Below, one piece after another: positions 1-64,000 of a stretch of DNA of 64,000 bases. The position numbers were made by a program, and so were the translations under genes. This DNA comes from Amoebophrya sp. A120. Taxonomy: Eukaryota > Protista > Dinoflagellata. The DNA lies in assembly GCA_905178155.1 (NCBI GenBank), contig CAJINV010000001.1, forward strand, positions 14,504,158 to 14,568,157. The letters are read 5' to 3'. The notes beneath the pieces were generated by a model. The model had not been told where the DNA came from. It searched no databases and worked only from the letters and a program-made list of their open reading frames with translations. Positions within the stretch are counted from its first letter, which is position 1, and each line of letters begins with the position of its first letter.

Positions 1-1152
1 GCGGTCTGCCTTCCACTCATCCAGTGCACGCTCGAGGCGACTCAGGTGCTCGCTTGCCGCGACTTGATGCTGGGAGGAGATTGCGTCTTCCTGTGGTTCT
101 TCGTCGTCCTCCTTGTCTCTACCATCAACATCTGAGTTGGCGTTCACGAAGCGGAAGCTCCTGCGCAAGTTTCCCGTGCTTGTCCAGGCTTTCTTCGCGT
201 CGGGCGCAGCTGCGGGATCGTTCCCGGCGGCCGCAGCAGCTGGCCATTTCGCTTTGTTGGCTCCGTACTTTTCCACGAAGTAGGTTAGGGAGGTATTCTG
301 GAACTGCACAAAAGGACGAGAAGTTGTTGATGCATCGTGTTCATCTTCCACATCTGGTTGTGCAATAAAAGCACTAGCACTCTGCTCAGCCAGCTTGTGA
401 TGCACAATGGCGGGGGGCTGCAGAAGGAGATCGAAAGAAGGAAACGCCTGCGCTTGCTGGCGTTCGTGTGCGCCATAGGACGCGGTCCCTGACCCTGGTG
501 CGGGTGCAACAAGCAGCTCGGCGTGTGGGGATATTTGGCCGAGCGGAAAAATTCCACCCATGTCAACGCCGAACTCGGCTATGTTGAATTGCAGCCAGAA
601 CGTATGCAACAGCAGACAACTTTGCAAAAAATGGCTGATGGATGCCAGCGCTGAAGGTATTTTTGCATTTGATTTCATCGCTCTACAGGTGCTAAAAACA
701 GCTGTGAAATAAAAGCGATCCATATTAACGTCGTGTGTGACATTATGCACCACGGTATGATGACGTAGGAACTAGAGCGATTCTATCTTACGACCTCGGG
801 CACCATCAGCAAGAACATCAGATTGACTATAACGCGCTGCCACTGCTATATCTACTTGATGCTGATATAAATGAATGTGCGTGTCGTGCACCTGTCTTTT
901 CCTCCTAAGTCACATCGTGCCTGTTTTCTCCTCGGAAACATCAACCTCCACCAAAATTTGCCTGCTGCCACTGCTGCATACATGGAGAACTTCACCCTTT
1001 CACAGCGGCGCAACACGCGCAGGTATCCACGAGGAATCATCACCACCGACACCACAACTTTACCAGGATTTATTTTTCTAGTTTCTTTTTCACTGAATTG
1101 CATGCATTTGTTGTACGACATGAGAGGACGCCGACGTCGATGGTGATTCCAT

Positions 1153-4100
1153 CTAGGATAACAGGGCGCCGCGCACGATCTGGTCATCGACAGCTGGCGT
1201 TGATGCCCGTAAGTGGCACTCGAATGATGCAGGAAAATCGCGGTCGCCCTTTTCATCGATTTGTGATGTGGTTCCTGACGCATTTCTAACCTTCGAGTTG
1301 GTTCGTTGCATAGGCGAGCTTGAAGTTGCCGTGTCGAGAACACGTATTACTTGCGTGAAGTAATTGTGTATTGGCTCGTATGGCGCGTCGTCGGGATACA
1401 CCGAGCGAAGGGGAGTTGTGATTTCCTGAAGCTGCCGGCGAAGGTCTTTACGCGTTTGTGTTATTTTCTTTTGGAGACTTTGATTTTCTTTCTGCGATTG
1501 GTCGTTCTTCCAGAGCCAATCTTCCATAGCCCAGTCGAGAGAGCACAGGGATCGCTGAAGCCAACCGGCAATGATATGGATGCGTAAAAAGGGTGAAGCG
1601 CGAAGCTTTCTGCGCAACATATATTTTCCAGCTCACATTGTGCATGGCAAAATGCAGCAATGTTGACGAATGTGATTTTTTAATTCGCAAAGCTTAACTT
1701 TTCAAAGTGCGTCGACACCCAGTCGATCCTTTCGCAATCCTGTAGGTCAGGAAATACAATCTTGCGTGACATCTCCACAGTGTTAAATACGGAATTCTCT
1801 TGCGTGTAGTCATCACAAATGCAAAAAAAAAAATCTATAATCAAACGTATACGTAAAAAATTCTTCATCAAACAAACTTCACCCGTGCAGTCGATACGTT
1901 CATCATCCATACCGTACCACTTTGTCCACGACCTCTTGACTTTGCTCATGTTTGATGGCATTTGCTTCGTGCGTTGCTCGTTGGCGAAACTCGCCGATCG
2001 TTTCGTCCGTGTTGAAAAGCGAGAAGACGAGTGAGCTGAGAAAGGGATGCATTTTCGTAAAATCCGTTACCACATCGCCATCGCGCTCGTACTTACCAAA
2101 CAAGCACACCGAAGCGCCGAAGCGCTGCTCCTCATGATGGTCCTTCTCAACGTTTATTTTCATTGGTGATAATTGCAGCAGCTGGTGTTGGTCATCTTTG
2201 GTCCTTTCATTTGCCTTTGGTTGTGGTTCCATTTGCAGCTTCAGCTCCATCTGCTCCTGGTGTTCTTCGTCGACGCCTACGTCAAAAATTTCTTTGAGCA
2301 TGACAAACAAGGGCTCATTGCCCTCCTCGTCATTTTCCGGCAACTCGACGGGAGAGTCGTCTTTGCCATGCACGACCACTCGGCCCTCCCACCAAACACG
2401 GTCCTTCCGCAGCATGATAACGGCGTCCGCCGCGAGGGTCGCGAGCTGCGTCAGCGGTTCCGCCCGGTCCAACAGGTGAATGCGATGCACTTGCGAACGG
2501 GCTGTGTTCTCCGGGTCGAACAGCAGCCATGCGCGCTGCGAGTTGTCCCGGGCTTGGCTGTACCCGGGAGCGCCGATCATGTCACGGCCGGGCACGAGGC
2601 CGCTGTCTTGGATCCATTTTTTCGTCACGACCCCGAATTTGATGCGAAATTTGCGAAACAACTCCACCCGCGGCAGTGCCTGATGCCGGTCCGCACTGCG
2701 CCAAAAGTGCCGCACACCCTTCTCACTGCTATCTGCGAGGAAACCCCGCTTGTATTGGCCGGACGACATATGAAAAGACACAACTCGTGGTCCTATCTCG
2801 AATTACTCCCGAAACGCTGCGTCAGTGCTTGGATTTAAGTAGCTACATCCGAACTCCTGCATGTAATCAATGCTGTTCCTAAGCAACAAGAAAACAAGAT
2901 ACAGATAGGCAACAGCATAACGTCTTTCCCTTTGAAATAGAATTGATGTAGAGAGCGGGTAGTTCGAGCACGGTGGGCGAGGACGTGTCGAGTTGCATAC
3001 AACACTTCAAACACGGTATCCGCACCATCATATCCACCAACGTCTATCAGCGTCGCGACCTTTTGTTTGCTCTGAGACAGGCTTTTTGGTGCCGCAGGTG
3101 AGGACGGACGAGATGTCAGGTCGTCCAGCTCATGCTCAGGATGCTGGCCGCGCTCGTTGTTCTTGCTGGTATTTATTTCAACATCTGCTCCATCCCCGGC
3201 GGCACTCTGCAGGATATCGACGTCTGCACCTGGTTTGTAGCTTGTGGAACCGTCACGATTTCGGGTAAAACGCGGCACGCCCACTGCACCCTCACCGGAA
3301 ACTGATTCTTCGGCGATCAGCTCGGGGTCCAGCACCAAGTCTCCACCGCGCTGAATGCGCTTTCTCTGCGTCAGAAACTCCCGTGTGCGTCCGTAGAAGG
3401 CAGTCGTGAACGCTGCGCGGACACTGACACTCACGTCAGCCTGGCCTAGACTACTTGTGGAGGTCGAGGAGAAAGATTCACTGTGTTCTTCTTCTATCGC
3501 AGAAGAAGATGTTGATGTAGCTGCCGTGCGACCATACGCAATTCCTAGACGAGGTGTTGACGTCGAGCCGGACAAATTGTCGTTTGGAACGTCAACTTGT
3601 TCATCAGCAGATTTTCCCGTTTGATGCTGCTGGTGGTACACGCTCGGCTGCTTGGGCGCACGTGCCTGCGCACGACGGCCCACGTAACGCCGATCGGGCC
3701 TCTGCGTCGCACCTCCGAGGACCGGGTCGCCTGCGTGATGGTCGTCGAAGCCCGACTCATTTTCAGCGGATCGGGATCCCGATTCAGACAGCATTTTTGC
3801 TTCGGTTGATGGCATGTGCCGAATTGGCATCGGGGGATTTGAAGCAGTCTGCAGTTTCCGGACCAGAGCGGCGGGAAGTGGATGCACCTCCGGGTCGCCA
3901 ACTGTGAAGACATATCAAAACGAAGTATCCCCCTCTTCCATATGTGGAATGAAAAATTTAGCACGGCGGGCTTGAAGTACACAAAAAATGATCAGGTTTA
4001 TCTTAATCTTCCGCGAACCAAATATAAATAAGCATAGAAGGGGCCTGCGCAGTCTAGCGATCGAAGCTGCACGACAGACATCTCTGCCTCTACGCTTACC

Positions 4101-7100
4101 TCTAGCAGGCTGCGGCGCATTGAAGCAGACTACGGTTAATAGAGTGCTCCCGTTGAATGACACCTCTTTTGCCGTTCCCCGTGCCCGTATGCAAAACAGA
4201 AGAGGTTTGCGGCTACAAACTAGCTCAGAAATCGAAGAACATCCCGACAACTTGTGTGTGGACGGGGGGGTCTCCCCCATCATAAGACATCACGGTGGTT
4301 CACTTGTTGCGACATCGCGAGGTCGAGCAACAGTGGAAACGGAGAGCCCTTCAAGATCCACTCCTCCAGAAGGGACGGCGCGTCCTTTTGCAGGCCCAAG
4401 ACAGGACCGTCCCGGACACAGTCTACCAGGGAAAACTGTTGCGCCGGTTCTTCGGAAGTAGATGATGCACCGTTTCTTGTCGTGCTGGACGAGGTAGAAG
4501 TTGCTTCGGCTAGTACTTTTCTGTTTCTCAACTCTCGGAGACGGAAAATTGCGTTGTCCTTACCAATCAGTGCAGCCAGCAGATCGGCGTCCGACACGAT
4601 GTCCGGCTTTTCTCGCTCGGTATCCAGGTTATATAGCAGGTCGACCAGGGACCGCTCACAGGCGGTCAAAGCCGGCTGCGTCGAGGAGGCGAGGCGCTCG
4701 TGGTCTCCTTCTTGTGAAGATGTTTCCACCTGGCGGGGGGTCTTTCCCCCTTTCTTTCGTTTTTCGGTAGTTTTCTGTATTGGCACTAGATTTGCCTCGT
4801 CGCGCTCGCGCGCCTGTTCGCGCAGGTTGAGATCAAGAAATATCTGCCACAGGCCACGGTTGGTAGCCCCGATTTCTCCACTGACGCGCCGGCAGCACTC
4901 CTCCTCAATCACGGGAAAGATTTTGATGTCTGTCGGATCCTCCTCTTCGGGGGCGGAGGGAACCTCCTCGTCTGAATCCTCCGCGTCGTCAACCAACTCG
5001 TGTCCCCGCTGCCCCCATCTCGCATCTGCGGGGTCCCAGGTCAGCAGTTGTGCACTGCACTGCTTTCGGTACAGGAGCCGCGGGTTGGCGTCCAAGCGGT
5101 TGTCGTGGTTGCGCAGGACGCAGTGCGCAAACCGTTCCTGCAGGCGATCCTCCACGATGACCGCAGACACCCCTACCAACGCACGGATCTCTGCCAGTAG
5201 CGTCGCGGAAAAAATGTCCAACTCCTCGAAGTCGACCGCAGACGTTTTTGGTACGTCGACCTCGTTCTGTCCAGCAGCGCTCGCTGCAGCTGATCCAGGC
5301 TCCTCCGGCCCACCGCTCGTGCCACCCGCCTCGAGTTCCGCCCAGCCCTCGAGCGCGTGCACGCGCTCCAACCGTCCGAACCGCGCGAGCGTGTCGCGGT
5401 ACCGCCACAAGGCCCCGCGCTGCATTCCGAACACAAACGCGAAGAGGTGCGGAAGCGCCTCCGAGACAGTGCGTTTCGACGTTTTCTGCACCAGCTTCTT
5501 GGACGACGAGGTGCCGGTGGTCATGTCCCCTCCCTCTGCTACTATTGGGTTGTCAAAAATAATATCCTGCCGGAAATCCAATTTAAACTGCTCATACGCC
5601 TCCTTGGAGGAGCTGCGAATCAAATACTCCAGGCTGAGCCTCCCGACCTCGCAGCTGGTCCGGAACAGCTCGCCTGTTTCGTTCCGGAGCGGACGAAAGA
5701 GCCGCAGGTCGCGATGTAGATCGAGGCCAAGAGTGTCCAGTAGCGAGATCGGCCCGTAGTCGCCTGGATTCGCGAGCGCGTCGACGCCGAACCGCTTCCG
5801 CAGCGTTTCCCGCAGAATCCCGTCGCGCAGGACGTGCTCGTCGGCGCGAAGATGCGTGTACTCCTGCCACCGGTAGTTGTTCAGGCCCCAGACAGCGGAG
5901 TGCAGCAAGGAGCTGGTCAGCGCTTTCTCGCTGCGGAGCAGTGTGTTCTGGGGGTATTTGCGCTCCGGCATGTGATCCATAGCCACCGCCGCATGCGGGT
6001 TCAGATGCAGTATCAAGTACGCCGAGTGCGACACGTCGCGGCAAAACGAGAAGTCGATCCGGTCCCATTTCTGACTGTCCTCGGGGTCAACCTGATACTG
6101 AAACGGCTGCGAAGCCTTCACGAGGGGAAACGTAAAGAACAAGAAGAAGGCCAATGGAAAAATGATTTCAAGGTGGACACCATGAACCGACGAAAAAAAA
6201 CATTGCCACAGACAAGGTATAAAACTAGGCACTATCACTAGGCGACTCATTGCAAATACCCGACCAAATGCAAGAAATATATGAAAACCTAGTACCTAGC
6301 TACAACAAAAAAATGGGTAGAGAATTGCGAACGCGTCCGAGGAGGATCACAGACACAGGTCTGGTAAAGATGATCCATCTCTCAACAACTACACCACTAT
6401 CATCCTCCTAGCAAGCTATCTTCAGACTGCTGCTCTTCCCATAATATCTGAAAAGGGAACAAGACAAATTTGGAGGTAGAGATCGTTGTTTGTGCTTTCA
6501 AACTGAAAACAGATTCGACGACTACAATATGGAAGATGAAAAAATACACTGAACTTGCACAGACGAAATCAAGATGACCACGAAATCGGAAAATTGACCG
6601 ACCATATTTTTTCTTGCCGCCACGAGGTACAAGTACAATCTACTACAGATACTGAACTTATTACCGCTGCATTGTAGTGTGATGGCTTTGACGGTTGCAA
6701 GAGAAAAAGCGGGTAGCTACGAATGTCGCGCTTCCGTTCAATGCTGGCGCATTGCCATTGGCATTTTTCGATTCATTGATGTATACAGGAGGAACGTCCT
6801 CGAGCACGGGTGATTTTATTTTGTGTTCTTCCACAGAAGTTGTTGATGTTTTCTCTTTTCTCTCCGATCGGACGGGCATATTCTTGATATTCTCTTTAAG
6901 TACATGATATGCTTAAGCTTACGTTTTGGTTTTTGAAAATTGAAGTAGACGATGAAGACAAGGACAGAAAAAATTTCTTCCTCTTTGTGGTCCTTAGGTA
7001 TCGGATGACTGACACCCTCGCTTGCGTTGAAATTCAGAAATATGTACGAAAAATTCATTCTGCATTTGGACTTTCATTTAATTTGGTCAAAGAAGTATTG

Positions 7101-8002
7101 AGATTTTCATTTTGGTTCTGTGCTTTAGGGAGTAGACCGTCGATATGTGCTTAGGGGAGCGCGGGTTTTTCGTGCAGCTACTAGGATATTGTCATGTCTG
7201 GACATTCAAGAAGCTTTTCTGCTAGAACTACAACGTGGATGTCAAACACACATATTTTTCCGAGCGCGAAAAAAACCAACGACTTTGCAGCACATCATCA
7301 GCATGTCTTCTAATCAAGCTTTCGATTACGATTATCCGCTTCCAGATGAAAAATAGCTGGAAAGTCTGCTAAAATATGATGCGCTGCGCTGTTGCTCGTC
7401 GCTCTCTCGAATGCCGTATGGCTGGACGCTGAGCGGGTTGGCAGCGGTATCAGCCATCGTCGCTGCGGCGTCAAGGCCCATCACGCCAACTAATGGTGCG
7501 AAAAAGTTCATGTGCGCCCGCTTCTTGCCTTCGTCTGATCAGAATGTGTTGCATTGCGTCGAAAAAATGTGGGGGAGATTTAGGTCTTTCTACTCTCAAA
7601 CTCAATCGCTCATCAAAGCGCACAGGAATGGCACTACCCACTACGTGAAGCAAGATTCTAGCTTCGAAATTCATTGGTGCATCTTCTAGAAGTTTCGAAA
7701 TCTAAATCAAGAGAAGAAGACTAAAGAAGTGAACTTCCCACCTCCAGCAAAGCAGAACGCATGCAAATCACATCTTCACTCATCATCATTTGGTTCAGGG
7801 CGCTTCTTTTACTATGTAGATGTACGTATTAAAATTGTGACTGTGGTGCGTAAACTATACCCTCTTCGAGATACGTCGCTTGTGCTGGCTTGCCATCTTC
7901 TTCGCCTTCGCTGTCGCTGCCGTCCAGACCCCACCACTCGTTCAGTTCGTCGGCATAATCTGCGGGGGGAACTTCGGCTGATGATTCCTCTTCGTCTGCC
8001 AT
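1153..8002 (-). CDS. Large multi-exon hypothetical gene (or two adjacent genes); exon structure only partly resolved, possibly partly pseudogenised
   Basis: Co-oriented protein-like ORF segments at 7829-8002, 6661-6879, 4280-6250, 2835-3887, 1903-2781 and 1153-1620. A phase-compatible GT-AG intron is plausible at about 3903-4099 (AGAG|GTAAGC ... TTCACAG|TTGGC). No family motif recognised. Confidence 0.4.
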
Positions 8003-8030
8003 GTTGTACGACCTGTTTTTTTGGCATGAG

Positions 8031-8366
8031 TGTGGACGTGTCAACGTCGAGGACTGTCGCATGAGCGACTACATGCCGTCCTGACAGAGACAACGCGCCT
8101 ATCTAGGTAGGTACCCTCGTGGAGCTACGGAGTTACGTATATGATTCATGCTACTGGCTTCATACCTGAACCCATTCTGGAACTGTGCTCCATTGGTGTC
8201 CATTGTCATGGTTGTAGTGTGTTCCTGTGTGTGGATCCTAGTGGTGTGATCCTACCCATGATCCTACTGCTGATCTTCCTCTAGACCCATCTATATTCTA
8301 GAGCCCTCTGATGATCTTGGAGCATGTAAGGCACTGACATCAGTCCTGTATGGTTGACGTGCAATA
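8031..8366 (-). repeat. 3' LTR
   Basis: On the + strand reads TGTGGACGTGTCAACG ... TGACGTGCAATA and is repeated at 9895-10232. Element-sense termini are TA...CA. Confidence 0.9.
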
Positions 8367-8380
8367 CACTCCCCTGCTCC
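8367..8380 (-). promoter_or_regulatory. Polypurine tract
   Basis: Minus strand GGAGCAGGGGAGTG directly precedes the 3' LTR. Confidence 0.75.
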
Positions 8381-9877
8381 AAGTCAGCTGAGTTCTTGGG
8401 CTTCTAGAGTCTTCATCCAAAATGTAAAACAATACATCAGCATGATGGTGGCGCTGAACCACAAAAACTTACATGTGCTTCTTAGTGCACATCTGCATAG
8501 TTGCCGACACAGACATCGCCGATAATGCAACATGACATCAGTAAGAAGATGCTGCTCTGAGCTCTGGCCCGAAACCTTTACGCGGCACGTCCTGAGGTCG
8601 TTGGCATAGAATTTCTTACTTTCCGTATCGGTTTCCTTGGTGACGTCAGAAACTTTTCTTGCTTAAGCTTGTTCTTACGGCTGTGCTTTTACTAGGCTAA
8701 GAATACTATGTCGAAGTGCTATGATCGCAACTCTCGACTTCGGTTGCAATCACGGCTGCAATCTGAATAATTAAAACGAGGCATGAAGGCTAATAGGGAA
8801 ACAATGCGAAACGATAGCACTGAGGCCATGATCGCTCCCTATTCTTAGGCTGTTAAATGTCAACTGCGCTCCCATCTCTGGGGCGGTAGAGACGTTTTCT
8901 ACTTTTTAGGCTCCCACTCCCCTGCGGGAAGATACCTGAGAGGAATTTTTCAGAGAACCCCGGGACCACAGGCAATGACGCCTGAGCCGTGAAACTCTTG
9001 CTCGAGTTTTTCTCCAGCGGGGGCTTCTCCTGCATGAATCGCAGGAGCGGGTGCGTGAACCCGTTAGCTAGTTTGAATTTTCTACCGTGCAAAACAGCAA
9101 AAGCCAAAAGGACAATGTCGGCGAAATATTATCTCTAGCTCTACTAAGTCTACTCAAAGCAAGCGACTGACTTCCAGACTGGCTCTATTGTACAAGCAGG
9201 GAGTAAAATAAGTGAAAAGATACCTCACCCCACTATGCTACCGCGCCCTAGGTGCATCGTACTCCTCCTAGTACTGCTTCTGTTTCTGCGTTCGGAATCA
9301 GATCGAACTCTCCACGATCTGCTTCTGGTTGCCCGTGCTGGCGCTCGGACAGTGTTCCTTTCCTTGCCCCTCTGCGTGATTTGTGGCCGCCCGCGCCACA
9401 ACACCCACTAGAGTTTCCTGGTCGACCTCTCTCTGCGAAGAGAGTAGGTCTGAATATCCTGAGTCGGCATTTCCTGAGATGCTTGCGCGTGGCCGTGGCC
9501 CCTCGTGCCACTACAACATCACTCCGACTTTCCTGAGTTCGCGATCATCTGCGACGCCACATGCGTATTGCAGATTTCCCCGCGTGCTAGATTGGCTAGC
9601 ACATATTGCGAACCCGAACTGCTGACCGGCATGGTCATGATTTTGTGCTTCTTTCTTTCCTTCTCGACCTGCAGAGGCATCAATTGCGATAATTGATGTG
9701 CGGAGAGGTTTTTGCCCTTAACTAGCGCCTTGCGCTTCCCTGCCACTCCAGTTGCTGCGGACAAGCCGAAAAGCATGCCGGGGGCGCCTACAGCCACGAG
9801 CTTGGGGAGCTCTCTAATGGTTGGGGGGCTACTACTATTGTGGCCTTGGTAGTTCGTACCTTTCCCTCTAGGGGAAT

Positions 9878-9894
9878 GCTTGGGCTCATAACTC
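9878..9894 (-). promoter_or_regulatory. Primer-binding site complementary to the anticodon stem-loop of initiator tRNA-Met
   Basis: Minus strand GAGTTATGAGCCCAAGC follows the 5' LTR. The + strand GGGCTCATAAC matches the tRNAiMet anticodon arm, as in copia/Ty5-type half-tRNA priming. Confidence 0.78.
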
Positions 9895-10232
9895 TGTGGA
9901 CGTGTCAACGTCGAGGACTGTCGCGCGAGCGATTACATGCCGTTCTCACAGAGAGAACACACCTAAGCTATCTAGGTACGCACCCTCGTGGTACTACGGA
10001 GTTATGTATATGATTCATACTACTGGCTTCATACCTGAAGCCATTCTGGCACTGTGTTCCATTGGTGTCCATTGTCATGGTTGTAGTGTGTTCCTGTGTG
10101 TGGATCCTAGTGGTGTGATCCTACCCATGATCCTACTGCTGATCCTCTAGACCCATCTATATTCTAGAACTCTCTGATGATCTTGGAGCATGTAAGGCAC
10201 TGACATCAGTCCTGTATGGCTGACGTGCAATA
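9895..10232 (-). repeat. 5' LTR
   Basis: Direct repeat of 8031-8366 with a few substitutions and small indels. Confidence 0.9.
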
Positions 10233-13071
10233 ATGGAGCTGTATCTATCAACTGAAGTGACTCTTCCTACTTCTCGTGTTCTATCTAGTACGGTAAGTTA
10301 GTATTCGTACTTATTGGTATTTATTCAAATACAAATTCATTGAACCACACGAAGCAAAATGACAAAGATCAGCAGGTGGAGGACGATGGTACTCGTGCTT
10401 CTCTGAGGTTGATGCGCCGCAGTCCCCAACGTCTGTTGACTTTGTGCTTGACGAGGAGGAGGAGGAGGACCCGCCCATCAAGAAATTCTTGATGTTTCCC
10501 CTCGTCGCTACGATCACCTTGGCCTCCGCATTTTCTTGTATGGTCGCCCGCAGCTTCTCCTGCGTCACTTTCAAGTTATTAAACGTTACGGAGGCGTACC
10601 TGATAGAAGTTTTTAGAAGATCAACCCTTTGCTCGCTAAATCAGACAGAAGATTAAGTTTAATGTTGTTCTGGAGGTGGAGGTCAATGAGTGATTGAGCC
10701 TAGTACAACTACATGCTAGAACTAGATCTTTTGCTTTTCGTCAAAGAAAAATTATATATTAATCGTATTATCCAATTCTACAATACTTATTGATGCGCTG
10801 TACCATCTTGTGCCGCATTTTCCTTCTTTGTTTGCAAGGCCCTCGAAATGGTGCACTGCTACTCCGGTAACACCCTTAGTCTTCAACAAGGCAGTCTTTG
10901 CCGTCTCTTCGATGTTCTCCACATCGGGAAGCAGGAGAATGCTTGTCTCGATAGTGGCCATTGTGGTGGAAACCGAAACGGTGGAGATGAAGATGGCTCT
11001 TCTAGTACTTGGTTTTCTTGGTGTTGTACCCCCAGCCAGTTCTTTTCACTTTTAACTTTGCCTTTGGACGTCGTCGTGAGGATTCCTTTTGCTTTTCGTT
11101 TTTTGCGAATTCGACTGGACGTGAAAAATAGGCCCGCTGCCGTGAAGAAAAAACTTCTAGTTGGCGCAGTAATTTGATTATGATATTTGCTGGAGCAGGC
11201 ACTCGAACAAGTCGAAAATCCTCGAGGGCTTCACTTTGAACTCGGAGAGCAGATGAAACTGGATGTTTATTGATGGACAAGAACCTCCAATGCGGGTGGA
11301 GGCAAGCTACAGAAAGATGAACGCTCGGCAGGGGTCCTTGGAGCTCGCTGTCGCAACTACGCAGGCCGGAAGCAAAGACAAAGATCGACAGCTTCGACTT
11401 GTTTCGCACACAGTACGCAAAAGTTCCTGGGGCGAGGTCTGTTCAAATCTTTCAACTTACACACTGTCGGAAGTGCGACGCGAAGCGGTGGTGCTGTTGG
11501 AAGTGGTATTATTTACTTCGTTGCGTCATCGTCCATCAATCTCTGTGTCGTCCGTCAATCTGGTACTGGTCGGAGTCTCGTACTACAGATAAACAGCTGC
11601 GCAACTTACTAATGTGGGTATTTCCGTTGCACTGTAGCACCTCCTCGTCCTGCTATCGTTAGGCTTGTCAAAACGCTCTTCGCCCTTGTATGTTGACGCC
11701 TCGTGTCAATTTCGTGCCGCGGTCTTCAGAAGATGATCAGACTATGAGGCATGTATGTTGATGGTTATCGTGTTTGTCTTAGCTATGACTATGATAATGA
11801 TTATCGAATATCCACGAGGTACCTGAAGGTACGTAGCTAGAGGAGACCAGTCCCAGTTCTCGTCGTGATTTTTATCTAAGAACTTTTGCTTTAACAATAA
11901 AAAACAACGGTATGATCTATCAGGCAGTGTCTCTACCTCTAGTAGATAGAACCTGACTTAATAAATCAGGATAGCGCTACACTTCTTCAAAGACAAAGAG
12001 GTGGCTGTCATCGGATTTACCCGTCGGTCAGTTGCCTAGACATATGCATATGCTGCTGTCAACATGCTGAGACTATCGTATCTCCTCCCAGCGCCAGAAG
12101 GATCATCTTTCTACGCAACTACAATGTGGCCCGCCCAATACGATATGAGAAAACGTCTGAAAGATTGATCTGTCCCACGCGCAAAATAGACAACTGCAGG
12201 GGCTTCAGGTGCGGCCTGCTGCTGCTGTCGGTGCAGCTTCAATGACAATGAATAGAAGAGACGCGCACCATGAACACGCAAAAACTTGTTCACACGGAAA
12301 CAAGAACTACTAGAAATCGAGACATTGCGAGGCCCTCGATCCAATTCGTGCCGTTGCACTTCCAGTTGTGGATGATAGATGTACAATCACCATAGATACC
12401 ACTCCTAAAAACGCTAGTTTGTACATTTCCATGCTGGAGGTGCGTGATCAAAAGAAAACATCGTAATCGACATCAAAATGTTGTGAATGGTAAGCGTACA
12501 AAACGATCGATGCTTGTTCATGTTCTTGTGCTATCCCACGCCCCCGATCCTCACACAGCCACACTCACGCCCGGGAAGCAGAAACGCCAGAGCTTTACCG
12601 TTTCAAAATAATCTGTTTCTAGTACGCTTAGCATAGAGATGATTAGCGGATCTATCATGAGCTGACTTGATGGAGCAGGAGCTTGTTGCTGTGCGAAACT
12701 ACTACATTAAAATCGTACATTGTAGAAATATCGCTTTATGTGTTCCGCGAAATCGAATGCGAAAACTCTATCAAATCTAAATCCATCTACACGAGGAATA
12801 CCAATACAAAACAAACCGTTAGTACAATTGATGGATCTGCTGGAGCCTGCTATGAGGTTGCGTTCTCTTCCTACCGCAAGAAACGAAAGCTGGACGAGGC
12901 TGATGTAGCTGTGCTGCCTCTGCTTGCTGCTCTACATGTTGACATCTAGCTAGTTGTAGTTGTCGTGGTAAGTACAGCCCAAGACTGCAAAACCTGAAAC
13001 AGGGCAAAAAGCGCAACCGATCGCAATCCGAGTTTCGACGATTTCGCTATTGCTTTGGTCCTCCCCGACTT

Positions 13072-16000
13072 CTAGTGCAAAGAAGAGCCCGATGCCGAAG
13101 GTTTGATTTTTGGTATTTGGTCACTTCGTGGAGGCAATGGGAACAGTGGCTGGTCCAATCGTATTTGCGGGAGCGCCGGACCCGGACTCAGCCTCGGACG
13201 GGGCATATCTAGTGCTGCTCCCGCAGTGGAGGGGGAGGTCTCATTTGACGTAGTAGCGACGCCGCGAAGAGACGGTTTTTTGTTGATCCGAAAACTCATG
13301 TTGACGCGCTGCATGTCAGGCGAGCCAATCGCTCTTTGGTCGTCCAAGCTGATGACCTCCTCACCTGCACGTCCAGTTGACCTCGTCTGGTGCTCGCACT
13401 TATCTGCAACTCCTGCGCCCTTGGGCAGATTCGTTGCTGTGTCTGAAAATGTTTTTTGTGAGTCGCTCCTAGAGGAAGAGGCGGCATCGGCATCGCTCAA
13501 CGCAGCTGCAGTAGTACTGCTTGCAGCCGATCCGCCACCAGCTCCTTCCCCAGCCCCCTCATGCTGGTCGTGTGCTCCAGGCGTTTGCACGTCCGGCGCG
13601 CAAGTTTCATCTTCCTGGGCCGCCGATGCGGGTGCAGTAGTTGCCGAAGAGGAAGAAGACAATGCAGCTTTTTCCAGCGCAGTTGAAGTTGTCTGGCTGC
13701 CTCGCAACGTCGTGGCTGCTCTTGCCCCGGGCCGGTACCGAAGCGCTGCGGCGCTGGAGGTCGATAAAGCCTCGTCAAGGTTGATGAACCTGGATCGACT
13801 TGCACTTGAGGTGGAAGTCTTCGCGATGCTGCTCGTTTTGATCTTGAGGTGCACCGGGGGCGACATTAATAGCCGGGTGCCGGTTTTCCCGCTGTCCTGC
13901 GGCTTTTGTAACGAGGCAGAAATCGGCTTCAGCTTGAACTGTGGCGGAGACGCGGAGTTGACGAAAGAGCTGCCTGCTGGGCACGTGGACAGCTTCTTGT
14001 GTGACGAAGAATTTACCAACAACAATCCCTGGGCTCCGATGCGCGGCACAGACCAGGACGGAGACACTAGTTGGCCTGCCCGGCACGCAGTCGGCGGACT
14101 GCTAAAACAACTCGACTCATCTTGTCTACCATGACCGAACTTGATGTTCTTGTCGATGGCCGCTACTCCCGTCGAAGTTGCAAAGCCACTTCTAGCCCCC
14201 GCGCTCCCACTGGACGAGATTGCATTTTTTGCGTCGCAGCTATTTTTAGTCTCGTCGTTCGTCTGGCTCTTTGCAACAACTGATGGAGTTGTTAGTATCA
14301 CCATGGTACTCGGACTCCCGGATGCCGCGTCAGCATCGATTGATTGGTTGTCTTCATCGGGCGACGAAACCGGAAAATCAGCATCGCTGCTTGCCAACGG
14401 AACACTGCTGCTGAGCTTCGACGGTGGCTGTGACAATGCTTTATCCTCATCTGAGTCGACATCTTCCATCTCGATGGCAGGCGAAAGTTCAGCGGGCGGA
14501 GCAACCACCTTCTGTGCCACCTTCTCTAGCAAGAGCGGGTTTCTACTAGTAGTTGCCGTGGTTCTTCGGCCGCCTATTGAAGACCACGAGCTTGTTGCTT
14601 TTTTCACCTGCATCATCGGAGAAGATAAGGGACGAGGCGGTACCGCCTGGGAGGTAGTGCCTCCGAAAGTAGCAGCAGGGCGCGTTCTTCTCGAATTTCT
14701 TGGGAAGCTAGAAGATCCAGTCGAAAAAGCGGCGTGTAGTTGGAGTTTTTGCTGATTGCAATTTATTTTTTGGTCATGAAGTTGTCCCCCAGGAGATGGA
14801 AAGGGAGCTACAATTCCCGTCTGGTTGCCCACGCGTTTGAGGAAGCTGCATACCCGGGTGAGATAAACTGCCTGGCGCCGCGAGTTGTGGTCCGCGTTTT
14901 GCATCAGGTCCAGCGCCTTATCGCAGCCACCCCAGTTGTCAAAGAGAAACTGGGTGTGCCGGGGTCGGATGAAGGTGTCCTTGGTTCCCGCCAGAAAGTA
15001 AACGGGCAGCCGCAGTTTTTCCGGGCATACAAACAGCTCGTCAATGTCGAACTCTGCTCGTTGCTGCACCGAGCTGCGAATAAACTGCAAAATGGTATCC
15101 AACAGTGGCAAACCCACGGACCCCACCATCTTGAGTCCAAAACTCATCAGCAGTGTCTTGCTGGCTGGCGCTTGATGCTGTGAAGAACTTCCCGAAGCAG
15201 TGGAGCTTTTTGACGCATCGCTATCGGCACGCGCACGCCGCTGCGCAGCGCCCGCCGTTGAGTCACCCGACGCTGCCGAGGAGGAAGAGGTTGCGGTTGC
15301 GCGCGTGCTCTGCATTCTTTCGTCGCTACTTTCCACATCGGTGTTTGGTTGCGAGGATGAGTCCGCCGCATCCTTGTTCACGAGTAACTCTGGAGCGGTA
15401 GGGGCGGTGGAGGAAAAGGACTCTACGAGTTCGCGAGCAAGCACACGAAAATTGGAAAACGAAGAATCGCACACCAGGCCGACGATAGGAGATTTGGTAT
15501 CATGTACTAGTTGAGGAGGACTATTAGTACTAGTAGCTGCAGATGTGATCGTCGACAGTTGTTGTTTACTTTTTGCGTCCTTTCCTGCAAAAAGTGTCGG
15601 CGCTTCAGGAGGTCGTGTAGAAGTTCCTGCCGGAGTTCTTGTTGAGCCGTACTTCGCACAGTAGCTCAGCGCAGTGAACGCACCCATGGACCGGCCCCAC
15701 AACATGATCGGCCCCACGTTGTCCTGCTCTCGCAAGTGTGTCACAACAGTGTGCAGGTCTTCTCGCTCGTAGAACCCAAGCGACACGTAGTCGCCGTCGG
15801 AATTGCCGCTCCCGGAGAAATCGAACGCGAACAGCGAGAAACCCAAAGAGAGGACATAGTCCCAGGTTTCTTTTGCCTCTAAGCGACAACTGGCATTGCC
15901 ATGGAGGTACACCACACAAGGAGGGGGGCGGGAAGATGCAGATGCTGTGCCCGCGGCGCCACCTCGATATTCCGTCCTATTCTCAGTAGATTTGTACTCC

Positions 16001-16791
16001 TTGTTGTAGTCTTGATCTTGTTGAAAACTACTACCGTTGGATCTTGAGCAAAATGCTGGTAGATTTCCGGCAGCTCCTCGTCCTGTCCTAAACGATTTCT
16101 CCTCCTCTTCCATCAAACACAGATCCATGTCGGAATCACGGTGTTTCTCAACGAAATTCCGGATGCTCCGGGAACTCGACATCGTAAACCGTGCGCCGCT
16201 TGTCTCTAGTGGCGTCATGGCGTCCTCTTGCAGTACCTCGGTGACTGTGGAGCATGATCCTCCTGGCGCTCCTGCTTCTGGTGCGCCGGAGGGGAGACTG
16301 GTGATGGTGTCCTCGTGTTGACGTACGTCGGTAAGACATTCGTTCCACCTTGCCTCTTGCCGTTCCTCGTCAACTGCGCAAGAAAACGCTGCATCATGAT
16401 CTTCGACTACGACTCCCTCCGATTCATCTGTGCTGACACCGTTGTTCGAGGGCTTCACGAGCAATCTTTTGCTGGGCGAATTGCTTCTAGATGAAAAATT
16501 GCCGCCTGGTTGTACTTCCGTCGAAGAATTTTTACATTTACTCGAACTCGTCCCACTCTGCTGGTTCGAAGTAGACGAAGAAGACTTGGAAATGCAGCGG
16601 ACGGGCGTGTAGTGACAGCAAATGAGGCGTTGTCCGCGGTCGTTAACTAATGTCAAATCCGTCCGGCGCCAGGTGCGGCCACACCGCACGAAATCCTTGG
16701 GTCCCAGCTGGTGATCTTTCGGGACGCGTCGCTCTGGGCGGATGACCAAGTTAACCAAGGAACTGTACGCGTCCGAAATGAAGTCGAACAT
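13072..16791 (-). CDS. Alpha/beta hydrolase fold protein (YqkD/ABHD-like serine hydrolase) with long low-complexity insertions and C-terminal tail
   Basis: 1239-aa intronless ORF with VVYLHGNASCR, FDFSGSGNSDGDYVSLGFYE, nucleophile motif WGRSMGA, acid motif AGTKDTFI and His motif ADHNS. Confidence 0.9.
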   Translation of the reverse strand: MFDFISDAYSSLVNLVIRPERRVPKDHQLGPKDFVRCGRTWRRTDLTLVNDRGQRLICCHYTPVRCISKSSSSTSNQQSGTSSSKCKNSSTEVQPGGNFSSRSNSPSKRLLVKPSNNGVSTDESEGVVVEDHDAAFSCAVDEERQEARWNECLTDVRQHEDTITSLPSGAPEAGAPGGSCSTVTEVLQEDAMTPLETSGARFTMSSSRSIRNFVEKHRDSDMDLCLMEEEEKSFRTGRGAAGNLPAFCSRSNGSSFQQDQDYNKEYKSTENRTEYRGGAAGTASASSRPPPCVVYLHGNASCRLEAKETWDYVLSLGFSLFAFDFSGSGNSDGDYVSLGFYEREDLHTVVTHLREQDNVGPIMLWGRSMGAFTALSYCAKYGSTRTPAGTSTRPPEAPTLFAGKDAKSKQQLSTITSAATSTNSPPQLVHDTKSPIVGLVCDSSFSNFRVLARELVESFSSTAPTAPELLVNKDAADSSSQPNTDVESSDERMQSTRATATSSSSAASGDSTAGAAQRRARADSDASKSSTASGSSSQHQAPASKTLLMSFGLKMVGSVGLPLLDTILQFIRSSVQQRAEFDIDELFVCPEKLRLPVYFLAGTKDTFIRPRHTQFLFDNWGGCDKALDLMQNADHNSRRQAVYLTRVCSFLKRVGNQTGIVAPFPSPGGQLHDQKINCNQQKLQLHAAFSTGSSSFPRNSRRTRPAATFGGTTSQAVPPRPLSSPMMQVKKATSSWSSIGGRRTTATTSRNPLLLEKVAQKVVAPPAELSPAIEMEDVDSDEDKALSQPPSKLSSSVPLASSDADFPVSSPDEDNQSIDADAASGSPSTMVILTTPSVVAKSQTNDETKNSCDAKNAISSSGSAGARSGFATSTGVAAIDKNIKFGHGRQDESSCFSSPPTACRAGQLVSPSWSVPRIGAQGLLLVNSSSHKKLSTCPAGSSFVNSASPPQFKLKPISASLQKPQDSGKTGTRLLMSPPVHLKIKTSSIAKTSTSSASRSRFINLDEALSTSSAAALRYRPGARAATTLRGSQTTSTALEKAALSSSSSATTAPASAAQEDETCAPDVQTPGAHDQHEGAGEGAGGGSAASSTTAAALSDADAASSSRSDSQKTFSDTATNLPKGAGVADKCEHQTRSTGRAGEEVISLDDQRAIGSPDMQRVNMSFRINKKPSLRGVATTSNETSPSTAGAALDMPRPRLSPGPALPQIRLDQPLFPLPPRSDQIPKIKPSASGSSLH

Positions 16792-17291
16792 TTTCGCAAT
16801 TCTCGTTGACTGTCGCGCTTTTGTCCCTTTAGAAGTGCAGTTTTTACAACTTCACGCGCATGCACATAACAAGTACAATGTGAGTGTCCCCGCTGTTCAA
16901 CTCACGAAGCACTCGCGTAACCTGGACTTCTTCGACCTGAGAACTACAAGCGAAAGCTGCGGTACCAGGGGTAGCTCTCCTTCAATCTACCAATACACGC
17001 AGTGCCTCTCTTTCCGTTTCCCTCGGCCTCCATCGAGGGTACTTAAATGAAATCTTGGTGCAGTTTGCTCGCTCTCTACCTTCGATCCGATTGCGTTTGC
17101 GACTACCTCCCAGAAAGGCGTCAACCATACGAAACAAATTTTCCGTGATGCCGTTGCCACGCGGTGGCGACTAATAGATACACATCGTCGCCCTGTTCAG
17201 GTGCAAGATCAGGAACTTGCGCTCTTCTGGCCCTGGAGTGCCATCGATCGTGATGTTCGAATTGCTTTTTTTATTTAGCATGTAAACTTGT

Positions 17292-20200
17292 TCACACAAA
17301 TTCCATTTCCCACCAGAACTCTTCAGGTGTCCTAGGCTCACTTTGAAGTCCCATGTAATGCGACTCTTCATCGCGCTCAAAGCCGGGATTTTTCGGTGCC
17401 AGATGAAGATTCCCCTGGGATTCCCGCCCAGCTTCAGAGCCTACCAGGAAAAAGCCTAGACGGCCACCACTTTCTATCTGCGAGGCCCGCGGCGCCTTGC
17501 CTTCAAGGGCGAAAAACGACGAACCCCATACGTCAAAAGCATACGGCGCATGTTGTGTTGGTTCCTGTTTCGCCTCACTTGTGGTCACGACCCCAGCACC
17601 CGTTTCAACATCATTATTGCCGGCACTATTGTTCTTTGCAGCTTCACCACCAGCTGCAAGTCCTCCACCGGTAGTTTCTGGTCGTTCCATCAGCAGTTTA
17701 CAGCGCTGCTCCGCTAGGCAGATGCATGCATCCCCGATGACCGCGGTTCGTTCCTTCTCGGGCAGGTTCGAAAAGGCAATGGGCTCGATTTTCGCCGGGA
17801 ACCCGGTTTCGGAAAAGAGCTCTTGCTCGAGCCCCACCTGGAAGTGCGCCGCTACGCCGCCCTCGTTGAAGACCGCCAGCACCTCCAGACTGCCGCTTCC
17901 GCCTTCCTCCGGGCCCAAATCCACCTCCACATCGTCCGCCGCGACGAAAACGAAGCTGTTTTTCGAGTCTTCCACCCCCTGCAGCAGGTCCGCGCGCTGG
18001 TCCTCGTGGCCAATCAACCGGAGCGACACGGCCAGATGGTCCTTCGCGGCCCGAATCCCGATGGCCTCCCACACCCCGGCCCGGTTTCGCTGCTTGTGCG
18101 TGTGAATTTTGTAGGCGTGCGGGACGTCGGCGTGCGCCTTGCTGTGGTGCGCGTCCATGTCGTTCCACCAGTGGACCGCGAGATACCCCTGGTGGTGCAC
18201 GTTTTTCAGCAAAAACGCCTTGCCGTGCTTCGCCTGCTGGACCCGGAGCCCGATCTGCTGCAAGAAGTCGAACGCCACGTCGTTGGTCGTCAACGGGTGG
18301 TACAGCGACTTCACCACGTCGAAGGCCAATTTCGGGTAGCGGCGGTCGTGCGACAGCAGGCCCTTGTTGTTCAGACCGTTCGGCCGGAAAGGGAAGGGCC
18401 GGTCCTCGCGCTCCCAATTCGGCGATTCGATGGCTGTCACCAACCCAAAAATTTTCGCGGCGACGTTTTCGTAGCCGACGTTCATCGTGTTCACAAACTG
18501 GTCCGCGAACTGCCACAGGCACAACCCCGCGAACGCCTCTTCGGTGAAGAGGATCGCGAGCACGGCCAGCCCGACAATCAGCGCCTGCCGCTCCTCGGAC
18601 CAGGTGAGCGCCTTGTCGCCGGTCAAGTATCCCACAAACCCGCCGCCGCCGGTCTCCCCGATGAGCACCGGCTTCGCGCCGCGGGCCTGGACTTGGTGCC
18701 CGGACAGCGACAAGTGGCGGAACGACGTGACGGTTTCAGCGAGATCGGTGGACAGGTCGTACCAGCCCGGGTAGTCGTTGAAAACGACGAGGTCCACGAG
18801 GTCGAACACATCCTGGCTTTCCGACGTCTTGTACCGGCTGGCAAAGCTGCGGAACCGGCTCGACTTGTTCTTCTCGGTGATCGAAAAGGACGGGTCGTAG
18901 TGCGCGCAGACCTGGAGCAGCAGCGCCATCAGGTATTTCACAGCGTTGGAACCGCGGGGGGAGGGCTGCAGAATTTTGGACACCGATGAGGATGAAGTCG
19001 TCGTCGGACTGCTCTTGGGTGGTGCTGATGCATGAGATGATAGAGATTTTCCTTTATCGCCCTTCGCAGCTGCAGATGTTGCAGCTCGACTGGGTGTCAA
19101 CATTTCATCTGTTGATGCTGTTGTAACAGAAAAAGAATCTCTCGGCAAGATGGAACGCATTAGCAGCAAGTCTCGCGCTCGTGGAAACCATGACTTGTGC
19201 GAAACGTCGCCAGGCAGCTGCTGGTGTGTTGAGCTAGTGAAAAACGCTTGTTCTCCTGCTGTTTCCTCGCCTTCGTCGTCCTCCAGTGCGTTTACCGTGA
19301 TTCGGTGCTTTTCTTCGTCACTCCACTGACTCCTTGTTGAGTGCTCGCGCCCGTCAACTTCATTCAGGAATCCCCACACCGCGACGCTCGCGTGCAATCG
19401 GTGCGCCGCAACGGTGCCGGCCATGGCTTCTAATTGCGCACGCACGAAGGCCGGATGCGCCGCGTCGCCCTGCGAGGCTTGCCAAGACATAGTTTCCTCC
19501 CAGACGAGAAGACCGAAAATGTCGCAGAGGGTCAAGAAAACCTCACCCTGGCTGTAGTGCGCCCCGCGAACAAAATTCGCATTCAAATCCTTCACCAAAA
19601 GCACCTCGCGAAGGTCGATAAGAAACTGGCGGAAAAACGCGTGATCCTTTTCCTTGGAACTGCAGCGACCTTTGTGCCCGAACAAATGCGTCGGGGTGGC
19701 GAAAGGCGAGTGCTCCGATGTTGCTGCAGCACCAGTAACATCATCCACCGCAGAGCTCTTCAACATCTGGAGCTGTGTTGCTGCTGCGACCGAAATGCAG
19801 TCGAGAGCTTTTTGGAGTACTCCCACTTTGTTCGCGAATTCCAAAAAGTGCAGCGCAGCTGTGCGGGACACGTGGAGTGTCACGTCGACAAATCCACGAC
19901 TGGCAAAAGCAAGCTTCGCTTCTTTCGACAACAAACTGATCTCTCTGGAAGACTGCACTGCTGTATTCTTGGCCAACGTTTCCTGCAAGTCGTTTTTCCA
20001 CACCGCATCTGCTTTTTGTCGAAACTGTGCTTCGACTGCTGGATCTTCTCCGTCACCATCATTTCCGCTAGGAACATCAGCAGCTTCTGCTGCGGTTCCA
20101 CCTTCACCGGTTCTTGAGCCCACCATCCCCGGCCCGCCACTTCCGCTCCCGTGTACCAAGTGACGCGTCGCAGCACTCTCCGGATCCAGCAACAGCAGCA

Positions 20201-22772
20201 CATCCCTGAAGTACAGCAGTCCCTCGTATAACGCGTTTGTGTCGTGCGAAAGAAAAAAATTGTCGTGCCGGTTGATGCCCTTCAACATAGTCGGATTCCC
20301 ATTCAACGTGATGCGCTGCGCTGCGTTCGACCCCAGAGTTCGCAAGCCGATCTTCTCGTGGAAAATGTCGAGAACGGTGCCCTTCGAGGTGACCTCAATT
20401 CTTAAATCTACAAGCTCAGGCCTCGCCGGAGACCACAGTTTGTCGTGCGGGACCTCCATCCTGGACATGCTCGCTCCGCCAGAACTACGCGGCAGTCTTC
20501 GACCGTCGACCAAGATCTCGACGGAAACCGAACTGCGGGGTATGTTGCATTTGTCACTGGATGCCAGGTCAAAGAAAACGACAAGCTCCGCGGATTTGTT
20601 CGACCCTCCTGTGATTGTACCCATACCTTCGTTTTTTCCTGCATTTTTGGTAAAGGTGTAGATTGGGTACCCACGGATTGGGTACCCACTTTGGATTGGG
20701 TGCCCACTTTGAAAAAGGTACTCATTTTGGAAACAGGTACCCACTGGGAAATAGGTACCCAGAGGGAGTCGGGTACTCAGTATGATTGTATGATTTGGGT
20801 ACCCGGTGGCGTGGAAGCGAAATTGGTTCCCGTCCCCGTCCAGAACGCGCATGACACACCCGCGAAATTCAAAAGTTTTATTTTTATGGTGTCAGTAAGC
20901 TAGTCGCAACGCAGAGCCTTGTTGTATTTAACAAGGTTGTTTGTATTCGCATCACAAATCCGCAAAAATTAAAAAAATTATTTTTATTCGCATTACAAAT
21001 CCGCGGAAATTCAAAATTTTATTTTTATTCGCATCACAAGTCCGCGAAATTTTAAAATTTCATTTTTATTCGCATCACAAATCAGCGGAGCTTGACAATG
21101 AATCTCACGCACTTTTTTCGCGTGTGGGAATACAAAAGTCGCAGTGCACAACTTTTGTATGGGCGCATCACAGGGAGGGGGGGTGTCACAGCGCGCGGCG
21201 TCCGGAGGACGGGAAACCGGTTCACATGATACCCGGGCGACGGATGGCGGTATGCTCTGCAAATGTGTTTGGTTCTGGAAGTTCGGCTTTGTCCCCTTGC
21301 TTCCGTTCATGCGTAAAGAAGTCGAGCGAAATTTCAAAATTTTATTTTTATGGGCATAAAAACGCAAGATGTGTCTGATTCCCTTCAAGTGCCAGGGCAG
21401 TGGTGTCTGTTTCGGCTGCGCGCGGCCGTCAAGTCCTGCGGGTCCTCGGATAGTTAGCAACTCAAAGTGGGTACCCTATTACCAAATCCAAAGTGGGTAC
21501 CCAATCCAGAGTGGGTACCCAGTCTAACCTCGTACCTGCATTTTTCGCTGGTCGTGAAAGCTGGTCTTGCGACTGAGATTTGTCCGCTAGCGTCACCTGC
21601 GGGAGCACATTGTCCAGCCAGAAGCAGGAACGTGGCGCGCGGAGCTCCACGGGGCGGACAAGGCCGCCTGCGAGATAGAAGTCAAATTGCTTTCGGTAGA
21701 CTGGGGGCCGCAGACGATTGTCCGAAACAACAAAGACCTCGACTTTTTTGACGCTCGCAAAAGTTTCATCCGTACTTTCCGGGAACTCCGCATGCAGGTC
21801 AACCCAAAAAGGCGCGCCAAGCTCCCGCCACGGGGTCGAAGTCCAAACGAGTTCGGATTTCCTGTCGATGGATGCAGCTACATCCGCAAACACGCCCTTC
21901 TCGCTTGCACTGTCAATCCGATCGCTTTCCCCAACGGGCCCGGCGACAAAAACTTTGCAGCGCAGCCAGCACCCGTGAAAGTACAGTTGGGAAAGCGCCG
22001 TACTCTGCGGGCCTAGCTTTATCACTGCGGCTTTGCGTTCGTCGGAAATGGTGATTTGCCGATGGTAAACAGCAATGCCTCGCTCCGTGAGCGAAGGAGC
22101 AGTTGTCACGTCCTTGTTTTTATCAAGCCACTGGCGCATTCTCGGCGTTGAAGTTTCGTACACGTGCGGAACCTCAACTGGCAAAAAAGACTTTGCGTTG
22201 AACGCGGGGAGCACTTGATTATTCCCTGGAGGTGGTTCCGATGCAGATGCAGTGTCGGTAGTTTTTGCTTTTGGTGCAACTAGTACATGTAGCCGCGGTA
22301 AAAGCTCTTGGTGAAGAAACAGCGTATCTTCCGCTGGATCATGCAATCCCGATAAGAACTGGTCCGCGGGACCTTCCACGGCCAGAGTCTGGCGGTTTGC
22401 ATTTTTTGCCGTTGGATTTCTTGCACGTATTATTTCCCCTGTGTTTGAATCCATGTCGCTCCAGTAATAGGAAGATTTCGCACTACCTACTTCCTGTATA
22501 GAATCTACTCCTTCGCGCTGCTGCGAGTCCGGATTTCCAGCACCCGCACTGTTCCCGAGAAACACGTACCCCCAATCATGGAGAAACTCTCGTTTGCTAC
22601 CACCAGTAACACCCTGCGACTGTGACCCGTCGGTCGATGCACTCGTGGCCCATGACGCTCCTGCACTCCAAATCAACAAGAGCCACGTAGTCGCGATTGC
22701 AAAAGGCCCGGATTCCAGAGTTCGTCGCATTTTTCCAACTGGAGGCGACGCAGACATTCCGGACCGAATCAC
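17292..22772 (-). CDS. Glycoside hydrolase family 2 (beta-glucuronidase/beta-galactosidase-like), probable signal peptide; two exons, about 22772..21536 and 20638..17292
   Basis: Motifs LNGNPTMLKGINRHD, NANFVRGAHY, LCDIFGLLVWEE, WGFLNE (acid/base), NDYPGWY, KPVLIGETGG (nucleophile), WQFAD and NNKGLL. Hydrophobic N-terminal stretch. The spliced junction reads ...RPAKNAG-KNEGMG. Start codon uncertain. Confidence 0.92.
20639..21535 (-). other. 897-nt GT-AG intron coextensive with a transposon plus one TSD copy
   Basis: Donor AAATGCAG|GTACGAG and acceptor TTTACCAAAAATGCAG|GAAAAA. Removal joins the two GH2 ORF segments in frame. Confidence 0.85.
20649..21536. mobile_element. Non-autonomous TIR element (Mutator/foldback-like) with 9-bp TSD, acting as an introner
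   Basis: TSD TGCATTTTT at 20640-20648 and 21537-21545. Ends are GGTAAAGGTGTAGATTGGGTACCCAC and, reverse-complemented, GGTACGAGGTTAGACTGGGTACCCAC. TIRs are built from tandem 18-bp GGATTGGGTACCCACTTT units. Internal 41-bp tandem repeat x4 at about 20941-21085. Confidence 0.9.
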
Positions 22773-23623
22773 GTGGCCTGGTCCAGGAAGTCACAGTCTA
22801 GCATCTACCCAGCGTGTATCTGTTACTTATCTTCACATTATGTGTGAACTCCCCTGTCTTCGCGCCTCCAAGATTAAAAAACTTTTCACGAGTGACACTA
22901 CAAAAGCACAACTTTTTTTAGTACATTGCCAAGCTCATACATCGCAAGATCGGTTCCTACTTGCAGCTCTCGTACTCGTAAAGTGAGTTTGCAGATCTTA
23001 ATCGTTCTTCGTAGGCAATGGGGCGCGTGGAAAAATGCGGATCTATGTTGGGACATTGTTGAACGAGAACTCGGGAACAGACACTGCCACTCGTGTCATC
23101 GCCTACCGGTAACGATCTATCACATCAACAAAAAGCAAGCGCAAAAGTTTCAGGCAAGAAAGATGATCCAGTAGCCAAGACGATCAGGTCCGATGCGATG
23201 TAAAACAACCAGCAAGATGATCCAAGGAAGAGCGCGTAAAACTATAAACATTTTGACAAAATACACACTCAAATTACCGATCATGGTCGTTTTGTTTTGG
23301 TTTACAATCGCGAAACAACTTCTTCGCTCTTCCCGAACCCGACCTCCAAGAAGAAGAACCGATGAAGAAATACAGCAGCGATCTTCATATGATATCGACG
23401 GTACAGCAAACAAGTATCGCGTCGCAAATCACGCTCACCCTCACGACCTTCGAGGATGGCCCGGGCCGCTGCCGCTGCGCAGCTGTTCTTAGTGTGCATC
23501 ATTTTCGTCATCCGTTAAACCCGTAGAAAGGATTCTAGCACGAAGCATGATTATCTTGCGGATCCTAGTCGTCCTACTACCTAGGCCCCTGCATGTCTTC
23601 AAAGCTCAAGTCTTCATCGCGCT

Positions 23624-24610
23624 TTAAGATATCCACCCATCAGGCGTCAAAATGTAGTCTAGCTTCTGATCCCAAGCGCACTCGACGCCGTCCGGAAATT
23701 TTTCAGGCAATTGCTCTCGAAATCCATACCCGACGAGAACCGCACGGCGAGGCTTAGGATTCAGTTCCTCATCTCTTGGGCAATCGAAATCGTCTCGATT
23801 GCTATTCCCATACTCGTCATTCAAGCCTTTTTGTTTTTGTAGAGCGTCGCGCTCTACCTTTCGCGCAGATAGGTTCTCTGCGATCCATCTGTCGTAGTAG
23901 CCTGCGCCCTGTCCTATTCGCGACTTTGATCCTGCAGAAAAAGCAACACCGGGCACGACAATGACGTCCATAAGTCTTGCAGCTTCAGCGTTGGCCTCCC
24001 GTCCGTCTTCGGTCGCAAGGTCTAGCGGTGGCTCGGGTATGCCGTAAGCTGAAAGGACCAGGCATTTCTTGATTAGATCATCGAGCGGGCCCAGCAACTC
24101 GGCGCCATCGACATCGTACTTGTGGTGCGGGGGATCATCATCTTCAGCTTGCTTAGGACTAAATTTTTCGGCAACTTGTCTTGTCGTGTCCTGTCCAATC
24201 GCCGCATGGAGATATTCCGCGTCTTTACCGCGTCTTCTACTCGCACTGTCCTCGCTATTCTGATTCAGGGAATCTTTGCCGGCTCCCGCCTTCAGTTCAG
24301 AAAATCCCATGCGCTCAGGTCCAGACACCGTAGGCAGAAAAACGCGCTTTCCATCTTGGAATAGAGCCGTTGCAATGACGTGTTCGGTCCACGCCTCTCT
24401 ACGGCCCTTCTTTTGCATGGGCAGATATATGCCCACACTCGCGGCGTTTTGGTAAACCTCGCTGTTGAGAAAATGCTTCTGCAGTGCGGCACATTGGTCC
24501 GCGACCTCTGCGTCCGAGAGCACTCGAAGCAGCGCGCGCACTTCCTTTCGCAGCTGCGATTTCAACATTTTTGACCGATCAGCGACTGGTGGTGCCACGG
24601 TGCCCGCCAT
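23624..24610 (-). CDS. MTHFS: 5-formyltetrahydrofolate cyclo-ligase (methenyltetrahydrofolate synthetase)
   Basis: KSQLRKEVRALL N-terminus, SVGIYLPM, GKRVFLP, YGIPEP, DVIVVPGVAF...RIGQGAGYYDR and WDQKLDYILTP. Confidence 0.93.
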   Translation of the reverse strand: MAGTVAPPVADRSKMLKSQLRKEVRALLRVLSDAEVADQCAALQKHFLNSEVYQNAASVGIYLPMQKKGRREAWTEHVIATALFQDGKRVFLPTVSGPERMGFSELKAGAGKDSLNQNSEDSASRRRGKDAEYLHAAIGQDTTRQVAEKFSPKQAEDDDPPHHKYDVDGAELLGPLDDLIKKCLVLSAYGIPEPPLDLATEDGREANAEAARLMDVIVVPGVAFSAGSKSRIGQGAGYYDRWIAENLSARKVERDALQKQKGLNDEYGNSNRDDFDCPRDEELNPKPRRAVLVGYGFREQLPEKFPDGVECAWDQKLDYILTPDGWIS

Positions 24611-25345
24611 AATTCGGACGCTCGGGCCGATTAACTGAAAAGATCACCAGAACGAGTTCGCTATTTTTGCTTTTTCTCAAGCTTGTGATGAGTCGAGTCA
24701 AAAGGAAAGGACGCGGCACTAGTTGTGCGTAACGGTTGTAACACTCACAGCAATGTTACGAAAGGAGGAGCTCTGCCAGAGGCTGGTGGTGGAACGATTG
24801 CTTCAGGTGCAGCTGCAGGGAAGTGGTACAAGCGTCGCACAATAACCGTAGTAGTTCGCTCATGTAGGAGATAGCGGTAGGAAACAACTCTCTCAATTTG
24901 GATTTAGTCCACGTTAGGCTCCTTGTTAGGCACTGGCACTTCGCTCGCGCGTCCTCTTCGTCCGCTCTTGCCGCACCTGCATACAAAGAAACACACACAT
25001 CTTGAAAACCAGTGACGAACGCATGTTTTTACAAAGCACGTAGATAAGTCCGCCTGTTGCTCAACCAATGCCCATTATTTAATGGAGAATAGGAGCAGGC
25101 CCAGGCCCGCGTTGACAACAGGAAAAAGAAATAAATCCACCACGACGCAGCGCGACGCTTTCTCTCCTCGATCATCGGCACCTCTTTCAACCTCTGACTC
25201 TGACCGCTTCGCCTCATCCTGGTCTTGTGATCAATGAGTTTTCATTTTGATCGGAACCGAAGCCGAACGCATGACATGGGTTGGCTGAATCGGGCGAACA
25301 CAGCGGCTACGTGTCACTCAGCGTTACAAGTCAACCGGCGAGAAC

Positions 25346-26225
25346 AAGATTAAAATTAAGATTTAGACTAACACACAATCAAATTTAAGAAGGCGGTCGA
25401 TAGGCCGCGCAGCGGGACTACGTATCCCACCAACAAGGCGTCGGTGGAAGCGCAATCGGGTGCAACACTCATTCAGCTCAGTCACACCCATCCCCTCGGC
25501 GCGCCGAAGGAATGGATGCGAGCACATCAAAGCCGATGAACGGTCGGGGGCCCAACCTACCATGGGCGGCCAGACAGGCTGCAACTGGAGATGAAGACGG
25601 GCAACATAATCCCGGGCCAGCGCCGATATTACAGAACTAAGCAGCGCACCGCGCGCGCTATCGGGCTGAAAGCGGCCCACCCATGAATCAGGAACGGAAC
25701 CCGGCCGCCAGCGCCTGCAAAGTAAGCACGCGCGAGGCCACATCCTAGGCAGCCCGGCGGACGACCGGCCACCATTCGCGCCCAGACGCACGACAATACC
25801 CCAAAGGCCGCAGGGGCTTGCTGGGTGGCAGGCCGACGGGCGGCCGCAGGCGAGCGGGGCCGTTGTCCCCCGCACGACGAGGCTGGCGGGGGCGCCTCTC
25901 TGTCTCTGGCGCGCTCGGGCGCGAATGGAAAGCGGCGAGCTGTTCCCACTCTTCCATCGATATGCCCACAAAGCAAATCACGCGCGCAGCCGGCTTCCTC
26001 TGGCGGGTTTCCACGGCGCACCCGCCGGCCGCGCAAGCGTTCCCGACGCGCCAAGACCTAGGCGCAACAACTGGAGCACGCGGAAGCCGGCGCCCCTGGA
26101 TGCCTGCGCCTGCGTTACTCACACTCTCCTTGCTCGCGCTGCTCGCGCCGGCCCATACTAACTCGCTGCCATTTCTGAAGCCTCAAACTAGGCCCAAGAA
26201 AAAAACGGCACTTTTACTCTCCTGA
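25346..26225 (-). mobile_element. GC-rich island, possible 5'-truncated retroelement or other repeat fragment
   Basis: Abrupt GC rise relative to the flanks. The minus-strand ORF 25363-25971 ends directly before an (AATCTT)-like AT-rich tail. No TSD or protein motif found. Confidence 0.3.
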
Positions 26226-26923
26226 GATGAAGATATACGCTCGGAATTAAGTATGATGCGGGAAACCAACAGACTAGGGCGGTAGGTTCCTCTCGTCACT
26301 AGTTTTCCTCAACATGCTTGAGATGGGTCGAAGCCAAGACCTGGTCTTGGCTCTCGCGATGAATACGCAACACTCACAACATCAATACGCAAGAAACAAG
26401 AGCGAGGCTGGTGGAACGCTTCCTGTAGCAGATGCAAGCGTAGCCATACAACCACAAACCAACACCAGCGCGGTAGAGCGGCACACAGGGCCTTCTTGTT
26501 CTTTAACGCATACTCTTTTGCTAGAAAGGTGCCAATTGCCTCTCAGCAGATTTTCAATTCGGAAACGGAAACTATTACAGCCCTCGTCTACTTTGTTCTG
26601 GTAGTGGTAGATGCAAAATGGTTTCTCCTTCTGTCGCGACGAAAGAAACCTGTAGAGCCTAGGACCACGAAGGCGGTCGTCATCTTGATCTGTATCATAA
26701 ACGTAGAGAATAGATGCCGTAAAGGTAAACTAGATACGTATGTTACTTATTCGCAACATCTACATCAGTGGAAACTTGTTTAATATTGTCTTTGCTAAAA
26801 GTAAAACATCAATTCCGGATGCTGATCATGTTACAATACTTTTGTTTGATGCAGTTTTAAATCAAAGTATTCAGCTTCAATCACCCAATCAAGTTCTCAC
26901 TACAAGTGGCGTTGGCTCCAGGT

Positions 26924-29900
26924 TCAGAACGGCTCGACCGGATACCCAGTGTTCAGCGGACTGCAGGTGTTCACGCGTCCCCACAGCAGCGCCTCCTTGA
27001 GCGCGACACAGCTCTGCCCGTCCTCGAGAAGGAACGAGGGGCCCCGGATTACTTCGTTGCTGAGCACGCTGACCGGCGCCTCCCTCTCCGAAGGTAGCAA
27101 AGACCCAGCCAACATCATGGATGGACCGCCGAGACCTGTTGTCAAGAATCAATGATGGGACGAGTCTTCTTCTCTAAGTCATTCTATCCGCTCCGTCCGA
27201 TTCAAGAGAGAACTCAAACAGCAGGTAACACATGAACACGCAAGATATGCATGGATTCCGCGCGGTCGCGGTGCTCGAGGTGGAGACGTTCTAGAACAAC
27301 AACTTTTGGGTGCTGAATCACCACAAGGATTGCCAGACGAACCACAGTGGCAGCCAAGCAACGTACAACTACTTACCATTCCAAACTTTGTCCTCGATCA
27401 TGTCTAGGAGCCAGTGCGCGTTTGCCTTGTTGCCCAAGGCTGGCGAGACCGCCGTCGGATTGTTTGCAGCCGCGCTGCTGACCCATGCGAGGTGGTCCTG
27501 CACCAGTTTCATCAGGCTGGTGGGTATTTCCGCCCCCTGAACAATGCCGAGCTTCTCCATGGTTTTGACATCCCGCGGAAAGCACTTTGCGTGCATGACG
27601 GCGTCCAAAGCAAACAGCTCCGCCGCGGAAACCGGAAACGCCAGCTGCCGGTGCACGACGATGTTTTGGATCGTCTGCGCAAACGCGTGTAGCACCTCCA
27701 CGTAACCACTGGTGAGCGCCACCACAAAGCCCGAATACGCGGCACACGCCAGAAGGGACACGACCACCTGCACGGAGAGCTGGGTGAGATTGCAGCACTC
27801 GAGAACGGCAAGCAGGGAGCGGACTTTTGCGAGGTCGCCGGTCTCACGTGACGCAATTTCGATGATCATCGTATCGAGCGCCGTCTGCGCCGCCCACTCA
27901 AACTCACCGAGCTGGAGCGCCAATTTGGTAAGCTCGATCGAATCGTGTGTCGGCGAAGCTTTCATCCTGTTTGCGTTTTTGATTGGTGTGCGTGACACGT
28001 CAATATTTTCGTAAAGTTGTCGTGCAAATTTTTAGCGCAGCATGATGGTCACGGTCATAACACAGCCGAAAACTAAAGCTACCGGCTGCAAAAACTAGAA
28101 AAATAGGTACGACTCGAATCGCCCCCGCAATTCTTGATTGTTTCCGTCCACGCCCAGGTTTCCGCCCGCGCGGGGGCAGCGAACCCCCTTTGCCAGGAGC
28201 TCGGCGCGGTGGAGGCTGGAATCCGTTCCGCTCATGGTAAAGAGCTCGTGTGCGCGCTCGCGTAGCTTGTAGCGCTCACACTGCTTCGCCAGCAGCTCCA
28301 TAGCCATCCGAGCCTTCGTTGAGATTTCAGAAGAGTCGAACGAGGAAGATCGATCGCGACCCCTTGATGTCGGTGGTTCGCCGCCGCTGCCGCGCGTCGG
28401 ACTGCGCGATCCGCCACTTTCTCGCCCCGGTGAGCCCCTGTTGCTCGATGAGGACGCGGTGGGCTTCTTGAGCAAGCTGTAGCAGACGTGATACAACAGT
28501 ATCTCGTTGCCGCGTAACAACATGTCCAACCCTGCTTCCACCGCGTTCACCGAGAAAAGCAGGCAGGCGGCGGCAACCGGCTCTGCGCTTGCATAGTATT
28601 GGTCCGCGAGTTTCTGTGACACCGAATGCAAGCGCTGGGTGCGCGAGGAGCCACCGCCTGCGGAGGAAGAGCTCGCGGTTGCAGAAGTTCCGATAAGCAC
28701 ACCGCCTGGACCTCGGATAGGTGAGTTGCTTCCAGCGGCGCCCTGATGTTCATCCGGAGGAACACTATGCAGCTGAGCCATCACTCCTGCACCGCCACCG
28801 CTTCCGCCCGCGACAGCAGCCGAAGTGAAAAACGCTCCGTCGGCTTGCGTCTTTGCGGTAGTGAGTGCTTCACTAAGCATGCTTTCGCGCAAGTACCCGT
28901 CCACCAGCTCGTCGGCGTTTTCCGTCGCAAGCAGTCCGACTGCGCGCCCCTCGATCGAGAGACAGTAGCCCTTGCGCTGCAGGTAATCGCGATACATCTT
29001 TTGCCAAAACTCCGTGGACACCATAGGCGCCGCCATGATGGCCTTTTCCCACTGGTCCGCTTGTGCCATGAATTCGCAGTATTGGCGCACGTTGCCGACG
29101 CGCAGCATCATTTGCGCGGCGTTCTGCAGCCGCTCCTCCTTCTTCATGCCGCTCCCGATTTGCCCTGACTGCGACGCCAGGGAGAGTGCCTGCGTCTTCA
29201 CCTGGGCAGATAAAACGTTCTGGTGCCAGATTTGCGTAGAGGAGTCCACGGTCAGTGCCGCGTTCACACTCGGCCGCCGATTGAGGTCGGGGCGCACGTT
29301 CATAATCACGTCAACGTCCAGCCGGCCGCCCGATTTCTTCGGCCCGGCGGTGCACGAAATCGTCCGGTGGATGTCCATTTCATCAGTGCCTGCAGTTCCG
29401 GCGCCCATGCTGGAAACACCACTACTCGGTCCTCCCGCCACGCCAGCTGTTCCTAGCGTGATGCAGTGTTCCAGCAACGCCCAGATGTCGTCCAGGTTGG
29501 TCCGAAAGTGGAAGAAGTTGAAGAGCAAGCGGTACACACGGAGCACGCGCAGTGGGTGCGGCGGCAAAGTGCTGATTGCGTAGAGCAGCCGCTGGAAGCC
29601 CTCCCCGAACAGCAGAAGGTTCTCCGTGTGCGGGTACAGCACCGGCGACCGGTTCGTGGAGGTTCCGCCCACCGTGATGTGCTTCATGAAGGGCCACGTG
29701 GCCTCGATGGGGTTGGGACTCGGCGGCGTGTTGGTCGCGAAGAACTCGGGGCCACAGACCGAGGGCACCGCGTCCGCACTGCCGGCCAGCTTGCCCAGTT
29801 CCTGGGGCGCCAAGACACCCGCGAGCAGGTACGGTGCGGCGATTTCCTCCAAAGTCCAAAAGCGAATGGTGGTGTCTCGCGAGCTGGAGACGAACATGAA

Positions 29901-32900
29901 GGGCCGCATGGGGTGCGCATCCAGGCCATACACGTCCGCGTGGTGCTGCCGTGCCGTGTACAGACAGATCCCCTGCGAGACGTCCCACACCCGGATGCTC
30001 TCGTCCCAGCTCCCGGACAGCAAAATTTGGCACACCTCCGCGTGCCAGCACAGGGCGCGCACGAAGCTCCGGTGTCCGCACAGGCGGATGCACTCGCACT
30101 GCTTGTCCACGTCCCAAACGCGGATGGTGGTATCGTCGGAGCCGGAGGCAAGCAAGTTGCGGAAGAACGGGTGCCACGTCACGTTGAAGACCCTGCCGGT
30201 GTGCCCGGAAAGCGCGAACAGGGGCTGGTGGTGGTGGGGGAAGACCTTGGTGTCCCAAACGCGAACCAAACCGTCCTGGCAGGCGGTGCAGAAAATGTTG
30301 GTGCTGTGCGGGTTAAACGCCACACCGATGACCACCAGGGGGTGTCGGTACGACCGTCGTGGACACTTGTCGCTGATACTCGTGATCACCGCGAAATTGT
30401 CGCACCCGCCGGTGGCAATCAGGTTCGGGTCATCGGGACACCAGTTCAGTCGGTACGACCTACATAAGTAGTTAACAGATAATTCCGATGAAAACTGAAT
30501 AAACTGCAGTTTGGTATTATGACGGCAGCAACGTGCCCAACGCCCAACTTACCCATGGGGGATCAAAAAAAAAATTTCGGTGTGTCTTAGATATATGATA
30601 TAGATATTTCTATAAGATAGGCAGTTGAACTAGTTATATAATTTAAGTAGCTAGAAAAGGCGTTTTTTAAGGGTTTCAGGACGCTACTCCGCCGATATTC
30701 AGCTCCACGGATTCGCCTCGGTTGTCTCCACGCCGGGGCGCCGGGATACTGCACACGAAGGCGTGGCGTAGATAGGGCACGAAGCTTCGCAGGGGGCAGA
30801 GGATCGGCGGCCAGCTTCCTGTGGCGAGGCAGCGGGACGACATCATTGCGACGGCCGTGTCGCACCTTGCCGCCCTTTTCTGTGTTTTGTTTGTGCCTTG
30901 CTGCCGCTTTCCGCCGAGCTTGGGAGCCATTTTGTGAGGCTATCCAAAGCGCCCCGGCTTCGTTGTGTTCCTACCTGGGCAGATTGACCTCACACAGGAC
31001 AACACGAGAGTCCGGGATCCCCGTCCGCGATGCCCCTCCGAGATGCCCCCTTTTTGGCAAGGGACAAAACGACCACAGCGTCGGGGCTAGGGGTAAAAGT
31101 ATGCCCTGCGGGAGGCCCTGTGTGGACCCCCTCCCGCGGACCCCCCCTCGCGCCCCCGCCTCTCGCCTGCGGCCCTGCAGGCCGCGGCCTGCGGACCATG
31201 TTGCACTTGGCTTGCGGGTGCTTTTTGGCGAACCCCCCCTGGCAGCAGATGGCACGCTGCTCAGCCTTTTCTCATAAGCAGGGCGCGCGGCTTTGCGTGT
31301 CTACCGTGCCGGCTTGCCGTCAGCCATCCCCTGGATGCGGCTAGCTGCGCCAAACCTTCCACAGGCCACGCACAATGGAAAGCGCGGGCAGTAGACAGAC
31401 GCTACGCCATGGGGCTCTTCCTCGGTTTTTTGCTAGGGTTCTGCGGCGAATCCGTGGAGCTGGATATCGGCGATGTAGCGTCCCGGAAGTTGTAAAAAAC
31501 GCCTTATATAGATAAGCTATTAACCTAGCTAAAAACAAATCACTTTTACTAGCTAGTCAATGTACCACTACCTTATTTACACCGAAAAAAAAAAACCGCA
31601 ACCCTTTGGGTAACTTGCCTGTTGGGCACGTTACTGCCGTCATAGGTATAGTACATTTTTGGTCTTCACTACACTACCTAGACGACGATCCTAGACGCAG
31701 CAAATGAAATGGCAGTACTAGGATCAGTTTGTCGACTTCAAATCTTCCATTCGGCATGCCCACCAACATGTTCATCACACGAAAAAACGAAAATCTCTTT
31801 ACGCGAGGTTCCCGTCGTGGGCTTTGTATTTGAGAATGAGCGCGCCGGTCTCTGCCTTCCACACGAACAAGTTCCCATACCCGGACACCGCAGCGATCAT
31901 GCTGCCGTCGCGACTGAAGGCAACCGCGTACAAAATTCCGTCCCCGGCGTACATTTCGCGGAAGCTCTCCCGCTTGGCCACGTTCCACAGCCGCACGTAC
32001 CCGTCGTAACTGACGGTCGCGAACACGTTGCAATTTGCGGGGCAAAAGCACAAGTCAAAAATCGTCTCTGAGTGCGCCGCGCTCGTGGTGAACTGCGGCC
32101 GGAGAGTGGTGATCTTGGTCGCACCGACCCCCCCGGTCCCCGTGTTGGAGGTGACGTCCAGCAGCGTAACCGCGCCATTCGTGTGCGCCACCAGAAGTCG
32201 CTCCGGGTTGTTGGTTGCAAACCGCGTCACCGTGAAGATAGGGCCCTGACTGCCGGCCTTCAGTTTTTCCAGCGGCTTCGGTTGCGAGGCGTTCCACAGC
32301 TGCAGGGTCGCAGTTTTGGCATGGCACGTGAGGAAGTTACCCGGCTGTGATGGCAACCAGAGAATCTTCTCCACCGGATTGAAGTTGCCGCTGGAAGAAC
32401 TACCTCCCGGCGCGGAACCATTGCCACCGTTGCCGCCACTACCCGCTCCGGAAATGGCGCCGCCGCCCCCGAGGCGCTCGAACGCGAACAGTATCGCGCC
32501 ATCGGCGGCCGCCAGGAGAAAGAGCGACCCATCGCTGAAGGCCGTGATCAAATAATCCTCGCAGAGCGGATCCTTCGCCATGCAGTCGCAGCGCGGGCCC
32601 TGCTTGGACTGTTCGGGGTGCGTGAACAGAACCTTTTTCGTTCCCATCACGACGTTGCCGCCACTCTTCGCAGGCGGTTGCTGTGGACAGGTCACGCGGC
32701 AGAGCTGGCCGTCGTGCGTGCCCACGAGAAGCTCGTCCGGCCCCTGCCACTCGAAGCAGCTCCACGCGGCGTCGGAGAACTTGACAACGCGATTGGTATC
32801 GGAGGCCCACCGGTAGAGCGACCCGTCGGAGTATCCCATGCACAGCACCTCGGCCTGCGGGTTCCGCTGCAGTCCTTTGTAGCGCCCGTTCCACCGGATA

Positions 32901-33486
32901 CGATCGCACAGCGCCACGCCGACCAAAGAACCTTCTGCTGCGGGGTGAGCCACCATCTCCTCGCGTTCCTCGGCGACATTCCAAATCACCACCTGCAAGG
33001 AAAACGTATTCGTCTTTTTTCAACACATTGACATTGCACGACGCGTCTTCGACTAGTACATCGCAATGTCCATACTACCAGCTAGCGCTCGCTGCATAGA
33101 AAGATCTGCAACGAAACTCAAACTTCATTCATACTGCGAAAAATGTGGCGCGGGCGCCCACTTCCAAGTAATCTCCAGTATTAGCAGCTAACAGAGCAGG
33201 TCTAGTACAAGAACAATATATCAACTTGTCCTTGTACCTTCCCATCTGACCCGGCGGTGACGATCGCGTTGTAGTTGTGGGACGCCCATTCCAGGCAACG
33301 GATGGATTTCGTGTGGCCCGTCAGGATCTTCCATAGTCTGGGCTTGTCGGTGCTGTCTTTTCTGTAGAGGTAAACGGCAAGCGTTGATGCGTAAGCGAAG
33401 TAAAGCGTTCCCCCGTCGACCGCAGAGCCTATCACTTCCTTGTGCCAACACTGCACCCCCGCGGGCAAGATGTTGATTTGCCGCAT
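26924..33486 (-). CDS. WDR17: WD repeat-containing protein 17 homologue; five exons: 33486..33238, 32992..31803, 30459..28111, 27966..27377, 27135..26924
   Basis: N-terminus RQINILPAGVQCWHKEV...FAYASTLAVYLY and C-terminus GSLLPS...IRGPSFLLEDGQSCVALKEALLWGRVNTCSPLNTGYPVEPF match WDR17 as recalled. Multiple WD40 repeats (GHTGRVFNVTWHP...LASGSDDTTIRVWD). All four introns are GT-AG and phase-compatible. Confidence 0.92.
30518..31644. mobile_element. Non-autonomous TIR element (1127 bp) with about 200-bp imperfect TIRs and 5-bp TSD, inside WDR17 intron 2
   Basis: TSD GGTAT at 30513-30517 and 31645-31649. Termini TATGACGGCAG(C/T)AACGTGCCCAAC. The inverted match continues through AAGGCGTTTTTTA and GGACGCTAC...CAGCTCCACGGATTCGCC (about 30657-30717 versus 31445-31505). 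Confidence 0.9.
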
Positions 33487-35470
33487 AACCTCTCTTCGTC
33501 TTCCACAAGCACGATAACGAACTGCTGCTGAATCTTCGACTTGTTCCGTTTTTGCTTTTCGATCACGAGAACCGTCATAATAGTCACAAACTCGTCATCA
33601 TGTGAATTCAAGTTCAGTGCGAAAGCAAAGGCACAGCAGGACGAGAAGGGGTGTGATCATTATGTTTCTGCTACATGACGATGAGTCGCAGCTTGTAGCC
33701 TATCGTATCATGTTTTCTCTCCTTTTCGTGTTGAACTTCGTAATTTTCAATTTTATGTACGTATTACTGCCTCGTCAAAGAACTAGGATCTCTTGCTTCC
33801 GACGTATTGGCAGCACACCAAGGAGTCCTGCCCGAAATCTTTGCTAAACTTGTTTGCGGCAGGGCGCGGGTAGCGCAGGTGGTCGTGGTCATGATCGCGC
33901 ACCGGGATGAACACAGCTGAATATGCGATGATCACACAATCGTCCATCAGTGCCCACCTCCACGCGATGGTCAGCCCAGCGTGTTTCGTGAGTGGGTACT
34001 TTGATTTCATCACTGCTATGTCGTATGTCCCTTCGCCTAAACGCAAAATTTGTTTTGAACTTCACCGGAAACAAACAAAATCACAACTTGAGTGTCAATG
34101 CGTCTGCGGCCCACGTGGTCAAAAGAGCGTAAGTACGGCAACACCAATGCAATCGTCGATCAGCACAATTATACTAGATACCATAGATTATAATCGGAAG
34201 GAGCGTGCCGCGACGCGCGGCAGCATGCAATCTGATTTCTTTTTTACGGACAGCAGCATATTCTGGTGATCTAACGGAGCACTATGCATTGTGTTCGTTT
34301 TCATTCTGCAGCAAGCCACCGCTACCGTATACAGTTCCCGTGTTCGGATATCAAAGTCATCTAAAATTTAGGCTTCGTAAATCACTTGCATACAGTGGTC
34401 ACCAGGAGAAACATATGACTGCTCGATAGAAGGGTATTAGACTGAAGATCAACAGAAAACTATACCAGTGAAACTTTGAGTGCTAGTGAAACCATATGCA
34501 TTTCCGACATGCGAGGAGTGCTAGTGAAACCAAAATCATAGCAAACAAAGGAAATGGAAATCAATGAAATTTTTCAGACAGCAATATCAATATTACGAGT
34601 AACGCACCTATAAGTTGCTAACCCTCTACTTGAACAAACAGAAACACGGAACAGTACAAGTGGATCAGACCCAAAAATAGTGTACCAGTTTCAAAGCCTG
34701 AAAAACCGCGTGTCCTGGTCCTCAAACCAGGACCACAAATCTCACAGGTAGAACATCCATATACGCTAGTAGTGCCTCCGTGTCAGAATCAGAAACTAAC
34801 AGAGTTTGATCATCACTAAATCTAAATGGAAATACTACGTACTTCTTGGTTGTGCATGTGCTTGTGGTGCTGGTCACCAGCACCACAAGTCAGTCATCTT
34901 AATAGGAGGACGGGTAGAGATATCGCGGAGGTGTATCCACGTCACACTCATTCCATCGTCTCTCTTCGGTACTACATTGCTATCTACCCATGCGTGGTCA
35001 ATTCTAGGTGGAAACGGAAGAGAAAAAACAAGTTCTGCAATCGATTGGAAAAAGTGAATGTATCTGTTCATGGTATTCACACTAAAAAAGCGCAAACGTT
35101 TTCTCCGGTACATTCATCGGTCGCTAAGCCGCTCCTGTACCAGAACGATAATATGCGCATAGGAACAGAGATCATGAAGTAGGAATGGAATCCATCTCCA
35201 TGATATTTTTTTATTGATACTTTGAGGCCCATTCTGACAAAGGTATTTCTATATCGAATTCGGGCGCCAGTATGCAGCGCAGGCATTAACTGCGAAAATC
35301 TAGTCTACAGAAAAGCCTATGCCTACACACCACTGCTGACAACAACATCAACAAGACATCTTTACTTGTTTGGGCTCTGCAATGCCAAAACTGTGAAACT
35401 TTTTTCTTGAAAGTTGTATAGCACAACAAGAAGAGTGAACAACACACTCATGAAGTTGAAGTAGAAGTGC

Positions 35471-38400
35471 CTAGCAGATGCAGCTGAATTCGAGCTGCGC
35501 GGTGACCATATAATGGTCGGAAATGTGATCGTCGCTCAAGAGGGTACCAGTTGCGTCACGTCCGGAGGTTGAGGTCTGCCCACAAGAAGAAGAACCAGAT
35601 GGAAAATTGTGTTCGTCCGATCCGCCAGTAGTTGTGCTGCCACTGGTCGAGCTCCCACTAATTGATGTTTCGTCCCTTTCTCCACCACTAGAGCAACTCC
35701 GATTCGCATCTGACACTGCATTGCCAGAAGCCACCTGCTGCGTAGCTGCACGGACATCAACATCCTGGGCTCCGACATCCCGTCCTGGAACGGCAAAGCG
35801 CAGGTCTTTCCGCACTTCGGAACGAACGTGTCGGAAGTGCTTGCTGCTGTAGAGCACGTAATCCAGCTTTGCGTGGTCGTGGTGCCAGGGTTCGAATTTT
35901 CTGATGAGTCCGTTTTCCGAGGGATTGGAACTCAACTCCCCACTGCAGTCCGCGTCGCCGCACTCCGGGAAAGTGTTTCGAAGAAAAAAGTAGGTTTCCG
36001 AGTTGTGGATGATATTGAGGTCTCCGAGAATCACGAAGGCCTCGCCGTCGTAGCCGGGTTCCAGCTGTTGCACCAACTCGCGGTATTCGTCAACGATTTC
36101 ACGCAGCTGCAGGATGTTCTTCATCCGCGTCTTCACCTCGTGCAACGACCCGCCGTAGTGGGCGTGCAGGTTGAACACGCAAAACCCGCGCGAAGCAGCT
36201 GCATCGCTCTTGGGAGATGGTGCTGGAATTTCATTTTTTGCATTTTTGACGTGATGATTCTGAACGTCGTCCCCGGAGAAATTTCTGCGCAGTTGTCCTT
36301 CCAGTTCCCCTTGCCCTGCTGTGTTCTTATTTCTTCCACGACCTACTTCAACGTACGCTGCTTGCACGCCCCGCCGCACGACGCTTTCCAAGCCGCCCGT
36401 TGCTTCCAAAGCTACGGTGAGACCGTGCCTGGTTGGGTACTTCGACAGGAGAAAAAGTCCGTCGCGCAAACTGCAGTGCGAACGAAACCACTTCTGCAGG
36501 CCGCTCAAATCGCTCGGCTCGTATCTCCCGAACACGTCCAAGTCCTTCATGGATCGAAAGGGAAGATCAACATTTGGGAGCTGTTTGTCCTCGGACGAAG
36601 ATGGTGCGGCTGCTACGTTTCTCCGCGGACTGCTGGGACTGCTCTCCTCCTTGCAGTCGGCGGCCCTGGTCGTCTCACAGGGTACCACACCGAAATCCTC
36701 GTCTTCGTTTGCTACCACGACAGCAGCTGCTTGGTAGCCTGCAGACGCTAGCTGACCGGTGTGCGTTGAAGATGTCATTTCGATCCCACCGCAAGAAGTA
36801 GCTTTTGTATTTGTTGTCGCTGGCGATAGGGAAACTACAGGCGCAGCGGGAAAGGTCTCGAACTTTGATGTCCCAGCATCGCATCGCTCTCGCTCAGCTA
36901 TTCCTATTGCTGCAACGGCTCGTGATCGTGCACGGTGTTTACTTTTGCCATCATCAAGATGAGGATGATCTTCGTCTTCCAATATCGCTGGCGCAGGACT
37001 CCAGCCACAGGCGTTTGCGTTGGCCCTGCTGCTCATCTTAGCTCTCCTTGTAACACCGGTAGAAGCGGTCGTTGTCGCAGACGGGGCAGAGGTATCGCGA
37101 ATGCTACGAAAGGCAGAGAAAGAGCGCTGCATCCTTTCCGCTTCGTCGTCCGACGACGAGTCATCGCCTTTTGTACTGGCCAAGCTGGAGTCGGAGCTCG
37201 CCGTTGTGCTTCTTGCTGAGGGATTCAACAGATTCAACTTGCGAGCGTACAGCCCGGCCGTGCAAGAACTTGCAGGTGCGGAAGAGCAAGAAGCCATCTG
37301 CGACGCAATGAAACAAACCCCTGCATGGCAATCAGCGCGGCTCTCGTCCAGACCGACGGCGACGGTAGAGCTGGAGGAGCAGCTGCTTTCGTGGTCCTTC
37401 AACTCGATTACTTTTTTCCCAGCAAATTCAATCGATGGAGTAATCGGGGGACACCACGCACTCTGGCTTTGATAATGAAGATTTTCCGCGTCACCACTAC
37501 GAAAAAGACTTGCTCCGTTGGCGACTCGCTGCGCGTCTTCCGTGCTACCACAACCGGTTGACGACGAGGAAACAATTGCAATTTGTCCTGGTTCCGGCAG
37601 CCTTTCAAATGGTAGTTGGTGTTCCTCTACAACTGCGGGTGCAGAAGCACGATAATTGTTTCTGCACTGCTTCGGTTCGCCATGCTCATGTGCACCTTGC
37701 CCTGTTGTGAAATTTTGTATGGACAATGATGATGTCATATTAAAGAGGTGCGTTGAAGTACGTTGGTTTTCTTGCTTCGATACCAATCAGATCGGCCATG
37801 ATGGCGGCCGCGAATGCGAAAATAAACTTCCGCTACTTATGGCATAGCCATAGCCACAATGAATACGAGTAGTGCTTGCAGCTCGCAAGAAGACGTATAA
37901 ACTCAAACAGTCGAATACTTTTTCTCGTCGGGCACACCTTCAGCAGCGCTCGCCCGCAAGAAATGGCCGGACTCACCGCGACGCCCCCCGCTGCCCCCAG
38001 CAACGTCTCCTGGTACACTTTCATGTCTGCTCTTGCTACACGACATCCTAAAGCGGCGCTTCCCGCTTGTATGGTGGCGTCCTGCAGCAGCTTTTCACCA
38101 GAGAAGGTGGAGGAGAACGACCGCGATTTTGCAACTGCGCTCGAAGAAGGAACTTCTTGTATTCTGTAAGCGTCCGGGCAGTTGGTCGAAGCAGAGTCAC
38201 TCGCCCGCTTAGCCGCGTTTTTTTCCGTCGTGTGGAATTCGATATCGATTGCTCCTGGTGCAATGCCCGCTTCATGTAAAGTCGTTAAGCTTTCATCATT
38301 CCGCGCAGGTGAAGATCGCTTATCAGTGACAACAAAAGTTGCGGGGTGGCTCGGGTTATTTCCCAAGGTTTTCAGCTTCCGCAGCTCCTCGACCGTGAGA

Positions 38401-38840
38401 AGATCCCTGGTGTGGTAGTGCGAGCCCCAACCGGCCAGTTCCGAGAAACGATCCAGGTAGCGAACGTCGAAAAGTTCTTGGAAACCGATGACGTCCACCG
38501 GCAAGTCGTCTTGCAGCCGCTTTCCAAGCGTGGCGGCCCGCAAGTCGTCGTGGTAGGTCGATTTCGGAAGCCATGCTGCGAAGCTTTTCCCAAACAGGTG
38601 CGTGTTGTAGCTAGCGAAGTTGAGTCTCACAACAAGAACTGTCCTATCGTCAGTAGTTGGCAAAGGTTGTTCCGCTGTAGTACTCGCAGTGGCGGGCGAA
38701 GGCGAAGCCGAGGGAGAGGATATAAGGGAAGACAGAGAAGACCGCGTCTTCAGACCACCGAGAGGCAGTTGCTCGTCTTGGTTCTCATGATGATGCTCCT
38801 CTCGTAGTGTAGGAACGACGGGGCTGTTGGCCGTGACCAT
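35471..38840 (-). CDS. Endonuclease/exonuclease/phosphatase (EEP) family protein, sphingomyelinase-like; at least one intron starting near 37937
   Basis: Ordered EEP motifs ASYNTHLF, DVIGFQELFD, DGLFLLSKYP, FNLHAH, VILGDLNI, KLDYVLYS and ISDHYMV across ORFs 37833-38840 and 35471-37786. Donor AAG|GTGTGC; acceptor not resolved. Confidence 0.85.
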
Positions 38841-39900
38841 ATTAGTTTTTGATTTTTTCGATCTTATCGTAAGTGCAAGGAAGCTTCCTCAAGCACTGGC
38901 GCCCTGTCTTTACCTCTCTCGAACTACACAAACAGCAGCTCAGGTCAAGGCCCTCGTCCTGCTCCTGCCTCTATTTTTGAATGAAAATGAAATTCGAGTC
39001 GCATTTTCAATCGTGATACTCGCGATCTTAGATCTTGCGACAGCAAACAAAACCAGGCGATGATTTTTCTTTTTGCTGGTGTGGAGCTGTTGCTGTGTCT
39101 GTGAATACGATGATGAAGTCGGAAATTACACGGGGTCGTCAGAGACAGCGACAACATTCTTTCAAACAAAAATGGGACCTTGTATGAAGCAGCGCCATCA
39201 AGCCCGGAGAATGGACCAACTTCAATCAGTTCACCACGCTCCGAAGGTGAACTAGACTGGACGTGAACCGGTAGAGGTAAACGGATATCAAAGTCGTTTA
39301 TTCTCCTGACGCAAGAATGCCGAGCACCAGAACGCGTACGTAGTATCTACCGATTCCCACAATCAACACTCTCACTCGCTGATTCATATACAACATCTCT
39401 CTATCCTCCCCTCCAGGGTCGCTTCGACATCAGCAAAGCAAAATCACGTTGCAGTGGCAATGCAACTGAAGACAGAATCTCGAAACTTTTTCCGAATTTT
39501 CCTGTCGCAGGCACGGCGGTCCCGGAAATCATGATTCACACAGACACAGGCTGCAAAAAGACGGAAGAAAAACTACTATCCTCAAGTTGTGGCAGGTAGT
39601 TTTTTCCCTCATCGCACGCTCGAGGAATTGGCCGGTGTGCGCACGAGGAAGTGTATCACGAGCGGTACGCCTATTTACGGGCTACGCTTCCATTTTCGGT
39701 ACCACGCTTGGAATCGTCTTGTAAAGTACTTTGACCACAAGCACAACCTCAACCGAGCGAAATAAATAAACCACCTCGACGAATGATCATGAACGCGAGC
39801 AGAAAAGAAAATCACAATCGCCGGGAAGAGGCCCTCTGCCCACCTCTTCTAAGCCAGCATCGCGTGGTCGTTGTCAACCTCAGTTGTTAATCGGGGGTCA

Positions 39901-41322
39901 TCAAAAGTGCTGCTCCGCATGTAACCGTTGGTGGTAGCTGGCGTCGTATTGAATGGCCAAGATGCAGGCGAGAGGCAGCGTGAAGAGGAAAAAGCAGAAG
40001 CTCGCGAGTAGCGCCTGGTAGAACCCCGCCCACCAAATACCACTGTTGTCCGAAGCGTCTTTCGTCCACTCGACCAGCACGGCCGACGTGCTATTGCTCG
40101 AAACGGGATACAGACTCGTCGCTACGTCGACGGCCTTGCGGTAAAACCTGAGGTAGTGCAGTAGGAACAAGGTAGAGCCATTCGTGGTGTCGTCGTGGGA
40201 TGCACACGCAACCCTAGCAAGCTATATCTTTATTTTGATTATTTCCGCGAACGCATATAAGGCGACGACTCAAGTCTTATGGCTGGTTCTGATAGCTGCT
40301 ACCACCAAATCGCTACATTGAGGACGTGAAACAGAACACATTCAAAAAGACCAAAAAACTTGTTGTACCTGTCTGCGCTGTTCATGGGTAATATTTGCAG
40401 TACTTCGTTACTGAAGTCGTGCCGAACCAGGCCTGCGTGAGCATCTGGTCCCAACTGGCCACACTGAAATTTATACCTGATTGTGGGCAAACGCAAAAGC
40501 AATCATGAGCGTCTGTTTCATCATCTGTCACCAGTGTGGTGATTTTCTTTGCAAAGGGCGTAGTTACGAAGAGGCGGCATAAACCCTCTGTAGTACCACT
40601 AAACGAAGTTAGTACTGCGATGCAGTTTTATCTTCTATCGTCTCGCTTTCTCGTCGTCGAAGCGATAAACAATCACCTTACCTGTATTCACAGCAATTTG
40701 TGCCTACCGCCCAGAACTGTATTGGTGGTGCGGAAGTGGGGTCCGTGCCCTTTTTCAGCACCGGTGCCACGCAGTACACTTCGCCGTGCGCTTTGAGTCC
40801 AACGACCATGGACAGATCGGGCGCAACGTCGTTCTCGAAGGTGATGCCCGCGGCGTCTTGCACTCCGGTCGCAGGGTGGTCCGCTTTCATCTTCAAATAC
40901 TGCATCCGGTCGCCGAAGGCCGCGTAGCTGTAGAAGTAGCCCTGGGCCAACAGCAGCCCGACTAATCCGCCAAACAGCGTCGCTGGGAGGGACAGCGTAC
41001 TCACGTGCAGGACGTAGAGGCGGATGGCATTCAGGTTGCTTACCACAATCTGCACATTGAAAACTACCAAGGCGAATCCCAGTACCAGCGTGGCCGCAAA
41101 CCCGAGGGCGTAGCTGCAGTGCACCCAAAATATGAAAGTACCAACGAACACGAGCAGTGGCAGAAACTGGTACTCCAGGTACTTGGACGGGAGTTTCGCT
41201 GAGTGGTCGCCGCGAATGTCCTCTCGACCGGTGTCGCCGATCGAAGTGGCGCGCGCCTTCGCGAGGAGACCTCTGTCAATCCCGCCGGCAGACGTGCCGC
41301 AGAGGTACTGCCTCCCGGACAT
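39901..41322 (-). CDS. Multi-pass membrane protein of unknown function; three exons, about 41322..40682, 40477..40369, 40147..39901
   Basis: Several hydrophobic segments followed by YCVAPV...IQFWAVGTNCC. GT-AG introns in compatible phase (ACAG|GTAAGG, ATCAG|GTAT, ACAG|GTAC, CTCAG|GTTT). Confidence 0.7.
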
Positions 41323-42003
41323 AATTTTTGTCTTCTCCTGTAAGAAGAGAATGCGGTCACGCTGACCGACTGTAGCTCCAGTCGCGGACTATGCGTAGCC
41401 GGAAAGCTACCACCTCCGGCACTACAGCTTGGATAATCTGCTGATCGACAATTGTGGTAAGAACGCGACTTTTCTTTTTGCGGCAGGAAAACACGTCGAG
41501 GTCGTAGCGTCTCGCCTATGGGTGAAGTGGTCGTGGTCCAACATAGGTTTCATCCTCGAAGCCCCACTTCCATCGCGCGTGTATGTGTAACTTCGTCTCC
41601 TTCAAAAAGTTTGAGATCGCTTTCTTGCGGACACAGCTGTTGACGTTCTGCCAGCTTCGACGAGTCCTCATTCATCCGGTCGATTGAAAAAGCACAAGGA
41701 CAATTTTACTATGTTTCGAAGGTGGTTATATTTTTGTACGAGCGTGGGACGCCGTCCTAACCGTCAGAGGTTTTCTAAATTTTTGACTGCCTCCAAATCG
41801 GGCACGACCACGAACGACCTACAGCTTTTATTTATCATCAGCAACACGCGGCGCGACCACCCAATTCAGTGACACGACGAGGTAGACAGGCGGCCTGACT
41901 GACTCTCTTGCGTCCGCGCTTGAGATATTGATATGGTCTTCAGAAGCAGTGTCTGCGACTTTTGCAGCCCAGGCCCAGGCGGGGCCGGATAAAATTGTAC
42001 TTA

Positions 42004-42593
42004 GAATAAGGTAACAAAGAACTTAGACGTGACCGGGGGGGTCACGTCCGTCCGTCCGGCCGGACGGACGGCACGTGACCGGGGGCAGTGCGGCCTGGGG
42101 GCGAGTTCGGCGCTGAATGCAGCAACAGCTGCGGCTCTCGGTCAAGCAGCGCTGGCCTTCCGCCTTGCGTCGCTGCAGTAAGTAGCAGCTATGGGCAGAG
42201 GTAGGCTACTCAAATAGGCGGGTCCCGGACTGGACCAAGGTGCAGAGCCGCCGGAGCAAGACAACCGCCGGCCTCGGCGACCGGGGCATTGGGCGGAAGA
42301 GTCGTGCCCTTTTTTCGTGAAGGCCGAACTCATGACCTTTTTTTTTTAGTTGGGCGCCCGATCTAGCGCTGACGGCCCCCGGCTGCGTGACCGGGGGCGG
42401 AGCGTGGCCAAAAAGAGGCGTTGCTTCAGTGACGTGCCGAGCTCATGACCTTTTTTTTTTTTTTTAGTTGCCCGGGCGCGCGCGTCGCAGAGGCCACCAC
42501 GTTCGAGCGCCACGACCGACCCCCGGTCACGTGCCGTCCGTCCGGACGGACGTGACCCCCCCGGTCACGTCCACGCTCGTTGTTACCTTATTC
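42004..42593. mobile_element. MITE (590 bp) with TTA TSD, PIF/Harbinger (Tourist)-like
   Basis: TTA|GAATAAGGTAACAA ... TTGTTACCTTATTC|TTA. Subterminal inverted blocks GACGTGACCGGGGGGGTCACGTCCGTCCG. Internal direct repeat CTCATGACC(T)nAGTTG. Confidence 0.88.
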
Positions 42594-44231
42594 TTAACTG
42601 CCAGTTGTAGAATATGAAAGTGTGTCCCCCCCGCTCCTCTTCTGTTATATCATTTACATTTAGATTTAGAAGTAATAATAGTTCGATTTTTCTTCAGATA
42701 TTTGTATTTCTCATTTAGATATCATCTGCTCTGTAGCTCTCCGTTCCCTCCTTCTAGCTCATGCTCCACGCCGTCAAAAAAAGGCACATGCTTCCGCTTG
42801 ATGATGGTTCTTGTCTACTCCTGACAAAAATTAATTGGCTTGAGTAGCAGGCTAACAGTGAGTGACGGTAGCCTAGCGAAATACTCTGAGAATATTAAGT
42901 AGCACGATCGATACCTAGATCAATGTCAACTCATGGTTGAATCAATGGCTCTGCCGCAGAAGAACAACAGTTCAAGTTCTACCGGAGTCGGTGTAGTTGC
43001 AGTCCTCGTCCCAAGCGGTTGATACTGATGCTCGAGAAGTGGCACTAGTTTGATTTGCAAATATAATTCACAATATTGATGAGCTCAAGTTGATCGTGAA
43101 ACTGTCTCTAGGAGGGTAGCGCACTTCTGCGGCGAGCCGCAGTTAAATTCATTTTGATGGTGCGACGGATCTCATCACTCTTACTTTTCCGAAGACAACA
43201 AGCACTGACCAGCAAACCTCTAGGTTGAAGTCGTCTTTTTTCTTCCATTTTTTTCTTCTTTGAAATCATACATAACATGAAGCTCTTGTTCGCAACAGAG
43301 GCCGACGAAAGTAAGCCGCACACCAGTGTAGATGCAATTGGTAGCTCTAAGTAAAGAAGCTCAGAAAGAAACAAAAGTGAGAGAGACACCCAAATCATTC
43401 ATTGACGCAAAACCGGTTCATTTATGAGACCAAAATTGAAATTCGTAAATTGATCGCAAAACAATTACAATGCTAGAAGTAGCTATAGCTAGTCGAGTGA
43501 AAGCGAGCGAGAGTAGAGCTCCGGAAATTATAGAACAAGAAATCATCAAAGAAAATCAAGTTGAGACTTGAAGTCTGTGAGTCCATCCGTCTCATTGCCT
43601 GAGCTCGCTAAGTAGCGGCGAGGTTTCAACATCTTCGGCTGCGTTTCCGGTCCTCAGGGCGATCGCTTTGAGAACCGCAATTACAGCTCCAATCGTCATC
43701 AGCCCTAAAGTCGTTACTTCTGCCACGAGTAGCGCGCTCACGCAAGTGAAGAGGTTCATCCCAAAAGCAGCGGCCCAAGTCGTGACGCAGAACACGCAGA
43801 GGCAGCTTACGCCAGAAATGCTGGGTGTACCTGTGAGGTTGCAGAGGGCCGAGGATGCGCACTTTCATCATCAAGGAACTACATGCAGGAGTAGGAAAGA
43901 AAGGCGTGTAAAAAGAAACTGCAGACAAGGCAGCTGTTTCTACTTACTCGTCATGCTCAATCATACTCATAAAATTACCGAGCAACAAGAGCAAAACATA
44001 CAGCACCAAGTACCTGCTTGGCGAAAGGTTCGGCTAGCCCAATCGTCCAGTTCGTGGGCGAAGCAAACCTGTAGATGATACATTTACATATGATAAGCAC
44101 AGATTGTTCTTGGAACTCGGTCTAAATGGAAGCAATTATATGCATCACGACCACCTCCACCACGATAAAGACAAATCTCTACAATGACTAGATAAAAGTA
44201 AGAAAACCCATTATTTAATAGTATCCCGCAA

Positions 44232-44425
44232 TAGAAACAAAGAATAGAAACGAAAAACAAAAACAAAGAATGGAAACGAAAAACGAAAACAAAGAATGGA
44301 AACGAAAAACGAAAACAAAGAATAGGAACGAAAAACGAAAACAAAGAATAGAAACGAAAAACGAAAACAAACAATGAAAACAAAAAACGAAAACAAAGAA
44401 TAGAAACGAAAAACAACAACAACGA
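44232..44425. repeat. A-rich minisatellite, about 26-bp unit (GAAACGAAAAACGAAAACAAAGAATA/G)
   Basis: About seven tandem copies visible. Confidence 0.9.
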
Positions 44426-44449
44426 AATGCAGACAAAGTGCCCAAGCTT

Positions 44450-44829
44450 CTAAGCGGCGAAGCCTTGAAAGGATGAGGCCTCGAAACGCCGAAGCAGCGA
44501 AGCCTCGAATCAGCGAAGCCTCGACGCAGCGAAGCCTCGACGCAGCGAAGCCTCGACGTAGCGAAGCCTCGAAGCAGCGAAGCTTCGAAGCCTCGAAGCA
44601 GCGCAGCCCAGAAGCAGCGAAGCCTCGAAGCAGCGAAGCAGCGAAGCCTCGAAGCAGCGAAGCCTCGAAGCAGCGAAGCCTCGGAGCAGCGAAGCCTCGG
44701 AGCAGCGAAGCCTCGGAGCAGCGAAGCCTCGGAGCAGCGAAGCCTCGGAGCAGCGAAGCCTCGGAGCAGCGAAGCGGCGAAGCCTCGAAGCAGCGAAGCC
44801 TCGAAGCCGCGAACCAGCGAAGCCTCGAA
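44450..44829. repeat. Minisatellite of GAAGCAGCGAAGCCTC (8/16-bp units)
   Basis: Tandem GAAGCAGC and GAAGCCTC units. Confidence 0.92.
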
Positions 44830-46356
44830 TTTGTCGTTGCGCCGGACCGGAGCGACAAATCCAGGAGTCCCCGGACCCGCCAATTTGTCGCTGCGCCGGA
44901 CCGGAGCGACAAAATCAGGGGTCTCCGGACCCGCCATTTTGTCGTTCCGCCGGACCGGAGCGACAAATCCAGGGGTCCCCGGACCCGCCAATTTGTCGTT
45001 GCGCCGGACCGGAGCGACAAATCCAGGAGTCCCCGGACCCGCCAATTTGTCGCTGCGCCGGACTGGAACGACAAATCCAGGAGTCCCTGGACCCGCCGAT
45101 TTGTCGTTGCGCCGGACCGGAGCGACAAACCCAGGAGTCCCCGGACCCGTCATTTTGTCGTTGCGCCGGACCGGAGCGACAAAATCAGGGGTCCTCGGCC
45201 CCGCCATTTTGTCGCTGCGCCGGACCGGAGCGACAAAATCAGGGGTCCCCAGACACGCCATTTTGTCGTTGCGCCGGGCCGGAGCGACAAAATCAGGGGT
45301 CCCCGGACCCGCCATTTTGTCGTTGCGCCGGACCGGAGCGACAAATCCAGGAGTCCCCGGACCCGCCAATTTGTCGCTGCGCCGGACTGGAACGACAAAT
45401 CCAGGAGTCCCTGGACCCGCCGATTTGTCGTTGCGCCGGACCGGAGCGACAAACCCAGGAGTCCCCGGACCCGTCATTTTGTCGTTGCGCCGGACCGGAG
45501 CGACAAAATCAGGGGTCCTCGGCCCCGCCATTTTGTCGCTGCGCCGGACCGGAGCGACAAAATCAAGGGTCCCCAGACACGCCATTTTGTCGTTGCGCCG
45601 GGCCGGAGCGACAAAATCAGGGGTCCCCGGACCCGCCATTTTGTCGTTGCGCCGGACCGGAGCGACAAATCCAGGAGTCCCCGTGCCCCCCAATTTGTCG
45701 TTGCGCCGGACCGGAGCGACAAATCCAGGAGTCCCCGGGCCCGCCAATTTGTCGTTGCGCCGGACCGGAGCGGCAAATCCGGGAGTCCCCGGACCCGCCA
45801 ATTTGTCGCTGCGCCGGACCGGAGCGACAAAATCAGGGGTCTCCGGACCCGCCATTTTGTCGTTCCGCCGGACCGGAGCGACAAATCCAGGGGTCCCTGG
45901 ACCCGCCAATTTGTCGTTGCGCCGGACCGGAGCGACAAATCCAGGAGTCCCTGGACCCGCCGATTTGTCGTTGCGCCGGACCGGAGCGACAAACCCAGGA
46001 GTCCCCGGACCCGTCATTTTGTCGGTGCGCCGGACCGGAGTGACAAAATCAGGGGTCCTCGCACCCGCCATTTTGTCGCTGCGCCGGACCGGAGCGACAA
46101 AATCACGGGTCCCCAGACCCGCCATTTTATTATTGCGCCGGGCCGGAGCGACAAATTCAAATCCAGGAGTCCTCGGACCCGCCAATTTGTCGTTGCGCCG
46201 GACCGGACCGACAAACTCAAGGGTCCCCGGACCCGCGAGTTTGTCGTTGCGCCGGACCGGAGCGACAAAGTCAGGGATCCCCGGACCCGCGAGTTTGTCA
46301 TTGCGCCGGACCGGAGCGACACACTCGGACGTCCCCGGACCCGCGAGTTTGTCGTT
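44830..46356. repeat. 54-bp tandem repeat, about 28 copies, with internal hairpin and 324-bp higher-order duplication
   Basis: Unit TTTGTCGTTGCGCCGGACCGGAGCGACAAATCCAGGAGTCCCCGGACCCGCCAA. The variant GACTGGAACG recurs at 45061 and 45385, which is 6 units apart. Confidence 0.95.
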
Positions 46357-46460
46357 GGCCGCCAAGCCGGTGCCGGACCATGGCCACCAAGCCGGTGCCG
46401 GACCATGGCCGCCAAGCCGGTGCCGGACCATGGCCACCAAGCCTGTGCTGGACCATGGCC
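46357..46460. repeat. 27-bp tandem repeat, about 4 copies
   Basis: GGCC(A/G)CCAAGCCGGTGCCGGACCAT repeated in tandem. Confidence 0.88.
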
Positions 46461-46759
46461 GGGCCCGCCGCCCGGCGCCAAATCGCGGCCCCGCCGGTGC
46501 CAGCATGCAAGCAAGATGGCGGCGAAGGCCAACCTGCCAGCCGCGCCGGTTCCGGATCGTGGCCAAGCCAGTCTGGCGCTTTCAAAATCGCAGGCGGATG
46601 GGCCTGCCTCTGCTGAAGCGCCGGAACCGATTTTCCACAGATAGACGCTGAGTCTGTGCTACTATTCATCTAGCGGAATACTATTAAGTCTGCAGGTTAC
46701 TGGACACGGGAACCGGGATAAGGCTAGTCATAAGCATAAACATAAGCAACAAAAATATA

Positions 46760-49700
46760 TCACCACCATGAACTAAGCAAAACATGCACAAGAAGTACCA
46801 AACAGACATCCATTAACATCGCAGCACCCAGGACACCAGTGACGGTATACGCTTTAGTCGTATTTTCGCACTTAGCTCCACCCGCTGCAGTGATCACAAG
46901 TACCAGGCACACGAGGACAGGAGTGGCGCATCTCATCAGAACGTAATCAAGGTACTGAAACCAAGCCTGTTCTGGGTCCCTCCAGCACTCTTCGCGAGAA
47001 GCAAAGCGAAACGTGTATCTGCAGACAAGCGTACACAGATCAAACAATGCGGCAAGCCCGGAAGCCGCAGCCAAGAAGAGACTGGAAATAACGACGCGGC
47101 TCTGTAGTAGTAGTGCGGGGAGTATGTTAATGTTGTCTTGTTCATGCGTGTCATCAGTAAACAGGTACGTCTGCGTCATCATCTTTGTTCTCTGTCTGTC
47201 TGTGCTGTCGGTCTATGATTCAATAAACAATTTTTCGTTGTCAACTTACTTACCTGTGCACATGACGAACCGCTGACGCAGTAAAACGTAACTCCGCCAA
47301 CGGCTGCGAAGGTGACTTGAAACAAACCCAACCAGAACTCGACCGTACGGGCAAAAAAGATTGCTGGAAGCTGATTAGTATTACGTCGCTTGGATTGAGC
47401 CAGCTCGTCGTCGAATTCAAATTGAAGCTAGAGCTGCCAATAGAAATACTTTCCTAGGCTGATTACATATAGAGAATGAGAATGTACTTATGACGCGCAT
47501 AGCGAAAACAAAGTACAGAACAAACGTACCACATCCGCAGAGTGATCGCGTTTGGCGCCTTCGTGAAACTTGTCAAGGTACGCCCGAATCCAGAAGACAT
47601 TCACCAAATCGAAAAGAACTCCGGGCAAAACAAGCCCGAGCGCGACGCTGCTTGTTGGCGGGCAATCAGCTGCTTCAAGCCCGATGGTAAGCAGGCTTCC
47701 AATTGCAAACAAATCCACCGACAACGTGAGCAAAGTGAGGAATGCGCTGATGTGGTACAGACACGCACTGTAACGATAGGTCTGGTACGAATAAAGCGCG
47801 ACGCTCTCGCGCGAAGTTTCGTACAAGCTCGTGGACGTGTCGACGATGACCGTGGATGCTTTTTTCATGGCGCTCGCACCGCTTTCCGCTAGGTCACCAA
47901 CCGGTCCGAGAGTCGTGGTATGCCAACTGTCGCCCATCATGACTTGTTTCGTTCCTTCACCGGCGCCGAAGCGAGAAACCTTGCAAGAGCACAGTTCGTA
48001 CGTCTGTAAAACTAAAAATGAGAGAACGACAACAGGTGGAAACTGCAAAAAGAGCGTAAAAATTGATTCATATCAGCATCATCTCCATAATCATGTTCAC
48101 ACGACACAAGCATAAGACGATATTCCGTCCTGTAGGTACGTCGATCTGTAATAGCTGCTCAGATGCACATTTATTCTTGTTAAATCAGAGGCTTATATCT
48201 TGAATGATCACATCAAGATCAAGAACACCAAACAAAAACAATAACGACGCCCATGATTGCGATTGCCGCAGGGGGAGGACCACGCACAGAAGACGAATAA
48301 AAAGTACCGGAGTTGTTCCATTCGGCATGCCAGGCAACCAATCGCGAATCGCATGTAGTCGAGTTGAGATCCCCGATGCCAACGTAGAAACACCATTCGA
48401 AACGCACTGCGTCGTTGTCAAAACTGCGCTGGAAACGGCGTTCGACAAATTCGACGCGCTACCGCTGATACCTGAAAATAGAGTTTGATGCCGCCGGGGC
48501 GAATATATATAGAATGTGCACGCTAGATGAGCAAGACGCAACAGAACCAGGTAGAACAATATGCCAAGAAAATGCAAGAAAAAACAACTTATGCGGCTAC
48601 GCTACAACAAGGAGTACTCAATTCGAGACCGCCATCCGAAGATTCAGCGGTGGAGGCAGAGTATGTTCGAAGGACTTCGGAACTAGCTCCGTCACAAACT
48701 GCAGAAGCTTCTTCATCTCGAGGCCCAGAGTGCGGACCTAAACCAGCGCCGTTCCCGTTTGCGGCTGTGACACGAGCGGTGTGCATTTCAGCTGAACCCG
48801 TAACAGTATGGACAAGACCAATCTGATCAACTTCAATCACTTCGTGCATTTCGTCGAAAGATGAAGTAAGAGTTGCATTCGCCATTAATGCTGCTGACTC
48901 ACTATTTGTTGACCATCCTATATTTTCTTCTTCCTGTTCTCCTCGGGTATGAGAAGTGGACGATGATTCGCCGCAGTTGATTCTTCGATGCGGGTTGCCG
49001 TCGAGATGATCGACGTTCGGCCCCGCCTTCTCCATCGATCTCTCCCCTGTGTGTACTTCTTCATGTTCGACTCTCTCATCTGCTCGGATCGTCGTCGAGG
49101 ATGGAGTTGGACCTGCGTCAGCATCGTTTGAATTTGTCAGCTGTCCCGGTCCAGGCGGACGAGTTCTCGTGGTCCTCGTTGTACTATACCTGCGAGGAAG
49201 ATTTTTGTTAACAACTAATATTCCGAAGTATTTTATCACAACTAACGCTAACCTCCGAGAAGAACGGGAGTTACTACTTACGTCTTCCTCTTCGAGTTCG
49301 ATCCCACGACGCGTACGCGAAGGCAGAAAAATAAAAAGTACATGAGCCAGGTACCCGGTCGTTTCTACCATCTCCATCATGACCTGGTGCTCCATCCCTA
49401 TACATAATATCAAGCTCTTATTTCCACATTTGTCCTCGCATGAACATGATGTACTGCAACGAAATCTTCGTTAAAGTTTCGCGCTCAACTTAGACTGTAG
49501 GAACCTACAAAAGATGTACCTTGGGCGTGGGCGTCCCTGGTGAGAGTAGTCATGACCTTGTTCTAATTCTGCATGGCGGCTTGAAGAACCCTCTGCCCTA
49601 CGTGATCGTCGTCGCCTTGGGGGGAGGTAGTCGTACTCTTCCAGTTGATCAGTGCCGTTGGTGAGAAATGGTCGACTGCCAGTCTTCATAGTACAGCCTG

Positions 49701-49797
49701 TGCTAGCAATATTACCATTCCCGAAGTGTCGTGTACTATTTCTAGTGGCATCGTTTGCCGAAGCCGAAGGTAGCATTCTGAAAAGTCTATCGTACAA
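46760..49797 (-). CDS. Multi-exon hypothetical membrane protein; boundaries uncertain
   Basis: Co-oriented ORF segments 49471-49797, 48589-49413, 48185-48577, 47488-48048 and 46760-47182. The later segments contain hydrophobic helices. No family recognised. Confidence 0.45.
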
Positions 49798-50304
49798 GAA
49801 GAAGAATCCTAATCCACGGAGTTCAAATTTTAGTTTGCTAGTTTTTTTTGCGTCCGTTCCCGTGGTGATAGATACTACATGCTTATTTTCATTTATAAGG
49901 GAGCGGACTCAGTTTCTCTTTCTTTCTGTCTAGTTCTACCTGTCTTCAATAAAGGAAGAACACGAAGTCATCGACACTTCCATCTGATGTGAAAACAACT
50001 TTTCAATTTTGTCTTGTCCCAATTATGGAAAAACAAACACCTCACAAATCTCGAAACTTCAACTTTCTCGATCATCTCGCCAACGTCGTCATCTCAAAAA
50101 AACCGTGTCTTGCTCTCTCTATGCGTCCTCGAAGGCGACACTCTATCTGCTCTCGCAGTCGCAAGCATGCTTGCAGGTTACGACCCGAAAACTAAAACAA
50201 AACGACACATCCTAGAACGACTGAACGAAAAAGCCAACACTCCTTCTGATGAAAATCAATATCAAAAACGACCTTGCCGAAAACGAATGACAACACTGCT
50301 TTGA

Positions 50305-51428
50305 TGCAAAAAAAACAACGGAATTTTTCCCCGTGGCGGGGCTGGCGCGCGCAATTTTTTCAAGTCAGCCCTTTGCTCGCATCTTATGGTGCGCGAGTAA
50401 CTGTCTGACATTTGCAGCTGATGCTTCCGGAGAGTAAGACCTTTGCGAAAGCCTTGGGGGGCCGATCGGACGTGGCGCCCTCTTCTAAAAAAAGCAGCCG
50501 CACTTTCACCGTGACCGGGCTAAGTCGGTCTTTTTTTGAAAATATTTTATTAGAGGCACTCTGGTACAATCGCAGGCACTGGGCCAATGCTTGCCTGCCA
50601 GAGGGCCTACCGAGCCAACAGCTTTCAACTTCGTACAAGAAAAGGAGCCAGACATTTTCACCGTGACCGGGCTAGCGCGGGAAGGGACTTTTTTCGAATG
50701 GCGGCGCGCTGGTGACATCATGATTCACAGGCGCCTGGCGCTCTCCCGCGCTAAGTAATGCTCACCAAAGTAAGGCCTTAGTTACCGGAAGCGGAACTTT
50801 TTTGCACAAAAAGCAGCCGGGACCTTTCCCCGTGAGCGGGCTAACGCGGGCACTTTTTTGGAGTGGCAGCGCGCTGGTGAAATCAAAGGCGCCTTGCGCT
50901 CCCCCGAGCTGTTGCGTGCCAAAAGCCCTCAGCGGGAAGGCGTTTTGTTGCAAAAAGAGTAGCCGGGAATTTTCCCCGTCACCGGGCTAACACGGGCGCT
51001 TTTTTGGAATGGCAGCGCGCTGGTGGAATCACAGGCGCCTTGCGCTTCCCCGGGCTGTTGCGTGCCAAAAGCCCTCATCGGGAAGGCGCTTTTTTGCAAA
51101 AATAGCGGCCGGAAATTTTCCCCGTGACCGGGCTAACGCGGGCACTTTTTTGGAATGGCAGCGCGCTGGTGAAATCAAAGGCGCCTTGCGCTTCCACGAA
51201 CTGTTGCTTGCCAAAAGCCCTCATCGGAAAGGCGTTTTTTTGCAAAAAAAGTAGCCGGCAATTTTCCCCGTGACCGGGCTAACGCGGGCACTTTTTTGGA
51301 ATAGCGGCGCGCTGGTGAAATCGCAGGCGCCTTGCGCCTTCCCGAGCGAGCTGCTGCGTGCCAAAAGCCCTCATCGGGAAGGCGCTTTTTTGCAAAAAAA
51401 GCAGCCGTAAATCTAGATCTAGATCTAC
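50305..51428. repeat. Tandem repeat of about 146 bp, about 7 copies, ending in (ATCTAG)n
   Basis: Anchor CCGTGACCGGGCTAA at about 50332, 50510, 50662, 50831, 50977, 51123 and 51269. The last four anchors are exactly 146 bp apart. Confidence 0.9.
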
Positions 51429-51581
51429 TGGGCGTCAGTCAACCAGACTCTCTTTAGTACCCTAATTCCGACATCGACCGTGTCTGTCGACATTTAGAAC
51501 TCCTCATACCACACTTGGTCCAGATTGAATTTCACAAAAATCAGAAGCAAGGAGCATGTCGTGTTCCAGTGGGCAACATTC

Positions 51582-53519
51582 TCACGTTGGCGCTGGCCCA
51601 AGAATCTTTTCCAGATCATGTTCCAGCTGTCGAACCCTTTTGGCGTTCCGTTCAAACTTCGCGCGCACAACTCGCGCCAAATATGAAGAATACAAGTCCT
51701 CACCGTGCTCGGCCTCTGACTCAGCAGCAGCTGATGCTTGCGCAAAAAATGGGGCGCCACTTACCGGCCACAATAGAGATTGAGGCATCAAGCAATAAGG
51801 AGTCTCAAGATAATCTTCTCCTGGAACCTGTACCACGTACCGTTTCCCAAACGCAAGAAGCGATGTAGCCGGAAAAGCCGCACGACTTGCTTCGATGAAA
51901 GAAAACGCAGCGTCGAGCGAGCGACACGCGACATGTAGAATGAAAGGCTCAAAACGTACCCAGTATACCGCCGGCTCATGGCTCGGATGGACAAGACTTT
52001 GCGCGACGTTACATTGCGCTGTGGGAAGAACCGGGCCGCGAGTAGCTCCAGAACCGCGGTCGCAACCAGCGTTTTCTCCACCAAAGCACATCGGCGTTTC
52101 TCTTTCATCTTCCGCTTCTTCCTTTGCCACTTCACGCAGCACGGGTAGATCTTGCTTCTCCGCAGCTCGACGACGCACTGCGACCAAAAAATCGCCGTCC
52201 TTGTTTTTTTCAGTGGTCCGTTGTGTGACTTGTTCTCGACGGACTGAGCAGCGCGTCTCCGCTATCAGAGTGGAGGTACTACAGAGAGCAGCGCTTCCCT
52301 CGGGTCGACATGTTCGCTGAATCCGATCCTGCAGCGCTCCTTTGGGGTTCCATTCTTCTGGAGTGTGACAAACATGAAACCGCCAGTCGTCGTGATGAGA
52401 AACATATTTTTTGGATGGCGGGCCGACATCTTTGAGACTTGCAGTCGTTTTTGGATTGGACTCGGATAATTCGGTGGTCGTCCATAAATACGCACGACCG
52501 CTGCAAGAGCTGAGAGTGCAAAAGTCATCTACAGCGTTAACTTTGTTCAGCAACGGGACAATGGATGCATCCCAGGACTTTTTCCCTGACTTGTCGACCT
52601 TCCCCAGAATCACGTGCTTCTCGTTGGGAAACGTTCTCCAGATTTCGTGTGCGCTCCTTCTATGACTATGACACGCAGGGCGCAAATCATGGCACGTAGG
52701 TTCGCCACGGTGAATAAGGTAGTTGATATATCTACTCCCCGGGCCCGGCGGCACTGAGTTATCGTGCTTGTGCAGTTGTTGCTCGGGCTCGGGCTGCCCT
52801 CTTCGGATTAGATGACCGCCTTGTTCAGCTGCATTTTCAGCAAAAGCGCGGGGCTCTGGAGTGTTCCAATTCAACATAGGTCCCCGGTTTTCGCTCTCTT
52901 TGCCAGTTTCTTCTGAAGATGCAGAAATCTCGATGTCGCGAAAGGTACTACGAGTTGCAGTTGGACACATCGAGTCTGTTGCTTGCTTATGCTGGCCATT
53001 GTCCTCGCCTATGGTGGTCCTAGTTCGATTTATGTCTCTGGCGGGCAGCGTCACCGTATCTGGTGCAACGCGAAATGGAGAAGTGGTCCCGCGACTCTGA
53101 CTCTCGCCCGTCGAATGATTTGCACGAGACTGGTCTGGCCCATGACCACGGCGGCTGTCGAGGCCACCTAGCATTGGACGAGAATGAAGAGCTCGTCCAC
53201 GTGAGCGGGTGTCCACAAGAGAAATAAGCTTAGCAGCTCTCACACCGTGCATGCAAATTTCATATTTGGCTTTGTCGTTGGTCTGACAGCTTGTCCCCGT
53301 TTCGGTCTCCGCTCTTACGGTCTTCATCGGGGTGTTTGCAGATGTTGGCTTTGCGGACTCGTGGCACATCGAACTTTTGTTCGTCGTAACGAGAGTATGC
53401 TCATGCCGCGCCAGGCGATTGAATGTCATCGACAGGAAGAGCGGACGCTGCTGGTAGAGGAGTCGCCGGCACATCCTCGAAAACGGTATAAGGAGCATCT
53501 GGCTTGTCGTTGTCACCAA
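51582..53519 (-). CDS. TYW3: tRNA wybutosine-synthesising protein 3 (methyltransferase) with N-terminal extension; start uncertain
   Basis: VDKSGKKSWDASIVPLLNKVN..DDFCTLSSCSGR and RFEPFILHVACRSLDAA are TYW3 signature blocks; C-terminal KFERNAKRV. Confidence 0.88.
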   Translation of the reverse strand: MVTTTSQMLLIPFSRMCRRLLYQQRPLFLSMTFNRLARHEHTLVTTNKSSMCHESAKPTSANTPMKTVRAETETGTSCQTNDKAKYEICMHGVRAAKLISLVDTRSRGRALHSRPMLGGLDSRRGHGPDQSRANHSTGESQSRGTTSPFRVAPDTVTLPARDINRTRTTIGEDNGQHKQATDSMCPTATRSTFRDIEISASSEETGKESENRGPMLNWNTPEPRAFAENAAEQGGHLIRRGQPEPEQQLHKHDNSVPPGPGSRYINYLIHRGEPTCHDLRPACHSHRRSAHEIWRTFPNEKHVILGKVDKSGKKSWDASIVPLLNKVNAVDDFCTLSSCSGRAYLWTTTELSESNPKTTASLKDVGPPSKKYVSHHDDWRFHVCHTPEEWNPKGALQDRIQRTCRPEGSAALCSTSTLIAETRCSVRREQVTQRTTEKNKDGDFLVAVRRRAAEKQDLPVLREVAKEEAEDERETPMCFGGENAGCDRGSGATRGPVLPTAQCNVAQSLVHPSHEPAVYWVRFEPFILHVACRSLDAAFSFIEASRAAFPATSLLAFGKRYVVQVPGEDYLETPYCLMPQSLLWPVSGAPFFAQASAAAESEAEHGEDLYSSYLARVVRAKFERNAKRVRQLEHDLEKILGPAPT

Positions 53520-54778
53520 ACCGAATTTACAACTCCGTTCTACCTGCCCTTATTTCAACTCCCTTTTGCACCATTTGAGTACCAGTTAAAGTTATTCCCA
53601 GCTGTCGTAATTGATATTGTCCTCTATACTCTATATCGATATACGTTTTTTTTTATTTTTGGGGTTCCTCCTTATCACGGTGCAAGATGTGTGGGGGCAG
53701 GTGTTTCTTTTGTGGATTGATCCTACTCGACTTCGGTTTTCTTCTGTTCGTGTTCGCAACCCACTGTCAAACAGCACCAGGATCAGAGACACTTAATGAT
53801 CCTAAGTTGTAGCAGCTGGCTTAAGTAGTACTTTAGCTTTTCTTTCAAATTGAGTGCGCCTCGGCTCCTTCATGATCAAAGTTTGACCATCAATACAAAT
53901 CATGAAGATCACGACTACAAAGAAATACAGTACGAAACAAGTTTCTTTGATAGTCGTGGAGGTTGTTATCAGTGCAACAACGAAGAACAACATAGATGAA
54001 CACTTGACTCAGACAGTTCTGAGTGGTTGCTCCACGTCGCAAAACCACTCTCGCCGGACGACGAGCAAAATTTAACACAAACGAGCACGATCTCTCATGT
54101 GCAAAAGTGGCAAAAATAAATGTACACACAAAGTGAGCATCCAACTCTGATGACAACCACAATACTATACATGCTGAAAAAAGATGCCAGAAAATTAATG
54201 CACGTAGCTTCTTTAATATCTGTCAAGAAAGAGAAGCATGAGCTGCTGTTGTTGTTTTAACGTCATGCCATGCGGTTTGTGATTTAAATTGTGACAGATT
54301 TGGGACGGATTTGGGACGGCCAGCATTTTCTGATTCTGGGCGCCCCAAACCGGTCATATGGCCAAGCCATGGCGGGGCGGTGCGGGACGTGGCGGCAGGG
54401 CTAACACGCGTGTTTTGCACGTGTTCTACGGCTTGGGCAGAACCTCAGTAGAGAGTTACAAAAATAAAAGCATTTTGAAGTAAACAACATAAAACTAAAA
54501 CTAAAAAGCACTACGCTAAGAAAACTACTTCCTGTTTTGAAAATTAGATAATCATAGTGTGGAACTTGCACTCATGTGTTTAAATCTGGAAGTGGAATCA
54601 TGTGCAAGGGCGAAAGCAATAGAAGGCATCTTTGTGCAGAAAGGAAAATAAGCATGACAGAAATGAAGGAAGAGGAGGAAAAGGAAGGAGCAGAGCGTTT
54701 CATTTTTTGCGTTCTGGTGGTCTGCTGGTGATGAACGTCTTCACAGAACCTAAACCAAACGCTGCGAAAGTACGGCCA

Positions 54779-56053
54779 TCAAGCTCGCGTCAAAACAATC
54801 CCTTGAGACAAAACGGTACTACCCCCTTCGTTCATCTCGTACAGCAGCGCGGCGAAAGCAGCAGGACTCTGGCCAAGTTGTCTGTATCGAATCACCCGGC
54901 AGCCACTTCTGCTTGGCCTCCTTGACGCATCCAGCTCTGGCACACCTGCGACGGAACCCGACGCCGTTTCGCCTTCGCCGACGCACCACGACAACGACCA
55001 AATGTCGCCGTCGATTGTGTCTGTGATGGTTTTTTCTTGGCCCTCGCGACCATACATCTGTGGTAGTCGCCCGATCAGCAGCTCGGTCCTGCTAACGTAG
55101 CCCTCGGATTCGTCCTTGCTCCTCATGCTCATGCAGCTGTCTTCGTTTTCATCGACATCAGAGTCAGCAGCAGACGAATGCAGGTCCTCGTCATCATCTT
55201 GATCGACGAAGGAATTCATGTCGGGGCCACCAGCTGCCGCTGCTGATCCGAGGGCGGCTGCTGAACCGGCCGCGGCGTAAAATTGTTCGGCGATGCTCAA
55301 CCACCACTGTTTCACGGCTCCCGCGTCCATGTTCTTTTGCAAACGCGATGGCCTACTCCTGACGTCTCCACTTCCGCTGCTCCAGGTCGATGGCGAACTT
55401 GCGTAGTTGTTGAAGAAATTGTTGACTCTTACCCCTTCAGTACCACCGTGGTAAAGATCCTCTAGTAACTCCACATCGTGGTCTGCGGCTACTTTTGCAT
55501 CAACGTGTTCGTCTAGCTCAGGAGCGTGTATCACCACTTGTGCGACGTCGTGGTGCGCGACCCCGACCACGACAGCACTGCCCGGCGCATATTTCGAAAG
55601 TGTACGTTTCGTACTTCGCTGCTCAAGGGGAGTGTCCTCCAGACAATGAGCGTCGTGAGCGGCCTCATGCAGCTGCTCCTCGTCCGATGTAGATGTAGTC
55701 CGTTTCGCCTTTGATGGAGCTGTACTGCTTATAGAATGGCGCTGGCGATCATCATCTTCATGATCATCGACATCGTCCGGAGCAGAAATTATTCCGACTG
55801 GTGATTCGTTCCCGCCGTTGCTCGTTCGCTCCTCGTCCTCCTGTCGGCCGTCGACAGACTCCGCCGGGTCTTGTCGATGTTCTTGTTGAAAACGAGGGGA
55901 GCTACCTGCAGCATCGGCCCCATTGCCATTCGACGCAGACTTCGAATCAAGCAAGGGACTTGCAGATGTAGGATCCTCATTCTGATCTTCGCTCGCAACT
56001 TCATGGGGTTCGCACTTCAGCTTCAGGTTTTCGTTTTGCTTCTGGGATTTCAA
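54779..56053 (-). CDS. Hypothetical acidic, low-complexity protein (exon or gene)
   Basis: 424-codon ORF with protein-like composition; no motif recognised. Confidence 0.45.
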   Translation of the reverse strand: MKSQKQNENLKLKCEPHEVASEDQNEDPTSASPLLDSKSASNGNGADAAGSSPRFQQEHRQDPAESVDGRQEDEERTSNGGNESPVGIISAPDDVDDHEDDDRQRHSISSTAPSKAKRTTSTSDEEQLHEAAHDAHCLEDTPLEQRSTKRTLSKYAPGSAVVVGVAHHDVAQVVIHAPELDEHVDAKVAADHDVELLEDLYHGGTEGVRVNNFFNNYASSPSTWSSGSGDVRSRPSRLQKNMDAGAVKQWWLSIAEQFYAAAGSAAALGSAAAAGGPDMNSFVDQDDDEDLHSSAADSDVDENEDSCMSMRSKDESEGYVSRTELLIGRLPQMYGREGQEKTITDTIDGDIWSLSWCVGEGETASGSVAGVPELDASRRPSRSGCRVIRYRQLGQSPAAFAALLYEMNEGGSTVLSQGIVLTRA

Positions 56054-57104
56054 TCCAAGGAAGACAAGGATACTGATGACTAAACATCCTGCCAGGAAGC
56101 CGAAAAACCGCGCGAATACAGAAGGCCGAGAGAAGGAAAACCTGAGAGAAACAGATGTTTTATGTTTATTTATTTTTTTTTATATGATTTTCATTTTTGC
56201 CATTGCCTTCGTGATACTGACATCCTCCATAAATCATACTACTAGTAGCGATACCGGATCCCGTACTAATTTTCGAGAAATATGCACCTCCCCCTGTCAT
56301 GTTTAGACTTCTACCTGCTCATGCGCGCGCACAAGTACGAAGTACCCCCCTCCCTGAAATTTCTACACTTCTCCGACAACGAATACTCTGCGTAATCTTC
56401 ACCTCCAAATGACCGACTGACATGTGCACGGTTCTACAACTTGTGCTGCGTCTAGCGGCGGCGTGAAAGAGTCGGAATGGATATCATGGAAGCAATTATA
56501 CATAGTGGGCGGATCACAAACCTCATGGCTAACAAACTGCCCACCGGCACCGGGGTTGCTTATCATCTACGGATAAACCGGCCGGTTGGAGGTCCGTATC
56601 TCCGGCGCCCCAAACCCAGATCTTTTCCTACGAGTCCGTCGTCGGCACTGTCGCCCGCCCTGGTCCAGCAAATACGGGGCTCCCCCGCCCGCGACGCGCA
56701 ACGGCAAAGCCCTTTTTCGGGAATCCTTTTGTCACCGGCACCGGCGCGGCGTATCCCTTTGTCGGGAATCGCGGGCAGGCGCGCTGCGCTGTCGCGCGCC
56801 GCACTCACTGGTCAGCGCACCCACTCCAGCTTGCGAGTGAGGGCGCTGCAGCAACGGAGCGTGACTTTTCGGTCAGGACGTCAGAACCAACGAACCGGAC
56901 AGCTTCTATCTTCGACGCTTACTTGAGGATGAGGGTTGATGTGAGCTTGCTCTAAAACATTGATTTTCCTTGGGATTCACCGAAATAAATCAGCTGTCGT
57001 ATTTCGTACATGCATTCACTGTCATTGAGTGAACAGGCAATATATTTCGTCTTATTTCATTCATATCTCAATCTCAGCAAATGCTGCGCCTGAGGGTGAC
57101 AATA

Positions 57105-59900
57105 TTAACACATATTTATCTTGTACCAGCCGGTCTGGAACTCCTGTATATTGTCGTTGTCGTCTCTGAGGAAGTCACGATTCGCTGTGTGCTTGCTGTC
57201 CCGCGCTGGTGCTCGAGCAGCTGCGGGCTGCGCTTCGTAAAGACCACTCCTGTGATCTAGCTTAACTGCCTCTCCATCTCGGCCGAGCACGTCTGACATG
57301 TTTTCATGCTTTAATCCACTAGCAACAGCATCTGCCTCTGCGTCGCTGGAGTGCCGCTGTCCAACTCCAAGTTGTTGCATTTGTTGTTCACGTAAGAAGA
57401 TAACGGAATCATCAGACCCCTGCTGGTGCTGCAGCATCTTCCGGCTCGGCTTGGTTCTTTTGGCTTGTCCATCTTCCTCTTCGACCATCCCTGCGTAGCT
57501 TGGGGTTCTGTGCTGCTTTGTGATTTCCGGTACGCGTACGACCGGTTTCCGCATCTCTGCTGTGGTGCGTGAGTCGTCAAGAACGACAGCGCCCATACTC
57601 GGATCATGATCTACTTCATGACGACTGGCTCCGTCTTTGAAGACGTGTTTCGCAGCCTTGTCCTTGCGGCGTGCGTCGTGAAGATCATCATCACGATCAT
57701 CAGCACCATTTTTGCTTTCGTTATTTTTCGACAAGGGGGAGGACGACTTCTCGCTCGCGCGTTCTTCTGCCGCTATAGCCAATGGCACTGCGATTTCTTC
57801 CTTCTCGTGAGCAGGTCCTCGTCTTCCTGTTGCTGCCGATTCAAGTAGCCCTGGCCGTTGCATGTCAGCATCGTGTAGTAGAGCAACCCGCGCTGGCTCT
57901 CCTCCAAGACTCTCGCGTTGCAGCGGGTCTTGCTTGGTGAACGCGCTGTCGATTGTGACACGAGGTGAGGGCAGTATTTCGTTGATGTTGCTCGAGCTCG
58001 ACGTGGTCTCAGCGCTGGCCTGATCGGAACCGGCGTTGTTGCGACTGCTTTTGTCCCCCGTGGTCCATGTGCTGTCATGCCTGTGCTTCGAAGCCCGAGG
58101 AAATCGAAATATCCGGCGCGTACTCCGCGGCAAGCGAAAGTGTTGGACAGCAGACCGAACGTTGAATCCATGGACGTCCTCCATGCGATTACAAATTGGT
58201 GCACTTCTTGAAGACACGCACTGGGCCCGACGAAAAAGGCGTGAAAAAAAAGACACAGGAGCAGCATTCGCAAGAATGACAGTGCCAGTAGTTTTTTCCA
58301 CCGATGGAGTACGAGTAGGAGTAGTTGAATTATTCCCAGTTGCAGCTACTGGAACCGCAGGGGAATCCTGTTGCAGTTGCTGCCAAGAAATGCCGGCCGC
58401 GCCTGCCACTCCAAGCACTGGCTGCTCTTTAACTTGTACCATCATCCCAGCCTGTCGCTCACGATCATCTTCATGGGGTTCCCTGCCGCTCTTAGTACAA
58501 GATTTTGTCGTGGCTCCATCCGTAACCGTAACATTTCTTCTGTCATCTACGAAATGCGATTTCGAGGTCGTTTGGTGCTCATTCAGTAAACCAGTGCTGT
58601 GCGTGATCAGATTAATATTTGTTGGTCCGCAACAAGCTGCGCTGGCAGACGCAGATGCTGGCGTAAGCCGTCTGGTTGTTCTGACCATGTGGATCATGGT
58701 TAGCGAGAAAGTGTCCCACGACAGAACCAGTTCGCTAGTGACGCGCTCCTCCAGCTCTAGTCCTAAATCTGCATCACCTTCGTCTCGTCCTACCTCTTCA
58801 TTTTTCCGCATGGCATACCGGCGACGAACTTGTTCTTGTTGAACAGATTGAAGACGTAACAAGCGGTCCCACGTGTTCAAGGACAAGGTGACTGTGCCAT
58901 CCGAGCGGCGCAGAAGCTCGGTGACGGCAACTGGAACTTCCGCAAGAACACCAATATTCGTGCTGTTCCGGGACCAGGAGGGCAGCGCTGTGTCATTTGG
59001 AGGCACCACTGCGGAAATAATTCGAGTGCGGTTGAGGATGAGCACGACTCCGGTGTCATGTTGACCTGGCATGATTGGACGAGTTGAGAAAATTTATTCT
59101 GTTTGTTTCTCCTTGGTTCGGAGAGTCCTCTGAAAAATCAAAAATACAAATTAAAATTAGTAGGCTCTTCCGAAAAATAAAAAGAAAAATATGTAAATGT
59201 AGACGAAAGAAAGTCGAATCTGTACCAAAGTAGCAAAACGTAAATACAGTACTGATACTTTCTGGTAAATCTGCTGGCAGTGCCAGAACCTCTCGGTCGT
59301 ACATCTGGAGTTGCGCGCGCGGACTCAGAAGCCCGGCATCAAAAACAGCAGCAGATTGCCAGACGGTGTCTTCTGCTGAAGTGGTCAGTGCCGTCGATGA
59401 ACTTATCACCATCATCACAGCCGAAGGCAAAGAACTCTGGCGGTACGCATAGTGCACGCCAGCGTCGTGGATCCACATACGGCTCGTGTCGGATTTCCTG
59501 TTCGTGACAGCGAAGCTTTCCCCCGCTCCACCCGAAGATGGTAGGCCGGGTCCTTGTTTAGCCTCCTCTTCGTGTGGGTCTCGCTCCTCTCGTGATTGAT
59601 CACTACGGAGGGAAACTGAAAGCAGAAACTCAAGGTCTCCAGCCCGATGAGTTTTGAACTCACTGCTCCATTCAAACCGCATCGAGTCGTTAATATCCCG
59701 AATGACTTCGCGCCCCTTTTGGGCTAAACGTAACAACGACTCTGGAATCGACATTCCAAAATGCTTGATGCAATCGTCGTTGGCCTGCCACGTAAGGGCA
59801 ACGCCAATAAGGGCCCACACGGGCATTGCCGACGAACCCGAATTTACAAGGAGTAGCTCTCACGAGAAGATCCAGAAGATCAGCAATAAAAATATTTATA
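57105..59900 (-). CDS. Hypothetical protein, probably multi-exon
   Basis: ORFs 57105-59072 (655 aa) and 59056-59826 separated by an AT-rich intron-like stretch near 59090-59230; no motif recognised. Confidence 0.5.
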
Positions 59901-61169
59901 TCGATAATCTCCAAAGTAGTGTCGCTCTTAGTTCAACACCTTCTAAACGGAAGAATCTGTGAGAAAGCTAGAAAAGGACCACAAGCTCCTCATACATCTC
60001 ACAAATGCAAGATGACGGATTCTCGACTACTACTGGGACTGAGCTGTCTGAAGGTGAATCTATGCTACATATAAAAAAAAAAAGTTATTTCGTACGATGA
60101 GCTGATCGACTGCCTCAATTCAGCTGCTGGGTATCCACAAAGAAAGACACACTCTGCGAGGATTTATGATAAAAATATAGACGATGAGCCGCCTTCATAT
60201 CTGTCTTTTTGTAGAGAGCGCGAGCAGGATGTTTGTCGACACAACATCACCACAGACGAATATACTCCATCTTCGACTTTCATACGAATACTGAGGACAT
60301 CACGACCCACGATCACGAATGATTGTTTATCTTAATACTTCACGACGAACCCGGAGTCTATATATCTGCACCTGCAGAGGATCAAGACATACTTCCTCCC
60401 ACGATTCGAACGACTCGGACGGAAGAAGCAAACGAGGACTGCGCTAGCTCTTAAAAGGCGGCATCGATATCGGCGCGGCTGGTGGCTAGAAATTGATTTT
60501 TTTTGTTCTTTGTCATTTTTTAACAACTGCGCACGCATGTTCCCGAGCTGCTATATTAAGCATTGAAGCTTCGCCCGCGGTCAGCGGAAACGTATTACGC
60601 GGACGCTGGCATCGCTTCAGGCCGGGAAGAAGACGAAACAAACGAAAAGACCAGGGCCAGGGGGCTTGCTATCCTTGCTTTTTCATAACAACATCAAATA
60701 AAAGTAGAGAAATTTGCTCGGATCGGTTACAGGGTTTTTTGCAATAGCGGCCTGTTGCAATTTCGTATTTCTAACAAGAACACGACCAGCGGGAACAGGC
60801 ACTTGAAAGAATCTTTATGACGTGGATCTGTCATGCTCTCACCTGCGACACTTCCCCAGTGGCAGCGCACAACCTCAGCCGTAACAAGACAGATCTACGT
60901 ACGTGATTTTCATTTTCTTCTCTCGCGCTACAACTTCTTCCAGGTCCTGCTTGTCTTTGAAACTAGAACTACGCTGGTGCAGGTGCGGGATAATCAAATA
61001 GAAATTTACTCTTCATCTTCCACTGGTAGGCTCAGGTTGCAGCTGCTACTTCTCTTTGCAGTTGCTCAGCTAACTTCTACTGGTAGGCAACCTACCAGAA
61101 AGCGAAAGGGCATCCCTACATGAGGGCGGCTGCAGGGAAAATTAAAGGAAACAGAAAGGGCATGGCTAT

Positions 61170-64000
61170 ATGAGTCCCCCCCTAAGCGCGATGATCTATG
61201 TGTATGTCGTCGCGGGCCAGAGGGCAAAAAAATTTGAAAACCTGAAAGCCAACCAACTCAATACGGACAACCCCCAGTTTGAGTGCTACCTGTGTCCTCG
61301 AAGAGGTGCAGTTTATTTATGGGCACAGCCTATATATTAAACTAAACGAAGAGGGCTCGCTAATAACACCCCCCAGCGGGCGCGCGCGAATCTCTGTCCT
61401 GGCCGTGGCCGGCCAGAGGGAAGACCAAACTCGAAACCTGAAAGCCGACCAATCCAACACTACGGCCCACCCGCCCCAGCCCGCTTAGTGTGTATAAATA
61501 TCTGTCCTTGAGTTGCATGTCTTTGGCCGCAATCTAAAATGCTAGATCGCGACGTCGCCCTCCGGCGCGCGAGTATCTCTGTCCTGGCCGTGGTCGGCCA
61601 GAGGAAAGACAAGCCCCGAAACCTGAAGAATGAAAATCGACCTATCCAGTACGGACCACCCCCAGCCCGCTACAGAATCTCTGTCCTAGATTTTTTTTAC
61701 AGTTCCCTGGCCGCAATCTAGGAAGCTAGATCATGAAAAGGCTTCGGCAGCGTGGCCCCCCCCGCCGGAAGTATCTCTGTCCTGGCCATGCTCCTGCTCG
61801 ACCCGGGGCGGAAACGACGCAAAAACCCAACCAAGGAAGGCCCGGGTGGCTGGGTACTCAAAGAGACTGACCCGCCCGCGCATTGGTATCTCTGTCCTGG
61901 CCACGTTCGAACAGGGAAACAGAAGACGGAAAAACCCGAAGCATAACCACCTGGATAAGGAAGCTTCCCAGCGCATTGCCCGGCATCTCTCTCCTGGCCG
62001 CCTTCGACTAGGGGAGAAAAAGGCGCAAAAGCCCGAAGGCCGTTGGACCGGAAAAGGACACCCCGCAGAGCGCATTGGTATCGCTGTCCTGGCCATCTTC
62101 GGAACGGCTGGGGGAGAAAAAGGCGCAAAAACCCAAATGCCGCTTGACTCCGGAATAAGGAGTAAGGACACTCATCCCCCAGCTCAGTGGTGCCTCCGTT
62201 CTGGCCATGTTCGACCAGGGGAGAAAAGTCGAAAAGGCCTGATCATGAAAACTTTTTTTCGCTAGTCGGGCCCCCCAGCGCGCGAGTACCTCCGTCCTGG
62301 CCGTGGTCGACCAGAAGGGCAAAAAACGCCAGAGCCCGCAGCCGACCTCCAGCCCGGTACTGAGACCTCCCGCCCCGCTTGCTATCCCTCTCCTGGAGTT
62401 GCAATCCCTCACTCGCATTGTAGCAAATTCGGCCAAACGATCTCGCTAATGAGGCCCCCTAGCGCGCGAGCATCTCTGTCCTCGCCATAGTAGTCGGCCG
62501 GTGGGGGGCAAAGGATTTCCCATCCTGAAAACCGACCAAGCCAAGAATGCGGAGAATCCCGAGCCTGCTTCATAGCTCTGTCTTTGAAGCGCTTCCTTCG
62601 GGGGCTGCGCGTTTTTGATACGCTGGCGCTGTGCTTGCTCTTCTATTCGTACCTGATTTACTCTTCGATGGCTTGCGGCGTACTTATGTCGTTGGGCACG
62701 CCGCTTCCGATCGTTTCTTTCGAGTTCGGAACTCTGACGAACTTCGTGCTTCCAGATGAGCCGTCTGCTCAACAAAAGTTGGCTAACTTTCCACGCCATA
62801 CATAATTAAGCCAAATTAGTAGCGTCCTGGAAAGAAATGCCCGAAATTCGTCAGCACCACCGTCGGGCCGAAGAGATTCCCGACCAGGATCGCGGGTGGA
62901 TGCCGCAGCCGCTTTTTTTGCGGCTGGCTGCACAAAACGAAAGAAACCGAAACCATGAAGACAGTTGCTGCGAGGGAATCCCCAGCGCCTGGGTATCTCT
63001 GTCCTGAGCGTAAGCGGCTGGGCGCACAAAAAGAAAGAAGAAAACCGAAACCATGGAGACAGTTGCTGCCAAGGACACCCCCCAGCGCTTGGGTATCTCT
63101 GTCCTGGGTGGCCATGCATACACACAGAGGCTGGCTAACTTTCCACGCCATACATAATTAAACCAAATTAGTAGCGGCTTGGAAAGAAATGCCCGAAATT
63201 CGTCAGCACCACCGTCGAGCCGAAGAGATTCCCGACCAGGATCGCGGGTGGATGCCGCAGCCGCTTTTTTTGCGGCTGGCCACACAAAAAGAAAGAAGCC
63301 GAAACCATGAAGACAGTTGCTGCAAAGGACACCCCCCAACGCCTGGGCATCTCTGTCCTGAGACTAAGCGGCTGGGCGCACAAAAAGAAAGAAGAAAACC
63401 GAAAGCATGAGGACCGTTGCTGCTAGAAGCCGAAACCATGAAGACAGCGGCTGCTAAGGACACCCCCCAGCGCCTGGGTATCTCTGTCCTGAGCATAAGC
63501 GGCCGGGCACACAAAAAGAAAGAAGAAAACCGAAACCATGAAGACAGTTGCTGCTAAGGACACCCCCCAGCGCTTGGCTGGATATCTCTGTCCTGGCCAT
63601 AAGCGGCTGGCCACACAAAAAGAAAGAAACCGAAACCATGAAGACAGTTGCTGCCAAGGACACCCCCCAGCGCCTGGGTATCTTCAGGGTCGAAAGAAGC
63701 CGAAACCATGAAGACAGTTGCTGCTAAGGACACCCCCCAGCGCCTGGGTATCTCTGTCCTAAGCATAAGCGGCTGGGCACACAAAAAGAAAGAAGAAAAC
63801 CGAAACCATGAAGACAGCTGCTGCGAAGGACACCCACCAGCGCTTGGGTATCTCTGTCCTGGCCATAAGCGGCTGGCCGCACAAAAAGAAAGAAACCGAA
63901 ACCATGCAGGCAGTTGCTTTTAAGGACACCCCCCAGCGCCTGGGTATCTCTGTCCTGAGCATAAGCGGCTGGGCGCACAAAAAGAAAGAAGAAAACCGAA
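61170..64000. repeat. Satellite of about 100-bp units, degenerate on the left and homogeneous from about 62930, running off the window
   Basis: Core CCCCCAGCGCCTGGGTATCTCTGTCCTG. GAAACCATG anchors at 63432, 63532, 63632, 63702, 63802 and 63898. A 352-bp duplication starts at 62781 and 63133. Confidence 0.9.

What the first reader, a model, noticed from the sequence alone, without database searches (positions are those of the whole stretch)
20639..21545. Introner: a TIR transposon inserted in GH2 coding sequence that forms an exactly removable GT-AG intron
Seen: an 888-bp element bounded by GGTA...TACC TIRs and a 9-bp TSD (sense AAAAATGCA) interrupts an otherwise intact GH2 gene. The first G of the element ends the exon and the next GT is the donor. 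The second TSD copy plus the following host G forms TGCAG, the acceptor. Excising 897 nt (888+9) regenerates the pre-insertion sequence base for base (…PAKNAGKNEG…). Both ends begin GGTA, so either orientation would provide a donor. Known: DNA-transposon introners occur in Micromonas, Aureococcus and dinoflagellate lineages, and 9-bp TSDs are typical of Mutator. Inference: this is a large Mutator/foldback-type introner family that is tolerated at targets ending in CA followed by G. Whether it has been described could not be checked.
Basis: partly seen in the sequence, partly recalled or inferred. Interest (0 to 1): 0.88.

Follow-up and report, generated by a model that had tools for sequence, protein, structure and literature searches.

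The report
Transposon intron that skips its AG
An 888-base transposon-like element inside a glycoside hydrolase gene of what is likely a marine parasitic dinoflagellate is missing from the assembled transcripts, but the cut ends at an unusual AA six bases before a textbook AG and is predicted to add two amino acids, likely because the element's folded-back ends position the cut.

Summary
The anatomy is right, the predicted splice is wrong. An 888-bp element (20649-21536) with ~55-bp imperfect TIRs and a 9-bp TSD interrupts a GH2 gene; named relatives point to Amoebophrya. All four RNA-type contig runs laid (X3-X6, one sample code) join 21536 to 20644: an 891-nt GT-AA intron with no alternative placement. 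None shows the 897-nt GT-AG form; neither DNA-type run (X1, X2) shows any joined form; two raw RNA runs gave no reads. The donor is the TIR's GT; the 3' cut lies four bases into the second TSD copy and skips a CAG/G six bases further on, leaving six in-frame bases (two residues) in a variable loop. In the predicted fold the cut lies in an unpaired A-run next to the TIR stem. Architecture is Mutator/foldback-like, without transposase; the family looks small, not large. The kind is known: non-canonical introner elements of Amoebophrya (Farhat 2021), including Mutator-type and all-GT/never-AG families catalogued for strain A120 (Gozashti 2025, fam65, fam71, fam99). This scan noted position-set 3' sites on other DNA before. 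Its value: a natural control showing a perfect AG ignored.

The parts
20649..21536 (.). Non-autonomous TIR element, 888 bp, G/C termini, no transposase
   Evidence: boundary at 20649 also from other-copy flanks; no Pfam match in its two longest frames; no Rfam match
21537..21545 (-). First (upstream, exonic) copy of the 9-bp TSD
20640..20648 (-). Second TSD copy: 20645-20648 removed with the intron, 20640-20644 kept in the transcript
21481..21536 (-). TIR at the intron's 5' end: terminal motif plus 18-nt subterminal repeats with a GGGTACCC core; its G at 21536 stays exonic, GT at 21535-21534 is the donor
   Evidence: joint
20649..20701 (+). TIR at the intron's 3' end; subterminal 15-18-nt repeats continue to about 20805
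20645..21535 (-). Observed intron, 891 nt, GT..AA, no equivalent alternative placement
   Evidence: joint 20644/21536 in X3, X4, X5, X6; uniqueness
20639..20641 (-). Canonical-looking CAG acceptor, not used in any contig seen; its CA is predicted to pair with the first TSD copy (p 0.6-0.7)
20940..21087 (.). Internal 41-bp AT-rich tandem repeat (3.6 copies), with related units near 20848 and 21312; shared with many other genomic places
   Evidence: many partial matches in X1
21536..22757 (-). Upstream coding exon of the GH2 gene (first Met at 22757)
   Evidence: homologous to the N-terminal parts of P0116 and P0117; covered in pieces by X3
17292..20644 (-). Downstream coding exon of the GH2 gene; poly(A) end at 17253
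   Evidence: T10 loose end in X6

Best explanation
A non-autonomous, likely Mutator/foldback-type transposon inserted into a variable loop of a GH2 gene is absent from the assembled transcripts as an 891-nt GT-AA segment, likely removed by the non-canonical splicing route of Amoebophrya, in which the paired TIRs would hold the two ends together and the 3' cut is predicted to be set by position beside the stem rather than by an AG. Shown: boundaries, TSD, the 891-nt joint in four RNA-type runs, the unused CAG, the preserved frame. Inferred: insertion by a MULE transposase acting in trans; spliceosomal chemistry at the GT donor; stem-guided choice of the AA site, with the CAG possibly masked because the palindromic TGCA of the two TSD copies pairs; translation of the product with two extra residues (Asp-Ala).
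For: Joint 20644/21536, 891 nt, zero shared letters, in X3 (depth 6.41, 119 letters on the short side), X4 (5.62; 207), X5 (5.2; 28), X6 (4.6; 25); absent in X1 and X2. X4-X6 behave as poly(A) RNA: T10 end at 17253 in X6, four other joints that all read GT-AG, no depth across 30675-31768 where X2 is covered. The frame stays open, 1535 aa stop-to-stop. Predicted fold: terminal pairs 21536-20649 and 21535-20650 p 0.94; 20648-20644 unpaired p 0.97-1.00; TSD-TSD pairs p 0.61-0.71; the same at 19 C. The site lies between conserved blocks where the A25 orthologue is shorter. Farhat et al. report 60-65% non-canonical introns, GT-AA among the commonest classes in A120, no U1 snRNA found, and hairpin-forming ends. 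Gozashti et al. list A120 TIR families of 625-810 bp with near-fixed GT/AT donors and no AG or AC acceptor (fam26, 65, 71, 99). Terminal motif plus short subterminal repeats plus 8-9-bp TSD is the Muta1 architecture.
Against: One site only; no second spliced copy of this family was seen, so stem-guided choice is not separated from a ruler that counts from a sequence inside the TIR. The four RNA-type runs share one sample code, are assembled contigs of depth 5-6 (two with under 31 letters on the short side), and contigs drop rare variants, so a minor 897-nt form may exist. Their RNA nature is a tool guess backed by my controls. The DNA-type runs carry a different sample code. The fold is a prediction, and the GT donor itself lies inside the predicted stem, which must open for ordinary spliceosomal pairing. 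Farhat et al. say splice sites vary relative to the hairpin, so there is no fixed offset. No transposase links the element to MULEs.
Confidence: 0.68

Rival explanations
1. Same intron, different rule: an AG-blind spliceosome cuts a fixed distance after a branch point or protein-binding motif carried in the TIR; the hairpin is a by-product of being a transposon.
For: Ordinary CAG/GTA donor context; a CCAAT(C/T) unit recurs at -55, -37 and -22 from the cut; Fritillaria's TIR-derived non-canonical introns are said to be spliceosomal (review passages).
Against: The four ordinary introns nearby all use AG, so AG is read when there is no terminal stem; the candidate motifs lie inside the predicted stem.
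Confidence: 0.19
2. One reading: the element is removed exactly as an 897-nt GT-AG intron that restores the pre-insertion mRNA.
For: The sequence allows it and the frame is restored; contigs can hide minor forms.
Against: 0 of 4 RNA-type runs show it, 4 of 4 show 891; X3 and X4 contigs pass the joint unbroken with over 100 letters on each side.
Confidence: 0.04
3. The RNA culture carries a DNA allele from which the element has excised, leaving a six-base footprint; nothing is spliced.
For: RNA-type and DNA-type runs have different sample codes; DNA transposons can leave footprints.
Against: X1 and X2 hold the element and no joined form; X5 has contigs on the element with this copy's letters at 20702 and 21416; Muta1 excision with 9-bp TSDs was precise in 27 of 29, 28 of 30 and 26 of 30 events, which would give the 897 form; the cut falls exactly on a CAG/GT donor.
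Confidence: 0.05
4. Reverse-transcriptase template switching across the hairpin, or an assembly artefact.
For: A long stable stem is a known cause of such jumps (own knowledge).
Against: The joint has no shared letters, while an 11-nt direct repeat offers 12 equivalent placements for the 897 form that a template switch would favour; the same joint stands in four runs; it is in frame and starts at GT.
Confidence: 0.04

Closest known systems
Introner elements among the non-canonical introns of Amoebophrya A25/A120 (Farhat et al. 2021, PMC7789003)
   Same: Inverted repeats at the intron ends, direct repeat overlapping the boundary, no transposase, non-canonical site (GT-AA is listed at 2% in A120), same genus by protein hits.
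   Different: IR about 55 nt with subterminal repeats rather than 8-20 nt; DR 9 nt rather than 3-5 nt; ends start GGTA, not the TAT or TTA family motifs; 891 nt versus mean 120-240 nt; part of the duplication is kept.
A120 introner families fam65 (Mutator), fam99, fam71, fam26 (Gozashti et al. 2025, PMC12130899, Dataset S2)
   Same: fam65: TIR DNA/Mutator, 8-9-bp TSD, GG/CC termini, TIR 42-46, donors gt 2/at 2, acceptors non-canonical 4 of 4. fam99: 784 bp, TIR 56, donors gt 5 of 5, acceptors non-canonical 5 of 5, automated TSD 11. fam71: gt 4 of 4, non-canonical 4 of 4.
   Different: The table does not say whether a nearby AG is skipped.
Non-autonomous MULE / type 2 Foldback elements such as Aedes Muta1 derivatives (PMC5225508; PMC6446971)
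   Same: 8-11-bp TSD, short terminal motif followed by short subterminal tandem repeats, unrelated interior.
   Different: No transposase or sequence homology shown here; Muta1 derivatives were not reported as introns in the passages read.
Canonical DNA-transposon introners of Micromonas, Aureococcus, Symbiodinium and others (Gozashti et al. 2022, PMC9860276)
   Same: TIR plus TSD element that carries one splice site; some families add codons (Aureococcus sp., 12 bp).
   Different: Those use GT/GC-AG sites, usually co-opting AG or GT from the TSD; here the TSD offers an AG that is not used.
TIR-bounded non-canonical introns of Fritillaria and nonconventional introns of euglenids (as reviewed in PMC11282704)
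   Same: Transposon origin, terminal pairing, AG not required.
   Different: Other lineages and other end motifs; in euglenids positions +4 to +6 pair with -6 to -8, here +1 to +3 pair with -6 to -8.

Membership tests
Amoebophrya introner elements (Farhat 2021) | Transcript-supported intron with non-canonical splice dinucleotides | tested here: met
   891-nt GT-AA joint in 4 of 4 RNA-type runs that cover the site
Amoebophrya introner elements (Farhat 2021) | Inverted repeat pairing the 5' and 3' ends of the intron | tested here: met
   49 matches in 57 columns; terminal pairs p 0.94; longer than the 8-20 nt described
Amoebophrya introner elements (Farhat 2021) | Direct repeat of 3-5 nt overlapping the boundaries | tested here: not met
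   The repeat overlaps the 3' boundary but is 9 nt; the paper's figure legends cover 3-8 nt
Amoebophrya introner elements (Farhat 2021) | Repeated in the genome, with other copies as introns | tested here: inconclusive
   Other termini exist (X1 records 2-4; flanks in X3, X4), but no other copy was seen spliced
Amoebophrya introner elements (Farhat 2021) | Strain family IR motif (TAT... in A120, TTA... in A25) | tested here: not met
   Ends start GGTA
Mutator-type introner like A120 fam65 (Gozashti 2025) | 8-9-bp TSD, GG/CC termini, TIR of about 45 bp, GT/AT donor, non-canonical acceptor | tested here: met
   versus row 590
Mutator-type introner like A120 fam65 (Gozashti 2025) | Sequence identity with the family consensus (fam65, fam71 or fam99) | not testable with these tools
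   Five element motifs were not found in 12 of 14 supplementary files searched; the table rows hold no sequences
MULE superfamily | TSD of 8-11 bp | tested here: met
   9 bp at this copy; definition. TSDs of other copies could not be read
MULE superfamily | Long or foldback-type TIRs with subterminal repeats | tested here: met
   compare
MULE superfamily | DDE transposase, in the element or in an autonomous partner with the same TIR | not testable with these tools
   None in the element or among the window ORFs scanned; no genome held
Canonical, exactly removed introner (GT-AG, mRNA unchanged) | AG acceptor used | tested here: not met
   0 of 4 RNA-type runs
Canonical, exactly removed introner (GT-AG, mRNA unchanged) | Pre-insertion sequence restored | tested here: not met
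   Six bases remain, two residues added

The most novel reading that the evidence does not exclude
In Amoebophrya, hairpin-closed introns are cut by RNA geometry alone: the 3' site is taken in the first unpaired bases beyond the TIR stem and AG is ignored even when perfect, so any TIR transposon can become an intron if the leftover of its duplication is a multiple of three. This site, with a CAG/G six bases away that would restore the protein exactly, is a ready-made control for that route, and 9-bp-TSD elements would be a standing source of two-residue insertions in proteins.
Probability: 0.35. Interest if true: 0.75.

Novelty: new member of a known kind. Interest (0 to 1): 0.5.

Why it matters
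How Amoebophrya splices tens of thousands of introns without fixed end motifs, and apparently without U1, is an open question (Farhat 2021, section 16). In most of its introner elements the short duplication makes the cut ambiguous. Here the junction is unambiguous and competes with a perfect canonical acceptor, so it fixes both cut positions relative to the stem (5' cut one base inside, 3' cut four bases outside) and shows that AG is not decisive. It also shows that sequence-only prediction, however neat, misreads introns in this lineage, and that such insertions change protein sequence.

Tried and rejected
Whole-genome search for copies: no genome held. Exact 22-base TIR pattern in metagenome contigs: 0 matches. 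Related loci for the GH2 gene in metagenome contigs: 12 of 84 candidate stretches, best segments 26-46% identical, no empty-site allele. Protein searches found no full-length model across the element; the window's own entries are a 1110-aa downstream piece and a 249-aa upstream fragment, which look like mechanical calls and say nothing firm about public annotation. Pfam on 2 element frames and 9 other unexplained frames: 0 of 11 matched. Rfam on 20400-21800: 0. An 11-bp TSD with an 886-bp element was considered, because the direct repeat extends two bases, and rejected since other copies begin exactly at 20649. A strict 'element plus 3 nt' rule was considered and dropped, because the commonest A120 repeats are described as four bases and sites vary relative to the hairpin. 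The automated TE/splice coordinates in Dataset S2 were not used for geometry: for fam65 they disagree with the authors' manual TSD. The target rule (CA then G) could not be tested on other copies: only one flank of each was seen, and those copies were unspliced at that end. Sequence look-up in earlier scan notes: nothing. The window-wide inverted-repeat scan was swamped by the 54-bp array and its output was cut.

Full report
1. Observation. An exact 9-mer repeat has a background rate of 7.4e-6 per position here. The ends align over about 55 nt with 49 matches in 57 columns and carry 15-18-nt subterminal repeats with a palindromic core found nowhere else in the window (6 of 6 occurrences). The sense strand folds with z = -7.39. 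The interior holds a 41-bp tandem repeat, and its two longest frames match no Pfam family.

2. Host. The interrupted minus-strand gene encodes a GH2 protein (Pfam; nearest solved structure a beta-galacturonidase, E 3e-29). One orthologue, P0116, matches the upstream exon with residues 1-106 and the downstream exon from residue 136; the Amoebophrya sp. A25 protein P0117 also matches both sides and is shorter across the insertion point, so the site is a variable loop. The best named hits for this gene and its neighbour are A25 proteins at 36-37% identity, so the window likely comes from another Amoebophrya; I name no strain.

3. The decisive test. Eleven runs were listed and eight laid. X3 and X4, X5, X6 each give one joint at the element: 20644 to 21536, 891 nt skipped, GT at the sense 5' end and AA at the 3' end, with no shared letters. 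One search confirms that this placement is unique, whereas the 897-nt removal has 12 equivalent placements. No run shows the 897-nt form. X1 and X2, which cover introns and intergenic DNA continuously, show no joined form. X9 and X10 laid no reads and are no test. The tool only guesses that X3-X6 are RNA; my controls support it for X4-X6: a T10 end at 17253 (X6), four further joints that all read GT-AG (4 in X4, 3 in X5, 2 in X6), and no depth over 30675-31768. Limits: X3-X6 share one sample code, depths are 4.6-6.4, X5 and X6 have only 28 and 25 letters on the short side, and contigs hide rare forms.

4. Consequence. The transcript keeps the element's first G and the last five bases of the second TSD copy: six bases, in frame, adding Asp-Ala; the frame is 1535 aa stop-to-stop, 1524 from the first Met.

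5. Mechanism. In the predicted fold the TIRs close a stem down to the terminal G-C pair (p 0.94). The five As after it are unpaired (0.97-1.00), and the palindromic TGCA of the two TSD copies pairs (0.61-0.71), which would cover the CA of the CAG (37 and 19 C). The 5' cut is one base inside the stem, the 3' cut four bases outside, in the A-run. I favour a stem-positioned cut (0.68) over a ruler from a motif inside the TIR (0.19); one site cannot separate them, and the donor's burial in the stem is a difficulty. A DNA excision footprint (0.05) is unlikely: X5 holds element contigs with this copy's letters, and MULE excision between 9-bp TSDs was about 90% precise in yeast (PMC5225508, passages). 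Template switching (0.04) would use the 11-nt repeat and give 897.

6. Family. At 88% likeness X1 gives a 42-nt left-end contig at depth 92.5 against 42.6 in the flank, one contig with 2 differences and one 3154-nt contig with a diverged terminus; the right end lies in a single-depth 9214-nt contig (16 of 153 pieces shown). X3 and X4 show two other flanks at 20649. That is a handful of termini, not a large family; depth is a rough guide only, and the TSDs of other copies could not be read.

7. What is known. Farhat et al. 2021 (PMC7789003; abstract, passages, sections 11, 12, 16, supplement search and part 3; figures not visible) describe 60-65% non-canonical introns, introner elements with 8-20-nt IRs and 3-5-nt DRs, GT-AA at 2% in A120, no U1 snRNA, and an unknown mechanism. 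Gozashti et al. 2025 (PMC12130899; passages, SI legends, Dataset S2 parts 1 and 15-18, i.e. all 58 A120 rows) list fam65 as the table's only Mutator row, with 8-9-bp TSD, GG/CC termini and 4 of 4 non-canonical acceptors; 7 of 58 A120 families have no AG or AC acceptor, and four of these (fam26, 65, 71, 99) have near-fixed GT/AT donors and lengths of 625-810 bp. fam99 (TIR 56, GT 5 of 5, long TSD) could be this family; no sequences were visible to decide (12 of 14 files searched). Introners that add codons are known (PMC9860276, passages). MULE features are from PMC6446971 and PMC5225508 (passages); Fritillaria and euglenid cases from a review (PMC11282704, passages); PMC12005148 (passages) confines the odd introns to part of the genus. 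Huff 2016, Henriet 2019 and Roy 2023 were not read. Searches (listings only) showed no paper on skipping of an adjacent AG in Amoebophrya; that is weak evidence of absence. Earlier scan notes report position-set 3' sites in other genomes; I did not check them.

8. Verdict. Interest 0.5: not a new class, but an unusually clean test case for an unresolved splicing route.

Noticed in passing
window 30518-31644: A 1127-bp TIR element (ends start TATGACGG) with a 5-bp TSD lies inside a 1343-nt canonical GT-AG intron of a WD40 gene; the intron is spliced in X4 and X5, and X2 shows other copies with different flanks at both ends.
   Followed up: partly
window 42002-42596: A third fold-back element of about 595 bp with GC-rich subterminal repeats and an apparent 3-bp duplication (ACT); gene context not examined.
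   Followed up: no
window 26496-33236, minus strand: Four canonical introns (241, 144, 1343, 245 nt) confirmed by joints in RNA-type contigs; none shows end-to-end pairing like the GH2 element.
   Followed up: partly
window 20649-20984: A transcribed second copy in X3 (9 differences, own 5' flank) leaves the alignment at 20984; X4 has another flank at 20649. Family members thus differ inside and can stay in RNA.
   Followed up: partly
window 20943-21069 and 21312-21351: The AT-rich 41-bp unit matches many unrelated contigs of X1 (summed depth 1720 against 43 in the flanks), so it may be a dispersed motif shared with other elements.
   Followed up: no
window 20652: One X1 contig has an 18-letter loose end that begins with the reverse complement of the element's terminal motif, as if two termini lay back to back nine bases apart; unexplained.
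   Followed up: no
window 44235-46460: Adjacent tandem arrays of period 26, 16, 54 (28 copies) and 25, open in several frames, no Pfam match.
   Followed up: no
window 50798-51407 and 61180-64000: 146-bp tandem array (4.2 copies) and an irregular array of about 100-bp units.
   Followed up: no
window 17253: Poly(A) site of the GH2 transcript, about 40 nt after the stop codon, seen in X6.
   Followed up: yes
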